In this document: positions 1 through 64,000 of the stretch, piece by piece
Layout of the letters: each line of letters starts with the position of its first letter
How positions within the stretch are numbered: the stretch's first letter is position 1
From: Candidatus Omnitrophota bacterium
GTDB taxonomy: Bacteria > Omnitrophota > Gorgyraeia > DTHP01
Direction: 5' to 3'
Length of the DNA stretch: 64,000 bases
Assembly (NCBI GenBank): GCA_023819145.1
Contig: JAMWCW010000007.1
Location: 16,876 to 80,875, forward strand
Notes under the pieces: model-generated
What the model saw: only the letters and a program-made list of their open reading frames with translations
Databases searched by the model: none
Told to the model about the DNA's origin: nothing
Position numbers and translations under genes: made by a program

Positions 1-1010
1 TTGTTTTTTATTATATCACAGATAAAATAATAAGTCTTTTCTTGATTTAAATCTTTCTCGTCTATAAAAAAAAGACTGTTTCTTTGGCTATAATAGAGCG
101 CATTCAGAAACTGGTGCTTTTCGGCATAAGGATAGGGAATTACAACTGCGGGTTTGGCAAAAAAAGATAACTCATTCAAAGTAGAAGCACCTGCCCTTCC
201 AATAACTAAGTCCGCTGAGCTATAGAGGGCTCCCATATCTTCATAGAAGGGAAAAACTTTAGCAAGGATACCTAATTTTTTATACCTTTCCGCTACCCAT
301 TCTAAATCCTTTAAACCAGTAAGATGAATAATCTGTATTTTAATATTTTCTTTTATTATCTTCTCACATAGATTAAGAAAATAATTATTGATAACGTTTG
401 CCCCCTGACTACCTCCTAATATAAGAATAGTAAAAAAAGAGGCTTCAAGTCCAAGACTGGATAAAGCTTTTTCCCTATCCATAACTAATAAGTCCGGTCG
501 AAGAGGATTACCGGTAAATATAAGCTGGCTTCTTCTAAGATATTGTTTCGTATCTTCAAAACTAACCGCTATTACATTGGCAAAATAAGAAAGCAAACGA
601 TTTGCTTTGCCCGGATAAACATTCTGTTCATGAACTAATGTGGGTATGCGCAATAAGAAAGCAGAAAGAATCAAGGGTAAAGAAAGAATTCCTCCAAAGC
701 CCACTACTACTCGAGGATGAGAAAGTAAAACCAACAAGAACGAATAGATAACCCCTCGTATAGTATTAGAAATGAACCTAAACCATTCACAAAATCCTCC
801 CCTTTTAAAAGGAAAAATAGGAATGATTAATATCTTGATATTAGGAATTTTCTCTTTAATATAATTAGCTATCCTCTTTTCTTCAGCTCGCCCAGAAATA
901 ACAAACATAATCTCAAAAGATTTCTTTCTTTTTTGCATTTCGTAAACCAAGGCAAAAGCCGGAAAGAGATGTCCTCCACTTCCCCCTCCAACTACTAATA
1001 TTCTTTCCAT
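1..1010 (-). CDS. murG: UDP-N-acetylglucosamine--N-acetylmuramyl-(pentapeptide) pyrophosphoryl-undecaprenol N-acetylglucosamine transferase MurG (partial, C-terminus beyond window start)
   Basis: rc translation from ATG at 1008-1010 gives MERILVVGGGSGGHLFPA... (glycine-rich MurG N-terminus). In-frame to position 1 without stop. Position in dcw cluster after ftsW. Confidence 0.85.
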   Translation of the reverse strand, partial: MERILVVGGGSGGHLFPAFALVYEMQKRKKSFEIMFVISGRAEEKRIANYIKEKIPNIKILIIPIFPFKRGGFCEWFRFISNTIRGVIYSFLLVLLSHPRVVVGFGGILSLPLILSAFLLRIPTLVHEQNVYPGKANRLLSYFANVIAVSFEDTKQYLRRSQLIFTGNPLRPDLLVMDREKALSSLGLEASFFTILILGGSQGANVINNYFLNLCEKIIKENIKIQIIHLTGLKDLEWVAERYKKLGILAKVFPFYEDMGALYSSADLVIGRAGASTLNELSFFAKPAVVIPYPYAEKHQFLNALYYSQRNSLFFIDEKDLNQEKTYYFICDIIKN

Positions 1011-2101
1011 CTAATCCTTTTCTTCTCCCGGGCAATATTTAAAAGCAAAGCAACATAGGCGAGGTTAAAGATGAGAGCAGAACCTCCATAACTGATAAAA
1101 GGCAGGGGCAAGCCTTTCGTAGGTAATACCCCTACTGTAACTCCTATATTAACCAAAACCTGTATAGCTAAAATAGAAATAATCCCAAGGCTAAGGAATT
1201 GACCAAACTCGTCTTGTATCCGAAAAGGTATTTTGAAGGCTTCCCAAAAAAGAATCCCGAAGAGGATTATTACCAAAAGTGCTCCCAGAAGACCTAATTC
1301 CTCCCCCAATATAGAAAAAATAAAATCAGTATGAGCAGCGGGAAGATATAAAAGTTTCTGCCTGCTCTGGCCAAGCCCTCTCCCTAAAATACCTCCTGAA
1401 CCGAAAGCGACTAATGACTGAACTATCTGAAAACCTGTACCCCGTGGATCAGCCCAAGGGTCTAAAAAAGCAAGAATTCTCTTTCTTCGATAGGGGGTAG
1501 AGAATATAGCTATAAAAAGAATAGGCAAAGAAATCAGTATTAAATTGAAAATACATCTCAACCCCACCCCAAAAACAATCATAAAAATTAAAAGAATAAC
1601 TCCTACCAGAAAAGCCGTACCCATATCGGGCTGAATCAAAATAATACCCGCCATCAGAAAGGTAACCAACATTAGAGGAATAAGGTTATAAAAATTACTC
1701 TTTATCAGATTTTTTTTGCGCACAAAAAAATCAGCGGTATACACCAATAGAGAAAACTTTGCTAATTCGGAAGGTTGAAAACTGAAAATACCAAACTTAA
1801 ACCATCTTCTTGCTCCTCCAATAGACTGCCCTATTCCTGGAATAAGCACCGCTATCAGAAGCAAAAAAGAAATCATTATAAGAAGCCTGCTGTATTTTCT
1901 TAAAAGAGAATAATCCCATTGGAGAAAAAAATAGAAAACAAACATACCTAAAAAAAGATAAAAAAGATGCCTCTTTAGATAATAAGCACTATCGTGAAGA
2001 CGCTCGTAGGCGAATACCCCCGAAGCAGAATAAATCATCACTACACCAATGGCAAGTAAAATAACTGTAACAAAAAATATCCTTCTCCTTATTTCGCGCA
2101 T
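995..2101 (-). CDS. ftsW: cell division protein FtsW (SEDS family peptidoglycan glycosyltransferase)
   Basis: 368 aa polytopic membrane protein with FtsW/RodA-like sequence, between murD and murG in the dcw cluster. Confidence 0.9.
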   Translation of the reverse strand: MREIRRRIFFVTVILLAIGVVMIYSASGVFAYERLHDSAYYLKRHLFYLFLGMFVFYFFLQWDYSLLRKYSRLLIMISFLLLIAVLIPGIGQSIGGARRWFKFGIFSFQPSELAKFSLLVYTADFFVRKKNLIKSNFYNLIPLMLVTFLMAGIILIQPDMGTAFLVGVILLIFMIVFGVGLRCIFNLILISLPILFIAIFSTPYRRKRILAFLDPWADPRGTGFQIVQSLVAFGSGGILGRGLGQSRQKLLYLPAAHTDFIFSILGEELGLLGALLVIILFGILFWEAFKIPFRIQDEFGQFLSLGIISILAIQVLVNIGVTVGVLPTKGLPLPFISYGGSALIFNLAYVALLLNIAREKKRIRWKEY

Positions 2102-3372
2102 AATGTCTTCTTCAAATTCAAAACTATATTCTTAAAAACTATTCCGCGGTGTTCATAATTTTCAAACATATCAAAACTTGCACACATCGGAGAAAGCAAT
2201 ACTATATCGCTTTCTTTAGCAATCAAATAAGCGTAGTCAACTGCTTCTTCTAAACGCTTAAATTTTTCTACTGGCATCCTCCCTGCCACTGCCTTCTCTA
2301 TCTTTTCCGCTCCTTCTCCAATAAGAATAAGATATTTGACTTTTTCCTGAAGCCAATCGGAGATAATTGTAAAATCTTGTCCTTTATCTTTTCCTCCCGC
2401 AATTAGAATTACTTTTTGTCTAAAGGAACTTAAACTATAACGGGTTGAATGAATGTTGGTGGCTTTTGAATCATTTATGAATTTAACACCACCAAATTCT
2501 GCAACAAATTCGCACCGATGAGGAAGCCCTTGAAAATCTCGAAATATAGAAAGGGTCAACTCTTTGGAGATACCCAAAACAGAACAAATTTTAAGAATTG
2601 CTTTTTGATTATCCGTAAGGCTCTGGTTATCATCATCATTAAAAAATAAAACCTTTGCCTTAGTTTTATCAGCAAAATTTCTGGTAATGGGGTCTTCATA
2701 ATTAAGAATTAAATAATCCGATGCGGTCTGATTTACAAAAATCTTTTCCTTAGCTTTAATATATTCTGCAAAAGAACTGTAACGGTCAAGATGGTCAGGT
2801 GTAATATTCAAAACTACCGCAATGTATGGCTTAAAGGCATTAATATTTTCTAACTGGAAAGAACTGACCTCTAGTACTACATAACTATTGGGGGTTAACT
2901 TATCCAGTTCCCCTGTGAAAGGATTACCAATATTACCACAAACCACATTAGGTATTCCTGCTCTCTCTAACACCTTACCTATAAGGGTAGTTACCGTAGT
3001 TTTACCATTTGTGCCGGTGATGGCGATAATTGGGGACGGGGAAAGGAAATATCCCAATTCTATCTCGCTGATTATGGGAATACAGTTGTTTTTTGCTCTT
3101 TCTAATAATGAAATAGTGGAAGGAATACCAGGGCTGATTACAATCAAGTCCTTTAATTCTACAAAATTGGGGGAGTGTCTTCCAAGCTCTACCTGAAACC
3201 CTTCTTCTTTCAACTGATATGCAAGGTTTCTTAAGTAGGGGGTCTCCTGAATCTCGCTTATCCAAACCTCTGCCCCTATTTTCTTTAAAGTTTTTGCCGC
3301 CGAAAGTCCACTCTTCCCCAAACCTAAAACTAAAACTTTTTTGTTACAAAAACCCCCAACATTTAAATCCAT
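2089..3372 (-). CDS. murD: UDP-N-acetylmuramoylalanine--D-glutamate ligase MurD
   Basis: 427 aa. Mur ligase ATP-binding motif ITGTNGKTT. Position between mraY and ftsW. Confidence 0.92.
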   Translation of the reverse strand: MDLNVGGFCNKKVLVLGLGKSGLSAAKTLKKIGAEVWISEIQETPYLRNLAYQLKEEGFQVELGRHSPNFVELKDLIVISPGIPSTISLLERAKNNCIPIISEIELGYFLSPSPIIAITGTNGKTTVTTLIGKVLERAGIPNVVCGNIGNPFTGELDKLTPNSYVVLEVSSFQLENINAFKPYIAVVLNITPDHLDRYSSFAEYIKAKEKIFVNQTASDYLILNYEDPITRNFADKTKAKVLFFNDDDNQSLTDNQKAILKICSVLGISKELTLSIFRDFQGLPHRCEFVAEFGGVKFINDSKATNIHSTRYSLSSFRQKVILIAGGKDKGQDFTIISDWLQEKVKYLILIGEGAEKIEKAVAGRMPVEKFKRLEEAVDYAYLIAKESDIVLLSPMCASFDMFENYEHRGIVFKNIVLNLKKTLCAK

Positions 3373-3385
3373 ATCTACCTCTTAA

Positions 3386-4471
3386 TTAACGAATTTTCAA
3401 AGTAGTTAAGCTCAAAAGGGCCAAAATACCGGCAATTATCCAGAAACGAATAATTATCTTGGGTTCTGCCAACTTTTTAAGTTGAAAATGATGATGTAAA
3501 GGTGCCATGAGAAAAATCCTCTTTTTTCTCCAACGAAAAGAAAAAACCTGGAGGATAACAGAAAGAGCTTCCGCTACAAATATACCACCTACAAGAATCA
3601 AAAGAAGTTCCTTTTTTACCATCAAAGCTATGAGACCAATAATACCCCCTAAAGCAAGAGCACCTGTATCGCCCATGAATATAGTAGCAGGGTAACAATT
3701 ATGCCAAAGGAAACCGAGACTCGCTCCCACAAGACAAGCCATAAACACAGTAAGCTCACCTGAACCGGGAATGTAGGAAACCATAAGGTAATGGCTCAAA
3801 CGATAATTGCCGCTAATATAACACATAGCCGTATAAGCCAAACCTACCATTACAATAGAACCTATAGCTAATCCATCCAAACCGTCAGTAAGATTAACAG
3901 CGTTAGACGAACCCACAATAACCAGAATGGAAAAAACAATATAAAAAATACCAAGGTCTAAGAAAATCCCTTTTAAAAAAGGGAATTCCAAATGATGGTC
4001 TATAGCAGGGTCAAAATAGAAAGTTATCCCTACCAAAATCCCAAGGATAATCTGACCTAAAAACTTCCATCTTGGTTTCAATCCTTTAGAATTACCTTTT
4101 ATAAATTTAAGATAATCATCCCAAAAACCAAGCAACCCTAGATAGACTACGGAAAGTAAACTCAAGCGAATATAAGGATTAAAAATATCAGCCCAAAATA
4201 AAGTACTTAAAACAATAGCAGATATTATAGCTATACCCCCCATCCCGGGAGTCCCTTCTTTATGTTTAAAATTATCGTGGAGAATAAAATCCTTTTCATC
4301 GCGTAAAGGCTCTTTTATGCTATGTGTCTTTAATAACTTGGTCAGTCTATAGGTCAATATGAGGCAGATAAAGAAAGCAGTAATGCTCCCAAAAGCAGCA
4401 CGTACAGTAATATAGCGGAATATATTTAGTCCTGAACAAAATGAACGAAAAAAATGAAGAAAATAAAACAT
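3386..4471 (-). CDS. mraY: phospho-N-acetylmuramoyl-pentapeptide-transferase MraY
   Basis: 361 aa integral membrane protein with MraY-type sequence, dcw position between murF and murD. Confidence 0.92.
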   Translation of the reverse strand: MFYFLHFFRSFCSGLNIFRYITVRAAFGSITAFFICLILTYRLTKLLKTHSIKEPLRDEKDFILHDNFKHKEGTPGMGGIAIISAIVLSTLFWADIFNPYIRLSLLSVVYLGLLGFWDDYLKFIKGNSKGLKPRWKFLGQIILGILVGITFYFDPAIDHHLEFPFLKGIFLDLGIFYIVFSILVIVGSSNAVNLTDGLDGLAIGSIVMVGLAYTAMCYISGNYRLSHYLMVSYIPGSGELTVFMACLVGASLGFLWHNCYPATIFMGDTGALALGGIIGLIALMVKKELLLILVGGIFVAEALSVILQVFSFRWRKKRIFLMAPLHHHFQLKKLAEPKIIIRFWIIAGILALLSLTTLKIR

Positions 4472-4474
4472 TTT

Positions 4475-5896
4475 TTAAGATACGACGATTTTATCTATTT
4501 CCATTACCCCTTTTACAACTTCTTCCATACGCATTCCCCGCGAACCTTTAACCAATAACACATCACCATCATTTATAGTATCTTTAAGAAATTCTATAAT
4601 CTCTAGGTGCGAATTAAGATGTCTAATTTCTCTAATTTTTGCTAATGAAGTTGCCACTTCGCTTATCTCTTGGGAATAATTACCTAAAGTCAACAAAATA
4701 TCTATATCTTTATTACTCCCTAGAAACAAACCTATCTCCCGATGACATTTATAAGAATAATTACCTAATTCCAACATATCCGCCATTACTACAATCTTTC
4801 TCCCCCCCGTCTTAAAACAAGAGAGTGCTTCAATTGCAGACATTACAGAGTTTGGATTAGCATTGTAAGTATCATCTATAACAATGAATTCTTCTTCTTT
4901 ATTAAGACTGGCGTTTTTCTTTTTTATTCTAAAAATATTCATCCGCATCTTTTGAGGACAGAAATTTTTCAAATGAAATGCCATATCTTTGAGAGAAATT
5001 CCCAAAAGAGCTCCTACTGCTATAGCCGCCAGGGCATTATAAATATTGTGTTTTCCAATAAGAGGAAGATTGAAGTATACATTTCTAACCCTGAACCGCA
5101 CTTCAGCATCTGAACAGAACAAAAACTCTCCCTTAAAATCTGCATCATTTTCTAAACCGAAACTTAGAAGAGATAAATTACTTCTACGCTGCAAAAAATT
5201 TTCTCTTAAAAGAGTTTCATCATTATTAAAAACAATTGTATTATCTCTATTAAAATTACTGACCAGATGCATCTTTTCTTTTAAGACTCCTGAAGTGCTT
5301 TCTAAAAATTCCAGATGGGTTTTTCCGATGTTAGTAAATACTGCTATATTAGGCCTTACCATATCCCGCAAAACCTCCATCTCGCCTTGATGATTTATTC
5401 CTAATTCAAGGACTGCTACTTTATGATAACTATCTATCTCAAGAAGAGTAGAAGCTAATCCAATTTGATTGTTGTAATTGTAGGGAGTCTTCAAAACAGA
5501 AAAAAAAGGAGAAAGTAGATGATAGATCATCTCTTTTACCGTAGTTTTTCCATTACTCCCCGTTACGGCGATAACTGGTAACTTAAACTTACTACGATGG
5601 AAATAAGCAATCTTTCTTAAAGCTTCGAAAGTATCTTGCACCCTAATGATGCAAAATTCGGGATCTTCTCCAATGCTCATTTGACTTTCTACAATAGCTC
5701 CTCTTGTTCCTTTAGACAGAACCTCCCTGATAAAATCATGGCCGTCAAAATTTGGCCCTTTTAAAGCTACAAAAATATTTTCTGCTCTAATTGAACGTGA
5801 ATCAGTGCTAATTCCTCTAAAGACAGTTTTACTCTGGCCCTGGAGCAATTCTCCTTTTGTAATCTTCAAAATTTCTTCCGCTCTTATCTCTAACAT
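4475..5896 (-). CDS. murF: UDP-N-acetylmuramoyl-tripeptide--D-alanyl-D-alanine ligase MurF
   Basis: 473 aa. Mur ligase P-loop VTGSNGKTT. Between murE and mraY. Confidence 0.9.
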   Translation of the reverse strand: MLEIRAEEILKITKGELLQGQSKTVFRGISTDSRSIRAENIFVALKGPNFDGHDFIREVLSKGTRGAIVESQMSIGEDPEFCIIRVQDTFEALRKIAYFHRSKFKLPVIAVTGSNGKTTVKEMIYHLLSPFFSVLKTPYNYNNQIGLASTLLEIDSYHKVAVLELGINHQGEMEVLRDMVRPNIAVFTNIGKTHLEFLESTSGVLKEKMHLVSNFNRDNTIVFNNDETLLRENFLQRRSNLSLLSFGLENDADFKGEFLFCSDAEVRFRVRNVYFNLPLIGKHNIYNALAAIAVGALLGISLKDMAFHLKNFCPQKMRMNIFRIKKKNASLNKEEEFIVIDDTYNANPNSVMSAIEALSCFKTGGRKIVVMADMLELGNYSYKCHREIGLFLGSNKDIDILLTLGNYSQEISEVATSLAKIREIRHLNSHLEIIEFLKDTINDGDVLLVKGSRGMRMEEVVKGVMEIDKIVVS

Positions 5897-5901
5897 ATAA
5901 A

Positions 5902-7428
5902 TTATTTACATCTTGAAGAAATACTTTCTAAAAGAAGTTCTTTAGCCACAAGACGGTCATCAAAAGGAACGGTGATATTCTTAAATATCTGATAGGGCTC
6001 GTGTCCTTTGCCCGCAATAAGCACGATATCATTTTCTTCTGCGATAAATATTGCTTCTTTTATTGCTGCATAGCGGTCTAAAATTATCTGATATTGCTTA
6101 AACCCCTCCGGGAAACCACTCTCTATATCTCTAATGATTGCTTCAGGCTCTTCCGAACGAGGATTATCAGTGGTAAGAATTATAAAATCTGCTAACTCTG
6201 AAGCTACTTTACCCATCAAAGGCCTTTTTTCCTTGCATCTATCCCCTCCACATCCAAAAACAATTATTATTCTACCTTTAGCAAGTGTCTTGAGAGAAGA
6301 AAGTACATTCTTAAGCGCGTCATCGGTATGAGCATAATCTATAAATACCTGAAATGGTTGGCCTACATAAACAGGCTCTAGCCTCCCACTTACATAAGAA
6401 ATTTTCTCTATGCCCTCTTTTATTTTATCTAAAGCAAAATTTTCTGTTATTCCAAGAGATATCGCCGCAAGTATATTATACACATTATGCATCCCCAATA
6501 GTGAAGTTTTAATCTCCATCTCTCCATAAGGTGTCCCAACCCAAAAATGGCTTCCTTCTCTCTTCAAAGATATTTCATATGCTTCAACATCAGCAGGATT
6601 ATTTATAGCGTAAGTAATAGTTTTAGCAGAAGTGCGCATAAGCATATCTTTTCCTTTCGTATCATCCATATTAATTATAGCCCATGCAGATTGACTAAGC
6701 TTTTCAAAAAGTTTTGCCTTGGCATTGAAATAATTATCAAAATCTCCATGGTAATCAAGATGGTCTGTAGTAATATTAGTAAATATCCCTGCTTTGAAAT
6801 CTATGGCGTCAACTCTTCCCTGTTGTAAACCATGGGAAGAAACTTCCATAACCACATACTCTATCCCGTCATGTTCCATGTGGAAAAGTAATTCCTGTAG
6901 TTGAAGTGCTCCGGGTGTGGTATTTAAAGCAGGAATTATACGTTGCCCAAAACGATAGTTAATTGTCCCAATCAACCCCGTTTTGAATCCCATAGATTTT
7001 AAAATACTTTCTATAAGGTAAGTAGTAGTAGTTTTACCATTAGTCCCCGTTACACCAATAACTTTAATCCTAGAAGAAGGGCGTTTATAAAAATTAGCTG
7101 CTAATTGTGCCAATATATACCTTGTATCCTTCACCCCGATAAAGATAACATCTTTATATTTCTTAATAAACTCAATCAAGGAAACAGAAATATTATAAAT
7201 AACTACCGTTGCACCTCGTTCTATCGCTTCTTTAATAAAAGATGTCCCATCCTGAGAGTTTCCCTGTACAGCGATAAAAATAAATCCCGGCTTACATTGT
7301 TTGGAGTAGTCAGTAAGTCCCAAAATCTCCACATCTTTAAATATAGGAGCATAATCAATCACCAACCCTTCTAAAACTTCTTTTAGTTTCATTTCCCGCC
7401 CCTCTCTAATCCGGAATATCTTCAGCAA
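5902..7428 (-). CDS. murE: UDP-N-acetylmuramoyl-L-alanyl-D-glutamate--2,6-diaminopimelate ligase MurE
   Basis: 508 aa. GVTGTNGKTTTTYLI P-loop. Between ftsI and murF. Confidence 0.9.
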   Translation of the reverse strand: MLKIFRIREGREMKLKEVLEGLVIDYAPIFKDVEILGLTDYSKQCKPGFIFIAVQGNSQDGTSFIKEAIERGATVVIYNISVSLIEFIKKYKDVIFIGVKDTRYILAQLAANFYKRPSSRIKVIGVTGTNGKTTTTYLIESILKSMGFKTGLIGTINYRFGQRIIPALNTTPGALQLQELLFHMEHDGIEYVVMEVSSHGLQQGRVDAIDFKAGIFTNITTDHLDYHGDFDNYFNAKAKLFEKLSQSAWAIINMDDTKGKDMLMRTSAKTITYAINNPADVEAYEISLKREGSHFWVGTPYGEMEIKTSLLGMHNVYNILAAISLGITENFALDKIKEGIEKISYVSGRLEPVYVGQPFQVFIDYAHTDDALKNVLSSLKTLAKGRIIIVFGCGGDRCKEKRPLMGKVASELADFIILTTDNPRSEEPEAIIRDIESGFPEGFKQYQIILDRYAAIKEAIFIAEENDIVLIAGKGHEPYQIFKNITVPFDDRLVAKELLLESISSRCK

Positions 7429-9112
7429 GTTTTAAATCTATAGATAAAGAATCAAGATATTTTAAGGCATCGGTGGCTATATTCCTAAAAACTGGTGCAC
7501 AGACTACTCCTCCATAATAGGGATATGGTTCGTCCAAGACCACGCCGATGACTAACTTAGGCTTTTCTAGAGGCACAAAACCTACAAAAGAAGAAACAAA
7601 TTTGCGATGTGAATAAGTCCCATTTTCTACTTTCTGGGCAGTACCTGTCTTACCTGCAGAAATATACCCTTCTACCCTCGCCATTTTACCTGTACCGTAT
7701 TCCACAACTCCTTTTAATACTTGAGCCATCGCTTCGGCAGTAGAAGAAGAAATTACATTTCTTACCTTTTGAGGATAATTAACAACTATGGAAATCCCCT
7801 TACTATCTCTTATTTCCTTTACAATGTAAGGCTTCATAAGAAAACCACCATTGGCAATGACACACATTGCCATCGTTAGCTGAAGAAGCGTAACCATTAC
7901 CTCCTGACCAATAGGAATTGCTCCGATAGAGGTTCTAGATAATTTACTTAAAGGCCTAATAAAACCCTCAGCTTCTCCAGGTAAACCTATGCCTGTTCTT
8001 TTTCCCATTCCAAATGTATAGATATAAGGATAAAGTCTATCTAAACCCATTTTCTGCGCTATCTTTACTGTACCGATATTACTGGAAAAACCAATGACTT
8101 CTTCAAAGGTCAACCAACCATGAGGCTGGTGGTCATGAAGTATATGAGTTTTTAAATTATACGAACCTTTTTCACAAAAAAATTTCTCTTTTAGGTTAGT
8201 CGCTTTCTCCTCTAAAGCTGCTGAGGCGGTAATTATTTTAAAAGAAGAACCGGGTTCAAACATATCAACAATTGCGCGATTGCGTAGTCTATCTTTATCA
8301 ACTACTTCTTGAGGATTATTAGGATTGAAATTTGGATAATTTGCCATAGCCAAAATTTCCCCTGTATAAGGAGAAACTACAACCACCGAACCACCCAATG
8401 CCCCTGTAGCCTTAACTGCTTTCTCCAATTCGCGCTCAGCCATGTGCTGGATTACAGAATCCAAGGTCAGAATTAAATTATAACCATCAACCGGAGGTAG
8501 ATAATCAAAGTCTAAGAAAAAAATTCTCCTTCGTTTAGCATCTTTATTAGAAAGTATATATCCTTTTCTACCCTTTAGTTGTTTATCATAATATAATTCT
8601 ATTCCCTCCAAACCATTGTTATCTATGTCGCAAAATCCCAAAACAGTAGAGCCGTTATTTATCTGGGGGTAATAACGTTTGTTTTCTTTAATTAAATATA
8701 CTCCTTTCAGAGAAAGTTTTTTTAAAGCCACTGTAGCCTCTTCGTTAATCCGACGGGCTATCCAAACAAAATGCTTGTTCTGAGATAATCTTTCTAAAAC
8801 TATTCCTTTATCCAGTTCAAGAACATGCGAAAGTGCCTCTACAGTGGAATGGGGGTCGTCTATTTCTTTCGGATTGGCAAAGACTGAATCCACGGAAAGA
8901 TTAAAAGCAAGAGGTTTTACATTACGATCAAATATAGTACCTCTCTTAGGTTCGAGAGGAATACGCATTTCATACTGGCTCTGGGCAAACTTTGCAAGAA
9001 ATGGTCCACGGAATAACTGGAGATAAATTAAACGGAGAGATAAAAATAATAAACTAACAAGAATAAAAGAATATAATATATATACATACTTTTTCCTACG
9101 CTGCTCTATCAC
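7406..9112 (-). CDS. ftsI: penicillin-binding protein 2/3 family transpeptidase (FtsI-like)
   Basis: 568 aa. N-terminal TM anchor, PBP dimerisation and transpeptidase regions. Located between ftsL and murE. Confidence 0.88.
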   Translation of the reverse strand: MIEQRRKKYVYILYSFILVSLLFLSLRLIYLQLFRGPFLAKFAQSQYEMRIPLEPKRGTIFDRNVKPLAFNLSVDSVFANPKEIDDPHSTVEALSHVLELDKGIVLERLSQNKHFVWIARRINEEATVALKKLSLKGVYLIKENKRYYPQINNGSTVLGFCDIDNNGLEGIELYYDKQLKGRKGYILSNKDAKRRRIFFLDFDYLPPVDGYNLILTLDSVIQHMAERELEKAVKATGALGGSVVVVSPYTGEILAMANYPNFNPNNPQEVVDKDRLRNRAIVDMFEPGSSFKIITASAALEEKATNLKEKFFCEKGSYNLKTHILHDHQPHGWLTFEEVIGFSSNIGTVKIAQKMGLDRLYPYIYTFGMGKRTGIGLPGEAEGFIRPLSKLSRTSIGAIPIGQEVMVTLLQLTMAMCVIANGGFLMKPYIVKEIRDSKGISIVVNYPQKVRNVISSSTAEAMAQVLKGVVEYGTGKMARVEGYISAGKTGTAQKVENGTYSHRKFVSSFVGFVPLEKPKLVIGVVLDEPYPYYGGVVCAPVFRNIATDALKYLDSLSIDLKLAEDIPD

Positions 9113-9150
9113 ATTAAATAAAAAATTTCTATTAAAACGGTTATAAAAAC

Positions 9151-9528
9151 TTATGGCTTTGCTTCTGCTTCAGACCTACCCGAGAATATTCTAGAAATTA
9201 ATCTATTAACTTTATGCCAGAAAAATGTTGTTTTTGTAAATTCTGAAGATAATAAATTCTCTTTTTTCGATTCGGAAATTATTACTATAGGCTTAGTGTA
9301 TTTGAGGCCTGTGTGTTTTGCCAAAACCTTTCTTTCTAAATAAGAAGGAGATTTTAACTGGGCTACATTGTACTTCAAAATTCGATTCTGGTCAACAAGA
9401 TTATTGATTATTTTCTCTCTCTGCAGAATCTGATAACTCAATTCTATTTGATGAATACTCTGCCATACATATAGAAGAGCAGAAGCAACAAGGATAAAGA
9501 TAACAAAAAGAAATTTTATAATTTTCAT
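9151..9528 (-). CDS. ftsL: cell division protein FtsL-like (small bitopic coiled-coil protein)
   Basis: 125 aa with N-terminal TM helix then a polar region. Canonical position between rsmH and ftsI. Confidence 0.7.
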   Translation of the reverse strand: MKIIKFLFVIFILVASALLYVWQSIHQIELSYQILQREKIINNLVDQNRILKYNVAQLKSPSYLERKVLAKHTGLKYTKPIVIISESKKENLLSSEFTKTTFFWHKVNRLISRIFSGRSEAEAKP

Positions 9529-10442
9529 CTTATCCTTTCACCTAAACGTAATTTGGCACTCCTTGCCCGCGAATTTTCTGAAATCTCATCACTTTCAGGT
9601 CTAATTGGCTTTTTGGTTAATATCTTAAACAATCCGTTTTTAGCTAACTGGATAAATTTATTCTTAACAATGCGGTCTTCTAAAGAATGAAAAGAGATAA
9701 TAACAATTCTTCCTCCCAAAGAAAGAAGATTGAAAAAATTATCAAGAAAATAAATAAGGTTATCCAACTCGTTATTAACCGCGATGCGTAAAGCTTGAAA
9801 AGTTCGTGTGGCAGGATGAATATGATAACTACGATAATTTTTAGGAAGTGCCCTCAAAATGATCTCTACCAGTTCTGTGGTAGTCTCTATATTCTTTCTT
9901 TTTCGCGCGATAACAATATTGTGGACAATTCTTCTTGCAAAGCGTTCCTGAGCGTTATGCTCCAATATTTTCACTAACCCATCTTCATCCATGTAATTGA
10001 CTAAGTCAAATGCCTTAAGCCTCTGGGTTTCGTCCATACGCATGTCCAATGGTCCACCTGAACGAAAGCTAAATCCCCGTCTGCGGTCTGAAAGCTGATA
10101 TGAAGAAATACCCAAATCAAGTAGAAAACCATCCACTTTCTTTATATGTAAATCTTCTATTATTTTACTAATATCTTTAAAATTCCCCTGAACTAATTTA
10201 AAAGAACCGCTGTATTTTTTTAATCTCTCTTCTGTAATAGAGAAAATATTTCGATCGAGGTCAATTCCTATCAAGAAGCCACCCGGTAATATTTTCCTCA
10301 AAATTTCCTCCGCATGTCCACCGCTTCCTATAGTGCAATCAACGATAGTTTTACCCGGAGAAAGATTAAGATTTTCTATGACTTCTCTCAACAAAACGGG
10401 CTTATGCAAGAAATATTTCTCTGAACCATCATCTCCTATCAT
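9525..10442 (-). CDS. rsmH: 16S rRNA (cytosine1402-N4)-methyltransferase RsmH (MraW)
   Basis: HKPVLLREVIENL and SAM-MTase motifs. The ORF track extends the ORF to 10547, overlapping mraZ by 70 nt. The internal ATG at 10440-10442 (MIGDDGSEKYFLHKPVLL...) gives a normal-length N-terminus and a 35-nt gap to mraZ. Confidence 0.85.
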   Translation of the reverse strand: MIGDDGSEKYFLHKPVLLREVIENLNLSPGKTIVDCTIGSGGHAEEILRKILPGGFLIGIDLDRNIFSITEERLKKYSGSFKLVQGNFKDISKIIEDLHIKKVDGFLLDLGISSYQLSDRRRGFSFRSGGPLDMRMDETQRLKAFDLVNYMDEDGLVKILEHNAQERFARRIVHNIVIARKRKNIETTTELVEIILRALPKNYRSYHIHPATRTFQALRIAVNNELDNLIYFLDNFFNLLSLGGRIVIISFHSLEDRIVKNKFIQLAKNGLFKILTKKPIRPESDEISENSRARSAKLRLGERIR

Positions 10443-10477
10443 AGAACGGCAATAATCATCATTCAATTCTACCTTAA

Positions 10478-10915
10478 TCACTGTCCCAGTAATTTCTCCG
10501 CTGTCTCCTCGAAATAAGGACGAGAATTTTCGTAAAATTCCTTCCATAAATTCTTACTCCAAATTTCTATACGGTTAGAAACGCCGATAATTACAATATC
10601 CTTTCTCAATTCGGCAAAATCTTTTAAATACTGAGGAATAAGTATCCTTCCTTGTGAATCAGGTATTATTTCTTGAGCTCCAGAGAAATATAACCGATTA
10701 AATCTTCTTGCTTCTTGGTGAGTAAAAGAAAGTGTCTTAAAATTTTCTTCCTGCGTTCTCCATTCTTCTTCAGTAAAGAGAAATAAACACTTATCTAAAC
10801 CCCTCGTGAGATAAAATTTCTTTATCCCTTTATCTTTTACTATCTGACGAAATTTCGCGGGTAAGATTATTCTTCCTTTACGGTCAATAATATGGGTAAA
10901 CTCACCGTAAAACAT
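10478..10915 (-). CDS. mraZ: division/cell wall cluster transcriptional repressor MraZ
   Basis: 145 aa starting MFYGEFTHIIDRKGRIILPAKFR (MraZ signature). First gene of the dcw cluster. Confidence 0.93.
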   Translation of the reverse strand: MFYGEFTHIIDRKGRIILPAKFRQIVKDKGIKKFYLTRGLDKCLFLFTEEEWRTQEENFKTLSFTHQEARRFNRLYFSGAQEIIPDSQGRILIPQYLKDFAELRKDIVIIGVSNRIEIWSKNLWKEFYENSRPYFEETAEKLLGQ

Positions 10916-10975
10916 AAATTTAATCTCCTTAATATATATAGAAAAAATACTGTTTATATTAAATAAGCCAAATTT

Positions 10976-11041
10976 AATCCACTTTACTCCACTTTAAACC
11001 ACTATATGTGAAAAGTATACCACTATTTATATACTTGTCAA
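10976..11041 (-). promoter_or_regulatory. Pmra promoter (TTGACA-N17-ATACTT) with MraZ-box array (three GTGG direct repeats at 10-bp spacing)
   Basis: Minus strand reads TTGACA (rc of 11036-11041), a 17-nt spacer, then ATACTT (rc of 11013-11018). GTGG repeats lie at plus 10979-82, 10989-92 and 10999-11002 (CCAC on plus), exactly 10 bp apart. A fourth lies at 11020-23 inside the promoter spacer. Confidence 0.55.
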
Positions 11042-11077
11042 GAAAAAAATAAATATTTTTATATCTTTAAAGGAAGT

Positions 11078-12016
11078 CTACTGGGAGGAATGCTGAGAGA
11101 AGAAAGAACGGGCAAACGATTCGTCTTCTTTCATAGCTAAAACAAGAGAAGAAATTTTATCAAATTGTCTCTCTGCTCTTACTCTTTTTATAAACTCAAC
11201 TTCTAAGAATTTACCATAAAGATTATTCTTAAAATCAAGTAAATATACTTCTACACTAAGTTCACTAACTTTGGAAAAAGTTGGCCGGTGTCCTATATAA
11301 AGAAGACCAGGATAAATATCTTTTTTAAAATAAACTTTTACTAAATAAACGCCAGAGGGAGGAAGTGCCTCGTGTTTTATATCCAAATTTGCAGTAGGAA
11401 AACCCAATCTCTTTCCCCTTCCCTCCCCTTTCACAACTTTTCCATAGATAGAGAAAGGACGGCCTAAAAGACGAGAAACTAAATCGAGATTGCCCAAATT
11501 TAATTCTTTTCTTATCCAACTGCTACTAATTATTCTTTTCCTATATTTAACCGGCCGAACCACAGTCAGGCGAAAATGGAATTCTTTACTTAATCTTTTG
11601 AGTAATCTAATACCTCCTTCTTGTCCATATCCAAAACGAAAATTATTCCCTACATATAATATCTTAATCCCTAATCCAGCACATAAAATATTTTTTACAA
11701 AAAGATGAGGAAAAAGAAGAGAAAAATTCCTATCAAAAGGAATGACTAAACAATAATTTATCCCTAAATTTCTCATCATTAAGAGGCGGTGTTCTAAAGA
11801 AATTAAAAGAGGAAGAGCAGTATTTTTTTTCGTTATCCTTGAGGGATGGGGATGGAAAGTAATTGCTAAAGAAGGAACTTTCTTTATCTTAGCTTCATTT
11901 ATAACTTTATAAAAAACTGCTAAATGTCCGCGATGTATTCCATCAAATATTCCAATAGTAGCAACGGTTCCTTTTGGTATTTTATCTAAATTGTTTAGAG
12001 CTCGAATAACTTTCAC
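11078..12016 (-). CDS. ribF: bifunctional riboflavin kinase / FMN adenylyltransferase RibF
   Basis: 312 aa. N-terminal nucleotidyltransferase motif GIFDGIHRGHL and a C-terminal riboflavin kinase domain. Confidence 0.9.
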   Translation of the reverse strand: MKVIRALNNLDKIPKGTVATIGIFDGIHRGHLAVFYKVINEAKIKKVPSLAITFHPHPSRITKKNTALPLLISLEHRLLMMRNLGINYCLVIPFDRNFSLLFPHLFVKNILCAGLGIKILYVGNNFRFGYGQEGGIRLLKRLSKEFHFRLTVVRPVKYRKRIISSSWIRKELNLGNLDLVSRLLGRPFSIYGKVVKGEGRGKRLGFPTANLDIKHEALPPSGVYLVKVYFKKDIYPGLLYIGHRPTFSKVSELSVEVYLLDFKNNLYGKFLEVEFIKRVRAERQFDKISSLVLAMKEDESFARSFFSQHSSQ

Positions 12017-12710
12017 TTGTTATACTCTCTAAAGGAATAAAAATTTTAGCTAACGAATCAATCTGTCTAAGGACATCGATACTAACTGCGTTAGCTAAGG
12101 AAAAATTACCACAACGCACGCGTCTAAGAGAATAGAGATAAAGAGGCAAGTTTAAACGCCTCATAATTTCTTCACAAAGACTTCTGATATAGGTTCCCTT
12201 TGAGCAGGAAATATGAAAATCAACAAAAGGAGGAGAAAAATTCACTAGTTTTAAAAAATAGATCTTTGCCAAACGCGGTTTACGGAACACAAGCTTACCT
12301 TCTCTTGCCAATTCATAGAGCCGTTTTCCTCTATAGTGCAAGGCAGAAAACATAGGGGGGGTTAAAGAAATATCACCGGTAAGCGAATGAAAGACCCTCT
12401 CTATATCCTCTACATCCAAATTAGTAACTTTATCTTCGTCTTTTTCTTCAAAAATTATCCTTCCATCTCCATCTCCGGTATCGGTAAACTTTCCAAGATA
12501 GAAACTTCCTTTATATTCCTTATCCATCTCTACAATATACGTAAATAATTTAGTAGCTTTACCCAACAAAACCACTAATACTCCGGTAGCCTCCGGATCG
12601 AGGGTTCCTCCATGTCCTACTTTCTTGAGTTTAAATCTCTTCCGAATAAAATCCACCACATCGTGAGAAGTAAATCCTTTGGGTTTATCTACAATAAGCA
12701 CCCCATTCAT
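11982..12710 (-). CDS. truB: tRNA pseudouridine(55) synthase TruB
   Basis: 242 aa starting GVLIVDKPKGFTSHDVV (TruB catalytic Asp motif). Classic truB-ribF adjacency. Confidence 0.9.
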   Translation of the reverse strand: MNGVLIVDKPKGFTSHDVVDFIRKRFKLKKVGHGGTLDPEATGVLVVLLGKATKLFTYIVEMDKEYKGSFYLGKFTDTGDGDGRIIFEEKDEDKVTNLDVEDIERVFHSLTGDISLTPPMFSALHYRGKRLYELAREGKLVFRKPRLAKIYFLKLVNFSPPFVDFHISCSKGTYIRSLCEEIMRRLNLPLYLYSLRRVRCGNFSLANAVSIDVLRQIDSLAKIFIPLESITSESYSSSKQFR

Positions 12711-12711
12711 C

Positions 12712-13671
12712 TTAAACCTCTTTAATTATCCGATGGAGAACCATATTTTCTATATCTTTTAATCGGCCTTCTAACATACAACCACTAGCAGCAAAGTGTC
12801 CCCCTCCTCCAAAAAGACGAGCTAATTTACCAACATCTAAATCGCGACGTGAACGGAAACCAATCTTTACTCTATTTTTTTCTACCTCCTGAAATAAAAT
12901 TGCTAATTTTATACCTTTTATTGAACGTAGCATCTCGATGAAACCCTCAGTATCTTTTAAATCAGCACCTGTATCCCTCAGCATTTTCTGAGAAACGGAC
13001 ATCCAAACAATTCCCTTCTCTTTATTTACTTTGATGTTCCGAAGGGACAATCCTAATAATTTCATTCGTGCAAGAGAGTACATTCCATAAATATTTTCAA
13101 AAACCAAAGACGCATCAAAATCATATTCAAGCAGACGAGAAACTATCCGATGTGTCTTGACTGTAGTATTCTGATTACGAAATCCCCCTGTATCGGTTAT
13201 AATGGCGGCATATAGACATATTGCCGCATCTTTATTCAAAGAAATGGCAAGTTTCCTAAACAATCCATATATCAATTCACCAACCGCAGAAGCCGTGGGA
13301 TCTACCCAGTTAACTTTTCCAAAATAAATGTTATCAGGATGATGATCAATATTTATAATTATTTTTTTGGAGTTGATAAATTTCTTAACTTTACCTATCC
13401 TCTCAAGATCTGAACAGTCTAGTACTATGGCAGTATCAAATTTTTTATTTTTCCTTTTATCCAAATAATGAATTAGTGGCAAAAATCTATAGGCGGCTGG
13501 TAAAACACTGGCATTATAGATAAAAAACTTTTTACCCATTTTCTCCAGAATATATGCCAAAGAAAGTTCGCTTCCCAAAGCATCGCCTTCAAGATTTACA
13601 TGGGAGGTAATTAAAAAGACTTTTCCCTTCTTTATATATTTAACAACACTATTTAGCGCATCTAATTTCAT
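12712..13671 (-). CDS. nrnA: DHH/DHHA1 family phosphoesterase (NrnA-like bifunctional oligoribonuclease/pAp phosphatase)
   Basis: 319 aa. DHH motif (INIDHHPDN) and GGGH of DHHA1. Sits in the conserved rbfA-DHH-truB arrangement. Confidence 0.8.
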   Translation of the reverse strand: MKLDALNSVVKYIKKGKVFLITSHVNLEGDALGSELSLAYILEKMGKKFFIYNASVLPAAYRFLPLIHYLDKRKNKKFDTAIVLDCSDLERIGKVKKFINSKKIIINIDHHPDNIYFGKVNWVDPTASAVGELIYGLFRKLAISLNKDAAICLYAAIITDTGGFRNQNTTVKTHRIVSRLLEYDFDASLVFENIYGMYSLARMKLLGLSLRNIKVNKEKGIVWMSVSQKMLRDTGADLKDTEGFIEMLRSIKGIKLAILFQEVEKNRVKIGFRSRRDLDVGKLARLFGGGGHFAASGCMLEGRLKDIENMVLHRIIKEV

Positions 13672-14012
13672 CTCTCTTCCTTGATTTTGTCCAAAATATC
13701 CTGAATATGCATACTGTATTCTGCAGAAGAATCAAACAGAAACTTAATTTCAGGAACAAACCTTAGCCTTATTCTCTGTCCAATTAATCCACGAATGAAA
13801 CCTTCACTGCTCTTCAACGCTTTGGTTGTTTCTTCTTTTTCCTTTTCTGTACCGAGAATACTGTAGTATATTTTTACAAAACGAAGATCATCCGTTATCT
13901 CTACATGAGTAATGGTAATAAAACCGATACGTGGGTCATGCAATTCTTCGTATATTATTTTAGAAACTTCCTTTTTGAAAACCTGAGCTACTTTCTGTGC
14001 ACGTTGTCTCAT
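13668..14012 (-). CDS. rbfA: ribosome-binding factor A
   Basis: 114 aa with an RbfA-like KH-fold sequence. Confidence 0.85.
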   Translation of the reverse strand: MRQRAQKVAQVFKKEVSKIIYEELHDPRIGFITITHVEITDDLRFVKIYYSILGTEKEKEETTKALKSSEGFIRGLIGQRIRLRFVPEIKFLFDSSAEYSMHIQDILDKIKEER

Positions 14013-14014
14013 CT

Positions 14015-14296
14015 TTAAATAAACTCCAGGTGGTAGTCATTGACTTCTATTCCAGAAATATGATGAACAAATTCTAATATTTTACAAAGTAGACTGTTTA
14101 AGCACCTCTTATCAGAATTCACAGAAACTATACAGAGGCGGGAAATCTGCCAGTTATCTTGGGCTCCAATCTCTGAAACCGCTACATTAAAATTATTTCT
14201 TACTCTATCCTTTAAACTTTTTAACACCATCCTTTTGTCTTTCAGAGAATGACTTGCATCTATCTTTATGGATATTTCTAATATCCCAATAGTCAT
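14015..14296 (-). CDS. DUF503 (YlxP-like) family protein
   Basis: 93 aa, GILEISIKIDASHSLKDKRMVLKSLKDRVRNNFNVAVSEIGAQDNWQ matches the DUF503 pattern. Typically encoded just upstream of rbfA. Confidence 0.7.
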   Translation of the reverse strand: MTIGILEISIKIDASHSLKDKRMVLKSLKDRVRNNFNVAVSEIGAQDNWQISRLCIVSVNSDKRCLNSLLCKILEFVHHISGIEVNDYHLEFI

Positions 14297-15552
14297 CGCC
14301 GAAAAGTAAAATTATTCCTAATAAAAGCTTCCTCTTCCTTTGCTGTAGAAACAATTCCATCGAGTTTAGCCAGAAATAAGGCCTCTAATATCTTGTTGAA
14401 AATTGGACCTGGAGAAAATCCCATTTCTTTTAGTGTTTCTCCATCTGTATGGATCTTAACTTCGTAAAATTTAATAAGAAAGTTAAAGAGTTTTTTCTTC
14501 AAAAATGAATTTTTTGTTCCGATGATGAGATAAATTATACTCTCTGGTATGATGGGTTTCAATAAATTAAATAATTCACTATATTTAGAAACTAACAATT
14601 TTTCTCTTTTTATTCCCCGCAATTTAAAAGTATGTAAAACCGCAAAGCGTTTATGCCTATCCAATTCATATTGCATACATAACCTCTGCAGTTCACTCTT
14701 ATCAAGTGCATCGGTAATAAAAATAAAGTAGACAAGCCAACTTTCTAAATGTTGGGAAGTCTTACTCTCAAATCTTCTTATCCAGAGGGGTAACTGTAGA
14801 AAATACTTATTCCATTCTTCTTTAAACTTAATATCGGGATGGATTATTTTTAAACCACAGAGTTTCTGTATCTTTTTAATACCCTTAAAAGGTTGCTTCT
14901 CCTGAAGTAATCTAATTATTTCATTACCAATGCGCACGGAACTTATCTTAGAAAATACTCCTCTGGAAACTGCCTCTCTTAGCCATTTGAGAGTATCTTT
15001 CGCTATCGAAAAGTCAAATCTGCTTGCAAAACGTATAGCACGAATAATTCTTGTCGGGTCATCTAAAAAACTTCTTTTATGTATCACGCGGATTCTTTTG
15101 TTTTCTAAATCCTCTAAGCCTTTAAAAGGGTCAATTAAATCAGAAAATCCTTCTCCATTAATTTTAAGTGCCATGGCGTTAATTGTAAAATCTCTACGAA
15201 AGAGGTCTTTCTTTATAGAAGAAACTATCTTTATTTGGGGAAGACTCCCTACAGAAGGATAATACTCTTCTCTCATAGTGGCTATATCAATGTGTAAATC
15301 CCTCAGAAATAATTTAGCGGTTTTAAATTTTTCTTGGTAAACATAGTTTGCTGAGAATCTCTTCGCTAAATGAGGAATTGCTATCCTTACATCTTTATCA
15401 AGAACAATGTCCAAATCAATGTTAGACTCTCCCAGAAACAAATCTCTTACCGGTCCTCCTACTAAATATGCATTTATCTTCAATCTTTTACATTCTCTTC
15501 CGATAATTTCTATTAACTGTGTTAACTTAGGATTTATTTTCAATTTAACCAT
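14293..15552 (-). CDS. cca: tRNA nucleotidyltransferase (CCA-adding enzyme) / poly(A) polymerase family protein
   Basis: 419 aa. Pol-beta-type head motif GGPVRDLFLGESNIDLDIV. Confidence 0.8.
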   Translation of the reverse strand: MVKLKINPKLTQLIEIIGRECKRLKINAYLVGGPVRDLFLGESNIDLDIVLDKDVRIAIPHLAKRFSANYVYQEKFKTAKLFLRDLHIDIATMREEYYPSVGSLPQIKIVSSIKKDLFRRDFTINAMALKINGEGFSDLIDPFKGLEDLENKRIRVIHKRSFLDDPTRIIRAIRFASRFDFSIAKDTLKWLREAVSRGVFSKISSVRIGNEIIRLLQEKQPFKGIKKIQKLCGLKIIHPDIKFKEEWNKYFLQLPLWIRRFESKTSQHLESWLVYFIFITDALDKSELQRLCMQYELDRHKRFAVLHTFKLRGIKREKLLVSKYSELFNLLKPIIPESIIYLIIGTKNSFLKKKLFNFLIKFYEVKIHTDGETLKEMGFSPGPIFNKILEALFLAKLDGIVSTAKEEEAFIRNNFTFRR

Positions 15553-15592
15553 TTAACCATTTAGCAACTTTTGGTAATCTAACAGTCTTCAA

Positions 15593-16480
15593 TCAAGGCC
15601 TGGGATGAAACATTTTGTGTATCGACTTGAGCCTTTCTTTATTTACATGAGTATAAATCTGAGTAGTAGAGATATTTGCATGGCCTAACATCTCTTGAAC
15701 CACCCTCAAATCTGCACCGCGTTCTAAAAGATGTGTTGCGAAAGAATGTCTTAGAGTATGTGGACCAACCTTCTTCTTAATTCCTGCCCGTAGAACATAT
15801 TTTTTAATCATTTTCCATATGCTCTGCCGAGAAATCTTCTTACCCAGGTGAGATAAAAAGAGAAACGGCTCACTATTTTTCTTAATCATCTTTGGCCTTA
15901 TCTCTAACAGATAATTTCTTAAATACCTTATTGCAGTCTTTCCCACAGGAACAATTCTTTCTTTCTCACCTTTACCTTTACAACGCACAAAACCTCCTTC
16001 TAGATTAATATCGCTAATCCTCAAATCGGCTACTTCAGAAACCCGCATTCCTGTGGCATAGAGAAGTTCAAGACATGTTTTATCTCTGAAACCTATAGGA
16101 GTATTTGTGCGAACAGAGTTTAGAACTTTTTCTACCTCAGCAACAGAAAGACTTTCCGGAAGCCTTTTCCACAACCGCGGCGTCTCTAAAACCGCAGTAG
16201 GGTCATCTCTTATAATTCCCTCTTGGGCAAGAAATCTAAAAAACATTTTTAACGCTACTAACTCCCGCGCTATCGAAGAAGGATTTATTCCTTTTTCTCT
16301 TCTCTTAAATAAGAAATTGTCTATATCTCTGCGAGAAACCTTATCCCAAGAAATGATGCCTCCATCAGAAAGATATTTTTTAAATATTTTAAGATCTCTT
16401 CTATAAGAAGCTATTGTGTTATCTGCTAAACTTCTTTCCACATTGAGATAATTCAAAAACTGTTCAATCCATTCTTCCAT
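15593..16480 (-). CDS. xerD: site-specific tyrosine recombinase XerD/XerC
   Basis: 295 aa. C-terminal HTLRHSFATHLLERGADLRVVQEMLGHANISTTQIYTHV (R-H-R-Y catalytic box). Confidence 0.85.
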   Translation of the reverse strand: MEEWIEQFLNYLNVERSLADNTIASYRRDLKIFKKYLSDGGIISWDKVSRRDIDNFLFKRREKGINPSSIARELVALKMFFRFLAQEGIIRDDPTAVLETPRLWKRLPESLSVAEVEKVLNSVRTNTPIGFRDKTCLELLYATGMRVSEVADLRISDINLEGGFVRCKGKGEKERIVPVGKTAIRYLRNYLLEIRPKMIKKNSEPFLFLSHLGKKISRQSIWKMIKKYVLRAGIKKKVGPHTLRHSFATHLLERGADLRVVQEMLGHANISTTQIYTHVNKERLKSIHKMFHPRP

Positions 16481-17071
16481 ATCTTAGAAGAGAAATTTTT
16501 CTCTGCCCCAATAGTAGAAGTTGGACCATGGCCAGGAAAAATTTTAATTTCCGCATCCAAGGTAAATATTTTTTCCTTAATAGACTTGAGTAATTTGTCC
16601 TCTGATGAATGTGGAAAATCTGTACGACCTATCCCTTGAAAAAAAATGGTATCTCCCGTAAAAAGATGGTTGTCAAATTTTAGACAAATACTCCCCGGCG
16701 TATGCCCTGGCGTATGAATTGTTTCAAAACTTAGACCAGAAAAATCAAACATTTCTCCACCTTCCAGAATTTTTTCTGCCTTCCGCGAAGAGTAAGGAAA
16801 ACCAAAGCACATGGATAGATTCAACTCAGGATTGTAAAGAAACTCTTCATCGGCTTCGTGGACCATTATGGGAATATCAAATTCATTGTTCGCTCCGATA
16901 TGGTCAATATGTCCATGGGTATTGATAATAAAAAGACATTTTAGTTTTTTCCTATCAATAATTATTTTAATTTTAGATGCATCTCCGCCGGGATCTATGA
17001 TTAAAGCCTGTAGGCTAACCTCATTGTATACAATATAACAATTAGCCTCCAATTCTCCGACAACAATTCTT

Positions 17072-17082
<11 letters not shown>
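16453..17082 (-). CDS. MBL-fold metallo-hydrolase (hydroxyacylglutathione hydrolase-like)
   Basis: 209 aa. THGHIDH metal-binding motif. Confidence 0.8.
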
Positions 17083-20305
<3,223 letters not shown>

Positions 20306-20341
20306 CTTTCAATTAAACTTCAAGCTCTAAACTATCACTTT

Positions 20342-20620
20342 TTAATAAAATCTTATTTCAAAATCCCTATATTCGTCTATTGAGTCGAGCCATTTTAATT
20401 CTACATTTTTTATATATTTATCGAAATAGTTCTTTAACTTATCTAAGAAATTCCTTAACTTTCCTTCCTCACCTTCTACTTCCAGTTCTACCCGTCCATC
20501 ATTCAAATTCCTTACCCAGCCAACGAGTCCCAGCTCTAAAGCAAAACTTTCTGCAGTAAAACGGAAACCTACCCCCTGAACCTTTCCTGAATAAAACACA
20601 TGAATCCTTTTCTTTGCCAT
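20342..20620 (-). CDS. acyP: acylphosphatase
   Basis: 92 aa. VQGVGFR signature and GWVRNLNDGRVE. Confidence 0.85.
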   Translation of the reverse strand: MAKKRIHVFYSGKVQGVGFRFTAESFALELGLVGWVRNLNDGRVELEVEGEEGKLRNFLDKLKNYFDKYIKNVELKWLDSIDEYRDFEIRFY

Positions 20621-20977
20621 AATTTCTTATTTATCACCCCCTTAGAAAGCTATTTTTATTATAACTAAATTGAATTTCCGGTCAACTTAAAAGTATTAAA
20701 ATTATATAGATAAGATAAATAAAAAGGAGGTAAATGGTGACTCATTAAGAATATTTATAAAATAAAAAATAACTCCGTAAAAGTATATATTCAACCTTCT
20801 CCTAACTCTGTAACTTTAAGATTCCTATAATTACCAAAAAAATCGGCAATTCGTAAACCCTAGATTTGCCAGTGTGGATAATAAAACCGCACCTCAATTT
20901 TTACAATATTCTTTTAGCCTTACAAGAGATGCAAAATTTTCGGCGATTTTTCCAACATGGATTTCTGTGGTGGCAGA

Positions 20978-22735
20978 TCAATTCCCTAAAAGCGCTTTTT
21001 CTACTTTGGGATATAATTTATCAATTCCTTTTTGCAATTCTATAGTATGTGATAATGCAGCAATAACTTTAAGAAAATGGGCAATATCATCATCGCTTAA
21101 AACTCTATCTTCTCTTTCTTTGAGCCATTTATCCAAGACCTGATAGCCGCCAATATAATAATTCCAGACCTCTTTAGCGACGCCAGAAAAATATTGCTTA
21201 TCGTTAATATATATCCTTTCTTCTTTTTCTTTGTATTCTCTCTTTTCAACTTTGCAGCCGTCTTTCGCTGGAAATTTTGCGATTGATTTATCCAATTTCT
21301 TGGACTTGAGCAAATGCAATTCTACTAACTCTTTGCCCAGGCCTGCCATTTCCTTAAAAACTTCAACATCTTTGGTAAAAGGAATGCGCGGAAAATCTGT
21401 CTTTAAAAATTCCGCATATTTTGCGCGGTAAGTGTTTGCGTAAAGAATAGCGTAAATATAATAGAAGATTTCTTCTGGCTTTGGCTCCTTTTTAAAAGCG
21501 TCGCATAAAATTTTTAATAATTCTTTGCTAAGGTTCGGGCTCTTTATTTCACCGGCAATAGCAAATAAATCCTTTTTGTCGCTATCAGGATAAAGATAAA
21601 GAGGGAATAAATAACCACTTCCATATTTTCCAGCTGTACCGGTAGAATTAAGGTCGGCAATCTGATCTGTAACTAAAGCGTGTCTAAACCCGCCCTGCGC
21701 TTGCCTGGAAGTTAACAATCCTAAATTCTCTTGCATCATATGCCGCATCACTTCTTTTCTTGAGCGCTCAATTACCGCGTCATGATAGAACAAATAACGG
21801 ATATCAAAGGGACGGTAGAGGCATTTAACTATATTTTTATCCAGATCCTCAATCCTTCTAATTTCTTCCCGCGCTTTTGCGATTTTCCATCTGGGGTTTT
21901 CCTTTATATTGTAGGTAGCTTTTAGCAAATCATCGCTTAAGCCCTTTCCTCTTAATGCCTCTATGCGTTGACGTAAGTTTCGCTTTTCGAAATCAAATAC
22001 CAAATTATCCCGGGAGGTAACAATCCCCACGCTGTTTACTGCAAAAATGTCGGTTATTTTCCAGAAAGACAGGTATTGCTTTTCCTGCTTTTCGCTGCGC
22101 GGCACAAAGAAATACATCTCAGGTTTTGGCGCTAAGGTCCTCCATTTTGTTGATGCCGCATCGTTATCTTCCAGCCACTGGTATTTCTTCTCTCTTACTC
22201 CCCACAAATCCGCATAATAAACCTTATTGCCCCTGGCGCCTGATTCTTTGATAAAGATGGCGATTGCCACTCCCTGCTGTATATCAAAAACATTCTCGTC
22301 TTTTGAGCCGTCAGGGCATTTTTCTTTCTTCAAGCTGTTGCCATGTAAATCCAGGATATAAATCTCATTAAAGGTCTTTATTAATGACTGCCGCATTCCT
22401 CTAAAGGTAGGGTTATCTAAATAACTGTGGTTGGTAATAAAAGCCAGAATCCCCTGCCCTGCTTTTTCAATTTTCCACTGCCCAAAGCGGATAAATTTAA
22501 CATAATCATCTTGCAGCCATTTAGGATTTCTTTCCCTTAAGGGTTTGCCGTCTACTTTCTTATAATCCTCAATTAAATTGGTAATCCAATCTCCGATATT
22601 TTTGGAGTGTCCCGAATAAGGAGGATTTCCCATAATTACTAAAATCGGTACCTCGCCTTTTATTTTTTTTGCCTCAATTGCCTCCTCAGATAATGCGGCA
22701 ACATAAGGCTCAACTGCCTGAGTTATTTCGCGCAA
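20978..22735 (-). CDS. MmeI-like Type IIL restriction-modification enzyme, C-terminal fragment (N6-adenine MTase motif IV NPPY plus target-recognition domain). Frame continues upstream to 22792.
   Basis: MGNPPYSGHS (motif IV). C-terminal YIGGYQVLDKWLKEREDRVLSDDDIAHFLKVIAALSHTIELQKGIDKLY, typical of the MmeI/YeeA-family TRD end. The ORF-track start is a TTG. The same frame is open upstream to a stop at 22793-95. Confidence 0.75.
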   Translation of the reverse strand: MREITQAVEPYVAALSEEAIEAKKIKGEVPILVIMGNPPYSGHSKNIGDWITNLIEDYKKVDGKPLRERNPKWLQDDYVKFIRFGQWKIEKAGQGILAFITNHSYLDNPTFRGMRQSLIKTFNEIYILDLHGNSLKKEKCPDGSKDENVFDIQQGVAIAIFIKESGARGNKVYYADLWGVREKKYQWLEDNDAASTKWRTLAPKPEMYFFVPRSEKQEKQYLSFWKITDIFAVNSVGIVTSRDNLVFDFEKRNLRQRIEALRGKGLSDDLLKATYNIKENPRWKIAKAREEIRRIEDLDKNIVKCLYRPFDIRYLFYHDAVIERSRKEVMRHMMQENLGLLTSRQAQGGFRHALVTDQIADLNSTGTAGKYGSGYLFPLYLYPDSDKKDLFAIAGEIKSPNLSKELLKILCDAFKKEPKPEEIFYYIYAILYANTYRAKYAEFLKTDFPRIPFTKDVEVFKEMAGLGKELVELHLLKSKKLDKSIAKFPAKDGCKVEKREYKEKEERIYINDKQYFSGVAKEVWNYYIGGYQVLDKWLKEREDRVLSDDDIAHFLKVIAALSHTIELQKGIDKLYPKVEKALLGN

Positions 22736-22769
22736 ATCGAGGGTATTGGTTAGATAAAGTGAAAAACGG

Positions 22770-24059
22770 TCATCTTTTTTGAAATTTATAACCTAAATCT
22801 TCTAGAAGCAACGATATTTTAAGATGTCCTATAATATAGGGCGCCATTAACAACTCAAAGGCATAGAAATTTTTCAAGACATGATTTTTAATTATTTGCT
22901 GCCAAGCTCCCGCCATTTTTCCCTTAAAAACCTCTTCCTTAACCAATAAAATCGCCTGAGCTAAAAAGGTGAGTGTTCCTGCAGCGGGGTCTAAAAGCGT
23001 AACAGTTTTATCCGCAAAACCGTCTCTCTTGTTAAATTTTTTCTTTAGTAGTATATTTATTGACCGTGTAATATAAGAAACAACTGGAAGCGGGGTATAA
23101 TATACACCTCTTGCTTCTCTTTTTTGGGGGTCATACTCAGCTAAAAATGTTTCGTAGAAATGCATTAAGGGGTCACCGCCTTTTTGGCGATGTAAATCCT
23201 GTCTAATTTTTTCTATATCGCAGTGGGCTAAAATCGTGGCGATATCATCCAAAATCCAGGTTATGGATTCAGGTAAAGCTGAACTTGAAATAAGAGAAAA
23301 AGTATCATGAAAAATATGGATATTTTTGGGGATATATTCGGAAGCTATAAAACGGCTAAAGTCTTTGCCTTGATATTGAAGCCGTGCAGTAAATAATCCA
23401 TAAGTTATAGTCTGAGCATAAATATCCGCAAAATCCTCTTTTGATAAATCCGGAATCAAATATTTCCTAAAGGCTTCATAAATCCTGTCTATCTCAGTAA
23501 TTTCTTGGTTGTTTAGCTCTTCAATAATATAAGAAGGCAAGAGCTGGGCCTTCTGAGCTAATTCTTCTGCTAAAGACTTCGCTGACTTTAATTCAGGGAT
23601 GTTGTATGAAAAGAAGGTATCAAGGAGCTTAAAGAAATCTTCCCCGTTGTCTGGCGGTGGCGCTGTTTTTAATTTTTTAAGAATTGACGGTTGACCAATC
23701 CTAACTTCTTTTACGACCTTACCACTCCTAAAAAGATGAAGATCTAAAAAGTTAGTTAAAATAAAATTTGGCAATCGAGCCCTGTAGCGCTCAATCTGTT
23801 CTGTATCATAAACATCGGTTAAATTGGTTAAGGTTAAATCTTTGGCTTCTATATAACCAATTAGTTCTTTGCCATTTCGTATTGTAAAATCGGGTTTTCC
23901 TGCCTTTGTTCTTCTTGCTTCAATTGTAATAGAAGGTTTTTTATTCTTAAAATTTAGATAGTTTTCTAATAATTTCTTTAAAGCAGAATAATAACTGGCT
24001 TCTGTGGCATCACCAGCTTTAAAAGTTTTTGTAATGTCTTCGAGATATTCTTTAAGCAT
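22770..24059 (-). CDS. MmeI-like Type IIL restriction-modification enzyme, N-terminal fragment (PD-ExK endonuclease domain plus MTase motifs X and I)
   Basis: GKPDFTIRNGKELIGYIEAKDL (PD...EAK nuclease motif, as in the MmeI N-terminus). RGVYYTPLPVVSYI (motif X). LLDPAAGTLTFL (motif I). Ends at TGA 22770-72 directly after an A6 tract. Confidence 0.75.
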   Translation of the reverse strand: MLKEYLEDITKTFKAGDATEASYYSALKKLLENYLNFKNKKPSITIEARRTKAGKPDFTIRNGKELIGYIEAKDLTLTNLTDVYDTEQIERYRARLPNFILTNFLDLHLFRSGKVVKEVRIGQPSILKKLKTAPPPDNGEDFFKLLDTFFSYNIPELKSAKSLAEELAQKAQLLPSYIIEELNNQEITEIDRIYEAFRKYLIPDLSKEDFADIYAQTITYGLFTARLQYQGKDFSRFIASEYIPKNIHIFHDTFSLISSSALPESITWILDDIATILAHCDIEKIRQDLHRQKGGDPLMHFYETFLAEYDPQKREARGVYYTPLPVVSYITRSINILLKKKFNKRDGFADKTVTLLDPAAGTLTFLAQAILLVKEEVFKGKMAGAWQQIIKNHVLKNFYAFELLMAPYIIGHLKISLLLEDLGYKFQKR

Positions 24060-24282
24060 TGTTTTTACTTATTATTCTTAATATTAATTATATAATAAAT
24101 ATATATTTAATTCCAAAATAAATCTTCGCCTAAAATAAAATTGGCAAGAAGTTAATGGCAAGTAAACACCGCAGGGACAATTGATATCTACAATGTCAGT
24201 GACTAAGCAATAAATTATATTTTAGTAGTTGTTTTTTCAAGATAAGTCAAAGTAGCGTTTAATAAGGATAATTGCTCATAGG

Positions 24283-24361
24283 TGGTCGGGGAGGACGGAC
24301 TTGAACCGTCGACCTCAGCGTCCCGAACGCTGCGCTCTAAACCAAACTGAGCCACTCCCCG
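24283..24361 (-). tRNA. tRNA-Pro (anticodon CGG)
   Basis: rc is CGGGGAGTGGCTCAGTTTGGTTTAGAGCGCAGCGTTCGGGACGCTGAGGTCGACGGTTCAAGTCCGTCCTCCCCGACCA. It folds as a 79-nt cloverleaf with a 7-bp acceptor stem, anticodon loop TTCGGGA, T-loop TTCAAGT and an encoded CCA. Confidence 0.9.
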
Positions 24362-24369
24362 GATTTGGG

Positions 24370-25107
24370 TTAGATAGTCAAAAGGTCTTTTAACCTTATG
24401 GCATTTTTTACGGCATAGCCGCAAGCATCATTATTAAAATAGGCATAAAGATCAATACCTTTTTCTATCCAGATTTTAGCCTTATCTACCCAAAATTTCA
24501 ACTCTTTTTCGGTATATTCTGAACCGTAAAGCGTTTTTCCTCCGTGAAAGCGTAGATATATAAAGTCACTGGTAACAATCTCAACCATCGGCCAAAATGG
24601 TGAATGGGCAATACATAAAGAAAAATTGTAATTCCTTAAAAGAGTATATACTTCCTCATTGAACCATGAGGAATGGCGAAATTCAAAAGCATAACGGATT
24701 TTATATCCCGAAATATCTTTACAAAATTTTTCTAATCTTTTAATATCTAATTTCATGTCCGGAGGAAATTGCCATAAAACTATTCCCAATTTTTCTTTCA
24801 GTTCTTTAAGTAGATTAAACAATTTTAGAAGATCATCATTAATACCATTGAGTTTCTTTACATGGGTAATATATCTTGAACCTTTAACAACGAATACGAA
24901 ATCCTTGGGAGTTTTCTTATACCAATTTTCAAATGTGCTTCTCCGCGGAAGACGATAGAAAGTAACATTTAATTCTACAGTGTTAAAGAATTTAGAGTAA
25001 TATTCTAACCATTTATTCTCTCGGAGCCCTTCAGGATAAAACAAACCATCTCCCCAGTGAGCATAGCTATAACCACTTGTTCCAATAAAAACCCTTCCCT
25101 TTTTCAC
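24370..25107 (-). CDS. DUF72 (YecE-like) family protein
   Basis: 245 aa. N-terminal IGTSGYSYAHW...FYP motif characteristic of DUF72. Confidence 0.75.
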   Translation of the reverse strand: MKKGRVFIGTSGYSYAHWGDGLFYPEGLRENKWLEYYSKFFNTVELNVTFYRLPRRSTFENWYKKTPKDFVFVVKGSRYITHVKKLNGINDDLLKLFNLLKELKEKLGIVLWQFPPDMKLDIKRLEKFCKDISGYKIRYAFEFRHSSWFNEEVYTLLRNYNFSLCIAHSPFWPMVEIVTSDFIYLRFHGGKTLYGSEYTEKELKFWVDKAKIWIEKGIDLYAYFNNDACGYAVKNAIRLKDLLTI

Positions 25108-25117
25108 TTTATAAAAT

Positions 25118-25756
25118 TTATAAAAAACCGTGCTCTCTAAGAAATCCTTCGCTTAAGTGTTCACCTTTTTTTTTCGTAAGAATTTTATTCACATATTTTG
25201 CAAAAATATCTATTTCAATATTCAAATAATCACCAATATTTTTAAAACCAAGTGTAGTATTCTCTGCGGTGTGAGGAATAATATTTACTGAAAAATAACT
25301 GTTTTCTATTTCTACTATCGTCAAACTTACTCCATCTAAAGAAATTGAACCTTTAGGAACAAGATAATCTAATATCTCTTTATTTGTATCCACAAATAAA
25401 GATATTCCACTTTCTTCTTTAATCTTCTTTAAAATTTTACCCATTCCATCTACGTGTCCTAAAACGATATGCCCACTTAAAAAAGAATCGAGCTTTAATG
25501 CCCTCTCTAAATTAACCTTTTCTTTTACTTTAAGCATTCCTAAGTTTGTACGCTTTAAAGTCTCTCCGATACAATCAAAAATTAATTTATCTTTTTTTGT
25601 CTCCACAATTGTTAAGCATACGCCATTTACTGAAACACTATCTCCAACTTTTAATGTGGTAATAATTTTCTCAGCCTTTATCTCTAATTTAAAAAAACTA
25701 TCCTTTTTCAAAATTTTATCCACTGAACCCAATTCCTCAATTATTCCTGTAAACAT
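25118..25756 (-). CDS. ribE: riboflavin synthase (alpha subunit)
   Basis: 212 aa. MFTGIIEELGSV N-terminus and internal duplication typical of riboflavin synthase. Confidence 0.9.
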   Translation of the reverse strand: MFTGIIEELGSVDKILKKDSFFKLEIKAEKIITTLKVGDSVSVNGVCLTIVETKKDKLIFDCIGETLKRTNLGMLKVKEKVNLERALKLDSFLSGHIVLGHVDGMGKILKKIKEESGISLFVDTNKEILDYLVPKGSISLDGVSLTIVEIENSYFSVNIIPHTAENTTLGFKNIGDYLNIEIDIFAKYVNKILTKKKGEHLSEGFLREHGFL

Positions 25757-25765
25757 ATTTAACTC

Positions 25766-26860
25766 CTATTTTTTTATATAACCAGAAATTAAAAAATCAT
25801 CTCCTATCCTTTTTATCGCTGTATTTTTCAATAAAATTGCCTTATTCAATTTCTCAACACCTTCTCCTTCCACAGAAGTAATTGCCTCTCGACCTCCGAT
25901 TATTTTTGGACTAATAAAGAAATAAATTTTATCTACAAGTTTTCCCTCTAAAAAAGAAGCGATGGTTTCTCCCCCTCCTTCTACTAAAACATGGGCTATT
26001 TCTTTTTCAAACAATTTTCTCGCTAAAGTCTTTAAATCAACTCTGCCATCTTTATCATTAACTACTATAACTTCTGCCCTGTTTTTAAATTCTTGCATTC
26101 TTCTCTTAGGAGCATACTTTGTGGTAGCAATAATTAATTTCCCAATAGATTTTTCAGAAAGGACTCTTGCCTTAAGCGGCATCCTCAATCTTGAATCCAA
26201 AATAATCTTATAGTAAACCTTTGAATTTAGAGTTTTGAATGCAGGGTTTAAGAGAGGGTTATCTTTAATTATTGTATTTACCCCTACTACTACCGCATCT
26301 ACTTCGTTACGTAATTCCTTTGCAAATGTACGTGCCTTTTCCGAAGTAATCCATTTAGATTCTCCGGTCTTGGTAGTAATCTTTCCATCAAGACTCTGAG
26401 CAACTTTTACAATTATAAAAGGGATTCTTTGAGTAATGTATTTTACGAAAACCTCATTAATTTTCCTTGCCTCATCTTCTAAAATTCCTACCTCCACCTC
26501 AATCCCTTTTTCTCTTAATTCTTTTATTCCTTTCCCGTTATTTAGAGGATTAGGATCAACCATCGCCGTATAAACTTTTTTTATCCCTGCAGAAATTATT
26601 GCTTTGGTGCACGGAGGAGTTCTGCCATAATGACAACAAGGTTCAAGATTTACATATAAAACTGCCCCTTTTGCTCTCCCTCCCGCCTCTCTTAACGCTT
26701 CTATTTCTGCGTGAGGAAACCCTGCTCTTTTATGAAATCCTTTACCTAATATTCTTCCTTCTTTTACAATAACACAACCTACTAGCGGATTAGGGCTGGT
26801 AAGTCCTTTTGATTTCAGAGCCAGTTTAAAAGCAGTACGCATATAATCTTCGTGGTTCAT
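25766..26860 (-). CDS. ribD: bifunctional diaminohydroxyphosphoribosylaminopyrimidine deaminase / 5-amino-6-(5-phosphoribosylamino)uracil reductase RibD
   Basis: 364 aa. Deaminase zinc motif HAEIEAL...PCCHYGRTPPC. C-terminal reductase domain. Confidence 0.92.
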   Translation of the reverse strand: MNHEDYMRTAFKLALKSKGLTSPNPLVGCVIVKEGRILGKGFHKRAGFPHAEIEALREAGGRAKGAVLYVNLEPCCHYGRTPPCTKAIISAGIKKVYTAMVDPNPLNNGKGIKELREKGIEVEVGILEDEARKINEVFVKYITQRIPFIIVKVAQSLDGKITTKTGESKWITSEKARTFAKELRNEVDAVVVGVNTIIKDNPLLNPAFKTLNSKVYYKIILDSRLRMPLKARVLSEKSIGKLIIATTKYAPKRRMQEFKNRAEVIVVNDKDGRVDLKTLARKLFEKEIAHVLVEGGGETIASFLEGKLVDKIYFFISPKIIGGREAITSVEGEGVEKLNKAILLKNTAIKRIGDDFLISGYIKK

Positions 26861-27675
26861 CGTTCTTTAATCCTCTCTTTCATCTCCTTAACCCATTCAT
26901 AAGAAATTTTTATACTCCCCAGCTCTCTTTTCCCCTTTATTCCATGACAATCAGAACCTCCGGTAACCAAAAGAGAATATCTTCTTGCTAAATATAGATA
27001 ATGCTCAGTTATTAAAGAAGATTGGTCGGGATGATAAACTTCAATCCCTTCAATACCCTCTTTTACCAATTTTTCAATCAGTTCATCTTTATTCATCTTA
27101 TAAGGATGGGCAAGAACAGTTACTCCTCCTACTTCTTTAACCATTCTTATTGCTTCGTGGGGTAAAAGACGAAATCTTTGTACATAACAGGGTGCATGAT
27201 TACCAATATATCTAGAAAATGCTTCAGAAATACTTCTTACATAACCACGTTTTAATAAAACCTGTGCCAAGTGTAGTCTACCTACCGAGCCTTCTCTTTT
27301 TTCCGTCACAACCTCTTTATAGTCTATATTGATCCCAAAAGCATTGAGCTTTTCTACCATCCTATATATCCTTTTTTCTCTTGCCCGACAAAATTCTTTT
27401 AATCTATTAACAAAACTTTCTTCCTGATGATCTATGAAATATCCTAAAATATGGATCTCTTTATCATCAAGTTCAGTGGTCAACTCTACGGCAGGAATCA
27501 CTTCTAAAGAAGAAGCGTATCTAAAAAGATGAGGAATGGCATCTACACAGTCGTGATCAGTAACTGCAATACAAGAAAGTTTCTTCTCATTCGCTTTATT
27601 AACAATTTCCTTAGGTGTAAAAAAACCGTCTGAAAAAGAGGAATGGATATGAAGGTCAGCAAATTGTGTTTCCAA
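26857..27675 (-). CDS. PHP-domain (polymerase/histidinol phosphatase-like) metal-dependent phosphoesterase
   Basis: 272 aa. N-terminal DLHIHSSFSDG, plus further His/Asp metal ligands (HDCVD, GGSDCHG). Confidence 0.8.
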   Translation of the reverse strand: METQFADLHIHSSFSDGFFTPKEIVNKANEKKLSCIAVTDHDCVDAIPHLFRYASSLEVIPAVELTTELDDKEIHILGYFIDHQEESFVNRLKEFCRAREKRIYRMVEKLNAFGINIDYKEVVTEKREGSVGRLHLAQVLLKRGYVRSISEAFSRYIGNHAPCYVQRFRLLPHEAIRMVKEVGGVTVLAHPYKMNKDELIEKLVKEGIEGIEVYHPDQSSLITEHYLYLARRYSLLVTGGSDCHGIKGKRELGSIKISYEWVKEMKERIKER

Positions 27676-27676
27676 A

Positions 27677-28099
27677 TTAAATCTCTCTAAGTTTTTTTAT
27701 ATCTTCTTTAAAAATTTTATCCAGTATACCATTTATAAATTTAGGAGATTCAACATCGCCATATTTTTTGGCTAATTCTATCGCCTCATTAATCACTACT
27801 TTTGGAGGAACTTCTTTAATAGAATTTAGTTCAAAACAAGACATGCGCAGTATATTACGGTCAATAACTGCCATACGGGATATTTCCCAGTTTTGAGCAT
27901 ATTTCTTAATCAACGAATCTATTTTTTCAAGATTTGCCAGAGTCCCTCTAACCAAATTGTCCGCATATGCTCTAATTTCTTCATTTACATCTACACCTGA
28001 CCAAAAACTTTCTCTACCTTCCTCATAAGAAACTCGATTGACATCTGTCTGATAGAGACATTGTAACGCCATTTCCCGTGCCACTGTACGTTTACGCAT
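27677..28099 (-). CDS. nusB: transcription antitermination factor NusB
   Basis: 140 aa. [16 protein letters not shown]. Conserved ribH-nusB adjacency. Confidence 0.88.
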
Positions 28100-28175
28100 T
28101 TACCCCCACACTTGTTGAGAAAGATTATAGTTTACATACCTAAAATTCAACCGAAAATGTACGGCAACCCATCAC

Positions 28176-28640
28176 CTATTTTATCTTATCTAAAAGATTC
28201 GCCATCTCAATAGCAGATAATGCTGCATCTCTACCTTTATTACCTTCTTTGGTCCCTGCGCGTTCAATTGCCTGTTCTATATTATCAGCAGTAATTATCC
28301 CAAAAATAACGGGAATCCCCGTAGAAATGTTTATCTGTGCAATCCCTTTGGTTACTTCGGCAGAAATATAATCAAAATGAGGAGTAGCACCACGAATAAT
28401 TGTTCCTAAACAGATTACCGCCTGAAATTTTTTAGATTGAACAAGTTTTGAAGCAATAAGAGGAATTTCAAAAGAACCAGGGGCCCAAGTTACTAAAATA
28501 TCTTCCTCCTTTGCACCATGCCTTAGTAGGGTATCAATACATCCCTCAAGTAGTTTCTGACTTATAAATTCATTAAAACGCGAAACCACAATAGCAAACT
28601 TCTTATCCTCTACTACTAAATCTCCTTTAATCAACTTCAT
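28176..28640 (-). CDS. ribH: 6,7-dimethyl-8-ribityllumazine synthase
   Basis: 154 aa lumazine synthase sequence (…VSRFNEFI…GAKEEDI…GSFEIP…). Confidence 0.92.
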
Positions 28641-28751
28641 GGCTACCTCCTTTCTTTACAATTTTGAAAAGCAAGTATACAATTTTAGAAAACCGAATGT
28701 CTTGAATTGGTTAACTGTCTTAAACAAACTTTTTAATCTGATTATTCATAT

Positions 28752-29954
28752 TTAAATAGACAATTGATGCCCTAATTTTTCTTTTTTTGCCTTCAAATAT
28801 CTCTTGTTGAAAGGAGAGGGAGAAATTTCAATGGGAACACGTTCGACAATTTTGAGACCATAACCCTCCAGACCTACAATTTTACGTGGGTTATTGGTAA
28901 GTAACCGAATTTCCCTAACTCCCAAATCAAAAAGAATCTGAGCACCAATTCCGTATTCTCTTAAATCGGCATCAAAACCAAGAGCAAGGTTTGCTTCCAC
29001 TGTATCTAAACCTTTATCTTGCAAAGCATAGGCTCTAATCTTATTTTCTAAACCAATCCCTCTCCCTTCCTGGAGAAGATAAAGAATTACCCCTCTTCCT
29101 TCGCGGGCAATCATCTCCATTGATTTATTCAACTGTTCACCACAATCACATCTTTTTGAACCAAAGATATCGCCAGTTAAACACTGAGAATGAACCCTTA
29201 CGAGAACAGGCTGGATGTTTTTCTCTAAATCCCCTCTTACTAAAGCAATATGTAGGGCTTTATCAATCGATGACTCATAGAGAACAAGTCTAAATTCACC
29301 ATAATCTGTAGGAATAACCGTTTCGCTCACTCTATGAACAGATTTATCGGAACGTCTCCGGTAAGCAATAAGTTCAGCTATGGTTCCAATCCTGAGGTTG
29401 TGCCTTTGTGCAAACTCAAAGAGTTCCCTTGTCCTTGCCATCGTTCCATCCTCATTCATAATTTCGCAAATAACTCCTGCAGGATAAAGACCCGCTAATC
29501 TCATCAAATCTACACACGCTTCCGTATGCCCTGCCCTAACTAAAACTCCTCCTTCTTTTGCCCGTAAAGGAAATACATGACCAGGCTTAACTAAATCTTT
29601 CGCAGCTGTCTGAGGATCAATCAAAACTTTAATAGTATGGGCGCGGTCGTGAGCAGAAATCCCTGTTGTAATATTATTTCTAGCATCAACAGAAATAACC
29701 CAGGCAGTCTTATACGTATCCTGTGGTTCTTCAGCCATGGGATATAATCCCAACTCATCTAAGCGCTCGCCTTCCATGGGCACACAGATTAAACCCCTCC
29801 CATATTTGGCCATAAAATTGATGTGTTCCGCTGTAATAAAAGAAGCAGCAACAATAAGGTCTCCTTCATTCTCACGGTCCTTATCATCGAGCATAATCAC
29901 CATCTTTCCCTGTTTCAAATCTTCAATAATCTCTTCTATAGTATTGAATTTCAT
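28752..29954 (-). CDS. ribBA: bifunctional 3,4-dihydroxy-2-butanone-4-phosphate synthase / GTP cyclohydrolase II RibBA
   Basis: 400 aa. N-terminal DHBP synthase ([21 protein letters not shown]). C-terminal GTP cyclohydrolase II (CxxC…C zinc site). Confidence 0.92.
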
Positions 29955-29970
29955 AAACCCCTTAATCCTC

Positions 29971-30004
29971 CAAAATAAAATGTCCCGAAGTTATCCTCGG
30001 GACA
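29971..30004 (-). terminator. intrinsic terminator of the FMN-riboswitch expression platform
   Basis: Minus strand reads UGUCCCGAGG-AUAA-CUUCGGGACA (10-bp stem) followed by UUUUAUUUUG. It lies between the aptamer and the ribBA start, and an SD (GGAGGA) follows it. Confidence 0.7.
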
Positions 30005-30090
30005 ATATTTTATAACCGAATTAATCTACGGTAAAGAGAAAACAACGATTATAAAATCTTCTCCCCTCTAGACTATATGCCGAATACAAT

Positions 30091-30302
30091 GGTTCTCTTC
30101 AATCCGGCATCCTGACTTTAGTCAGGACAATCGGCACTGGAATTTCACCAGTTCTGTCCCGGTGAATCGGGATTCGCGGGCTTTACCCCTTTAGAAAACT
30201 ATCCTTCTCCTAAATCAAAACTCTCAACTCCCTTAAACACTTCCTTTCTTTTCTAAAAGGGAAAACCGCCGGTCAGGATTTACACCTCCTGCCATAGAAG
30301 AC
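30091..30302 (-). ncRNA. FMN riboswitch (RFN element) aptamer controlling ribBA-ribH-nusB-PHP-ribD-ribE
   Basis: The minus strand carries the RFN hallmarks. 5' half: UCUUCUAUGGCAGGAGGUGUAAAUCCUGACCGGCGGU. Centre: AGCCCGCGA. 3' half: GGUGAAAUUCCAGUGCCGAUUGUCCUGACUAAAGUCAGGAUGCCGGAUUGAAGA. P1 is UCUUC/GAAGA. P3 is long (UCCCUUUUAGAAAAG…UUUUCUAAAGGGG). Confidence 0.8.
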
Positions 30303-30345
30303 TATGGCAGGTCTGCCATAGCAGATGTCCCGAAGATTTATCTAA

Positions 30346-30406
30346 ATTTTATCAAAAACAGGTTTGTTTGTCAAGCCTTGACAGAAATAAAAATTTTTGC
30401 TATATT
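30346..30406. promoter_or_regulatory. divergent sigma70-type promoters sharing a palindromic -35 region (TGTCAAGCCTTGACA)
   Basis: Minus strand: TTGACA (rc of 30369-74), 17 nt, then TAAAAT (rc of 30346-51), driving the riboswitch and rib operon. Plus strand: TTGACA (30378-83), 17 nt, then TATATT (30401-06), driving the GGDEF gene. Confidence 0.55.
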
Positions 30407-30429
30407 TATATAACTTTATTTGTCCCCTT

Positions 30430-31629
30430 ATGGAAAAAGAGATTCAAGAAAATATTGAGCTGTTTAAGAAAGAGCTGGATAAAGCAAAAACGGAACTATC
30501 TATCCTCTATGAGATAGGCAACGCTATGCATTCCACACTCAACCTTGATGAAATTCTCTATATAATACTTACTGCAGCAACTGCCCATACTGGACTCGGT
30601 TTTAACCGCGCAATGCTTTTTATGGTCAATGAAAAAGAAAATTTGCTTGAAGGACGTATGGGCATAGGACCGCAGTCAGGTGAAGAGGCATATCACATTT
30701 GGAAAAAGATTGAAACAGAAAAAATGGACCTTAATGATTTCATTGAAGCATATAAAGAGTTTTCTGTCCAGAAGGATTCTCCTTTGAACAATCTCGTAAA
30801 AACCATAAAAATTCCTTTAAGAGAAGATGGAGGAATCCTTGCTGTGACAGTAATAAAAGGCTCTCCTTCCCTTATAAATACTCCTGAAGCGAGGGCAAAA
30901 ATAAACGATGTTGCACTCTCCTTGTTAAAAGTTGACCAATTTGTGGTGGTGCCGCTTAAGGCAAAAGATAAGGCAATAGGGGTAATTCTGGCAGACAATT
31001 TTATAACGCGAAAACCCATTAACCAGGATGATTTGCGTCTTCTAAGTATGTTTGCTAACCAGGCAGGTTTAGCAATTGAAAACTCACGTTTATATGAACA
31101 GACTCTCATCCTCTCTAATACCGACTATCTTACACATCTCTGGAATCATGGTTATTTTCAGCAGTTGATGAATGAAGAAATAAAGAAATCTTCTGCAAAC
31201 AAAACATCAATAAGTCTTATTATGCTCGATATAGATGATTTCAAAAACTACAATGATACACTTGGTCATCAAGCGGGAGACAAAGTCCTTCAAGAAATAG
31301 GAGATATAATCCGGCAAAATGTACGTAGAAATGACTGGGCATGTAGATACGGAGGTGAGGAATTTGCTATAATTTTACCCCAAATAAGTAAAGAAGATAC
31401 ACTCAAATTTGCGGAGAGATTGAGGAATCAAATTGAATTACATAAATTCCCTCATGAAGAAGTACAACCGAAACAGAAAATCACCGTAAGTATAGGTATA
31501 GCTACCTTTCCTGCAGATGCTTCTAACAAAGATGAATTGATTTACAAAGCAGATATGGCTATGCTCGAGGCTAAGAAAAAAGGGAGGAATCGTACTTGTC
31601 TATATTTTCCTCAGTCAATGTCTCAGTAA
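30430..31629 (+). CDS. GAF domain-containing diguanylate cyclase (GGDEF)
   Basis: Active-site RYGGEEF with an I-site-like RRND five residues upstream. N-terminal GAF-like region. The ORF track starts at 30397, but the predicted -10 (30401-06) lies inside that extension, so ATG 30430 (MEKEIQ…) is the more likely start. Confidence 0.8.
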   Translation: MEKEIQENIELFKKELDKAKTELSILYEIGNAMHSTLNLDEILYIILTAATAHTGLGFNRAMLFMVNEKENLLEGRMGIGPQSGEEAYHIWKKIETEKMDLNDFIEAYKEFSVQKDSPLNNLVKTIKIPLREDGGILAVTVIKGSPSLINTPEARAKINDVALSLLKVDQFVVVPLKAKDKAIGVILADNFITRKPINQDDLRLLSMFANQAGLAIENSRLYEQTLILSNTDYLTHLWNHGYFQQLMNEEIKKSSANKTSISLIMLDIDDFKNYNDTLGHQAGDKVLQEIGDIIRQNVRRNDWACRYGGEEFAIILPQISKEDTLKFAERLRNQIELHKFPHEEVQPKQKITVSIGIATFPADASNKDELIYKADMAMLEAKKKGRNRTCLYFPQSMSQ

Positions 31630-31642
31630 TAATAAACTTAAT

Positions 31643-34600
31643 TTAATTTTTCCTTGCCTCGACTTTAGTATTTTCAGAAACATCAGAAAATTTTACAGAA
31701 ACAAGTTTAGAAACCCCTGATTCTTCCATCGTCACTCCATACATAACGTCAGCAACCGCTATTGTTTTTTTATTGTGCGTAATAACAATAAATTGTGACG
31801 TTTTAGAAAATTCCTTCATCAACATACGGAAACGGTCAATATTAGACTCATCCAGGGGCGCATCTACTTCATCAAGGATACAAAAAGGACTGGGTTTTAC
31901 TTTAAAAATAGCAAAAAGCAAGGCTACAGCAGTCAAGGCCTTCTCTCCTCCAGAAAGGAGATTTATATTCTGCAACTTTTTACCTGGTGGCTGAGCAATA
32001 ATTTCTATCCCTGACTCTAAAACATTCTCAGGTTCCAAAAGGAACAACTGAGAATTTCCTCCACCGAAAAGAAGACGGAAAATCTCTTTGAAGTTTACCC
32101 CTATCTTCTGAAACGTATCAATAAACATTTCCTTCGCCGTATGATTAATACGATTAATTGCCTCGTGCAAGGATTCCTTAGCTTTCAGCAAATCTGACTG
32201 TTGGTTAAGAAGAAAACTGTGTCTTTCCTGAAGTTGTCCAAACTCTTCGATGGCAATAAGATTAACTGGGCCAAGTGATAAAAGCTTATCTTGTAATGAA
32301 CTTATTTCTTCTTTCAAAATATGTTCATCAAAATCTTCCGCTGTAAAATCTACCTTTGCTGTCTCTAAATTAATTTTATAATTACTTTCTATTTTCTGGA
32401 GAATATCTCTCTTATCAAAATCTATACCTTGCATTTTTATCTCCAACTCATGAATTCCATTTTTTATCTTATCCAAGCTCTTCTGCATTGTTCCCAAGCT
32501 ATCTTCTTCTTCTTCTATCTCATTCTTAAAATAATTTTTCTTTGCATTTAAATCATCTAATTTCTTTACACTATTTTCAATCTCTTTATTAAAAACACCT
32601 TTCTCCTTCTCAAGAGAGGAAATCTCTTCATTCAAGAGTTTAATTTTTTCAAGATTAATATTTCTTTCCTCTAATCTTGTTAAAAACATTCTCTCTGTTT
32701 CAGCAACAGAGTTTTCCAAGGAATAAATCCTCTCGTTAAGAAGCGTTGCCTTCTCACTGTACGAATTTAAACTCGATTCAAGCTCTGTAATCTCCAATAA
32801 AGTCTTTTCCCTTAAAGCATTTCTATCTTCAAGATTACGCGTCGTTTCTTCTAAGAGCCGTTGTATTTCTGACTCTCTCAACTCTAAATCCTTTAGTCTA
32901 TTTTCACTCTCCTTTATCTTGCCATCGCGCGAATTGACCTCCTCACGCGATTCTTCAATTTCTAAATCTACAATTCCTAATTCGTCCTTTACTCTTCCTA
33001 AATCTTTTCCTATCCTTTCAACCTCTTGGTTTAGATTGCTCAACTCAATCTCAATTAAGTGTTTCTCCTCTTCTTTGTTGACCAACTCCTCTTTGGTCTG
33101 ATTCAACGTTAGGGATAAACTTTCTTTATCCTGGGAAAGTTTATCCTTTTCTTTACCCAAACTAACTAATTCCAATTTTAAATCCTCAATCTTTCTACGA
33201 CGCCCAATGATAGAGGTATCCTCGTCTATAGAAACATAAGCGGTTTTGATAAAATTGTCTCTCATAACATCCCCTTGGCAAGTAACTAAGCATAAAGATA
33301 AATCTCCTCTTTCTCTCTTAAGCCCAATTCCTTCCTCCAAATTATTCACTAAAACGGTATTTGAAAACAAATAAGAGAGTACAATTTCATAAGGAACGAG
33401 GCGGACAAAGTTAATTAAATAACTAAACTTGCCTTCGATATTTAATGAAGAAACAACATTTTTTTCTATGTCCTCAAGAACAAGAAAGTTCACTCCACCT
33501 AAGTTGTGTTCTCTTATATAATCTAAACAGAGTGACAAACTTCTGTAGTCTTTAATTAAGATTGCCTGAGCATTCTCACCCAGAACGGCTTCCACCGCTT
33601 TCTCATAACCCTTATCCACTTCAAGCATTTCTGCCAAAGGTCCAATTATCGCTGCTTCTCCTAATGCACCATTTTTATATGCTAAAATCAAGGATTTTAC
33701 TCCCGGAGAATACCCTTCATAATGTGCTTCCATCTCTTTCATCAAATCGATGCGTGAAGCGAGTGTATTATATTCCACCTCTTTCTTCTGAAGTTCTCCA
33801 GTTAAATCATCCAGGTCCTTATTTAATTTCCCTATCCGATTATCTAATTCCTCTATATCTTTAACTTTATTATATAGAACTAATTTCTTATCCTCTAAAA
33901 TTTGGCAACGTTGGGTATATAAACTATCAAGTTTACCTTTCTCTTCATCAGCCTTAGCTTTTTCTAATTCCAAACGGCGGAGGCGTGCTTGAAAAGACGA
34001 AATCTCTGTCTTTAGCTTCGTCAGCTCATTTCTTACTCTTGCCATTCCCTGATTAACATCCATAAGTTGAAGTCGGTAATTACTAATCAAAGATTCTCCT
34101 TCTTTTATCTGTTGATTTAGTGAATTCAATAAATCCTGTTTGTTTTTGAGCAGATTTTTCTTTTCCTCTTCATCCTTACAAAAATCATCAAATTGAACTT
34201 TCAGTTCTGTGAGCATTCTCCTCTCGTTGTCTCTTTTTTCCTCTAATCTCTTATTTTCCTCGACAAGGACGATATTTCTTTCCTCTAACTCTTTAATGCG
34301 TTCACTATCAAGCATAATCTTTGATTGGTTCTTTTCTAACGAAGCTTCAAGGTAAGCCTTTCTGCTCTCCTCTGAAGAAATCTCTTTTTCTAAAGATTCG
34401 AGCTTTTCTCGTCTTTCTTTCAACCGCTCTTCTCCGGAAGATAAATCTCTTAAGATTTTTTCTTCTTCTTTTTGTAAAGCTTCTTTTTCTTTAAGCAGTG
34501 CTTCCTTCTTACCCTCCAATTGAAGCATAAGGGATTTACTATATTTTAATTCTTTGTCTTTTAATATATTAAAAATCTCCTGATACCGTTCCGCTTTTCT

Positions 34601-35227
34601 TGCCTGACGTTCAAGTGAAGAAAGTTGCCTGCTTACTTCACTGATTATATCGTTAACCCTTATTAAATTATTTTCTGTATCTTCCAATTTTCTCAAAGCC
34701 TCTTTTTTTTGAGATTTAAATTTGGTGATTCCTGCTGCTTCCTCAAATATGAAACGTCGATCCTCCCCTCGTGAACTCAAAACCAAGTCAATCTTACCCT
34801 GTTCAAGCAGAGAATAGGAACTTGTTCCTATACCTGTACCAAAGAATAATTCCTGGATATCTTTAAGACGAACGGGAACTTTATTGAGTAAATATTCTGA
34901 TTCTCCGGAACGAAAAAGCCGCCGAGTAACGGTAATCTCTGCATATTCTATAGGGAAAATTTTATCCTCATTGGAAAGGGTTAAAGAAACCTCGGCAAAA
35001 TTAACTGGCTCCTTGATGCTAGTCCCATTAAAGATAACATCTTCCATCCTGGAACCACGTAATTCCCGAGGATTCTGTTCTCCTAAGACCCACTTTATTG
35101 CATCCGAAATATTGCTTTTTCCACAACCATTAGGACCAACAATGGCGGTAATCCCCGGTTCGAATTTCAATACTGTCTTTTCAGCAAACGACTTAAAACC
35201 ATATAATTCTATGGATTTGAAATACAT
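31643..35227 (-). CDS. smc: chromosome segregation protein SMC
   Basis: 1194 aa. Walker A (GPNGCGKSN) at the N-terminus. Long coiled coils and a hinge. C-terminal signature LSGGEKALTAVALLFA and Walker B ILDEVDAPLD. Confidence 0.93.
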   Translation of the reverse strand: MYFKSIELYGFKSFAEKTVLKFEPGITAIVGPNGCGKSNISDAIKWVLGEQNPRELRGSRMEDVIFNGTSIKEPVNFAEVSLTLSNEDKIFPIEYAEITVTRRLFRSGESEYLLNKVPVRLKDIQELFFGTGIGTSSYSLLEQGKIDLVLSSRGEDRRFIFEEAAGITKFKSQKKEALRKLEDTENNLIRVNDIISEVSRQLSSLERQARKAERYQEIFNILKDKELKYSKSLMLQLEGKKEALLKEKEALQKEEEKILRDLSSGEERLKERREKLESLEKEISSEESRKAYLEASLEKNQSKIMLDSERIKELEERNIVLVEENKRLEEKRDNERRMLTELKVQFDDFCKDEEEKKNLLKNKQDLLNSLNQQIKEGESLISNYRLQLMDVNQGMARVRNELTKLKTEISSFQARLRRLELEKAKADEEKGKLDSLYTQRCQILEDKKLVLYNKVKDIEELDNRIGKLNKDLDDLTGELQKKEVEYNTLASRIDLMKEMEAHYEGYSPGVKSLILAYKNGALGEAAIIGPLAEMLEVDKGYEKAVEAVLGENAQAILIKDYRSLSLCLDYIREHNLGGVNFLVLEDIEKNVVSSLNIEGKFSYLINFVRLVPYEIVLSYLFSNTVLVNNLEEGIGLKRERGDLSLCLVTCQGDVMRDNFIKTAYVSIDEDTSIIGRRRKIEDLKLELVSLGKEKDKLSQDKESLSLTLNQTKEELVNKEEEKHLIEIELSNLNQEVERIGKDLGRVKDELGIVDLEIEESREEVNSRDGKIKESENRLKDLELRESEIQRLLEETTRNLEDRNALREKTLLEITELESSLNSYSEKATLLNERIYSLENSVAETERMFLTRLEERNINLEKIKLLNEEISSLEKEKGVFNKEIENSVKKLDDLNAKKNYFKNEIEEEEDSLGTMQKSLDKIKNGIHELEIKMQGIDFDKRDILQKIESNYKINLETAKVDFTAEDFDEHILKEEISSLQDKLLSLGPVNLIAIEEFGQLQERHSFLLNQQSDLLKAKESLHEAINRINHTAKEMFIDTFQKIGVNFKEIFRLLFGGGNSQLFLLEPENVLESGIEIIAQPPGKKLQNINLLSGGEKALTAVALLFAIFKVKPSPFCILDEVDAPLDESNIDRFRMLMKEFSKTSQFIVITHNKKTIAVADVMYGVTMEESGVSKLVSVKFSDVSENTKVEARKN

Positions 35228-35697
35228 TATATTTTCCTTTTTTCTTTGCTTAGAAGTCCTTTCAACTCCAGCATAAATTGCCCAACATCTTTAAACTCAC
35301 GATAAACCGAAGCAAAACGGACATAGGCTACCTGGTCTAGAGAGCGCAAATGCTTCATTACCAATTCTCCGATTGTTCGCGAACTGACTTCATTGTTATC
35401 CGAACTTCTTTGTAAAGCCATTTCTATTCTATCCAACATATCCTCTATTCTCGCGGTTTCTATAGGTCTTTTCTCTACCGCTTTCATTATTCCAGAAAGA
35501 AGTTTGCTCCTATCAAAATGTTCTCTTCTTCCATCTTTTTTAACCACCATAAGAGGCATTTCTTCTAATTTCTCATAAGTAGTAAACCTTCTTTTACATT
35601 TTAGACACTCCCTTCTCCTGCGGATAGCTAAACCTTCTTGCGATATTCGAGAGTCGATTACTTTGGTTTCGCTATATTTACAATAGGGACAATTCAT
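35227..35697 (-). CDS. nrdR: transcriptional repressor NrdR
   Basis: 156 aa. MNCPYCKYSETKVIDSR zinc ribbon plus ATP-cone. Confidence 0.9.
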   Translation of the reverse strand: MNCPYCKYSETKVIDSRISQEGLAIRRRRECLKCKRRFTTYEKLEEMPLMVVKKDGRREHFDRSKLLSGIMKAVEKRPIETARIEDMLDRIEMALQRSSDNNEVSSRTIGELVMKHLRSLDQVAYVRFASVYREFKDVGQFMLELKGLLSKEKRKI

Positions 35698-35720
35698 TAT
35701 TATATTTCTAAATTCAGATT

Positions 35721-36200
35721 CTAAATATCAAAAGGTAAATTAGATTCTCTTATTCTTCTTATCTTAATCTTTGACTCTTCGAACATTTCTTTAGCCGTCG
35801 AATCAGGGTAACCATCCAAAACAACAATTTCTTTTATTCCCGCATTAATCAACATCTTTGCACAAATAATACAGGGTTGATTTGTGCAATATAAAGTTGC
35901 ATCCTTAAGACTTATTCCGTAGAGTGCCGCCTGGAGTAAGGCATTTTGCTCCGCATGCAGACCGCGACAGAGTTCATGACGTTCGCCTGAAGAAATTTTC
36001 AGTTTCTCCCGCAAACATCCTATAACGTCGCAATGTTTAATCCCTTTGGGAGTCCCATTGTAACCCGTTGACAAAATATGTCGCTCTTTGACAATCACTG
36101 CCCCTACTTGCCTACGCAAACATGTTGAACGACTGGCTACAAGCTTAGCTATTTCTATAAAATAATTATCCCAAGAAGGACGTTTAATTTCTTTCTTCAT
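35721..36200 (-). CDS. deoxycytidylate (dCMP) deaminase / CMP-dCMP deaminase zinc-binding protein
   Basis: 159 aa. HAEQNAL … PCIICAKML zinc-binding motifs. Confidence 0.8.
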
Positions 36201-37441
36201 CGCGATAAATATAAAGGAAATCTTTTAAGTAGATTCCTTACTTTATCTTTAACCTCTTTAATAGCCATCTTATTGTCAGGTGATTTTAATACTTCATCTA
36301 TAAAAGAGGCTATTTCTTTCATATGCTCTTCTTTCATCCCTCGAGTGGTCACAGCAGGAGTTCCCAAACGAATACCGCTGGTTATGGGGGGACTTAAATT
36401 ATCAAAAGGAATAAGATTTTTATTCACAGTAATATTTGCCATATCTAAAACTTCTGCAGCTTCTTTACCGGTAACTCCTCTACTCTTAATAAGGTCTACC
36501 AAAAAAAGATGCGTATCTGTCCCTCCAGAAACGATGCGAAATCCTTTACTTTTTAACTCTGAAGCAAGAACCTGAGCATTCTTAACTACTTGCTGTTGAT
36601 ATTTTTTAAAATCGTGATTTAAGGCTTCTTTAAAAGTAACTGCCTTCGCAGCAATTATATGTAATAAAGGCCCTCCTTGAATTCCAGGGAAAATCAAAGC
36701 ATCAATTTTTTTAGCAAATTCTTTTTTGCAGAGAACCATTCCTCCTCTTGCACCACGCAAAGTCTTGTGAGTAGTAGTAGAGACTACTTCGGCATAATCA
36801 ACTGGGTTGGGATGCAGTCCTGCGGCGACTAAACCGGCAAAGTGTGCCATATCTACAAAAAGATAAGCTCCTACCTTATCGCATATTTCTCTCAGTTTCT
36901 TAAAATCAATGATGCGAGAATAGGCACTTGCCCCTGCAAGTATCATCTTTGGTCGATGTCTCTTTGCTAATATCTCTACTTGGTCGTAATCTATTAACTC
37001 AGTACTCCTATTCACTCCATAGGTAACAATGTTGTAAAAAATACCTGAGAAATTGTGGGGATGGCCATGGGAAAGGTGTCCTCCGCACGCCAGGTCCATA
37101 GCAAGAACGGTATCCCCCGGTTTAAGCAAAGCAAAATAAACTGCCATATTTGCTTGCGTCCCCGAGTGTGGCTGTACATTTACATGCTCCGCTTTAAATA
37201 TCTTCTTAGCCCTCTCCACTGCCAAACGTTCTACCTCATCTACATATTGACAACCTCCATACCAACGCCTTCCCGGATATCCTTCTGCATACTTGTTAGT
37301 AAGTACGGATCCCTGCGCTTCCAAAACTGCATAAGAAACAAAATTTTCTGAGGCAATAAGTTCTAAATTTTCGTTCTCTCTTTTAATCTCTTTCCTAAGA
37401 AAATAAAATATCTCAGGGTCAACTTCCTTTAATCTCTTCAC
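36197..37441 (-). CDS. glyA: serine hydroxymethyltransferase
   Basis: 414 aa. SHMT PLP site (…[13 protein letters not shown]…). Confidence 0.93.
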
Positions 37442-37899
37442 TATTTACCCCCTTTGCTAATTTCTTTTTCAATCTTCTCAATCTTTTTTAACCTCCGCAG
37501 ATGCCTCCCCTTTTGAAACCCAGTTTTTAACCAAATCTCTAAAAACTTTCTTGCCATTTCCTTATTTATAAAACGTGCTCCAAAAATAATTATATTTGCA
37601 TCATTGTGTTCTCTGCTCAATTTAGCGCATTTAAGATTATAACACAAAGCAGCTCTTACTCCGGGGAAGCGATTGGCAACAATGCTCTGGCCAATGCCAG
37701 TAGCACAAATCAAAATTCCTCTCTCAAATTTATGCTCTGATACTGCCTTTGCTACTTTGTATCCAAAATCAGGGTAATCACAACTTTCTTCTTTAAAGGT
37801 ACCAAAATCTTTTATTCTGTATCCATTTTCTAATAAAAAATCCCTTAATGCTTCTTTCAATTTAAATCCTGCATGGTCTGAACCAAGAGCAATATTCAT
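37441..37899 (-). CDS. rpiB: ribose-5-phosphate isomerase B
   Basis: 152 aa. [17 protein letters not shown]-terminus typical of RpiB/LacAB. Confidence 0.88.
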
Positions 37900-37948
37900 T
37901 TTATTTTAGATCTTATTAAGTAAAATTACATGATTACAATACAAGATA

Positions 37949-38419
37949 TTATTTATCCAACTTGAATTTCTTAATTAAACCTTCTAAACTCTCCTTAAAA
38001 ATAAACAAAACCTCTTCATAGACTTCAGGAGGTCTCCCGATAGGGTCGGGAATTTCCAGACTACTATTTTTGGGTATGTTTTCCATAAAACTTTTAAGAA
38101 GATAGGTTTTTTTCTCCGCCTCAGGATAAAGATTCAGAATAATGTTATGATGCGCTTCTTCCATAACCAGAACCAAATCTGCTTCTTCTATCATCTCTTT
38201 GGTCAAACGTGTGGCACGGTGAGCAGATATATCAATACCTTCCTTTAACATAACCTTTTGCGCCTCCGTACTTGCACCCATTCCTTCCAAAGCAGAGGTT
38301 CCTGCAGATTTTATCACAAAATTTTTTGCTTTATCTTTAAGCATATTTTTTAGTAGCTCTGCTGCCATTACCGATCTACAGCTGTTACCTGTACATACAA
38401 AGAGAATATTTTTAATCAT
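37949..38419 (-). CDS. low molecular weight protein-tyrosine-phosphatase
   Basis: 156 aa. P-loop CTGNSCRS (CX5R) at the N-terminus. Confidence 0.85.
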   Translation of the reverse strand: MIKNILFVCTGNSCRSVMAAELLKNMLKDKAKNFVIKSAGTSALEGMGASTEAQKVMLKEGIDISAHRATRLTKEMIEEADLVLVMEEAHHNIILNLYPEAEKKTYLLKSFMENIPKNSSLEIPDPIGRPPEVYEEVLFIFKESLEGLIKKFKLDK

Positions 38420-38952
38420 TTTTTTATCTCGGTATAGAAACTATAATTCCTTCTAACCTCACTATCCTTCTCTTTTACTTTTCTCTGCATCTGTTTTTTG
38501 TATTTTATAATAAGATGGTCTAATTTTCTATCTTCCAAACTCAGAATCTTAATAGCTAGAAGACTGGCATTCTTGGCTCCTGTTTTACCCAAAGCCATGG
38601 TAGCCACAGGAACACCTGCAGGCATCTGAACAATAGATAAAAGAGAGTCCAAACCCTTTAGAGAATCTGTCTCAATAGGAACTCCTATCACCGGTAATTC
38701 GGTATGAGAAGCGATTACACCCGGAAGATGGGCTGCTCCTCCTGCAGCAGCTATAATTACCTTTACACCTCTATCTTTAGCATGCTTGGCAAATTCCACC
38801 GCTTCATCAGGGGTGCGATGTGCAGAAATAATACGCACCTCGTAAGGAATTTTAAAATCTTTAAGGATACTAAATCCTTCTTCTAATACATGAAGGTCAG
38901 AATCGCTACCCATTACCACGCTCACTAAAGCTTGTATCTTTTTATTTCTCAT
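38416..38952 (-). CDS. purE: 5-(carboxyamino)imidazole ribonucleotide mutase PurE
   Basis: 178 aa. GSDSDL … ISAHRTP … AAGGAAHLPGV motifs. Confidence 0.9.
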   Translation of the reverse strand: MRNKKIQALVSVVMGSDSDLHVLEEGFSILKDFKIPYEVRIISAHRTPDEAVEFAKHAKDRGVKVIIAAAGGAAHLPGVIASHTELPVIGVPIETDSLKGLDSLLSIVQMPAGVPVATMALGKTGAKNASLLAIKILSLEDRKLDHLIIKYKKQMQRKVKEKDSEVRRNYSFYTEIKK

Positions 38953-39024
38953 ATCCTCCCCCTAATTATAATCTATTTGATTTTTACCGTCAAAAAGCTC
39001 AACGTATCTACCTCTAATACAAAA

Positions 39025-40395
39025 CTAAGCGACTTCGTTAATTCTTGTAGCACAATTTTTATGGTGGGATTTTTTATTTTCTAAAGCTTTTTTTCCTATA
39101 TCTTTACGATAATGCATACCTTCAAAATGAATCTTCTCTACTGCTCTATAAGTACGCCTAATGGCTTCTTCTATTCCCTCCCCCAAACCCACTACTCCCA
39201 AAACCCTCCCTCCATTAGTCATGTATTTCATATCTAGTTTCTTATCCTTTTCTTCGGAAATCTGAACCTTTGTCCCCGCGTGAAAGATAACTATATCTTC
39301 TAACTTTTCCGCCTCTTCCAAACCATAAATAACCTTATCTTTCTCGTAATCACCGGGATAACCTTTTGAAGCACATACCACACAGACGCATGACTTTTTA
39401 TTCCAGTTCAAAGAACCAAATTTCTTAAACTTAGCAAGCTTACCTTCGGAGGTAGCTAACATCAACTCCAATAAATCTGAATTTAGTCGGGGTAAAACTG
39501 CTTGGGTCTCAGGATCACCAAAACGCACATTGAATTCTAAAACTTTAGGTCCTTGTTGGGTAACCATAATTCCTGCATACAAAACACCTTTATAGATTAT
39601 ACCCTCTTGCACTAAACCATCAATTGTCCGCGTAATGATATCTTTCTCAATAACTTCAAACAACTCTCTCGTAACTACTGGAGCGGGAGAATAAGCACCC
39701 ATCCCACCGGTATTTGGTCCTTCGTCATTATCAAATACACGCTTGTGGTCCTGACTGGATGGAAAAGCAACGAATTCACGCGAGTCAGTAACGACCACTA
39801 TTGAAGCTTCTTCTCCTTTAAGAAAATCCTCAACTATAATTCTTTCTCCCGCCTTACCAAAGATTTTATTTACCATAACTAAATCAATAGCATTAAATGC
39901 CTCCTCTTCCGTCTTAACAACAAATACCCCTTTACCCTGTGCAAGTCCATCGGCCTTAATTACCCAAGGTCCATTTTTTGTTTCTATATAATGCTTTGCA
40001 TCATCAGGATTATCGAATATCTTAAAGTCAGCAGTGGGAACACTATATTTGTGCATCAGTTCTTTAGCAAAAATCTTGCTTGATTCTAAACTTGCTGCTA
40101 ATTTTCCCGGCCCAAAAATCTTAAAGCCGTTTTTCATAAATTCATCAGAAATTCCTTGCGCTAAAGATGCTTCTGGACCGACGATTGTAAAGTCTATTCG
40201 TTCTTTGCGTACAAGCTCTAATAAACCATCTGTATCTTCTGTTTTTATATCAATACACTCTGCATGTTTAAGGATTCCACCATTACCCGGGGCACAAAAT
40301 ATCTTATCCACTAGTTTAGATTGACTAATTTTCCAAACTAAAGCATGCTCTCTCCCACCAGAGCCGATAACTAATATTTTCATCCCTATATACAA
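39025..40395 (-). CDS. purD: phosphoribosylamine--glycine ligase PurD
   Basis: 456 aa. KILVIGSGGREHALVWKI (the likely true start is MKILV at about 40380). ATP-grasp. Confidence 0.9.
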   Translation of the reverse strand: MYIGMKILVIGSGGREHALVWKISQSKLVDKIFCAPGNGGILKHAECIDIKTEDTDGLLELVRKERIDFTIVGPEASLAQGISDEFMKNGFKIFGPGKLAASLESSKIFAKELMHKYSVPTADFKIFDNPDDAKHYIETKNGPWVIKADGLAQGKGVFVVKTEEEAFNAIDLVMVNKIFGKAGERIIVEDFLKGEEASIVVVTDSREFVAFPSSQDHKRVFDNDEGPNTGGMGAYSPAPVVTRELFEVIEKDIITRTIDGLVQEGIIYKGVLYAGIMVTQQGPKVLEFNVRFGDPETQAVLPRLNSDLLELMLATSEGKLAKFKKFGSLNWNKKSCVCVVCASKGYPGDYEKDKVIYGLEEAEKLEDIVIFHAGTKVQISEEKDKKLDMKYMTNGGRVLGVVGLGEGIEEAIRRTYRAVEKIHFEGMHYRKDIGKKALENKKSHHKNCATRINEVA

Positions 40396-40462
40396 TAATT
40401 CTAAATATCAAAAACTAAATTTTATAAATTTCTTAAATATAATCCTGCATCCTGAACTTGCA

Positions 40463-41479
40463 CTAATCTATTATTACTTCTCTATCCCCCTTAATTACTT
40501 CTCCAATCACCAAAGATTTTATTCCCCAATTTTCTAATTTCTTAATTACCAATAACTCTCTGTTTCTTTCTGTAACCAAAACCATTCCAATACCCATGTT
40601 AAAAGTGCGATACATCTCTTTTTCTTCAATGTTTCCCTTTTCTTGAATTACCTTAAAGATCTTAGGTATCTGCCAAGAGTTTTTTCTGATTAAAATGGAT
40701 TTGCCTTCGGGAATAATACGAGGAATTTTCTCATAAAAAGCACCGCCAGTAATATGGGCACTACCTTTTATGAATAACCAGTAGTCGCTAGCAAGTATTG
40801 ACAAAATTTGCTTAACATAGATACGCGTAGGTTTTAGCAATTCATTTGCTAATTTTCTTTGTTCAGGTAAACTAAAAACCTTGCGTACTAAAGAAAAACC
40901 ATTGGAGTGAAGGCCTGAAGAAGCTAAACCAATTACTCTATCACCAACCTCTATGTTTCTCCCATCGATAATCCTATCTCTTTCCACTACACCCACGCAA
41001 AATCCTGCTAAGTCATATTCTCCTTCTTTATACATCCCGGGCATCTCTGCTGTTTCTCCCGCAACTAAAGCACAACCTGCCTCCTTGCAACCTTTTGCTA
41101 TCCCCTTAATAATCTGTACATATTTATCTTCTTCTAATCTCGAACACCCCAGATAATCTAAGAAAAACAAAGGTCTGGCCCCAAAAGTTAAAATATCATT
41201 AACATTCATAGCAACGAGGTCTATGCCTACTGTATCATGTTTATCTACCAAAAACGCAAGCTTCAATTTTGTCCCTACCCCATCAGTTGAAGAAACCAAA
41301 ATGGGTTTTTTATAGCTCTTTAGAACCTCTACCGAAAAAAGACCACTAAAACTGCCAATATCAGCAATCACTTCTTTTGTATGGGTTTTCTTGATAAAAG
41401 GCTTAACTGCTTTAAGTAAGACATTAGCCTTGTCAATATCTACCCCTGCCTTTTTATATGTAAGTTTATTCATGAACAC
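40463..41479 (-). CDS. purM: phosphoribosylformylglycinamidine cyclo-ligase PurM
   Basis: 338 aa, AIR synthase-related sequence. Confidence 0.9.
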   Translation of the reverse strand: MFMNKLTYKKAGVDIDKANVLLKAVKPFIKKTHTKEVIADIGSFSGLFSVEVLKSYKKPILVSSTDGVGTKLKLAFLVDKHDTVGIDLVAMNVNDILTFGARPLFFLDYLGCSRLEEDKYVQIIKGIAKGCKEAGCALVAGETAEMPGMYKEGEYDLAGFCVGVVERDRIIDGRNIEVGDRVIGLASSGLHSNGFSLVRKVFSLPEQRKLANELLKPTRIYVKQILSILASDYWLFIKGSAHITGGAFYEKIPRIIPEGKSILIRKNSWQIPKIFKVIQEKGNIEEKEMYRTFNMGIGMVLVTERNRELLVIKKLENWGIKSLVIGEVIKGDREVIID

Positions 41480-42884
41480 CGCATCCTTTCTCTAAGATAT
41501 ATTTATTAATTCTTTTCCCAAATTTTACCGGATAATCTCCTGTAAAGCAAGCAACACAATAACTTCCTTTGGGATATGCCTCAACGCAAGAAAGCATTCC
41601 TTTTAAGCTTAAATATCCTAATGAATCAACCTGTAAAAATTTCTCTATTTCTTCAATCTTTAATCTTGCCCCAATCAACTCCTTCTTTGTTGGAAAGTCT
41701 ATTCCGTAAAAACAAGGAAAACAATGAGGAGGACAACTGATACGCAAATGAACCTCTTTTGCTCCAGCCTCTCTCAAATTCCTCACTCTTATCTTAGAAG
41801 TAGTTCCCCTCACAATGGAATCATCGACTATTACAATGCGTTTTCCTTTTAAAACATCTCTTAAGAGATTGAATTTTACTCTCACATTAAAGTCGCGAAT
41901 AGATTGTCTAGGTTGAATAAAACTCCTTCCAATATAGTGATTACGGATAATTCCATATTCCATAGGAATCCCCGATTCCTGACTGAAACCCAAGGCAGAA
42001 GAAGTGCCTGAGTCTGGAACAGGAATGACCAAATCTGCCGATACTGGATGTTCTTGTGCTAAATTTCTTCCCAGACGCTTCCTTACGATATGAACTGTCT
42101 CTCCAAAAATTTTTGAATCGGGTCGGGCAAAATAGATATGTTCAAATATGCAAAACGAAGGGGAAATTTTCTTGAATGGCTTAAAACTTCTCAACCCATT
42201 TTTATCTACTACAACTATTTCACCCGGTTCTATTTCTCTTATCTCCTTAGCTCCTACCAAATCAAAAGCACATGTCTCAGAAGCAAATATATAAGCATCT
42301 TTTAACTTTCCTAACCAAAGAGGCCTGAAACCATGGGAATCTCTTACCGCAAAAAGAGCTTCGTGGGTAAGCAAAAGAAAGCAGTACGCTCCTTCTAAAA
42401 ATTTAACAGATTTTAATAACCGCTCTAAGTGATTCCCTTTCTTTTCCCTTGACATCAGATGAATCAAGATTTCCGAATCAGAACTTGTTTGAAAAATAGA
42501 ACCTCCTTTTTCTAAACTATGATGTAAACTTAAGGCATTCACCAAATTACCATTATGGGCAATTGCAATCACACCTTGGGAATAATTAACCAAAATCGGC
42601 TGGACATTCTTTAGAAGGCTTGCCCCTGTAGTAGAATAACGCGTGTGTCCAATGGCTCTATCTCCGGTAAGACTTTTGATAATCTCTTCCGTAAAAACAT
42701 CCGCTACTAATCCCATTCCTTTATATTGAAAGATTTCTTTGCCATTGGAACTGACTATACCACAGGATTCCTCTCCTCGATGTTGTAAAGCGTAAAGGCC
42801 AAGATAGGTTAAATAACCTGCCTCTTTATGCCCAAAAACACCAAAAAGACCACAATTTTCCTTTAACTCTCCACTCACAAACAC
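41466..42884 (-). CDS. purF: amidophosphoribosyltransferase PurF
   Basis: 472 aa. N-terminal CGLFGV (Ntn Cys). PRTase motif. C-terminal Fe-S cysteines. Confidence 0.92.
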   Translation of the reverse strand: MFVSGELKENCGLFGVFGHKEAGYLTYLGLYALQHRGEESCGIVSSNGKEIFQYKGMGLVADVFTEEIIKSLTGDRAIGHTRYSTTGASLLKNVQPILVNYSQGVIAIAHNGNLVNALSLHHSLEKGGSIFQTSSDSEILIHLMSREKKGNHLERLLKSVKFLEGAYCFLLLTHEALFAVRDSHGFRPLWLGKLKDAYIFASETCAFDLVGAKEIREIEPGEIVVVDKNGLRSFKPFKKISPSFCIFEHIYFARPDSKIFGETVHIVRKRLGRNLAQEHPVSADLVIPVPDSGTSSALGFSQESGIPMEYGIIRNHYIGRSFIQPRQSIRDFNVRVKFNLLRDVLKGKRIVIVDDSIVRGTTSKIRVRNLREAGAKEVHLRISCPPHCFPCFYGIDFPTKKELIGARLKIEEIEKFLQVDSLGYLSLKGMLSCVEAYPKGSYCVACFTGDYPVKFGKRINKYILEKGCGVHE

Positions 42885-43013
42885 TCTCTTAAATTTACCA
42901 TTTCTATTTATTAATTTTATTAATTCTTAACATCGGATTTTTCACCATTTTACCATCTTCGTAAATAGGAAATATTTTATACTAAGCACATCTCGTAAAC
43001 ACCCTTTAAAAAA

Positions 43014-45227
43014 TTATTCTTTCAAATAATTCTCTATCGCTTTACTCCAAACTTCATAAAGCTCAATAAGAGATACATCAATTAATCCTTCTATAATCAA
43101 TCTATCTCCTCCCACTTCGCCAATTAAACCAAAAGGAACTTTATTCTTTTTAGCAATCTGTTCTATTTTCTTAACATTTTTTGGCTCAGCACTTAAGATA
43201 ATACGTGATTGACTCTCACCAAATAAAAGAGCGTCTGTTCTTATACGCTGAGTAGAAAGCTTAACTTTGGCTCCCATTTTTTTAAGCGGATTACCCAAAC
43301 AACTTTCTGCAATGGCCACCGTTAGTCCTCCTTCTGAACAATCATGGGCAGATTTAATCAATTTTTTCTCTATTGCTTCTAATACAGTTTTCTGTAAACT
43401 TTTTTCCAATTTTAAATCAATCTCTGGACACTTTCCCTGTTTTAATCCATAGATAGTTTTTAAATATTCACTTCCTCCTATTTCTTCTTTGGTTTTACCC
43501 AAAAGCAAAACTATATCTCCTGCTTGTTTAAAATAATGTGTGATTATTTTTTTCTTATCTCTAATTAATCCCACCATTCCTATAATAGGTGTAGGGTCAA
43601 CTGAACCTTTGGGATTCTCGTTATTAAAACTGACATTCCCACTAACCACGGGTATACTTAAGGCACGGCAAGCAGCGGATATGCCTAATACTGCCTGCTT
43701 AAACTGCCAGAAGACTTCTGGGTTTTTAGGGTTGCCAAAGTTAATACCATCGGTAATAGCTAAAGGTTTTGCTCCACAGCAAACCAAATTCCGGGCTGCT
43801 TCGGCTACAGCAATCTTTCCACCTCTAAAAGGATCCAAATAACAGTATGTGGAATTGCAATCTGTAGTAGCCGCGATGGCTTTGTTAGTTCCCGGAACAG
43901 CCGCTACTCCGGCATCGGAACCAGGTGCCACTAAAATATCCTTACCCACCGCGGGATCACAATGTTTAAAAATCCAAACCTTGCTGGCAAGAGTAGGATT
44001 GCTCATTAGCTTAAACAAAACCTGGTTATAATCAGCTGGTTTTTTGATAGTAGATATTTTAAATCTTTTCACCTCATCTAAATATCTTGGCCTCTGCACA
44101 TTTCGATAGTATATGGGTGCTTCTACCAAAGCAGCAGCAGGAATTTCTGCTACTACTCTGCCCTTTTCTTTAACCCGCACTATCCCATCATCGTTAACCT
44201 TACCAATGACAGCCATGGGCACATTCCATTTTGTGAAAATTTTCTTTACCTCTTCCAATTTTTCTTTTTCAATAATAACCAACATTCTCTCTTGAGATTC
44301 GGAGAGCATTATCTCATAAGCATTCATTCCCTCTTCTTTATGAGGAATCAAATCAATATTAATTTCCATTCCCGTTTTTCCCTTATAAGAGGTTTCACAT
44401 GTAGAACAGGTAAGCCCCGCTGCACCCATATCCTGCATACCTATAACTAACCCTTTATTTATCAGTTCAAGACAGGCTTCTCTCAAGATACGCCCCATAC
44501 GCGGATCACCAATGGCTACCGCAGAACTTCTTTTGGTCGATTCTTCATCTAATCCTGCAGAAGCAAACGCAGCACCTTCCACGCCATCCCTACCAGTGGC
44601 TCCCCCCACAATAAGGACTAAATTATCTCTACCGATAGCCCTTGCCTTTACAATATTTTTCTTCTTTACTATGCCGACAGTCATCGCATTCACGAGGGGA
44701 TTGCCTTCAAAAGATTCATCAAAATATACCTCGCCTCCCATAACCGGAATTTCTGCAATATTGGCATACTCAGTAAACCCCCTAATGATATTCTTAAAAA
44801 GGAATTTAACCCGTTCATTCTCTAACTTTCCCAAACGTAAAGAATCGAGAAGCCCAATAGGTCGAGCTCCCATAGTGAAGATATCACGAATACACCCTCC
44901 TCCGCCTGTAGCAGAAGCAGCATAGGGTTCTACTGCCGAAGGGTGGTTATGGGATTCAATTTTAAAAACCACGCCCAAACCACTTCCAATATCTACAATG
45001 CCTGCATTCTCTCCTGGACCCTGAATAACATTTTTGCCTTTAGTAGGAAAAAGTTTTAGCACCGGTTTAGAATTTTTATAAGAACAATGTTCGCTCCACA
45101 TTGCCGAAAACATTCCCAACTCTACAAAATTTGGTTCGCGTCCTAAACGCTTTTTAATCATTTCATATTCTTCAATCGTCAAGCCCTGTTTTTCGATTGT
45201 TTCTGTGGTAATCATACGTTCATCCAT
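43014..45227 (-). CDS. purL: phosphoribosylformylglycinamidine synthase subunit PurL (small-type FGAM synthase II)
   Basis: 737 aa, PurL-type duplicated AIRS-like domains. Confidence 0.9.
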   Translation of the reverse strand: MDERMITTETIEKQGLTIEEYEMIKKRLGREPNFVELGMFSAMWSEHCSYKNSKPVLKLFPTKGKNVIQGPGENAGIVDIGSGLGVVFKIESHNHPSAVEPYAASATGGGGCIRDIFTMGARPIGLLDSLRLGKLENERVKFLFKNIIRGFTEYANIAEIPVMGGEVYFDESFEGNPLVNAMTVGIVKKKNIVKARAIGRDNLVLIVGGATGRDGVEGAAFASAGLDEESTKRSSAVAIGDPRMGRILREACLELINKGLVIGMQDMGAAGLTCSTCETSYKGKTGMEINIDLIPHKEEGMNAYEIMLSESQERMLVIIEKEKLEEVKKIFTKWNVPMAVIGKVNDDGIVRVKEKGRVVAEIPAAALVEAPIYYRNVQRPRYLDEVKRFKISTIKKPADYNQVLFKLMSNPTLASKVWIFKHCDPAVGKDILVAPGSDAGVAAVPGTNKAIAATTDCNSTYCYLDPFRGGKIAVAEAARNLVCCGAKPLAITDGINFGNPKNPEVFWQFKQAVLGISAACRALSIPVVSGNVSFNNENPKGSVDPTPIIGMVGLIRDKKKIITHYFKQAGDIVLLLGKTKEEIGGSEYLKTIYGLKQGKCPEIDLKLEKSLQKTVLEAIEKKLIKSAHDCSEGGLTVAIAESCLGNPLKKMGAKVKLSTQRIRTDALLFGESQSRIILSAEPKNVKKIEQIAKKNKVPFGLIGEVGGDRLIIEGLIDVSLIELYEVWSKAIENYLKE

Positions 45228-45288
45228 TTGTATATCAACCTCCTTCTTTCTTGATTAAAAATTTTATCTATATTTTTTATCTATATTT

Positions 45289-46581
45289 CTATAATCCTAA
45301 TCTCTGAAATATCTTATCAACATTGCGTAAATAATAACTCGCATCAAAGAGCACTCGGATTTCTTTCTCTTCTAAATGCTTGCGGATTTCCTTGTCTCTT
45401 ACTAAAAGTTCCTGAAAATCTCGTTTATCTCTCCAGCAGATAAGTGCAACTTTCTGTACTAAATCATAAGCCTTATCACGGGGAAGACCTCTTTCCATTA
45501 AAGCCAACAGAACTCTTTGAGAGAAAATAAGCCCCCCAGTTTTCCTTAAATTATTACGCATATTGTTGGGATAAACAACGAGTTTATCTATGATATAAGA
45601 CATTAGATTAAGCATATAATCCAGAACGGTAGTAGCATCGGGTAAAATTACTCTCTCCACTGAAGAATGACTTATATCTCTCTCATGCCAGAGACTAACA
45701 TCTTCCATGCCTGCTTGAGCATAGGAGCGAAGAAGTCTTGACAGTCCACAGATACGTTCACATAAAACAGGATTTCTTTTATGAGGCATTGCGGAAGAAC
45801 CTTTCTGTCCTTCCATAAAGGGCTCTTCTACTTCCAAAACTTCCGTACGCTGAAGATGTCTTATTTCTAAAGCGATTCTTTCAAGAGAACTTCCGATTAT
45901 AGCAAGGGTAGAGAGATATACTGCGTGTCTATCACGTGGTACTACCTGGGTTGAGATCGGTTCGGGTTGAATCCCAAGTTTTTCGCATATCATTTCTTCC
46001 ATTTCCGGTTCTATATGGGAGAAATTACCGACTGCACCTGAAATTTTACCAAATCTAATCTCTTCTTTAGCCTGTTTTAATCTCTCTAAATTCCTTAAAC
46101 TTTCAGCATAAAAAGTAGCAATTTTAAAACCCAAGGTAATGGGTTCCGCATGTATCCCATGAGTCCTTCCGACCATGATTGTATTGCGATAAAGTCTTGC
46201 TTTCTTTTTCAAAAGAGAAACAAGATTTTCCAAATCGCCAATAAGAATATCTGATGCTTCCACAAGAAGCATGGCTAAAGCAGTATCTAAAACATCGGAA
46301 GAAGTTAAACCCATATGGATATACTTTGCTAATTTCCCCAAATTTTCGCTAAGGTTATTGACAAAAGAAACTACATCGTGCTGAGTTTTCTTCTCTATTT
46401 CTCTTATTCTCTCGATATTAAATTTTGCTTTCTTTTCAATAATTTCCATGTCCTTTTTAGGAATCTTCCCTCTCTTTACCCAAGCACGACAAACTGCCAA
46501 TTCTATCGCAAGCATTTTTTGAAACCGATTTTCATCCGACCAGAGCTTCTGCATCTTGGGAAGGGTATAACGTTCAATCAT
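45289..46581 (-). CDS. purB: adenylosuccinate lyase PurB
   Basis: 430 aa. Fumarate-lyase signature (GSSAMPHKRNP). Confidence 0.92.
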   Translation of the reverse strand: MIERYTLPKMQKLWSDENRFQKMLAIELAVCRAWVKRGKIPKKDMEIIEKKAKFNIERIREIEKKTQHDVVSFVNNLSENLGKLAKYIHMGLTSSDVLDTALAMLLVEASDILIGDLENLVSLLKKKARLYRNTIMVGRTHGIHAEPITLGFKIATFYAESLRNLERLKQAKEEIRFGKISGAVGNFSHIEPEMEEMICEKLGIQPEPISTQVVPRDRHAVYLSTLAIIGSSLERIALEIRHLQRTEVLEVEEPFMEGQKGSSAMPHKRNPVLCERICGLSRLLRSYAQAGMEDVSLWHERDISHSSVERVILPDATTVLDYMLNLMSYIIDKLVVYPNNMRNNLRKTGGLIFSQRVLLALMERGLPRDKAYDLVQKVALICWRDKRDFQELLVRDKEIRKHLEEKEIRVLFDASYYLRNVDKIFQRLGL

Positions 46582-47525
46582 TATTCGACCTCCTTTTTAA
46601 TTTGTTCTAAGGTATCGGCGTAATTTTTTTCTTCCGGATTTAGTTCTGTCGCCCTCACCGCCAATTCCTTAGCCTCTTTTAAATTTTTTTTTATGTACCA
46701 GTAAAGATAGGCAAGATTATTATATGCATCCGCAAAATTTTTATCTATCTCAATCGCTTTCTGATAGGATTCTTCTGATTTTTGAAAATCGCTTAACTTA
46801 AAATAAATATTTCCTAAATTAAAATAAGCAATCTTTGCCTGAGATAGAGAAGGTATCGCCTTCTGATAAAATTCTAATGCTTTTTCTAATTGTCCTTTTG
46901 CTTCAAAAAGATAACCTAAATAAACATACTCTTCAGGAGAAACCTCCCACGTCACCTTCTCGGGGGGACATATAGTTATCGTTCCAAAATCTGCCTTTCT
47001 CCATTTATTAACAAACGTCTTATAACTTAACCAAACACCTGATTTTTTACCGGTATGAGCAAGAATCTTTTTCTCCGCATCGTCAAACCCAAAAATAACC
47101 AAATAATGATATCCTCCCTTAATTGACAACTCCCTCGTTAAAACAATAAGAGGAATATTTTCTTTTACTCTTTCCTTTAAATAAGCAAAACTACTCTGAG
47201 AATAATTGGACCAGAGACTAAATTGCCGTGGATAAAAAGCTATTTCGAAATCAAGAGAACCTCCGAATCCAGGGGCATAGAGTTCTTTAATAAGTTTAGG
47301 ATAATCAAATTGGATTTTCCAGTAATCTAAAATAGATGCCACTGCTGAAGGACCACAGGTGTTTCCTCTCTGTTTATAAAAAGGAACGGCGGGGATTATA
47401 TGTTTCTCGATTATAGAAAAATCTTCTTGAAGTTGAAGACGGCTTGTTTTACATCCACAATTTAAGAAGAGAATAAAAATAGATAAATAAAAAAATATCT
47501 TTATAGTTACAAAATTATTTCCCAC
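46581..47525 (-). CDS. C39-like cysteine peptidase domain + TPR repeat lipoprotein (resembles the PA2778 family)
   Basis: 314 aa. Lipobox LFLNCGC. N-terminal papain/C39-like GNTCGPSAVASILDYW. C-terminal TPR repeats (AYFNLGNIYF…AYNNLAYLYW). Confidence 0.65.
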   Translation of the reverse strand: MGNNFVTIKIFFYLSIFILFLNCGCKTSRLQLQEDFSIIEKHIIPAVPFYKQRGNTCGPSAVASILDYWKIQFDYPKLIKELYAPGFGGSLDFEIAFYPRQFSLWSNYSQSSFAYLKERVKENIPLIVLTRELSIKGGYHYLVIFGFDDAEKKILAHTGKKSGVWLSYKTFVNKWRKADFGTITICPPEKVTWEVSPEEYVYLGYLFEAKGQLEKALEFYQKAIPSLSQAKIAYFNLGNIYFKLSDFQKSEESYQKAIEIDKNFADAYNNLAYLYWYIKKNLKEAKELAVRATELNPEEKNYADTLEQIKKEVE

Positions 47526-47556
47526 TTAAAATATAAATTCTTATTAACTATATGTA

Positions 47557-47976
47557 TTAATACCTGCGTGGGACAGCATCACGCGGTTCAATTTTTACAG
47601 TATAATTGGTTACATAAAGAACGATGATAATCAAAAGAAGAATAATAAGAATAACAATAAATACTCCGGAATCGCCTCCCACTTTAATTTTGTCACAACG
47701 TAAAGCCAAATCCCTCAATCTATCCGTTTCCAGTTGTTCTATCTTATTTATAAGCGCATCTCTATCCATTCCAAATCTATTTAAGTATCCCATAACTTTT
47801 TCATCTTTAAGAAATGAATTTATTTTTTCCAGATATAAACCCCTCTCACCCTCAGTAACTACCTTGGAATTTACCAATCCCGCATATCCCAAATTGGGCT
47901 TTATCCCCAAAAATATAGCCCAAGCGAGGAAAAATAAAAAAATAAACTTCCTCTTATAAATAAATCTTAACATCAC
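47557..47976 (-). CDS. small secreted/membrane-anchored protein (resembles the PA2779 family)
   Basis: 139 aa. N-terminal signal peptide and C-terminal hydrophobic anchor. Encoded immediately upstream of the C39-TPR gene. Confidence 0.5.
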   Translation of the reverse strand: MMLRFIYKRKFIFLFFLAWAIFLGIKPNLGYAGLVNSKVVTEGERGLYLEKINSFLKDEKVMGYLNRFGMDRDALINKIEQLETDRLRDLALRCDKIKVGGDSGVFIVILIILLLIIIVLYVTNYTVKIEPRDAVPRRY

Positions 47977-48123
47977 TTCACCTCCTTCTTAAAATAAATT
48001 GATTTTATTTAAAAACGAACTGATTGTTAATTAGTATAAAAAAAAAAGAAGAAAATGTCAATTTAAATCGCAGGCAGAATAATGTAAGAGTAAATATTAG
48101 AAATACTTAAGCGGAAGTAAATT

Positions 48124-48200
48124 TGGTTGCGGGGCCCAGATTTGAACTGGGGACCTCAAGGTTATGAGCCTTGCGAGCTTCCGGACTGCTCCACCCCGCG
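48124..48200 (-). tRNA. tRNA-Met (CAT), initiator-type (fMet)
   Basis: rc is CGCGGGGTGGAGCAGTCCGGAAGCTCGCAAGGCTCATAACCTTGAGGTCCCCAGTTCAAATCTGGGCCCCGCAACCA. C1:A72 mismatch, A11:U24, anticodon CAT, encoded CCA. Confidence 0.88.
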
Positions 48201-48237
48201 TTTTATATTATATCTACCCGCAAAGCTCCTGTCAACT

Positions 48238-50416
<2,179 letters not shown>

Positions 50417-50455
50417 ATCTATAATTGGTTATTATAAAATAATCTAATTCGTAAT

Positions 50456-51172
50456 TCAACTAGATAACTTATTTTTATTCCATACTAACTTAGACAACCA
50501 AATAGAAATTTCGTAAAGAAAAATCATCGGAATAGCCAAAAAACATTGAGTAAAGACATCTACGGTTGGGGTAATAACCGCCGCAAGGATAAAAGCCATA
50601 ACCATCATATACTTCCATTTTCGTCTCAATAAGTAAGGATTGACCAGGCCCACTTTTGTTAAAAATAACACCACTACCGGAGTTTCAAATACTATCCCCG
50701 TAGAAAAAACAAGCATGCCTACAAAAGAGAAATAGCGTCCCACAGAAAACATAGGTATAATTTTATCAGTAGAAAAACTCAACAGAAATCTTATTCCCAA
50801 AGGAAGAACGAAAAAATAACTAAAAACTAAACCTAAGAAAAATAGCACTAACGACAAAGGAAAGAAAAGACGGACATATTTTTTCTCTTGAGGGTAAAGT
50901 CCGGAACTGATAAAAATCCATATTTGATAGAAAATAACGGGTGAAGCTAAAATAATCCCTCCTATAAAAGCAATCTTTAAATAAACTAAGAACAACTCCA
51001 TAGGATAAATAAAAATCAATTGTTCTACAGGTTTTGCAAGAAAATCTAAAATTTCTTTAGCGTAGCGGAAGGAAATTATTGAACAAAGAATAAACACAAT
51101 TAGACATACGATAATTCGATAACGAAGCTCTTCTAAATGTCCAATTAAAGTAAGGCGCTTATCATCCTGCAT
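50456..51172 (-). CDS. tatC: twin-arginine translocase subunit TatC
   Basis: 238 aa, six-TM TatC-like sequence (LTLIGHLEELRYRII…). Confidence 0.9.
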   Translation of the reverse strand: MQDDKRLTLIGHLEELRYRIIVCLIVFILCSIISFRYAKEILDFLAKPVEQLIFIYPMELFLVYLKIAFIGGIILASPVIFYQIWIFISSGLYPQEKKYVRLFFPLSLVLFFLGLVFSYFFVLPLGIRFLLSFSTDKIIPMFSVGRYFSFVGMLVFSTGIVFETPVVVLFLTKVGLVNPYLLRRKWKYMMVMAFILAAVITPTVDVFTQCFLAIPMIFLYEISIWLSKLVWNKNKLSS

Positions 51173-51357
51173 CAGTTATCTGAAGGCTTTTCCTGCTTCT
51201 CCTCTTCTCCTTCTTTTATCCCTTTTTTGAACTCACCAATAGATTTTCCTAACGCACGGGCAATTTGGGGTAAACGACTTGCTCCAAAGACAAGGAGAAG
51301 AATAATCAAGATAACAATTAATTCTGGCATTCCTATCCCAAACATATTTACCTCCAT
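51172..51357 (-). CDS. tatA: twin-arginine translocase subunit TatA/E
   Basis: [41 protein letters not shown]. The likely true start is the MFGIG Met. Confidence 0.85.
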
Positions 51358-51421
51358 TATTGCTAAAAGTTTACACTTTACGGGCTACAGTAAACAGCAA
51401 ATCTTAACCACCATATACCTT

Positions 51422-52396
51422 TTACTGTGAACTATTACTAGTTACCGACAATTGCTTAATCCTTTTCAACATATTGGGATGAGTGCTTAAAAGCTCCATT
51501 AGCTTATCTGCAAAACCTAAACGGATACGTCTTGTACGTATGACTTCCAACTCATTAGGATCAATTGTCCCCGACATGTCTAAGTCAAGCTGTTTTAACT
51601 CGTAAATTTCGTGCAATGCCTTGGAAGGGTCGTTGACAAAGAATGCTTTTAAACCCTCTATCTCCCTCAGTTCCTCCTTATCTATACGCGCAGAACCATA
51701 AACAAGTTTATATAGTGCGGTGGCGAGCCAAGAAGGATGATTCCCTAACTTTACAGAACCCCGGTCAGCAAAATATTCCCGAATACGCGATGCATAAAGC
51801 ACTAAAAGATTGGTTATGAAATAAAAAATAAAAGCTAATAAACCAATCAGTGCGGTGTTTGTGCCACGACTATCCCTTCTTCTACCACCTCCAAACCAAA
51901 ACATATGCCAAGCGATACGATAGAGAATCATGGGAATTACCGAAAGAATGGTAATGGTAAGTACATCACGATTTTTTAAATGGCTTATTTCGTGAGCTAA
52001 TACTGCCCGTAGTTCATTATGGTTAAGAAGTCTAAGTATTCCCTGTGTCACACACACTCTCCCACTGCGCAATCCATGACCAAAAGCAAAAGCGTTGGGT
52101 AAATAAGTGGGAGAAATCCCTATTTTGGGCTTAGGAATATTTGCTTTCTCTATTAGACTATCAACTATCTGATGCAATTCGGGAGCTTCTTTTCTGTCTA
52201 CATACTTTATATGCATTGACCATTCCACAATCTTTGGGCCAATTAAATACTGAATATACATTAGAAAAAGAGAAATAATTAAATAAAAATAGAAATTGGT
52301 TATACCCATTTGCACTCCAATGATGGTAACAATCATATATAAGATGGCAAATAAAACTGCTAACAGGAGAAACATCTTGACCCTTAAAAAAAACAT
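51422..52396 (-). CDS. htpX: M48 family zinc metalloprotease HtpX-like
   Basis: 324 aa. HEISHLKNRD (HExxH) and N-terminal TM helices. Confidence 0.85.
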   Translation of the reverse strand: MFFLRVKMFLLLAVLFAILYMIVTIIGVQMGITNFYFYLIISLFLMYIQYLIGPKIVEWSMHIKYVDRKEAPELHQIVDSLIEKANIPKPKIGISPTYLPNAFAFGHGLRSGRVCVTQGILRLLNHNELRAVLAHEISHLKNRDVLTITILSVIPMILYRIAWHMFWFGGGRRRDSRGTNTALIGLLAFIFYFITNLLVLYASRIREYFADRGSVKLGNHPSWLATALYKLVYGSARIDKEELREIEGLKAFFVNDPSKALHEIYELKQLDLDMSGTIDPNELEVIRTRRIRLGFADKLMELLSTHPNMLKRIKQLSVTSNSSQ

Positions 52397-52524
52397 TTCT
52401 ACTACACCTCCTTATCTTTCTTTCTATTTTTATATTATACTCTAACAAACACCATAAATTCTATCCTTAAAAATCATAATGAGCGGTGAGAAAACTGTGG
52501 GTAAAGAATTGATTTACTAATGCT

Positions 52525-54708
52525 CTAAGACACAGCTTGCTTTTTTTTCATCATTTGCCAAGTAATTACCAAAGAAGTAGCAATGTAAATTGTGGAATAG
52601 ATTCCCGAAAGCATACCCACTAAAAGACAGAAAGCAAGATTATTCAATACCGTCCCACCCCAAATAAAAAGTGATACCACAACAAAAAGTGTGGTAAGGG
52701 TAGTAAGAATTGTACGTGACAGAGTTTGATTTATGCTTTTATTAATTATCTCTGCTAAGCTTTCTTTTTTAAACAACCGCATATTTTCTCTTATCCGGTC
52801 GTAAATAACAATGGTATCATTTATGGAATAACCTGCAATGGTCAAAAGTCCAGCAACAACGGTAAGAGAAATCTCTCTATGGGTAAAAGCTAAAAAGCCT
52901 ACGCAGACAAAAACATCGTGGAAGAGAGCAATTACACCTGCGATTCCAAAATCAAAATGTTTAAAACGGAATCCAACATAAACAAGAATGCCTACCATTG
53001 CCCAGAAAATAGCCCAGACAGCCTTCTGTCTTAACTCTTTCCCTACAGATGGCCCAACCTGTTCTACCCTTCTTACCTCTATGGGGTTATTGGAGAAATC
53101 CTGTTTTAATTGTGCAGTAATATCCTCTGTTTTTACCTTTGCGGTTCTGATAATTATATCATTATGACCACCTACTTTTTGAATATTAGCATCCGTTGCT
53201 CCAAGTTTATTCAAAGAATACCGTATGTCTTCTATCTTTATATCATTTTTAAATGAATATTCCACTAAATACCCTCCACTAAAATCTATCCCGTATGTCT
53301 TCTCTCCAAGATAGAAGAAATAAACTAACCCCCCTAAGACTACCAATAGGGAAATAAAATAGAAAATTTTTCTTTTCCCAATAAAATCGAATTTAAGTTC
53401 TCTTTTAAAAAAACGGAGCATAGAATATTTCTTGATTATTCCTAAAGATAAAGCGGTTTCGGTAATGGTCCTTGTTACAATCAGAGCAGTAAACAAACTG
53501 GCGAGGATTCCTGCAGTAAGAGTTATGGCAAATCCCTTTATGGGACCAGTACCAAACTGAAAAAGGAAAAATGCCGCAATTAAAGTAGTAAGATTAGAAT
53601 CAAATATAGCACTGAAAGCTTTGTCATATCCTGTGGCAATCGAAGCACGCAGAGAACGACCTGTTTTTAATTCCTCCCGAATTCTCTCATTTATTAAAAC
53701 GTTAGCATCAACAGCCATGCCCAAACTCAAAGCAAGCCCGGCAATACCGGGGAGGGTTAAGGTGGCATTAAAGTAACCTAATACTCCCAAAACAATAATA
53801 AAGTTTAAAAGTAGAGCCAAATCTGCCACAAAACCAGCAAAGAAATAATAAACAATCATAAAAACTACGACAAAAATAGTCCCGATATAGGTAGCAAAAA
53901 TACCTGCACGAATGGAATCTCTTCCTAAACTCGGTCCTACTGTACGTTCTTCTTCAATCTTGATAGGAGCGGGCAATGCACCTGCTCTTAGAACGATAGC
54001 TAAGTCATTAGCTTCATCGATACTAAACCTTCCGGTAATCTGTGCTTCGCCCGAAGGGATTCTTTCTCGGATTACCGGGGCAGAATGTACTACACCATCT
54101 AACACAATAGCTAAACGCCTACCCACATTTTCGCCTGTCACCTGTGAAAATATCTTTGCTCCTTGGCTGTTAAACTTCAAAGAAACATAAGGGGCCCCAA
54201 ACTGGCTCTCAAAACTCACTCTCGCATCGATAAGAGTATCTCCTGTAAGGCTTGCTTTTCTCCGAACTAAAAGCGGTTCTTTATCCAGATATTTTAATTC
54301 GTAATCTTCAGCTATATTGTCACTTAACGCAGCCCTTAACAATTCCGGGTCATCAGAAATAAGTTTGAATTCTAACTGAGCAGTTTTACCAATAATTTGC
54401 AAGGCGCGTTCACGGTCAGTAATCCCCGGCAACTGTACTACAATGCGATCAACACCTTGCTTTAATATCGAAGGTTCTCTTACTCCAAACTGGTCTATAC
54501 GATTCCGGATAATCTCCAAGGCTCTATCTACTGCATCATGGCGAGTCTCCTGCGGAATTCCTGAAGTGTCAACTTTCAAAACTAAATGCATTCCCCCTTG
54601 CAAATCAAGCCCAAGGTTAACTTTCTTACTCAAAGGAAAAGCATTCCAAGAGGCTATACCCATGACAATCGAAATCAACAACCATTTCCATTTTAAATTG
54701 CGTTGCAT
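52525..54708 (-). CDS. secDF: protein translocase subunit SecDF (fused)
   Basis: 727 aa with twelve TMs and a periplasmic domain. yajC-secDF arrangement. Confidence 0.9.
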   Translation of the reverse strand: MQRNLKWKWLLISIVMGIASWNAFPLSKKVNLGLDLQGGMHLVLKVDTSGIPQETRHDAVDRALEIIRNRIDQFGVREPSILKQGVDRIVVQLPGITDRERALQIIGKTAQLEFKLISDDPELLRAALSDNIAEDYELKYLDKEPLLVRRKASLTGDTLIDARVSFESQFGAPYVSLKFNSQGAKIFSQVTGENVGRRLAIVLDGVVHSAPVIRERIPSGEAQITGRFSIDEANDLAIVLRAGALPAPIKIEEERTVGPSLGRDSIRAGIFATYIGTIFVVVFMIVYYFFAGFVADLALLLNFIIVLGVLGYFNATLTLPGIAGLALSLGMAVDANVLINERIREELKTGRSLRASIATGYDKAFSAIFDSNLTTLIAAFFLFQFGTGPIKGFAITLTAGILASLFTALIVTRTITETALSLGIIKKYSMLRFFKRELKFDFIGKRKIFYFISLLVVLGGLVYFFYLGEKTYGIDFSGGYLVEYSFKNDIKIEDIRYSLNKLGATDANIQKVGGHNDIIIRTAKVKTEDITAQLKQDFSNNPIEVRRVEQVGPSVGKELRQKAVWAIFWAMVGILVYVGFRFKHFDFGIAGVIALFHDVFVCVGFLAFTHREISLTVVAGLLTIAGYSINDTIVIYDRIRENMRLFKKESLAEIINKSINQTLSRTILTTLTTLFVVVSLFIWGGTVLNNLAFCLLVGMLSGIYSTIYIATSLVITWQMMKKKQAVS

Positions 54709-54761
54709 AATTCCCTCCCCCTTCGATTATTAAATTCTAAATCCGAATTTCAAACTTACAA

Positions 54762-55061
54762 TCATTTCTTTACATAGGCTATCGCAGATTTTTCGATCAT
54801 AATCTTTGTATTATCATCAACCTTAAGCACGACGGTTGTATCTTTTATATCTACAATTGCTCCATGAATACCACCGGAAGTAACCACCTCATCGTTTTTC
54901 TTCAAATTTTTAAGCATCTCCTGGTGTTCTCTTTCACGCGTTTTTTGTGGTTTAATAATCATGAAGTAAAAGACAAAGAAAATTAAAATAAGAGGTAAGA
55001 GACTAACTATAGGATTTGGTGCAGGTGTTTGTGCTAAAAAGGAAAAAAATAAATTTACCAA
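54762..55061 (-). CDS. yajC: preprotein translocase subunit YajC
   Basis: 99 aa. Single TM plus KPQKTREREHQEMLKNLKKNDEVVTSGGIHG. Confidence 0.88.
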   Translation of the reverse strand: MVNLFFSFLAQTPAPNPIVSLLPLILIFFVFYFMIIKPQKTREREHQEMLKNLKKNDEVVTSGGIHGAIVDIKDTTVVLKVDDNTKIMIEKSAIAYVKK

Positions 55062-55120
55062 AATCTACCTCCTTTCGTCTTATTTTACCTCACAGCTTAG
55101 CTTGTTTTTGCGATATCATA

Positions 55121-57475
<2,355 letters not shown>

Positions 57476-57479
<4 letters not shown>

Positions 57480-58522
57480 ACTATCAACATGGCATCGCCA
57501 TAGGAGTAAAAGCGATATCTCTTCTCAATCGCCTCCTGATAGGCCTTTCTCCAGACAGCCGAACCGCAAAAGGCGGCAATGAGCATCAAAAGCGTGGATT
57601 TGGGGAAATGAAAATTGGTTAAAAGCATATCGGTCAGTTTAAAATCGTAGGGAGGATAGATAAAGAGACTAGTGTAGCCCTGTATTTCTTGTGGAAGCCA
57701 GAAGCCAGAAGTCTTAAGTTGACATGCTACTGTTTCCAGAACACGGCAGGAAGTAGTACCCACGGCTATGATCTTTCTACCTTTCTTCTTAGTATCTGAA
57801 ATAATCCTTGCCGTCTCTATAGGAAATTCATAATATTCTTTGTACATCTTGTGGGCTTCGATATTTTCTTCCTTTACCGGCTTAAAGGTGGCATAGTTTA
57901 CATGCAATGTTACATAGGCAATATTTATTCCCTTATTCATAATTTGTTGGAGTAAGTCTTGCGTAAAATGCAGGCCGGCAGTAGGGGCAGCTACTGCGCC
58001 CTCTTTCCGAGCATAAACGGTCTGATACCTTGTTCTGTCCAGCTCAACCGATTTTCTCTTTATATATGGCGGCAGGGGAATATCTCCTGATTTCTCAAGC
58101 GCTTCGTTCAAATCTCCAGAACTTTTGAATTTCAATATTGCAAAACCTTGACCGTCTTTTTCTATCAGCTCTGCGCGTAGTCCATCACCGCTAAAGACAA
58201 TTGCCTCTCCCAAAGAAAACTTTCTCGCCGGTTTCAATAAAGTCTTAAAGGTGTCCTCTTTTATCCTCTCCAACAAAAAAACTTCCACCTTTCCTGAGGT
58301 TTTTTCTCTCAAACCGAATAACCTGGCTGGAATGACCTTGGTGTCGTTTAACACCAAAGTATCACCTTCTCTAAAGCACTGGGTTATGTCGCTAAATTTA
58401 CTGTGGGAAATTTTCCCAGAGGAACGTTCCAAAACAAGCAGACGCGAATCGTCGCGCCTATCAAGCGGAAACTGAGCAATCAATTCTTTGGGTAAATGAT
58501 AATCAAACTCAGAAATATGCAT
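57476..58522 (-). CDS. queA: tRNA preQ1(34) S-adenosylmethionine ribosyltransferase-isomerase QueA
   Basis: 348 aa. MHISEFDYHLPKELIAQFPLDRRDDSRLLVL. Confidence 0.92.
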
Positions 58523-58530
58523 TTGTAAAA

Positions 58531-58565
58531 TTACTGATTACGGGTTACCGATTACCGATTACGGA
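58531..58565. repeat. degenerate heptanucleotide tandem repeat (TTACNGN x5)
   Basis: ttactga ttacggg ttaccga ttaccga ttacgga. It spans the stop of the SpoIID-like gene and the spacer before queA. Confidence 0.6.
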
Positions 58566-59693
58566 CTTTATTTCTGTTCCCGGATAATAAAACCTTAAAA
58601 TCTCTTCTGACTTATAACCTTTAATTGCCATGAAATACGCTCCCCATTGACAAAGCCCTACTCCGTGTCCCCAGCCATAACCGCGAAAAACTGCCCCATC
58701 GGATTCGAGTTCCACCTCGAAATTTGTACTTCTAATGACCTGGGGGTCAAAAATCTGGCGGAATTCTTTGGCGGCAATCTCAAATTTACCGTTCTCCGCA
58801 ATGACATTTAATTTCCTTATCCGTCCACTGGCATTTTTTTCTTTAGGAACAATACCCAGAATTTTCCCCGAAATATAATATCCATTAGCACTCAACTTCT
58901 CCTTCAGTTCCTTCATAGAAATAAACCTCTCCCACAAATAATGTGGAGATTGATAACAGAAATCACACTTTACTCCCTTCAGTGGAGGAATATCAATATT
59001 CCATAGCTCTGAAGCATCTTCGGTCGCCCCTCCGCAAGTAGCATGGAAATAAGCAGGAAATAGTTCCCCTTTATAAATAAGGACTTTTCCTTTTGTAAGA
59101 TTTACAGCACGAGTAGTGCGGTATCTCTCTGCATTCCTCCCCCCATAAACTTGAGAATAAAAATCACTGGTTAAATCATAATCTTTATTTTTATTTATCC
59201 TCTGTTGATATAGAGCATAGGTACGAGAAGCAATTGCGTGGGCTTTAAGTGCTTCCATGGGCCAATACAATGAAACTTCATGACAAAGTACTCCATAAAG
59301 ATACTCCTCAAGTTCAACGTGATTAATGACAAGGAGTTTTAAACCCTCAGTTTTTAAAATATCTATCTCACCTCTATATTTTCTTCCATTTATAACAACC
59401 TCTCCTTTTTTTCTCAAAGGTTTAATCTTTATACCAGAAACCTTATAATACCGTTCTCCAATCTTTAATCCTTCCACTGAAGGAAAAACCTTTGCTTTCT
59501 TTAAGTAAGAAACTACTTCTATCAATCCAGAATTATTTAATTGTTCTATACTACAGCTCTCATGAAAAGAAATTTCTACGGTAGGAACGTTATTGAATAC
59601 TGCCACCCGCAATATGATTGGCGAGGCCTCTTCTTGAGCAAAAGTTAAATCAGATTTTATAATAAGTAACAAAAATAAAAAAAAATTCTTCAT
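58545..59693 (-). CDS. SpoIID/LytB domain-containing protein
   Basis: 382 aa. Signal peptide. C-terminal RGYGWGHGVGLCQWGA motif of the SpoIID/LytB family. Confidence 0.8.
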   Translation of the reverse strand: MKNFFLFLLLIIKSDLTFAQEEASPIILRVAVFNNVPTVEISFHESCSIEQLNNSGLIEVVSYLKKAKVFPSVEGLKIGERYYKVSGIKIKPLRKKGEVVINGRKYRGEIDILKTEGLKLLVINHVELEEYLYGVLCHEVSLYWPMEALKAHAIASRTYALYQQRINKNKDYDLTSDFYSQVYGGRNAERYRTTRAVNLTKGKVLIYKGELFPAYFHATCGGATEDASELWNIDIPPLKGVKCDFCYQSPHYLWERFISMKELKEKLSANGYYISGKILGIVPKEKNASGRIRKLNVIAENGKFEIAAKEFRQIFDPQVIRSTNFEVELESDGAVFRGYGWGHGVGLCQWGAYFMAIKGYKSEEILRFYYPGTEIKSVIGNR

Positions 59694-59712
59694 TATAATC
59701 TCTTAGCGTCTT

Positions 59713-59937
59713 TTATTTCATAAAACGACTAACGAACCAGAGAATAAAACTTAAGAGTATACTTAATAGAAGACACGTGGCAAGGGGAAAATATAAACTA
59801 AAATTATTTTTCTTGATTAAGATATCCCCGGGAAGCTTCCCTAACCAAGGAATCCTCTCTCCTAAAACAAAAATAATCCCCAAGCCAAAAAGAACTATCC
59901 CTAAAAATATTAAAAATCTGCCAAATGCGCTAATCAT
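59713..59937 (-). CDS. DUF2905 family small membrane protein
   Basis: 74 aa. Two TM helices flanking GERIPWLGKLPGDI. Confidence 0.65.
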   Translation of the reverse strand: MISAFGRFLIFLGIVLFGLGIIFVLGERIPWLGKLPGDILIKKNNFSLYFPLATCLLLSILLSFILWFVSRFMK

Positions 59938-60481
59938 TTAAATCTTTCTTTGCTAACCTTTCTTCTCTTTCTATTTTACTGTAAATACAACCACAATAAT
60001 TCTGGCGATAAAGTCCTATTTCTTTTGCTTTGTTCTGTGCTTCATGAAATCCTTCTCTAAAATCATAATATAAAAATTTAACTTTATATTTATCGGCAAT
60101 CTCTTCGCCCAATATTTTGATTTTACTCTGGTCCTGAAACGGACTTACCAAGAGTGTCGTTGAGAAAGAACCAAAATCATTATCTCTGGCATAAGCAGCG
60201 GTCTTAGTCAAACGTAGTTCCCAACATTTAGAACAGCGCGGATAAATCCCCGGATCAACTCTTGTAAAGAAATCTTCGGGTAAATATTCTAAATAAACAA
60301 TCTTAAAATTTTCCCTCTTAGACAATTCATAAAGAGCCTCCCTCCGTTTTATAAATTCTTCCTCGGGATAAATGTTAGGGTTATAAAAAAAACCGGTAGT
60401 TTGGTACCCCTCTTCCTTAAGTTTAGAAAAAGGGTAGATACTACACGGCCCACAGCAAATATGTAATAATACCTTTTCCAT
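59930..60481 (-). CDS. queH: epoxyqueuosine reductase QueH (DUF208)
   Basis: 183 aa. LLHICCGPCS N-terminal cysteine motif and C-terminal CGC. Confidence 0.8.
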   Translation of the reverse strand: MEKVLLHICCGPCSIYPFSKLKEEGYQTTGFFYNPNIYPEEEFIKRREALYELSKRENFKIVYLEYLPEDFFTRVDPGIYPRCSKCWELRLTKTAAYARDNDFGSFSTTLLVSPFQDQSKIKILGEEIADKYKVKFLYYDFREGFHEAQNKAKEIGLYRQNYCGCIYSKIEREERLAKKDLND

Positions 60482-60492
60482 TTCAAGTTTAA

Positions 60493-61521
60493 TTAAAGAA
60501 ACTCTTTCTGTGATTCCTTGGGATAGGGAATACCAAAGTGTTCATAAGCAAGAGAGGTTACTTCCCTTCCTCTGGCGGTTCTCTTTAAAAAACCAATTTT
60601 TAGAAGATATGGCTCAACTAAATCCACTAAAGTATCTGGTTCTTCATTCAAGGTAGCAGCAAGGGAATCAATGCCTACCGGTCCACCTTTAAAAGAATCG
60701 GTCATCGTCCTCAAAACTTTAATATCCAGAGAATCCAACCCCCGTTTATCAATCCCGAGCATTTCCAGTGCTTTAATGGCTATTTCATGAGTAATTATGC
60801 CTTGGCCTTTTACCTGCGCATAATCACGCACCCTGCGTAATAATCTGTTGGCTACCCGTGGCGTTCCGCGTGCACGCCGTGCAATTTCTTGGATTGCTTT
60901 CTTATCAATCTCTACAGCTAAAATCTTGGCAGAGCGTTTAACCACTTCCATAATTTCTTCTTCGGTATAAAAATCCAAGTGATAAAAAATGCCAAATCTT
61001 CCTCTCAAAGGAGCGCTTAACAATCCGGCTCTAGTAGTAGCGCCGATTAAGGTAAATGGTTTAAGATTAAACTTTATTGTCTTTGCATAAGGGCCTTTGT
61101 CCAAAACAAAATCTATTTGGAAATTTTCCATTGCAGGATAGAGGAATTCCTCCACTACTTTGGAAAGCCGATGAATCTCATCTATAAAAAGAATGTCTCC
61201 TTTTTCTAAATTGGTAAGTATTCCAATTAGGTCTCCCGCACGTTCTATGGCAGGCCCAGAAGTAGCAGTAATCTTTGTCCCCATCTCGTGAGCGATGATA
61301 TGCGCAAGAGAAGTCTTACCTAAACCCTGCGGGCCAGAGAGGAGAATGTGTTCTAACGGTTCTTTTCTATTTAAAGCAGCCGAAATAGTTATATTTAAAC
61401 CTTCTACAACCTTGCCTTGTCCGATAAACTCCTCTAAACGTTGCGGTCTTAAAGAAAGGTTAAAAATTAAATCTTCCTCGGTTTCCTGTGGAACAATTAT
61501 TCTTTCTCGCTCTTCTTGCAT
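60493..61521 (-). CDS. ruvB: Holliday junction branch migration DNA helicase RuvB
   Basis: 342 aa. Walker A GPQGLGKTS and AAA+ motifs. Confidence 0.95.
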   Translation of the reverse strand: MQEERERIIVPQETEEDLIFNLSLRPQRLEEFIGQGKVVEGLNITISAALNRKEPLEHILLSGPQGLGKTSLAHIIAHEMGTKITATSGPAIERAGDLIGILTNLEKGDILFIDEIHRLSKVVEEFLYPAMENFQIDFVLDKGPYAKTIKFNLKPFTLIGATTRAGLLSAPLRGRFGIFYHLDFYTEEEIMEVVKRSAKILAVEIDKKAIQEIARRARGTPRVANRLLRRVRDYAQVKGQGIITHEIAIKALEMLGIDKRGLDSLDIKVLRTMTDSFKGGPVGIDSLAATLNEEPDTLVDLVEPYLLKIGFLKRTARGREVTSLAYEHFGIPYPKESQKEFL

Positions 61522-61528
61522 ATCCTTA

Positions 61529-62158
61529 TTACCTCAATATCTTGCGGTTACGATAGATTTCATTCAACAATGCCTCTGTGGTATCTATTGTTGGATTTCT
61601 CTCTAAGGCTTCTTTAATCATCTTTTCTGCCTCGTATTTCTTATATTGTAACTGAAGCAGTACCGTTAAAGCCTCATTTTCAATACTCTCCTTTTCTATT
61701 TTCTCTCTCGGTAATTCCTCATCTTGGATTAGCCCAAACTTACCAATTTTACCCTGTAATTTAGCAACTATCTCTTTAGCCCTCTGTTTACCAATACCGG
61801 GCAGAGAACTGAGAACACCGATATTACCTTCATCAATCGCACGTGCAATCTTGGAGATAGGCATATTTAAAGCCTTTACTGCAGTACGTGGTCCCACTCC
61901 CGAAACACTGATAAAATATTCGAAAAACTCTCTTTCAACCTCATTGGAAAAACCTATCAAAATAGGGATACTTCGATTGGGTTCCATCTGATGATAGTGA
62001 TAAGTAACCAGAGAAATCACATCTTTAACCTGATAGTTCCTCTCGATATTATGCATCACTGTGGGAGGGACAATAATTTCATAACATATTCCCTGGACTT
62101 CTAAAATAATCTGGTTTTCCTTTCTTTCAACGATTGTACCTTCTATACGGGAAATCAT
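61529..62158 (-). CDS. ruvA: Holliday junction branch migration protein RuvA
   Basis: 209 aa. MISRIEGTI N-terminus. HhH motifs (LPGIGKQRAKEIV). Confidence 0.9.
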   Translation of the reverse strand: MISRIEGTIVERKENQIILEVQGICYEIIVPPTVMHNIERNYQVKDVISLVTYHYHQMEPNRSIPILIGFSNEVEREFFEYFISVSGVGPRTAVKALNMPISKIARAIDEGNIGVLSSLPGIGKQRAKEIVAKLQGKIGKFGLIQDEELPREKIEKESIENEALTVLLQLQYKKYEAEKMIKEALERNPTIDTTEALLNEIYRNRKILR

Positions 62159-62706
62159 TTCTTAAAAAAATAAAGATTTTGTGATTTGGAAGCTTTTCTT
62201 AAGCGATGACAGTCTGTTTCTACTATATGTGCGTGAGCAAGAGCAAGTGCAAGCGCATCGGAAACGTCTTTCGGTTGAGGAGTTTGTTCCAAGCCAAGAA
62301 GGTACTGAATCATCCTCTGAATCTGTTCCTTTGTAGCATTGCCTCTTCCGCAAATTGCTTTTTTGACACGGGTGGAAGAATAGCCTATAAGAGGAATTTG
62401 CTTTTCTTCAGCCACCAAGCTTATTACCCCTCGTGCATGGCCCATAAGAATCGCGGTTTTAGGGTGACGGTAGTGAGAATAGAGCTCTTCTAAAACAATT
62501 GCATCGGGATGAAATTCTTCGACTAATTTCTTTACTCCTTGATAAATCTTCCCTATTTTCTGAGATAAGGAGAATTTTTGTGTGGTTTTTATCACTCCTG
62601 CTTCTAAAATGCGGGGGTTAAAATTAAGATTTGCCTCTACCAACCCGTAACCTGTAATGTTTAAACCCGGATCAATTCCTAATATGCACATCTTACAATA
62701 TATCAA
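62155..62706 (-). CDS. ruvC: crossover junction endodeoxyribonuclease RuvC
   Basis: ILGIDPGLNITGYGLVE catalytic N-terminus. The likely true start is the MCILGIDPG Met. Confidence 0.9.
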   Translation of the reverse strand: MIYCKMCILGIDPGLNITGYGLVEANLNFNPRILEAGVIKTTQKFSLSQKIGKIYQGVKKLVEEFHPDAIVLEELYSHYRHPKTAILMGHARGVISLVAEEKQIPLIGYSSTRVKKAICGRGNATKEQIQRMIQYLLGLEQTPQPKDVSDALALALAHAHIVETDCHRLRKASKSQNLYFFKK

Positions 62707-62913
62707 TTAGTCAAATAGTCGAAAAATAAACCTTTGATTTGTATAATTATATAACCGAAGGAGGAGAATTGTAAAGGAGAAAAAATAAAACTCTAACTGC
62801 GAAATACTTGGATTATGTAGCTAACAACGGAAAGATTAACCTTAATTTTCTATTTCTATTCGTGAGGTCAATAAATACTAAAATACCTAACTTCCCATCT
62901 AAATACTCAGCTA

Positions 62914-63666
62914 TTAACTCCCCGTTACTTCTTTAATAAGCTCATCGGGAACATCAAAGTTAGCATAAACATTCCTTACATCCTCGTGATCTTCTAACTC
63001 CTGAACTAGGGCAAGAACCTGTTTTGCAGCGTCCCCTGTAAGTTTTACCGTATTAGCAGGAAGCATGGTAATCTCTGCGGAGATATATCTTATTTGAGAA
63101 TCGAATAAAGCCTGTTTAACTTTCTCAAAATCCTGAACAGGAGTGGTAATTTCATAATTATCCTCTTGAGTAGTTATATCTTCTGCACCCGCATTTACTA
63201 CAATGTCCATCAACTTTTCTTCGTCTATTTCTTTTTTATCTACTACAATAAAACCTTTTTTATGAAAAATCCAGCTTACACTTCCGGCGCCTGCAAGATT
63301 TCCACCTTTACGGGAAAAGATGGTTCTAATCTCCGCGGCGGCACGATTCTTATTGTCGGTCAAAAGTTCCACCATAATCGCTACCCCATTTGGGCCATAC
63401 CCTTCGATGGTCATCTCTTCGTAACTCACTCCTGGTAATTCTCCCGTTCCTCTCTTTATTGCTCTATCAATGTTATCCGAAGGCATATTTGCCTCGCGAG
63501 CTTTCTGAATTAAGAGGCGCAATTTAGTATTGGTCTCAGGATTACCACCTCCTTGCCGTGCCACAGCAGTTAACTCTTTAGCTATTTTTGAAAAAAGTTT
63601 TCCTTTTTGGGCATCTACCAGAGCCTTTTTATGCTTTATCCCTGCCCATTTAGAATGACCAGACAT
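62914..63666 (-). CDS. YebC/PmpR family DNA-binding transcriptional regulator
   Basis: 250 aa. MSGHSKWAGIKHKKALVDAQKGKLFSKIAKE. yebC-ruvCAB arrangement. Confidence 0.9.
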   Translation of the reverse strand: MSGHSKWAGIKHKKALVDAQKGKLFSKIAKELTAVARQGGGNPETNTKLRLLIQKAREANMPSDNIDRAIKRGTGELPGVSYEEMTIEGYGPNGVAIMVELLTDNKNRAAAEIRTIFSRKGGNLAGAGSVSWIFHKKGFIVVDKKEIDEEKLMDIVVNAGAEDITTQEDNYEITTPVQDFEKVKQALFDSQIRYISAEITMLPANTVKLTGDAAKQVLALVQELEDHEDVRNVYANFDVPDELIKEVTGS

Positions 63667-63840
63667 ATCTTACTCCCCCTGTTTACTTTACTGAAACGCC
63701 AAACATTGATTCTAGATAAATAGATTTTTTATTATATACCTTCAAAAGGAATCTGTAAATAATAAAAATTAATCAATCTTTATAATTTGCACCCTCTTTG
63801 TTACTAAATTAAAAACTCACTTAACTCTCTGTTACTAAGC

Positions 63841-64000
63841 TTATTCTTCCTTTGTATCCTTAGGTTTTGCTTGGGCAATAATGCGCTCAGAAATTTTTGC
63901 AGGAACCTCCTCATAATGCGAAAACTTCATAGTATAGAAACCCCTTCCCTGTGTCATAGAACGAAGGTCGGTAGCGTAACGAAACATCTCTGCCAGGGGC
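63841..64000 (-). CDS. elongation factor G-like translational GTPase, C-terminal end (partial, continues past window end)
   Basis: rc translation …[52 protein letters not shown] matches the conserved EF-G C-terminus. Stop TAA at 63841-43. Confidence 0.6.

What the first reader, a model, noticed from the sequence alone, without database searches (positions are those of the whole stretch)
20621..24370. Compositionally distinct RM insert next to tRNA-Pro(CGG), likely a small horizontally acquired island
The RM coding region appears visibly richer in G+C than the neighbouring housekeeping genes (inspection only, not computed). It is bracketed by very AT-rich non-coding stretches (20621-20977 and 24060-24282). 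It sits immediately 3' of tRNA-Pro (24283..24361), a classic integration hotspot, between the rib operon and the ligA-acyP operon. No integrase, transposase or obvious direct repeat of the tRNA 3' end was found, so the mobilising machinery may have been lost.
Basis: partly seen in the sequence, partly recalled or inferred. Interest (0 to 1): 0.5.

Follow-up and report, generated by a model that had tools for sequence, protein, structure and literature searches.

The report
Broken restriction gene beside tRNA-Pro
A 3.6-kb stretch found only in this Omnitrophica lineage sits directly after a proline tRNA gene and carries one phage-defence (restriction-modification) gene that a single extra A has split in two; this is an ordinary accessory gene in a variable genome slot.

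Summary
The region holds one gene, not an operon. It encodes a 1026-aa single-chain Type IIG/IIL restriction-modification enzyme of the DrdV/MmeI kind. One extra A in an A-run (22775-22780) splits it into ORFs of 429 and 585 aa. Apart from that, the gene looks intact.

Comparison with ten related Omnitrophota loci shows it is lineage-specific. Nucleotide similarity stops at the 3' end of tRNA-Pro(CGG) (24283-24286). It resumes 39 nt upstream of acyP (20659). The same slot elsewhere holds a permease, a different RM system, uvrA, queA, small genes, or nothing.

The compositional argument mostly fails:
- Insert GC is 0.357 against 0.361 for the window.
- Codon usage is in range (z +1.4).
- The AT-rich flanks are normal intergenic DNA for this genome.
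- Only GC3 of the C-terminal ORF, the tetranucleotide signature and the GC skew are mildly unusual. The core SMC gene is just as deviant in signature. The low skew is shared by homologues in other hosts.

There is no integrase, transposase or repeat of the tRNA end.

Verdict: a real horizontally acquired single-gene cassette in a variable slot, apparently inactivated. It is a known kind of thing and of low interest.

The parts
24283..24361 (-). tRNA-Pro(CGG), CCA encoded. Its 3' end is the proximal boundary of the lineage-specific segment.
   Evidence: ARAGORN and Rfam RF00005, 64.1 bits. Alignments with L089, L090, L092 and L093 lose similarity right after the discriminator base or CCA.
20660..24282 (-). 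Whole lineage-specific segment of 3,623 bp: one RM gene plus its own non-coding flanks.
   Evidence: blastn against relatives aligns window 25200..24283-24298 and 20659..20250 only. Nothing in between aligns. GC is 0.357.
24060..24282 (-). 223-nt AT-rich leader (GC 0.251) upstream of the RM start codon. It contains a sigma-70-like promoter match at 24116..24087 (TTGGAA-18-TATAAT, 10 of 12).
   Evidence: RM homologue loci L094 and L002 share nucleotide similarity up to 28-60 nt upstream of the ATG. No Rfam match and no coding remnant.
22770..24059 (-). N-terminal ORF of 429 aa. It carries the PD-(D/E)XK nuclease motif (KPDF...IEAKD), a helical connector and methyltransferase motif I (LLDPAAGTLTF). 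It ends at a TGA created by the frameshift.
   Evidence: N6_Mtase; alignment with DrdV 7lo5 and LlaBIII; motif conservation.
22775..22780 (-). A6 homopolymer, the site of the frame break. Removing one A restores a continuous 1026-aa reading frame.
   Evidence: The closest homologue L001 has A5 here and is in frame. The ruler gives 22780..22775. The coordinates printed are off by one.
20978..22792 (-). C-terminal reading frame, open from 22792 and listed as a 585-aa ORF from a TTG at 22735. It carries methyltransferase motif IV (GNPPYSGHS) and the Type ISP C-terminal specificity (target recognition) domain.
   Evidence: (Type_ISP_C, E 3.2e-90; Eco57I). Identical to the NCBI protein P0009, 'hypothetical protein NC818_04790, Candidatus Omnitrophica'.
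20660..20977 (-). 318-nt non-coding tail of the insert (GC 0.292). No gene remnant, RNA family or tRNA-derived repeat was detected.
20621..20659 (-). Conserved acyP leader with its ribosome-binding site. Synteny with relatives resumes here.
   Evidence: L093 and L008 align from here through acyP and the phosphoesterase at 76% nucleotide identity.
20658..20685 (-). Sigma-70-like promoter match (TTGACC-16-TATAAT, 11 of 12) straddling the junction between insert and core. It is a candidate promoter for acyP-phosphoesterase-ligA.
   Evidence: This is a consensus match only. The total number of such matches in the region does not exceed shuffled controls.

Best explanation
The segment 20660-24282 is a lineage-specific, horizontally acquired single-gene cassette. 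It occupies a variable slot between the 3' end of tRNA-Pro(CGG) and the acyP-phosphoesterase-ligA gene cluster of a Candidatus Omnitrophica genome.

What the gene is. The cargo is one Type IIG/IIL restriction-modification gene of the DrdV/MmeI/BBQ67 kind. [quoted passage not shown]

How it would work when intact (inferred from family knowledge). Such an enzyme binds a short asymmetric site. It methylates one adenine on one strand to protect host DNA. It cuts unmodified incoming DNA at a fixed distance, once several enzyme-bound sites come together.

Present state. In this assembly a one-base insertion (A5 to A6 at 22775-22780) separates methyltransferase motif I from motif IV. As written, the gene should yield neither methylation nor restriction. 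Because both activities lie on one chain, they are lost together, so the loss is harmless to the cell. The inactivation is recent, because nothing else in the gene has decayed.

How it arrived (inferred, less certain). The most likely route is recombination into a slot that is repeatedly remodelled in this clade. A resident tRNA-targeting integrase is the less likely route.
For: Gene identity:
- Pfam gives N6_Mtase, Eco57I and Type_ISP_C (E 3.2e-90).
- The PADLOC model REase_MTase_IIG scores E 4e-278.
- The match to PDB DrdV 7lo5 spans residues 6-984 (E 3.5e-51). Matches to LlaBIII and LlaGI cover only their methyltransferase and recognition parts.
- The nuclease motif aligns with that of DrdV.
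- The best 120 homologues listed, out of about 8,000 scored, are single chains of about 1020-1085 aa. The only exception is this genome's own 585-aa fragment.
- Plasmid-borne relatives occur in Borrelia at 37% identity over 99% of the length. That family is experimentally bifunctional (10.1101/375352).

Frameshift:
- The two ORFs are in different frames. Deleting one A gives 1026 aa without a stop.
- The closest homologue has A5 at that spot.
- The repaired protein departs from 340 conserved columns at only 2. The median for homologues is 4.

Insertion:
- Similarity with L089, L090, L092 and L093 ends at 24283-24298. Similarity with L093 and L008 resumes at 20659.
- The slot holds different contents in different genomes:
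  - L093 and L008: an amino-acid permease-EIIA fusion.
  - L089: an XRE-HTH protein plus an N4/N6 methyltransferase.
  - L092: uvrA.
  - L090 and L091: queA.
  - L007: a CBS protein.
  - L011: a rubrerythrin-like protein.
  - L004 and L036: nothing.
- RM homologues at 60-85% identity lie in unrelated contexts.
- Nucleotide similarity to those homologues covers the gene plus at most 60 nt upstream.

No mobility signature:
- Searches found none.
- The only integrase-family gene nearby (15593-16480) is a XerC/D-type gene kept in the same position in relatives.
Against: - G+C and codon usage match the host. The acquisition is therefore either not recent or came from a donor of similar composition.
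- The nearest relatives available are only 81-88% identical in LigA and RibBA. The timing and direction of events rest on parsimony over about ten loci.
- Several relatives' contigs end inside the slot (L089, L092), so their full content is unknown.
- Relatives might carry the RM gene elsewhere in their genomes. This could not be searched.
- The frameshift could be an assembly error. A sibling MAG from the same series has its SMC gene split.
- The break exactly at a tRNA 3' end is also what an old integrase-mediated event would leave.
Confidence: 0.72

Rival explanations
1. This is a classic tRNA-targeted genomic island. An integrase-bearing element integrated into the 3' end of tRNA-Pro. The integrase and the distal att repeat were later deleted, leaving only the RM cargo.
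For: The proximal boundary coincides with the tRNA 3' end to within 0-3 nt in four comparisons. A second, unrelated RM system starts after the same tRNA in L089. RM-plus-integrase units integrated into tRNA genes are documented (PMC2853133).
Against: No integrase or transposase gene or remnant was found by tblastx or blastn of the flanks. No repeat of the tRNA 3' end above the shuffled expectation was found. Only 541 nt of non-coding DNA is left in which remnants could hide. The same boundary is also used by ordinary chromosomal genes and rearrangements, namely uvrA, queA-tgt and a permease. That fits a general breakpoint at the end of a transcription unit.
Confidence: 0.13
2. The RM gene is ancestral at this position in the clade and was lost or replaced independently in the relatives. 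On this reading it was never inserted in this lineage.
For: G+C, codon usage and the AT-rich flanks are indistinguishable from the host's. RM genes are often lost.
Against: None of about ten related loci has it at this site. The two outgroup loci L004 and L036 have tRNA-Pro and acyP 30-58 nt apart. The nearest homologues lie in other contexts. This reading needs many independent clean losses against one gain.
Confidence: 0.08
3. The frameshift is an assembly or consensus artefact. The organism carries an intact, active Type IIL enzyme.
For: The defect is a single base in a homopolymer. Every catalytic motif is intact, and the repaired protein differs from the family consensus at only 2 of 340 conserved columns. 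A sibling MAG has a split SMC gene, which suggests occasional frameshift errors in this dataset.
Against: In the roughly 20 kb of the window that can be compared gene by gene with L093 and L090, no other gene is split. The public record also annotates the 585-aa fragment. Frameshifts in homopolymers are a common real way for RM genes to be inactivated. This last point rests on general knowledge and was not tested here.
Confidence: 0.25
4. The A-run is a switch. Phase variation by tract-length change, or +1 slippage by the ribosome or RNA polymerase on CAA-AAA-AGA-TGA, yields full-length enzyme in some cells or at a low level.
For: A +1 slip of tRNA-Lys on AAA-A would restore the consensus sequence QKDDRF. 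The zero-frame stop follows two codons later.
Against: The tract is only 6 nt. Homologues have A5, A6 or no run at this spot and are in frame. No conserved stimulatory element was seen. Among the 120 best-scoring homologues listed, the only split copy is this genome's own fragment.
Confidence: 0.04

Closest known systems
DrdV, a Type IIL single-chain RM enzyme of Deinococcus (PDB 7LO5/7LVV)
   Same: It is collinear over almost the full length (query 6-984 against DrdV 13-978, E 3.5e-51). The size is the same (1026 against 1029 aa). The domain order is the same: nuclease, connector, methyltransferase, recognition domain. The PD...E-x-K and NPPY motifs align. The DrdV paper (10.1101/2021.01.06.425610) describes one-strand adenine methylation of an asymmetric site and cleavage that needs several bound sites.
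   Different: It is only a distant sequence relative. The recognition sequence here is unknown. The gene here is interrupted by a frameshift. Activity has not been tested.
Borrelia burgdorferi BBE02/BBQ67 plasmid-borne bifunctional RM enzymes
   Same: There is a full-length match of 37% identity over 99% of the query to the lp56 gene BB_RS07690. The equation of that gene with bbq67 is my inference. That family has been shown to supply m6A methylation and a restriction barrier from one polypeptide (10.1101/375352).
   Different: The Borrelia genes sit on linear plasmids and are intact. This one is chromosomal, next to a tRNA gene, and frameshifted.
[quoted passage not shown]
   Same: The methyltransferase and the C-terminal specificity domain (Pfam Type_ISP_C) are shared, with matches of E 4e-54 and 3e-48. 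Databases often label this family 'type ISP restriction/modification enzyme'.
   Different: Only residues 300-979 align, to LlaBIII 847-1522. The RecA-like ATPase/translocase module that defines Type ISP is absent. The N-terminus is a short MmeI/DrdV-type nuclease. The 'type ISP' label is therefore a misnomer for this protein.
RM systems as mobile units, and substitutions at tRNA-adjacent or variable loci (Furuta, Abe and Kobayashi 2010, PMC2853133)
   Same: An RM gene is present in one genome and replaced by unrelated genes at the same locus in relatives. Two different RM systems occupy the same site in sibling genomes.
   Different: None of the signatures catalogued there is present: no long or short target duplication, no flanking inverted repeats and no linked integrase or transposase.

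Membership tests
Type IIG/IIL single-chain RM enzymes (MmeI/DrdV-like) | N-terminal PD-(D/E)XK nuclease domain | tested here: met
   KPDF-x12-IEAKD aligns with the nuclease motif of DrdV and is conserved across homologues.
Type IIG/IIL single-chain RM enzymes (MmeI/DrdV-like) | N6-adenine methyltransferase with AdoMet-binding motif I and catalytic NPPY motif IV | tested here: met
   LLDPAAGTLTF and GNPPYSGHS are present. Pfam gives N6_Mtase and Eco57I.
Type IIG/IIL single-chain RM enzymes (MmeI/DrdV-like) | C-terminal target-recognition domain in the same protein, with no separate S or M subunit | tested here: met
   Type_ISP_C scores E 3.2e-90. No neighbouring RM gene is present.
Type IIG/IIL single-chain RM enzymes (MmeI/DrdV-like) | All domains on one uninterrupted polypeptide | tested here: not met
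   A frame break at the A6 run 22775-22780 separates motif I from motif IV. By descent the gene belongs to the family, but it is a pseudogene as assembled.
Type IIG/IIL single-chain RM enzymes (MmeI/DrdV-like) | One-strand m6A methylation of an asymmetric site and cleavage at a fixed distance | not testable with these tools
   This needs methylome data or biochemistry.
Type ISP RM enzymes (LlaGI/LlaBIII) | RecA-like ATPase/translocase domain between nuclease and methyltransferase | tested here: not met
   The alignment to LlaBIII starts at its residue 847. There is no helicase or ATPase Pfam hit, and the protein is about 550 aa shorter.
BREX PglX-type methyltransferase | Embedded in a brxA/B/C-pglX-pglZ-brxL operon | tested here: not met
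   The neighbours are a tRNA gene, DUF72 and acyP. The top PADLOC models are REase_MTase_IIG, not PglX.
Integrase-mediated tRNA-targeted genomic island | Located directly 3' of a tRNA gene and absent from related genomes | tested here: met
Integrase-mediated tRNA-targeted genomic island | Tyrosine or serine integrase gene (or a remnant) inside the island | tested here: not met
   The insert holds only the RM gene. tblastx of the flanks finds nothing. The XerC/D-like gene at 15593-16480 is a syntenic core gene.
Integrase-mediated tRNA-targeted genomic island | Direct repeat of the tRNA 3' end (attL/attR) at the distal boundary | tested here: not met
   The best alignment scores of 16-21 do not exceed the shuffled means of 18.5-19.9. 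The repeat finder gives only AT-rich chance pairs.
Integrase-mediated tRNA-targeted genomic island | Atypical base composition or codon usage | tested here: inconclusive
   GC and codon usage are in range. The tetranucleotide signature has z 2.9-3.8, but the core SMC region is equally deviant. The GC skew is atypical, but that is a family property.
Variable slot or defence hotspot between conserved core genes | Conserved flanks with different cargo in related genomes, including defence genes | tested here: met
   There are seven different occupants plus two empty sites, and two of the occupants are RM systems. Non-defence genes also occupy the slot, so it is not defence-specific.
Phase-variable RM gene | Long simple-sequence tract whose length varies within the population | tested here: inconclusive
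   The tract is only A6, with A5, A6 or no run in homologues. Population variation cannot be tested without reads.

The most novel reading that the evidence does not exclude
The frame break may be a switch rather than decay. On this reading, the A-run followed by AGA-TGA lets a fraction of ribosomes or transcripts shift +1, or lets the tract length vary in the population. Cells would then carry a low or heterogeneous dose of an otherwise perfectly preserved single-chain RM enzyme. The enzyme would sit in an integrase-free slot after tRNA-Pro(CGG) that this Omnitrophota clade reuses for swapping defence genes.
Probability: 0.05. Interest if true: 0.45.

Novelty: new member of a known kind. Interest (0 to 1): 0.2.

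Why it matters
It matters little beyond annotation.

- The two ORFs, one of them annotated 'hypothetical protein', should be merged into one frameshifted Type IIL RM pseudogene. The common 'type ISP' label does not fit this family.
- It gives a clean, base-resolved example of accessory defence cargo in a variable slot in Omnitrophota, a phylum known almost only from metagenomes. No mobility genes accompany it, and two different RM systems occupy the same tRNA flank in sibling genomes.
- It shows that G+C and codon usage can miss a real insertion that synteny reveals.

Tried and rejected
- I searched for a degenerate copy of the tRNA-Pro 3' end or its flank in 20621-20977 and 20300-21200, on both strands. 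Scores were no better than shuffles. The repeat finder gave only short AT-rich pairs.
- I looked for gene remnants in both non-coding flanks with tblastx and blastn against all 96 fetched loci and the rest of the window. Targets included the permease, integrases and the neighbours of RM homologues. Nothing significant turned up.
- One 38-nt match between 24210-24247 and L003 819-856 is inverted and AT-rich. I judged it to be chance.
- Rfam at a permissive threshold over 20300-24500 found only the tRNA.
- NCBIfam gave no hit for the repaired protein.
- Exact-sequence look-ups of the window's acyP, DUF72 and the 585-aa fragment found no record. For DUF72, which is listed with a GTG start, the likely cause is how the start codon is translated.
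- The metagenome scan with the phosphoesterase returned only distant relatives (47-65% identity) that did not inform the slot.
- I considered GC skew as a sign of foreign origin and set it aside. RM homologues in four other hosts show the same low coding-strand skew.
- I considered the XerC/D-like gene at 15593-16480 as the 'missing integrase' and rejected it. It is syntenic in relatives that lack the RM gene.
- I considered the BREX and Type ISP classifications and rejected both (see the membership table).

Full report
**Source and layout**

The window matches a Candidatus Omnitrophica metagenome-assembled genome. The 585-aa ORF is 100% identical to NCBI 'hypothetical protein NC818_04790', and the DUF72 protein is 100% identical to an entry from the same 85-kb contig.

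All genes around the finding lie on the minus strand. In transcription order they are:
- ribD
- ribE (25756-25118)
- DUF72 (25107-24370)
- tRNA-Pro(CGG) (24361-24283)
- a 429-aa ORF (24059-22770)
- a 585-aa ORF (22735-20978)
- acylphosphatase (20620-20342)
- a metallophosphoesterase (20305-19577)
- NAD-dependent DNA ligase (19572-17563)

**What the 'RM' is**

The two ORFs are one gene.
- The first carries methyltransferase motif I. The second carries motif IV (NPPY) and a Type ISP C-terminal specificity domain (E 3.2e-90).
- They are in different frames. The first ends at a TGA immediately after an A6 run at 22775-22780. The second frame is already open from 22792.
- Deleting one A gives an uninterrupted 1026-aa protein.
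- The closest homologue's DNA (L001, 83% nucleotide identity over 3,068 bp) has A5 at exactly this spot.
- The best 120 homologues listed, out of about 8,000 scored, are single chains of about 1020-1085 aa. The only exception is this genome's own fragment. They are spread across many phyla at about 52-56% identity, and a few metagenomic sequences reach 74-85%.

Classification:
- The repaired protein matches PADLOC's Type IIG REase-MTase models (E 4e-278).
- It aligns over nearly its whole length with the solved Type IIL enzyme DrdV (7LO5, residues 6-984, E 3.5e-51). The N-terminal PD...E-x-K nuclease motif is included in that alignment.
- It matches the Type ISP enzymes LlaBIII and LlaGI only in their methyltransferase and recognition parts. 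It lacks their ATPase module.
- Full-length plasmid-borne relatives include the Borrelia lp56 enzyme (37% identity). That family has been shown to be a bifunctional m6A methyltransferase and restriction enzyme (10.1101/375352).

State of the gene:
- Against 340 columns conserved in at least 93% of 78 homologues, the repaired protein differs at only two. The median for homologues is four.
- Apart from the single extra A, the gene is therefore in perfect condition.
- As assembled, the break separates motif I from motif IV. Neither methylation nor restriction is expected. This last step is inference.

**Composition**

Measures that are not unusual:
- The window has GC 0.361. Its 57 ORFs average GC 0.362 (sd 0.026) and GC3 0.300 (sd 0.038).
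- The C-terminal ORF has GC 0.389 and GC3 0.387 (z +1.0 and +2.3). The N-terminal ORF has 0.348 and 0.291 (z -0.5 and -0.2).
- The repaired gene has GC 0.372 and GC3 0.347. The whole 3,623-bp insert has GC 0.357. Windows of 3.6 kb range from 0.331 to 0.385.
- Karlin codon-bias distance from the other genes, corrected for length, is z +1.4.
- The flanking non-coding stretches have GC 0.289 and 0.251. Other intergenic regions here range from 0.16 to 0.40.

There is a GC3 peak in codons 500-800, and the 500-bp window 22001-22500 has GC 0.424 and ranks 4th of 128. The immediate neighbours are also unusually AT-rich.

Measures that do deviate:
- The tetranucleotide signature of the coding part has z +2.9 to +3.8 and ranks 1-5 of 183 windows. 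The only comparably deviant region is the core SMC gene.
- The GC skew is the least negative of all 3.6-kb windows. RM homologues in four other hosts show the same low coding-strand skew, so this is a property of the gene family.

Composition alone neither proves nor refutes foreign origin.

**Synteny, the decisive evidence**

Using LigA as a probe in one-genome-per-species contigs, and DUF72 homologues with their contigs, I collected related loci.

| Loci | Relationship to the window | Arrangement around the slot |
|---|---|---|
| L089, L090, L091, L092, L093 | close relatives, RibBA 85-88% identity | all keep ribBA-ribH-nusB-PHP-ribD-ribE-DUF72-tRNA-Pro(CGG) |
| L093, L008 | close relatives, LigA 81-84% identity | keep acyP-phosphoesterase-ligA and the downstream genes |

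- Nucleotide alignments between the window and these loci run through DUF72 and the tRNA and stop at 24283-24298.
- Alignments with L093 and L008 resume at 20659, which is 39 nt before the acyP start codon.
- Nothing between those two points aligns.

What occupies the slot elsewhere:

| Locus | Content between tRNA-Pro and the next core gene |
|---|---|
| L093, L008 | a 616-aa amino-acid permease-EIIA fusion |
| L089 | an XRE-type HTH gene plus an N4/N6 methyltransferase, i.e. a different RM system; the contig then ends |
| L092 | uvrA |
| L090, L091 | queA-tgt-yajC-secDF |
| L007 | a CBS-domain gene |
| L011 | a rubrerythrin-like gene |
| L004, L036 | nothing; tRNA-Pro is followed by acyP after 58 and 30 nt |

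- In the window, queA-tgt lie about 31 kb away at 55130-58522. The tRNA flank is therefore also a rearrangement breakpoint.
- DUF72 is present only in the closer clade. It is an older addition and not part of this insert.
- The nearest RM homologues sit in unrelated contexts: next to an ImmA/IrrE-type HTH-peptidase and DUF4411, next to unknown ORFs, or between an aminotransferase and small ORFs.
- Their nucleotide similarity to the window covers the gene plus at most 60 nt upstream. That stretch includes a promoter-like TTGGAA-18-TATAAT at 24116-24087.

Parsimony favours a gain in the window's lineage.

**How it got there**

- No integrase or transposase gene or remnant lies in the insert.
- The flanks hold no detectable coding remnants or RNA families.
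- No copy of the tRNA 3' end exists at the distal boundary.
- The XerC/D-like gene at 15593-16480 is a syntenic core gene.
- The exact break at the tRNA 3' end is compatible with an ancient integrase event. The same boundary is also used by ordinary chromosomal genes and rearrangements.
- I therefore prefer recombination into a recurrently remodelled slot at the end of a transcription unit. This preference is inferred, not shown.
- RM genes that replace one another at a locus without mobility genes are documented (PMC2853133). None of the repeat signatures catalogued there is present here.

**The frameshift**

- It may be a real recent inactivation, an assembly error, or, improbably, a switch.
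- In favour of a real mutation: no other gene in the roughly 20 kb comparable with relatives is split.
- In favour of caution: a sibling MAG has a split SMC gene.
- Only the reads can decide.

**Verdict**

The position, the tRNA, the flanks and the absence of mobility genes all hold. The G+C claim holds only locally and within the core range.
There is a real lineage-specific, presumably horizontally acquired single-gene RM cassette next to tRNA-Pro. It is not compositionally distinct in G+C or codon usage, and tRNA-targeted integration is not demonstrated.
- It is a new member of a well-known kind and of low general interest.

Noticed in passing
L089:9829-10719 (sibling Omnitrophica MAG GCA_023818555.1): A different RM system follows the same tRNA-Pro(CGG) 3' end: an XRE-type HTH gene at 10132-10335 and an N4/N6 DNA methyltransferase from 10339 to the contig end. 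Two unrelated RM systems therefore use this flank in sibling genomes.
   Followed up: partly
L089:1-2915: The SMC gene is split into overlapping ORFs of 811 and 385 aa in this sibling MAG. It is about 1195 aa and intact in the window (31643-35227), in L090 and in L093. This suggests occasional frameshift errors in that MAG series, which bears on the RM frameshift.
   Followed up: no
window 55130-58522: queA, a 390-aa ORF and tgt lie here. In L090 and L091 the same three genes follow tRNA-Pro directly, so the tRNA 3' flank is also a rearrangement breakpoint in this clade. queA (57476-58522) has the highest GC3 in the window at 0.436.
   Followed up: partly
window 20658-20685 (minus strand): The best promoter-like match in the region (TTGACC-16-TATAAT, 11 of 12) straddles the junction between insert and core at 20659/20660. 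The acyP-phosphoesterase-ligA genes may be driven by a promoter whose -35 box lies in insert-specific DNA.
   Followed up: no
window 24370-25107, compared with L004, L036 and L007: DUF72 sits between ribE and tRNA-Pro only in the window and its close clade (L089-L093). More distant relatives have ribE followed directly by tRNA-Pro. This is a separate, older insertion on the other side of the tRNA.
   Followed up: partly
window 1-64000: Of the 57 ORFs of at least 92 aa, 56 are on the minus strand. The only exception is the GGDEF-type gene at 30397-31629. The + strand GC skew is negative almost throughout, which indicates an extreme gene-strand bias on one replichore.
   Followed up: no
L001:3160-4816: The closest RM homologue (85% identity) is followed by an HTH_3-Peptidase_M78 (ImmA/IrrE-like) gene and a DUF4411 gene. 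I recall this pair from mobile and defence regions. It is absent from the window.
   Followed up: no
window 24283-24288, compared with L089, L090, L092 and L093: The tRNA-Pro gene encodes its 3' CCA in the window and in L089 but not in L092, L093 or L090. Sequence divergence among the genomes begins exactly at that point.
   Followed up: no
window 24210-24247, compared with L003:819-856: A 38-nt, 82% identical, inverted match links the stretch just 3' of the tRNA to the region upstream of acyP in L003. It is AT-rich and probably chance.
   Followed up: partly

What the first reader, a model, noticed from the sequence alone, without database searches (positions are those of the whole stretch)
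20978..24059. Single-chain MmeI-family Type IIL restriction-modification enzyme split by a +1 frameshift at an A6 tract
Two consecutive minus-strand ORFs of 429 and 585 aa together make one complete MmeI-like polypeptide. It has an N-terminal PD-ExK nuclease (GKPDF…IEAKDL), gamma-class N6-adenine MTase motifs X (GVYYTP), I (LLDPAAGTLTF) and IV (NPPY), and a C-terminal TRD (…GYQVLDKWLKERED…). The combined length of about 1014 aa matches the family. The reading frames differ by one base. The upstream frame stops (TGA 22770-72) immediately after AAAAAA (coding strand, plus 22775-80). Removing one A gives a seamless fusion. So this is a fresh pseudogene, a homopolymer sequencing/assembly error, or a slip-prone phase-variable switch of a solitary RM enzyme. 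The family modifies only one strand and needs no separate methylase. An intact version would therefore be a complete defence module on its own.
Basis: partly seen in the sequence, partly recalled or inferred. Interest (0 to 1): 0.6.

Follow-up and report, generated by a model that had tools for sequence, protein, structure and literature searches.

The report
Frameshifted DrdV-like restriction-modification gene
Two neighbouring reading frames are one common single-protein restriction-modification gene (DrdV-like, not MmeI-like) broken by one extra A in a short run of As, which is an ordinary inactivating lesion or assembly slip and not a special switch.

Summary
Minus-strand ORFs 22770-24059 (429 aa) and 20978-22735 (585 aa) differ by one frame, and the upstream frame stops just after an A6 run (22775-22780). 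Deleting one A gives a stop-free 1026-aa protein. It aligns without a gap across the junction to intact 1020-1085-aa homologues. Six independent close relatives (79-85% identical) read CAAAAAGATGACCG (A5) where the window reads CAAAAAAGATGACCG (A6).

The family assignment is wrong in detail. The protein is a single-chain nuclease-methyltransferase-TRD enzyme with Type IIL architecture, but it belongs with DrdV and the Type ISP enzymes (Pfam Type_ISP_C 1.6e-89; DrdV fold match 8.7e-44). It is not in the MmeI family (MmeI_Mtase below threshold; MmeI fold match 3.3e-13).

The break lies in a loop inside the methyltransferase fold, so the split state should be null for both methylation and restriction. 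Nothing else in the gene looks decayed: dN/dS is 0.06-0.10 and there are no other stops. The frameshift is not conserved, and the run is too short to suggest a dedicated phase-variation switch.

No other gene in the 64-kb window is broken, despite 182 in-ORF homopolymers of 6 nt or more. A real, recent mutation is therefore somewhat more likely than an assembly error, but only reads can settle it. The finding is ordinary and of low interest.

The parts
20978..24059 (-). Whole DrdV-like Type IIL RM gene. It gives 1026 aa once one A of the A6 run is removed.
   Evidence: fused ORF without stops. (100% colinear coverage by intact homologues). (DrdV 7lo5 aligned 6-984 to 13-978, E 3.5e-51). (PADLOC REase_MTase_IIG, 924 bits).
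22770..24059 (-). Upstream half as it stands (429 aa). It holds the PD-ExK nuclease (about res 1-120), the helical connector (about 124-317) and the first part of the methyltransferase fold (GVYYTP 318-323; motif I LLDPAAGTLTF 355-365; strand 398-402 with invariant E402).
   Evidence: query E20, D57, E71, K73 align with DrdV E25, D64, E79, K81; these residues are invariant in 68 sequences; secondary structure. NCBI MCM8784072.1 'N-6 DNA methylase'.
22775..22780 (-). A6 run on the coding strand (T6 on +). This is the site of the one-base insertion relative to A5 in relatives.
   Evidence: L001/L048, L003, L049, L050, L051 and L052 all read CAAAAAGATGACCG.
22770..22772 (-). Premature TGA reached in the shifted frame.
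20978..22774 (-). Downstream half in the other frame. It holds residues DDRFSLYLTNTLD..., strand 434-436 (LYLTNT), motif IV NPPY (478-481), the rest of the methyltransferase, and the Type_ISP_C target-recognition domain (res 670-1008).
   Evidence: frame translation. (Type_ISP_C 1.6e-89; Eco57I; N6_Mtase). (LlaBIII 300-979). NCBI MCM8784071.1 is the 585-aa part from TTG 22735.
24087..24116 (-). Promoter-like site (TTGGAA-18-TATAAT) 28 nt upstream of the start codon. Weak evidence only.
   Evidence: The count of such sites in the region is no higher than in shuffles.
24283..24361 (-). tRNA-Pro(CGG) 223 bp upstream of the RM gene. It is context (a possible insertion landmark), not part of the enzyme.

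Best explanation
[quoted passage not shown] The family has an N-terminal PD-ExK nuclease, a helical connector, a gamma-class N6-adenine methyltransferase and a Type ISP-like C-terminal target-recognition domain, and no ATPase. In this Candidatus Omnitrophica MAG the gene carries a one-base insertion (A5 to A6) at codon 429/430.

Inferred by homology with DrdV, the intact enzyme would work as follows:
- It binds an asymmetric site through the TRD.
- It methylates one adenine on one strand, which protects the host.
- It cleaves at a fixed distance only when several enzyme-bound unmodified sites come together.

As the sequence stands, translation stops two codons after the run. The break lies between the SAM-binding strands (motifs I-II) and the strands carrying motifs III-IV (NPPY), and upstream of the TRD. 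Methylation and targeted cleavage should therefore both be lost together.

The lesion is the only defect, so it is either a very recent genuine inactivation (most likely) or a consensus error. It is not a programmed frameshift and not a dedicated phase-variation device.
For: Shown:
- Colinear full-length homology to intact enzymes, with no gap at the junction.
- A5 in six independent relatives against A6 here.
- DrdV is the top full-length match by sequence (3.5e-51) and by fold (8.7e-44). LlaBIII and LlaGI match over the MTase+TRD only.
- Type_ISP_C scores 1.6e-89.
- The DrdV catalytic residues D64/E79/K81/E25 align with query D57/E71/K73/E20, which are invariant in 68 family members.
- The junction maps to loop 422-433 between helix 406-421 and strand 434-436 of the Rossmann fold.
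- No other stop occurs in 1026 codons.
- dN/dS against relatives is 0.06-0.10, the same as between intact relatives at 0.08.

For a real mutation rather than an error:
- The window is 94% coding, with 61 tightly packed ORFs.
- 182 homopolymers of 6 nt or more, 60 of 7 or more and 16 of 8 or more lie inside ORFs without any other frame break.
- All overlapping neighbour pairs are distinct complete genes.
- An A8 run 105 nt downstream in the same gene is in frame.
- Lone frameshifts occur in other family members, for example L098 at C4 to C5.
- Three MmeI-type Type IIL genes were shown by resequencing to be truly disrupted in their hosts and became active after repair (PMC2731913).
Against: - No reads and no independent assembly of the same population could be found. 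A single consensus error at this run cannot be excluded.
- The enzymology (recognition site, one-strand methylation, cleavage distance) is inferred from about 22% identity to DrdV and was not measured.
- A low level of full-length protein could still arise from transcriptional slippage or a +1 ribosomal slip on CAA AAA AGA. 'Null' therefore means strongly reduced, not proven zero.
Confidence: 0.66

Rival explanations
1. Assembly or consensus error, or within-population heterogeneity. The organism, or most cells, have A5 and an intact, active RM gene, and the extra A is an artefact of MAG assembly or polishing.
For: - The change is a single base in a homopolymer, the classic error type.
- The rest of the gene is flawless: no other stops, dN/dS 0.06-0.10, all invariant residues kept.
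- The source is a metagenome-assembled genome.
Against: - None of about 60 other genes in the 64 kb is broken, although 182 homopolymers of 6 nt or more lie in ORFs, including 16 of 8 nt or more.
- A longer A8 run in the same gene is correct.
- RM genes are a class in which true single-lesion inactivation is documented (PMC2731913) and is seen in other members of this family.
Confidence: 0.25
2. Phase-variable switch. The A run slips between A5 (ON) and A6 (OFF) at an appreciable rate, giving reversible on/off control of a lone RM enzyme.
For: - The lesion is in a homopolymer and can be reversed by one slip.
- Because the nuclease and methyltransferase share one polypeptide and one TRD, switching would be non-lethal (inference).
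- Phase-variable Type IIG and Type III genes exist in other bacteria (own knowledge).
Against: - The run is only 5-6 nt. Known switches use much longer runs (own knowledge: typically 8-9 or more).
- The window holds 194 homopolymer runs of 6 nt or more, so this one is unremarkable.
- Relatives have A5 at ordinary CAA AAA (Gln-Lys) codons, or other sequences, with no sign of tract lengthening: across 63 loci the longest A run near the site is mostly 2-5.
- The A8 run in the same gene would be the more slip-prone site, yet it is in frame.
Confidence: 0.05
3. Recoding. The full-length enzyme is made by a programmed +1 ribosomal frameshift (tRNA-Lys slipping from AAA to AAA on CAA AAA AGA before UGA) or by transcriptional slippage on the A run.
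For: A +1 slip of tRNA-Lys on A AAA A re-pairs perfectly, and a stop codon lies two codons further on (sequence).
Against: - The frameshift is not conserved. All close relatives and thousands of family members encode one uninterrupted ORF.
- I saw no stimulatory Shine-Dalgarno-like element or stop-in-A-site arrangement like that of prfB in the sequence read; this was not searched for systematically.
- An A6 run is short for efficient transcriptional slippage (own knowledge).
Confidence: 0.02
4. Functional split enzyme. The 429-aa and 585-aa products are both made and associate to restore activity.
For: NCBI annotates both halves as ordinary CDSs.
Against: - The break cuts the Rossmann fold between motifs II and III.
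- The downstream ORF begins only at an internal TTG, 12 residues after the junction, and so loses strand 434-436.
- No two-gene arrangement exists among relatives.
Confidence: 0.02

Closest known systems
DrdV (Deinococcus; PDB 7LO5/7LVV), a single-chain Type IIL RM enzyme of 1029 aa
   Same: - The domain order and length are the same: N-terminal PD-ExK nuclease, helical connector, gamma N6-adenine MTase and C-terminal TRD, 1026 aa against 1029 aa.
- The alignment is colinear, 6-984 to 13-978, E 3.5e-51.
- It is the top fold match, 8.7e-44.
- Catalytic residues D64/E79/K81/E25 are matched by D57/E71/K73/E20.
- There is no ATPase domain.
   Different: - Identity is only about 22%, so the recognition sequence (CATGNAC for DrdV) and cleavage offset cannot be transferred.
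- The window copy is frameshifted.
- DrdV K94 has no clearly aligned basic residue in the alignment.
Type ISP enzymes LlaBIII and LlaGI (PDB 4XQK, 5FFJ)
   Same: The methyltransferase and the Type_ISP_C target-recognition domain are clearly homologous. LlaBIII scores 4.3e-54 over query 300-979, the profile search gives 7.9e-71 and Pfam Type_ISP_C gives 1.6e-89. Many homologues are even named 'type ISP restriction/modification enzyme' by NCBI.
   Different: Type ISP enzymes are about 1400-1580 aa, with an Mrr nuclease plus an SF2 ATPase/translocase ahead of the MTase, and they cleave after collision. The window protein has no ATPase. Its first about 300 residues match DrdV and not the Type ISP enzymes.
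MmeI family (Type IIL; PDB 5HR4) and BpuSI (Type IIG; 3S1S)
   Same: - The general architecture and logic are the same: a single chain with an N-terminal PD-ExK nuclease, a gamma MTase and a shared TRD.
- MmeI-family genes are also found naturally disrupted by single lesions and can be repaired (PMC2731913).
   Different: - There is no detectable sequence relationship beyond the MTase core. MmeI_Mtase scores 19 bits against a cutoff of 27, and no other MmeI domain matches.
- MmeI is not found in PDB sequence searches at E<=10.
- The fold match is 3.3e-13 at 11% identity, no better than CamA or BrxX.
BREX methyltransferase PglX/BrxX
   Same: It is a large gamma-class N6-adenine MTase with a C-terminal TRD. 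The fold match is about 1e-12.
   Different: PADLOC gives no PglX hit. No BREX partner genes lie in the window; the neighbours are housekeeping genes. PglX has no PD-ExK nuclease domain (own knowledge).

Membership tests
DrdV-like single-chain Type IIL RM enzymes | Full-length colinear similarity to DrdV (nuclease, connector, MTase, TRD in one chain of about 1000 aa) | tested here: met
   7lo5_A aligned 13-978 to query 6-984, E 3.5e-51. Foldseek 8.7e-44, top hit, entry titled 'DrdV-DNA complex'.
DrdV-like single-chain Type IIL RM enzymes | PD-ExK nuclease catalytic residues (DrdV D64, E79, K81, plus E25) | tested here: met
   They align with query D57, E71, K73 and E20. All are invariant in 68 homologues. 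D57 sits at the start of strand 58-62, and E71/K73 at the end of strand 65-72.
DrdV-like single-chain Type IIL RM enzymes | Gamma-class N6-adenine MTase motifs, including NPPY | tested here: met
   N478-P479-P480-Y481, D357/P358/G361 and E402 are invariant. Pfam N6_Mtase and Eco57I match above their cutoffs.
DrdV-like single-chain Type IIL RM enzymes | Type ISP-like C-terminal target-recognition domain | tested here: met
   Pfam PF18135 Type_ISP_C, 1.6e-89, residues 670-1008, profile positions 1-339 of 342.
DrdV-like single-chain Type IIL RM enzymes | No ATPase/translocase domain | tested here: met
   No helicase or ATPase family appears in the Pfam scan at E<=0.1. The length of 1026 aa is fully accounted for by the DrdV alignment.
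DrdV-like single-chain Type IIL RM enzymes | Methylates one strand only and cleaves at a fixed distance when several sites are bound | not testable with these tools
   Needs biochemistry or a methylome.
DrdV-like single-chain Type IIL RM enzymes | Intact reading frame, that is, a functional member | tested here: not met
   The A6 run and TGA at 22770-22772 split the ORF. It is a disrupted member as sequenced.
MmeI family (Morgan et al. 2009, PMC2731913) | Significant similarity to MmeI along its entire length (their criterion: E<1e-20, whole length) | tested here: not met
   MmeI is not among PDB sequence hits at E<=1 or at E<=10 with the family profile. Only MmeI_Mtase matches, at 19 bits against a cutoff of 27, and no other MmeI domain model appears among the Pfam matches at E<=0.1. 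Foldseek gives 3.3e-13 at 11% identity.
MmeI family (Morgan et al. 2009, PMC2731913) | N-terminal PD-ExK motif | tested here: met
   The motif is present, but it is shared with many families and is not diagnostic.
Type ISP RM enzymes (LlaGI/LlaBIII) | SF2 ATPase/translocase domain between the nuclease and the MTase | tested here: not met
   LlaBIII and LlaGI align only from query residue about 300 onward, corresponding to LlaBIII residue 847 onward. Pfam finds no ATPase.
Phase-variable RM gene | Long simple-sequence tract in the ORF, with tract length varying between strains or reads | tested here: not met
   The run is A5 in six relatives and A6 here, which is short. There are 194 homopolymer runs of 6 nt or more in the window. 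Read-level variation could not be examined.
Programmed frameshift gene | The frameshift site is conserved in homologues | tested here: not met
   All close and distant homologues listed are single uninterrupted ORFs.

The most novel reading that the evidence does not exclude
The A5/A6 run is a working, reversible on/off switch, or a low-efficiency +1 recoding site. It would let an Omnitrophota population keep a lone Type IIL RM enzyme silent in most cells and active in a few. That would extend phase-variable defence to very short homopolymers and to an uncultured phylum.
Probability: 0.05. Interest if true: 0.4.

Novelty: new member of a known kind. Interest (0 to 1): 0.12.

Why it matters
It matters little beyond annotation.
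- The two NCBI proteins MCM8784072.1 and MCM8784071.1 should be one disrupted RM gene, and it should be filed with DrdV/Type-ISP-like enzymes, not with MmeI.
- The one-base repair is unambiguous and the rest of the gene is pristine. The repaired ORF could therefore be synthesised to obtain a new Type IIL specificity, as was done for disrupted MmeI homologues (PMC2731913).
- It adds one more example of RM genes being silenced by single lesions.

Tried and rejected
- **Independent assemblies of the same population.** I tried to read the run length elsewhere. Exact look-ups of the 429-aa half, the 585-aa half and the flanking DUF72 protein found no contig. An exact DNA pattern allowing A5-A7 found nothing in metagenome contigs. 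Protein-guided scans of the GTDB species genomes and of JGI metagenomes found no relative above 85% identity.
- **Insertion scars.** I looked for a direct repeat of the tRNA-Pro 3' end flanking the gene and found only short chance-level repeats.
- **Remnants of partner genes.** Relatives carry a small HTH gene, an HTH-M78 peptidase and DUF4411 next to the RM gene. None has a remnant in the window.
- **NCBIfam.** It has no model for this protein.
- **Rfam.** It finds only the two tRNAs in the window.
- **Promoter and terminator scans.** They are at chance level.
- **BREX/PglX, Type ISP and Type I readings.** I considered and rejected these.
- **A −1 frameshift on the A AAA AAG heptamer.** I rejected this because that heptamer is in phase with the downstream frame and not the upstream one, and a −1 shift would enter the wrong frame (from the sequence).
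Full report
**Observation**

On the coding strand the upstream frame reads ...GGT TAT AAA TTT CAA AAA AGA TGA. The A6 run is at window 22780-22775 and the stop at 22772-22770. The downstream frame, offset by one base, reads ...AAA AAA GAT GAC CGT TTT TCA CTT TAT CTA ACC AAT ACC (K K D D R F S L Y L T N T).

Removing one A gives a single ORF with no internal stop. It is 1026 aa, not about 1014. The listed 585-aa ORF starts only at an internal TTG, and 12 further residues upstream of that TTG belong to the protein.

**The two halves are one protein**

The best 120 listed, apart from the window's own 585-aa half, are single chains of about 1020-1085 aa covering 99-100% of the query. The closest are 85, 80, 79, 77, 77 and 74% identical.

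In alignments of 15 and 68 sequences the junction is gap-free. The window reads LEDLGYKFQKDDRFSLYLTNTLD and P0001 reads LEDLGYKSQKDDRFPLYLTNTLD.

At the DNA level, six independent contigs carry close relatives (L001/L048, L003, L049, L050, L051, L052). All read CAAAAAGATGACCG, while the window reads CAAAAAAGATGACCG. The lesion is therefore a one-base insertion, A5 to A6, in ordinary Gln-Lys codons.

**Family**

Pfam results:
- Type_ISP_C at 1.6e-89 (residues 670-1008).
- N6_Mtase and Eco57I above their cutoffs.
- MmeI_Mtase at only 19 bits against a cutoff of 27, and no other MmeI domain.

PADLOC calls it REase_MTase_IIG at 924 bits. NCBIfam has nothing.

Against solved structures by sequence:
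- LlaBIII, 4.3e-54, query 300-979.
- 7lo5, 3.5e-51, query 6-984 to chain 13-978.
- LlaGI, 2.9e-48.

A family profile gives the same three hits (7.9e-71, 8.5e-69, 8.9e-63). Only marginal Type I M-subunit matches follow, and MmeI and BpuSI are absent even at E<=10.

An AlphaFold2 model of the repaired protein has mean pLDDT 83 and pTM 0.65. Searched against the PDB, it ranks as follows:

| Structure | Foldseek E-value |
|---|---|
| DrdV-DNA complex (7lo5) | 8.7e-44 |
| LlaBIII | 1.4e-39 |
| LlaGI | 5.2e-39 |
| MmeI (5hr4, 11% identity) | 3.3e-13 |
| BpuSI | 9.0e-13 |
| BrxX/PglX and CamA | about 1e-12 |

The DrdV preprint (10.1101/2021.01.06.425610) describes DrdV as follows:
- It is a 1029-residue single-chain Type IIL enzyme with an N-terminal nuclease, a helical connector, a methyltransferase and a C-terminal TRD.
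- It methylates one strand of CATGNAC and cuts 10/8 downstream.
- Its MTase and TRD are highly similar to those of Type ISP enzymes.
- Its nuclease active site is D64, E79, K81 and E25.

In the alignment these four residues face query D57, E71, K73 and E20, and all four are invariant across 68 family members. In the model, D57 opens strand 58-62, and E71/K73 close strand 65-72. This is the PD-ExK layout that Morgan et al. describe for Type IIL nucleases (PMC2731913).

The architecture and the Type IIL label are therefore right. 'MmeI family' is wrong. This is a DrdV-like enzyme whose MTase-TRD module is shared with Type ISP enzymes but which lacks their ATPase.

**What the frameshift does**

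Residues 429/430 fall in loop 422-433, between helix 406-421 and strand 434-436.
- Upstream of the break lie GVYYTP, motif I (LLDPAAGTLTF, strand 355-357) and strand 398-402 with the invariant E402.
- Downstream lie LYLTNT (strand 434-436), NPPY (478-481, after strand 474-477) and the whole TRD.

The 429-aa product would therefore lack the catalytic NPPY motif and all sequence recognition. The downstream part would lack the SAM-binding half, and it has only an internal TTG as a possible start.

I infer that methylation and targeted cleavage are lost together. Such a loss should be harmless to the host, because both activities sit in one chain and share one TRD.

**Real lesion, artefact or switch**

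*Against decay.* There is no other stop in 1026 codons. Every family-invariant residue is kept. dN/dS against four relatives is 0.06-0.10, the same as between intact relatives at 0.08. If the lesion is real, it is recent.

*Against a programmed frameshift.* No homologue shares the break.

*Against a dedicated phase-variation tract.*
- The run is 5-6 nt.
- The 36% G+C window holds 194 homopolymer runs of 6 nt or more.
- Relatives show no lengthening at the site.
- An A8 run 105 nt downstream in the same gene (22663-22670) is in frame.

*Against systematic homopolymer error.*
- The window is 94% coding, with 61 tightly packed ORFs averaging 329 aa.
- 182, 60 and 16 homopolymers of at least 6, 7 and 8 nt lie inside ORFs with no other frame break.
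- Every pair of overlapping neighbours proved to be two complete, different genes: ftsW/murD, murE/ftsI, ribF/truB, a XerC-like recombinase/MBL hydrolase, purM/purF and tgt/TPR.

*For real single-lesion inactivation in this gene class.*
- Other family members carry lone frameshifts. L098 has C4 to C5 in the FPLYLY codons, and L118 and L122 are also shifted. One archaeal copy (L044) is multiply decayed.
- Morgan et al. confirmed by resequencing that three MmeI homologues are truly disrupted in their hosts, and they recovered active enzymes after minimal repair (PMC2731913).

I could not obtain reads or any independent assembly of this population, so a one-off consensus error remains possible. 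My estimates are:
- about 0.66 for a real recent inactivation;
- 0.25 for an artefact or a minority variant;
- 0.05 for functional phase variation;
- about 0.02 each for recoding and for a functional split enzyme.

**Source and context**

The halves are already in NCBI as MCM8784072.1 ('N-6 DNA methylase', 429 aa) and MCM8784071.1 (hypothetical protein NC818_04790, 585 aa). Both sit on an 85,021-bp contig of a Candidatus Omnitrophica MAG and are annotated as two ordinary CDSs.

The gene stands alone in a housekeeping region, 223 bp downstream of tRNA-Pro(CGG) and upstream of an acylphosphatase gene. Its 5' half has a GC skew near 0, against -0.2 to -0.5 in the flanks, which hints at acquisition by transfer. 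No repeat scar was found.

The family is spread over many bacterial phyla and some archaea in MAGs.

**Verdict**

The family is misassigned, and the more exciting 'switch' reading is poorly supported. This is a disrupted new member of a very common, structurally characterised kind of enzyme.

Noticed in passing
window 24283-24361 (-) and 20621-24282: tRNA-Pro(CGG) lies 223 bp upstream of the RM gene. The RM gene is a lone non-housekeeping gene between this tRNA and an acylphosphatase gene. GC skew over 22700-24200 is about 0, against -0.2 to -0.5 in the flanks. This suggests a single-gene insertion next to a tRNA, but no flanking direct repeat was found.
   Followed up: partly
L003 163-369; L049 4057-4269; L001 3160-4816; L049 7340-8515: The closest intact relatives carry partner genes. 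A 68-70-aa HTH ORF abuts or overlaps the RM start and may be a controller protein. A 391-aa HTH_3 + Peptidase_M78 (ImmA/IrrE-like) ORF plus DUF4411 lies directly downstream. The window copy has none of these and no remnants of them.
   Followed up: partly
window 21570-21710 (about residues 785-830 of the repaired protein); alignment A1 columns about 835-890: One TRD segment (QAQGGFRHALVTDQIADLNSTGTAGKYGSGY) is shared by the window, P0001, P0002 and P0004. It is replaced by unrelated sequence in P0003, P0005 and P0006, which are otherwise 74-79% identical. This looks like mosaic exchange of specificity loops.
   Followed up: no
window 22663-22670: An A8 run (T8 on the + strand) inside the same gene, coding EAKKIKG, is in frame, although it should be more slip-prone than the A5/A6 site.
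   Followed up: yes
L098 about 5190; L118 about 900; L122 about 1445; L044 10001-11655; L105 1776-3419: Other family members in metagenomes and MAGs are also disrupted. L098 has a C4 to C5 insertion in the FPLYLY codons. L118 and L122 each have a single frameshift, and the L122 one lies near the same region of the MTase. A Methanosarcinales copy (L044) has several frameshifts. L105 has an insertion of about 1.6 kb.
   Followed up: partly
window 24215-24424 (-): The 69-aa ORF listed here overlaps the tRNA-Pro gene and is almost certainly spurious.
   Followed up: yes
window 20978-24059: NCBI annotates the two halves as separate ordinary proteins (MCM8784072.1 'N-6 DNA methylase', MCM8784071.1 'hypothetical protein') and not as one disrupted gene.
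   Followed up: yes
window 995-9112, 11078-12710, 15593-16480, 17563-19572, 25118-26860, 31643-35227, 40463-42884, 55121-56311: The surroundings are core housekeeping genes, all on the minus strand: ftsW, murD, murE, ftsI, ribF, truB, a XerC/D-like tyrosine recombinase, ligA, riboflavin synthase/ribD, SMC, purM, purF and tgt. The lone plus-strand gene is a GAF-GGDEF protein at 30397-31629.
   Followed up: partly

Follow-up and report, generated by a model that had tools for sequence, protein, structure and literature searches.

Typical FMN aptamers are about 140 nt long, and extended P3 stems are common among FMN riboswitches. The family model in Rfam (RF00050) has 138 positions. The RFN element of Bacillus subtilis ribD, which belongs to this family, is a six-helix aptamer with an extended P3 that precedes riboflavin biosynthesis genes. 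For the rib leaders of B. subtilis and L. lactis a long-range antiterminator has been proposed, with the 3' arm of P1 acting as anti-antiterminator (PMC8966005). Variant FMN riboswitches of subtypes 1 and 2 (Atilho et al. 2019) have a fold derived from the FMN aptamer, sometimes with an extended P3; in these variants, guanosines that contact the phosphate and ribityl groups are changed to adenosines, and the genes controlled mostly encode transporters (PMC6298564).

The window analysed here, a 64,000-nt stretch of an Omnitrophota contig, very probably encodes on its minus strand a transcription-terminating FMN riboswitch that controls ribBA-ribH-nusB-PHP-ribD and consists of a 118-nt canonical core with three lineage-specific expansions. 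Like the B. subtilis ribD element, it is a six-helix aptamer with an extended P3 in front of riboflavin biosynthesis genes, and its terminator 5' arm is complementary to the P1 5' strand and J1/2 (CUUCGGGG-type), as in a long-range antiterminator (PMC8966005). It differs from that element and from RF00050 in its length of 286 nt, in extra hairpins between J1/2 and P2 and in L6, in an 80-nt P3 extension, and in a score below the gathering threshold. Unlike the variants of Atilho et al., it keeps G10, G11 and the other conserved junction bases (J1/2 is GGGACA) and precedes biosynthetic genes, which places it outside both subtypes.

The riboswitch occupies the 5' leader of ribBA (28752..29954, minus strand), the first gene of the operon, which is followed by ribH, nusB, a PHP-domain gene, and ribD. 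The encoded RibBA shows 100% identity to a protein that carries the name bifunctional DHBP synthase/GTP cyclohydrolase II. The nusB (27677-28099, minus strand) and PHP-domain (26857-27675, minus strand) genes lie between ribH and ribD, an order that is the same in all close relatives.

Closure and limits of the aptamer

A whole-window Rfam scan at gathering level returned no FMN match (50.2 bits versus a gathering score of 66.2). Two tRNA genes, at 24286-24361 and 48127-48200 (-), are the only gathering-level matches in the window. In a permissive scan, RF00050 matched 30303..30094 on the minus strand over the full length of the model (50.2 bits, E 2.6e-10). The match agrees with an earlier, sequence-only reading of this DNA, which had recognized an FMN riboswitch on that strand and proposed an RF00050 search to fix its boundaries. 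The search found the element but reproduced the mis-closure of that reading and missed the outer P1. The Rfam alignment leaves 72 nt of the P3 loop as an insert and takes UCUUCUAU/AUUGAAGA, with one non-standard pair, as P1. We place the limits of the aptamer at 30339..30054 (minus strand, 286 nt), versus 30303..30094 for the Rfam model and the earlier reading, whose reported feature (30091-30335) cuts off both ends.

In the outer P1, a perfect inverted repeat of 8 nt, AAAUCUUC (30339-30332) pairs with GAAGAUUU (30061-30054), and both strands align with P1 of 11 relatives. This helix closes the minimum-free-energy fold of 30341-30050. Upstream is a promoter-like site (30346..30374, minus strand) comprising TTGACA, a 17-nt spacer, and a TG-extended TAAAAT (11/12 matches, TG present). 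Its -10 box stops 6 nt before the outer P1, with the same promoter-to-P1 spacing as in relatives, and the predicted transcript start, near 30339, falls at P1. After the promoter the minus strand reads AAAUCUUCGGGACA-UCUGCUAUGGCAGA-CCUGCCAUAGUCUUCUAUGGCAGG-AGGUGUAAAUCCUGACCGGCGG.... J1/2 (GGGACA, 30326..30331) is the same as in the relatives L083 and L081.

These orthologues identify the ends of the element. The compact aptamer of L083 and L084 (RibBA 85% identical) reads GAUCUUC-GGGACA-AGGUGAAAUUCCU-GACCGGCGGUAAAGCCCGCGA-...-GCCGAUUGUGAAAGUCUAGAUGGGA-GAAGAUC. In L083, where it is 119 nt long and scores 107.9 bits in Rfam, its ends also read GAUCUUC-GGGACA-AGGUG...GAUGGGA-GAAGAUC. The compact form shares with the window P1 and J1/2 (UCUUC-GGGACA), P2, J2/3, P5, J5/6, and the design of the terminator (UUGUCCCGAAG-UAAAA-CUUCGGGAUA in L083 and L084), and its core is 86% identical, but it has none of the three inserts. 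In L081 and L082 (RibBA 88% identical), which have the same synteny as the window (SMC / GGDEF / ribBA-ribH-nusB-PHP-ribD), the corresponding segments are AAUCUUC-GGGACA-(42 nt)-AGGUG... and ...GCCGAUUGU-(55 nt)-AUAGUCUAGAAGGGA-GAAGAUU. Because L083 and L081 carry the same ends, the latter with inserts after GGGACA and in L6, we conclude that the window aptamer is closed by the outer P1. Thus, the hairpin that the sequence-only reading had located 5' of P1 in fact lies downstream of the true P1 5' strand, whose partner GAAGAUUU falls outside the range given there. The first copy of the supposed duplication, UCUUCGGGACA, is genuine P1 and J1/2, identical to that in compact L083. At the 3' end, J6/1 (GAGGGGA, 30062..30068, minus strand) equals that of L088 and fits the consensus GAUGGGA; the P6/J6-1 segment of the window, AUAGUCUAGAGGGGA, agrees with L088 except at the site of the P6-loop insert.

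For a comparative assessment of closure, the inserts were removed by hand segmentation, with each segment checked as an exact substring of its source, and the resulting 118-nt core, of the six-helix FMN type, was aligned with 11 Omnitrophota aptamers. Under outer closure, 94.3% of cells in the 28 pairs of the canonical FMN structure are standard pairs, and both sides change in 17 of the 28; no shuffle (0/500) equalled the observed values, and sliding the partners lowered pairing to 35-55%. P2 (AGG-UGUAAAU-CCU, 30275..30287) is located by the Rfam match and the alignment of relatives, and P4 (30156..30173) and P5 (ACUGG-UGAAAUU-CCAGU, 30136..30152) by the Rfam match and the covariation test, all on the minus strand. 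All 45 columns that are invariant in the relatives-only alignment (A2) are kept in the window, including GG in J1/2, ACCGGCGG, CCGCGA, AGA, GCCGA, and GA..GGA in J6/1. The junction nucleotides that contact FMN are G10, G11, G32, A48, G62, G84, A85, and A99 in 3F2Q numbering (PMC6298564). With A2 columns assigned to these numbers by inference from the consensus and not by structural superposition, the FMN-contacting nucleotides appear to be retained under outer closure, with G10 and G11 corresponding to invariant columns in J1/2.

The sequence-only reading had instead proposed that P1 is UCUUCUAU (30301-30294) with AUUGAAGA (30101-30094), and that the hairpin upstream is a leader element competing for the start of the aptamer, in a leader that arose when the 5' end of the riboswitch was partly duplicated in tandem. 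The Rfam alignment has this closure, UGCCAUAG is able to pair with either copy of CUAUGGCA, and UCUUC is present twice. Yet when the Rfam closure is added to the alignment as an extra row, J1/2 becomes GGCAGG instead of GGGRCA, which puts a C at the G11 equivalent, and J6/1 becomes GAUGCCGG instead of GAKGGGA; the columns broken in this way are invariant or nearly so in A2. An altered ligand pocket is suggested only by this wrong closure. The inner P1 also contains a U-U mismatch and would require a 10-bp hairpin (hairpin b, below) to melt, whereas the outer P1 has eight perfect pairs and starts at the predicted transcript start. Moreover, L081 has the same insert architecture and lacks the inner-closure option, and the complement that forms the antiterminator fits the outer strand, not the inner one. 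We regard the inner closure as extremely unlikely.

Our own clade covariance model (R1), run with filters off, did not recover the outer closure of the window and chose AUGGCA/UGCCGG; the Rfam matches in L081, L005, and L007 likewise begin within an insert. Given that both models mis-close the window, a covariance-model score is unable to decide between the closures. The P6-loop insert contains a segment, AAAGUCAGGAUGCC...GAAGA, that looks like a genuine L6-P6-J6/1-P1 segment, and we attribute the attraction of the covariance model to the wrong closure to this resemblance. Relatives with inserts also have sub-threshold scores (57.8-65.8 bits), versus 91.7-107.9 bits for compact relatives, and the low score of the window is explained by its three long inserts and the resulting mis-closure. 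Outer closure is supported by comparative alignment and thermodynamics and not by a covariance-model score.

Hairpins between J1/2 and P2

The insert between J1/2 and P2 (30325-30288, minus strand) comprises two hairpins. Hairpin a (UCUGC-UAUG-GCAGA, 30312..30325) is predicted in every fold, and hairpin b (CCUGCCAUAG-UCUU-CUAUGGCAGG, 30288..30311), with 10-nt arms that are 100% complementary, adjoins P2. The sequence-only reading had correctly noted a perfect 8-bp hairpin here, CUAUGGCA-GACC-UGCCAUAG (30321-30302, minus strand), and a segment, CUAUGGCAG, that occurs twice (30321-30313 and 30297-30289). This hairpin pairs the 3' side of a with the 5' arm of b. The assignment of CUAUGGCAGG to the start of P2 has to be revised: it is the 3' arm of the inserted hairpin and ends just before P2 (AGG, 30287-30285). 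The two hairpins are indeed partly similar, but what resemble each other are a and b within the insert; the 5' end of the riboswitch has not been duplicated.

Comparison with relatives places these hairpins inside the aptamer and not in a competing leader outside it, as had been supposed. The two-hairpin insert between GGGACA and AGGUG recurs in L081, the site is occupied by one hairpin in L005 and L007 (RibBA 67% identical to that of the window), and all three aptamers close with the outer P1. In L081 the hairpin a site is UCUACCA-AUAAAA-UGGUAGA, with a G-C to A-U compensatory change, and hairpin b is CCUGCCAC-GAGUGG-GUGGUAGG. The single hairpins are CCUGCCGC-UGAACCUU-GUGGCGGG (L005) and CUCCAGAC-UGCAAUG-GUUUGGAG (L007). 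All pairs of hairpin b are standard in the four sequences, including that of L007, which differs from the others at 5 of 8 pairs. MAFFT alignment of hairpin b alone put the stems out of register, and pairs were tabulated by script instead. Overall, pairing is kept through compensatory or wobble changes in 4/4 sequences for b and in 2/2 for a, the covariation of a being that of two sequences, as L081 is the sole close relative with a two-hairpin insert.

The same compensatory changes speak against the competing hairpin as the main fold, since they preserve a (UCUGC/GCAGA) and b (CCUGCCAUAG/CUAUGGCAGG), for which the predicted energy is -23.4 kcal/mol, versus -11.4 kcal/mol for the alternative. 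With 8 bp in the window, 5 bp in L081 (with the same GACC loop), and no means of forming in L005 or L007, the alternative is a weaker pairing inside the a/b insert and at most a transient co-transcriptional intermediate. Conceivably, such an intermediate could make the insert a kinetic element, in which the alternative hairpin forms first during transcription, later gives way to a and b, and thereby times when J1/2 docks or when the antiterminator strand becomes available. The formation of the alternative in both the window and, weakly, L081, the conservation of AGACCUGCC between these two, and the location of the insert directly beside the regulatory strand are consistent with this idea. However, the a and b stems already account for the conserved bases and are more stable by 12 kcal/mol, L005 and L007 have hairpin b only and hence no alternative, and no comparative signal favours the alternative pairing. 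A kinetic role of this kind seems quite unlikely.

Hairpins at this site are the one unusual feature of the window riboswitch. Among 34 other complete FMN aptamers, which are those found by our clade model in the fetched loci and come from many phyla, 31 have the canonical CUUCNGGG-to-P2 spacing; the exceptions are L081, L005, and L007, all from Omnitrophota. The four carriers, including the window, all score below the Rfam gathering threshold (50.2, 59.3, 60.0, and 57.8 bits). A metagenome DNA pattern scan for the J1/2-P2 insert gave no matches. The papers searched gave no description of a J1/2-P2 hairpin, a feature that may be new. Vitreschak et al. in 2002 reportedly mentioned an 'additional stem-loop', which might correspond to the J1/2-P2 site.

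It is unlikely, in our estimate, that the J1/2-P2 hairpins are a functional extra helix, as opposed to a tolerated neutral expansion, that gave the junction of one Omnitrophota lineage seven or eight arms in place of six. If they were, the a/b toggle could be a folding timer that gates the docking of the phosphate-binding J1/2, or alternatively the insert could be a site for a second factor. We also considered a loop-loop kiss between UCUU in the b loop and GAAGA in the loop of hairpin d of the P6 insert, but rejected it, as L081 does not conserve it and a tetraloop is sterically unlikely to make such a contact.

Expansions of P3 and P6

P3 (30176..30269, minus strand) has the pairing GCGG/CCGC, an L3 core of UAAAGC, and an 80-nt extension (30265-30186) closed by the base helix CCCUUUUAGAAAA/UUUUCUAAAGGGG, which bears out the earlier description of P3 as unusually long. 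The base helix is homologous to CCCCGUUAGAAAA.../...UUUUCUAACGGGG in L088 and L089, and pairing is kept in 3/3 sequences with one compensatory and one wobble change. P6 (UUG/CUA, 30069..30130, minus strand) has a loop that is split by an insert (30126-30077) of two hairpins, c (CCUGAC-UAAA-GUCAGG, 30126-30111) and d (AUGCCGGAU-...-AUUCGGCAU, 30110-30077), followed by AUAGU. The c and d insert is common to L081 and L090, with compensatory changes that keep pairing in 3/3 sequences; in L090, hairpin d pairs over the basal 7 pairs only, and its arm lengths differ. A metagenome DNA pattern scan for the hairpin d/L6 junction gave no matches.

Between the window and L081, identity is 89% in the spliced core, 60-64% in the inserts, and 54% at third codon positions of ribBA. 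The inserts have thus drifted in sequence but kept their helices. This pattern bears on whether the element could be a decaying relic, its aptamer inactivated by the inserts and the operon effectively constitutive or controlled by the terminator only. Decay would fit the sub-threshold Rfam score, the position of one insert beside ligand-contacting nucleotides, and the complete loss of the riboswitch in close relatives (L085-L087, L091, L092). Decay is nevertheless very unlikely given that 45/45 invariant core columns are kept, all 8 bp of P1 are perfect, neither terminator nor antiterminator is damaged, and compensatory changes keep the insert helices as loops diverge, with core identity well above that of the third codon positions.

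A mobile-repeat origin of the window inserts was considered and rejected, as there are no further copies within the 64-kb window. L089 has a 357-nt FMN aptamer with a 194-nt P6-loop insert (L089 1185-1378), the first 65 nt of which are 88% identical, inverted, to a segment about 310 nt upstream (L089 810-877). The riboswitch loop of L089 thus seems to have received a small dispersed or palindromic repeat, and, because the insert holds a local inverted copy, we conclude that some expansions in the Omnitrophota clade derive from local repeats. Large peripheral inserts also occur in P4 of L090 (1086-1384) and in L2 and, with about 130 nt, P3 of L006 (2668-2941). L005 and L007 have inserts in L5, and in these two aptamers the 2-bp junction helix co-varies (CG/CG to UG/CA).

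Expression platform and occurrence in the clade

Downstream of the aptamer is an intrinsic terminator (29972..30004, minus strand), UGUCCCGAGG-AUAA-CUUCGGGACA followed by UUUUAUUUU, that is conserved in relatives. An 11-nt exact repeat, CUUCGGGACAU, occurs at 30335-30325 and 29990-29980, and CUUCGGGACA is present at the riboswitch 5' end as well, where it is complementary to the terminator 5' arm. Because the terminator 3' arm copies the P1 5' strand and J1/2, the terminator 5' arm, UGUCCCGAGGAU (30004-29993), forms a 12-bp complement of AUCUUCGGGACA (30337-30326). In 14/14 Omnitrophota leaders the terminator 5' arm is the best downstream duplex partner of P1-5'/J1-2, with energies of -12.7 to -20.4 kcal/mol, the window duplex being at -20.4 kcal/mol. 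From lineage to lineage the two strands change together, as in CUUCAGGG with CCCUGAAG. The window arrangement is the classical FMN antiterminator, and its control logic is ordinary.

By analogy with the family, binding of FMN would allow P1 to form, and the terminator (30004-29981) with its U tract would stop transcription. In the absence of FMN, the free P1 5' strand and J1/2 (AUCUUCGGGACA) would form a 12-bp antiterminator helix with the terminator 5' arm (UGUCCCGAGGAU). For the window element, FMN binding and switching are predicted, and any role of its inserts is putative. Folds constrained to either state differ little in energy (P1 plus terminator, -124.2 kcal/mol; antiterminator, -128.0 kcal/mol), as would be expected for a switch tipped by its ligand. 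GAGAAGA, from the end of J6/1 and the P1 3' strand (30062-30054), can pair with UUUUCUC in the spacer downstream (30039-30033). The resulting hairpin appears in the unconstrained and the antiterminator-constrained folds and may sequester the P1 3' strand when the switch is ON.

Not all members of the clade have this control. No FMN riboswitch precedes ribBA in L085, L086, L087 (about 2389-2500), L091, L092, L094, or L095. Riboswitch-less leaders, from genomes with RibBA 85% and 75-76% identical, have an intergenic region of 112-116 nt with nothing but a promoter and a Shine-Dalgarno sequence. Regulation by the riboswitch is thus dispensable in the clade, as in L085-L087, and its absence from close relatives indicates that it was lost or gained repeatedly. 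The palindrome TGTCAAGGCTTGACA (30369-30383) contains, back to back, the -35 box of the rib promoter (minus strand) and that of a divergent promoter-like site (30378..30406, plus strand) for the GAF-GGDEF gene. L081, L085, and L087 have this palindrome too, some of them being relatives without the riboswitch. On another Omnitrophota contig, L072, a c-di-GMP-I-GGC riboswitch (RF03167, 67.5 bits; 61-149, minus strand) adjoins ribBA.

Overall, the architecture, conservation, and complementarity of the window element are those of a known kind of riboswitch in expanded form, its uncommon feature being a hairpin or hairpin pair between J1/2 and P2. For annotation, FMN riboswitches with long inserts score below the Rfam gathering threshold, and those that are detected are mis-closed by covariance models. 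Taken literally, such a mis-closure yields a false altered ligand pocket (C at G11) or a false upstream regulatory hairpin. The J1/2-P2 hairpin beside the phosphate-binding guanosines and the hairpin pair inside the L6 T-loop mark sites where the FMN fold appears to accept large insertions, and these sites may help engineering and the construction of better models.
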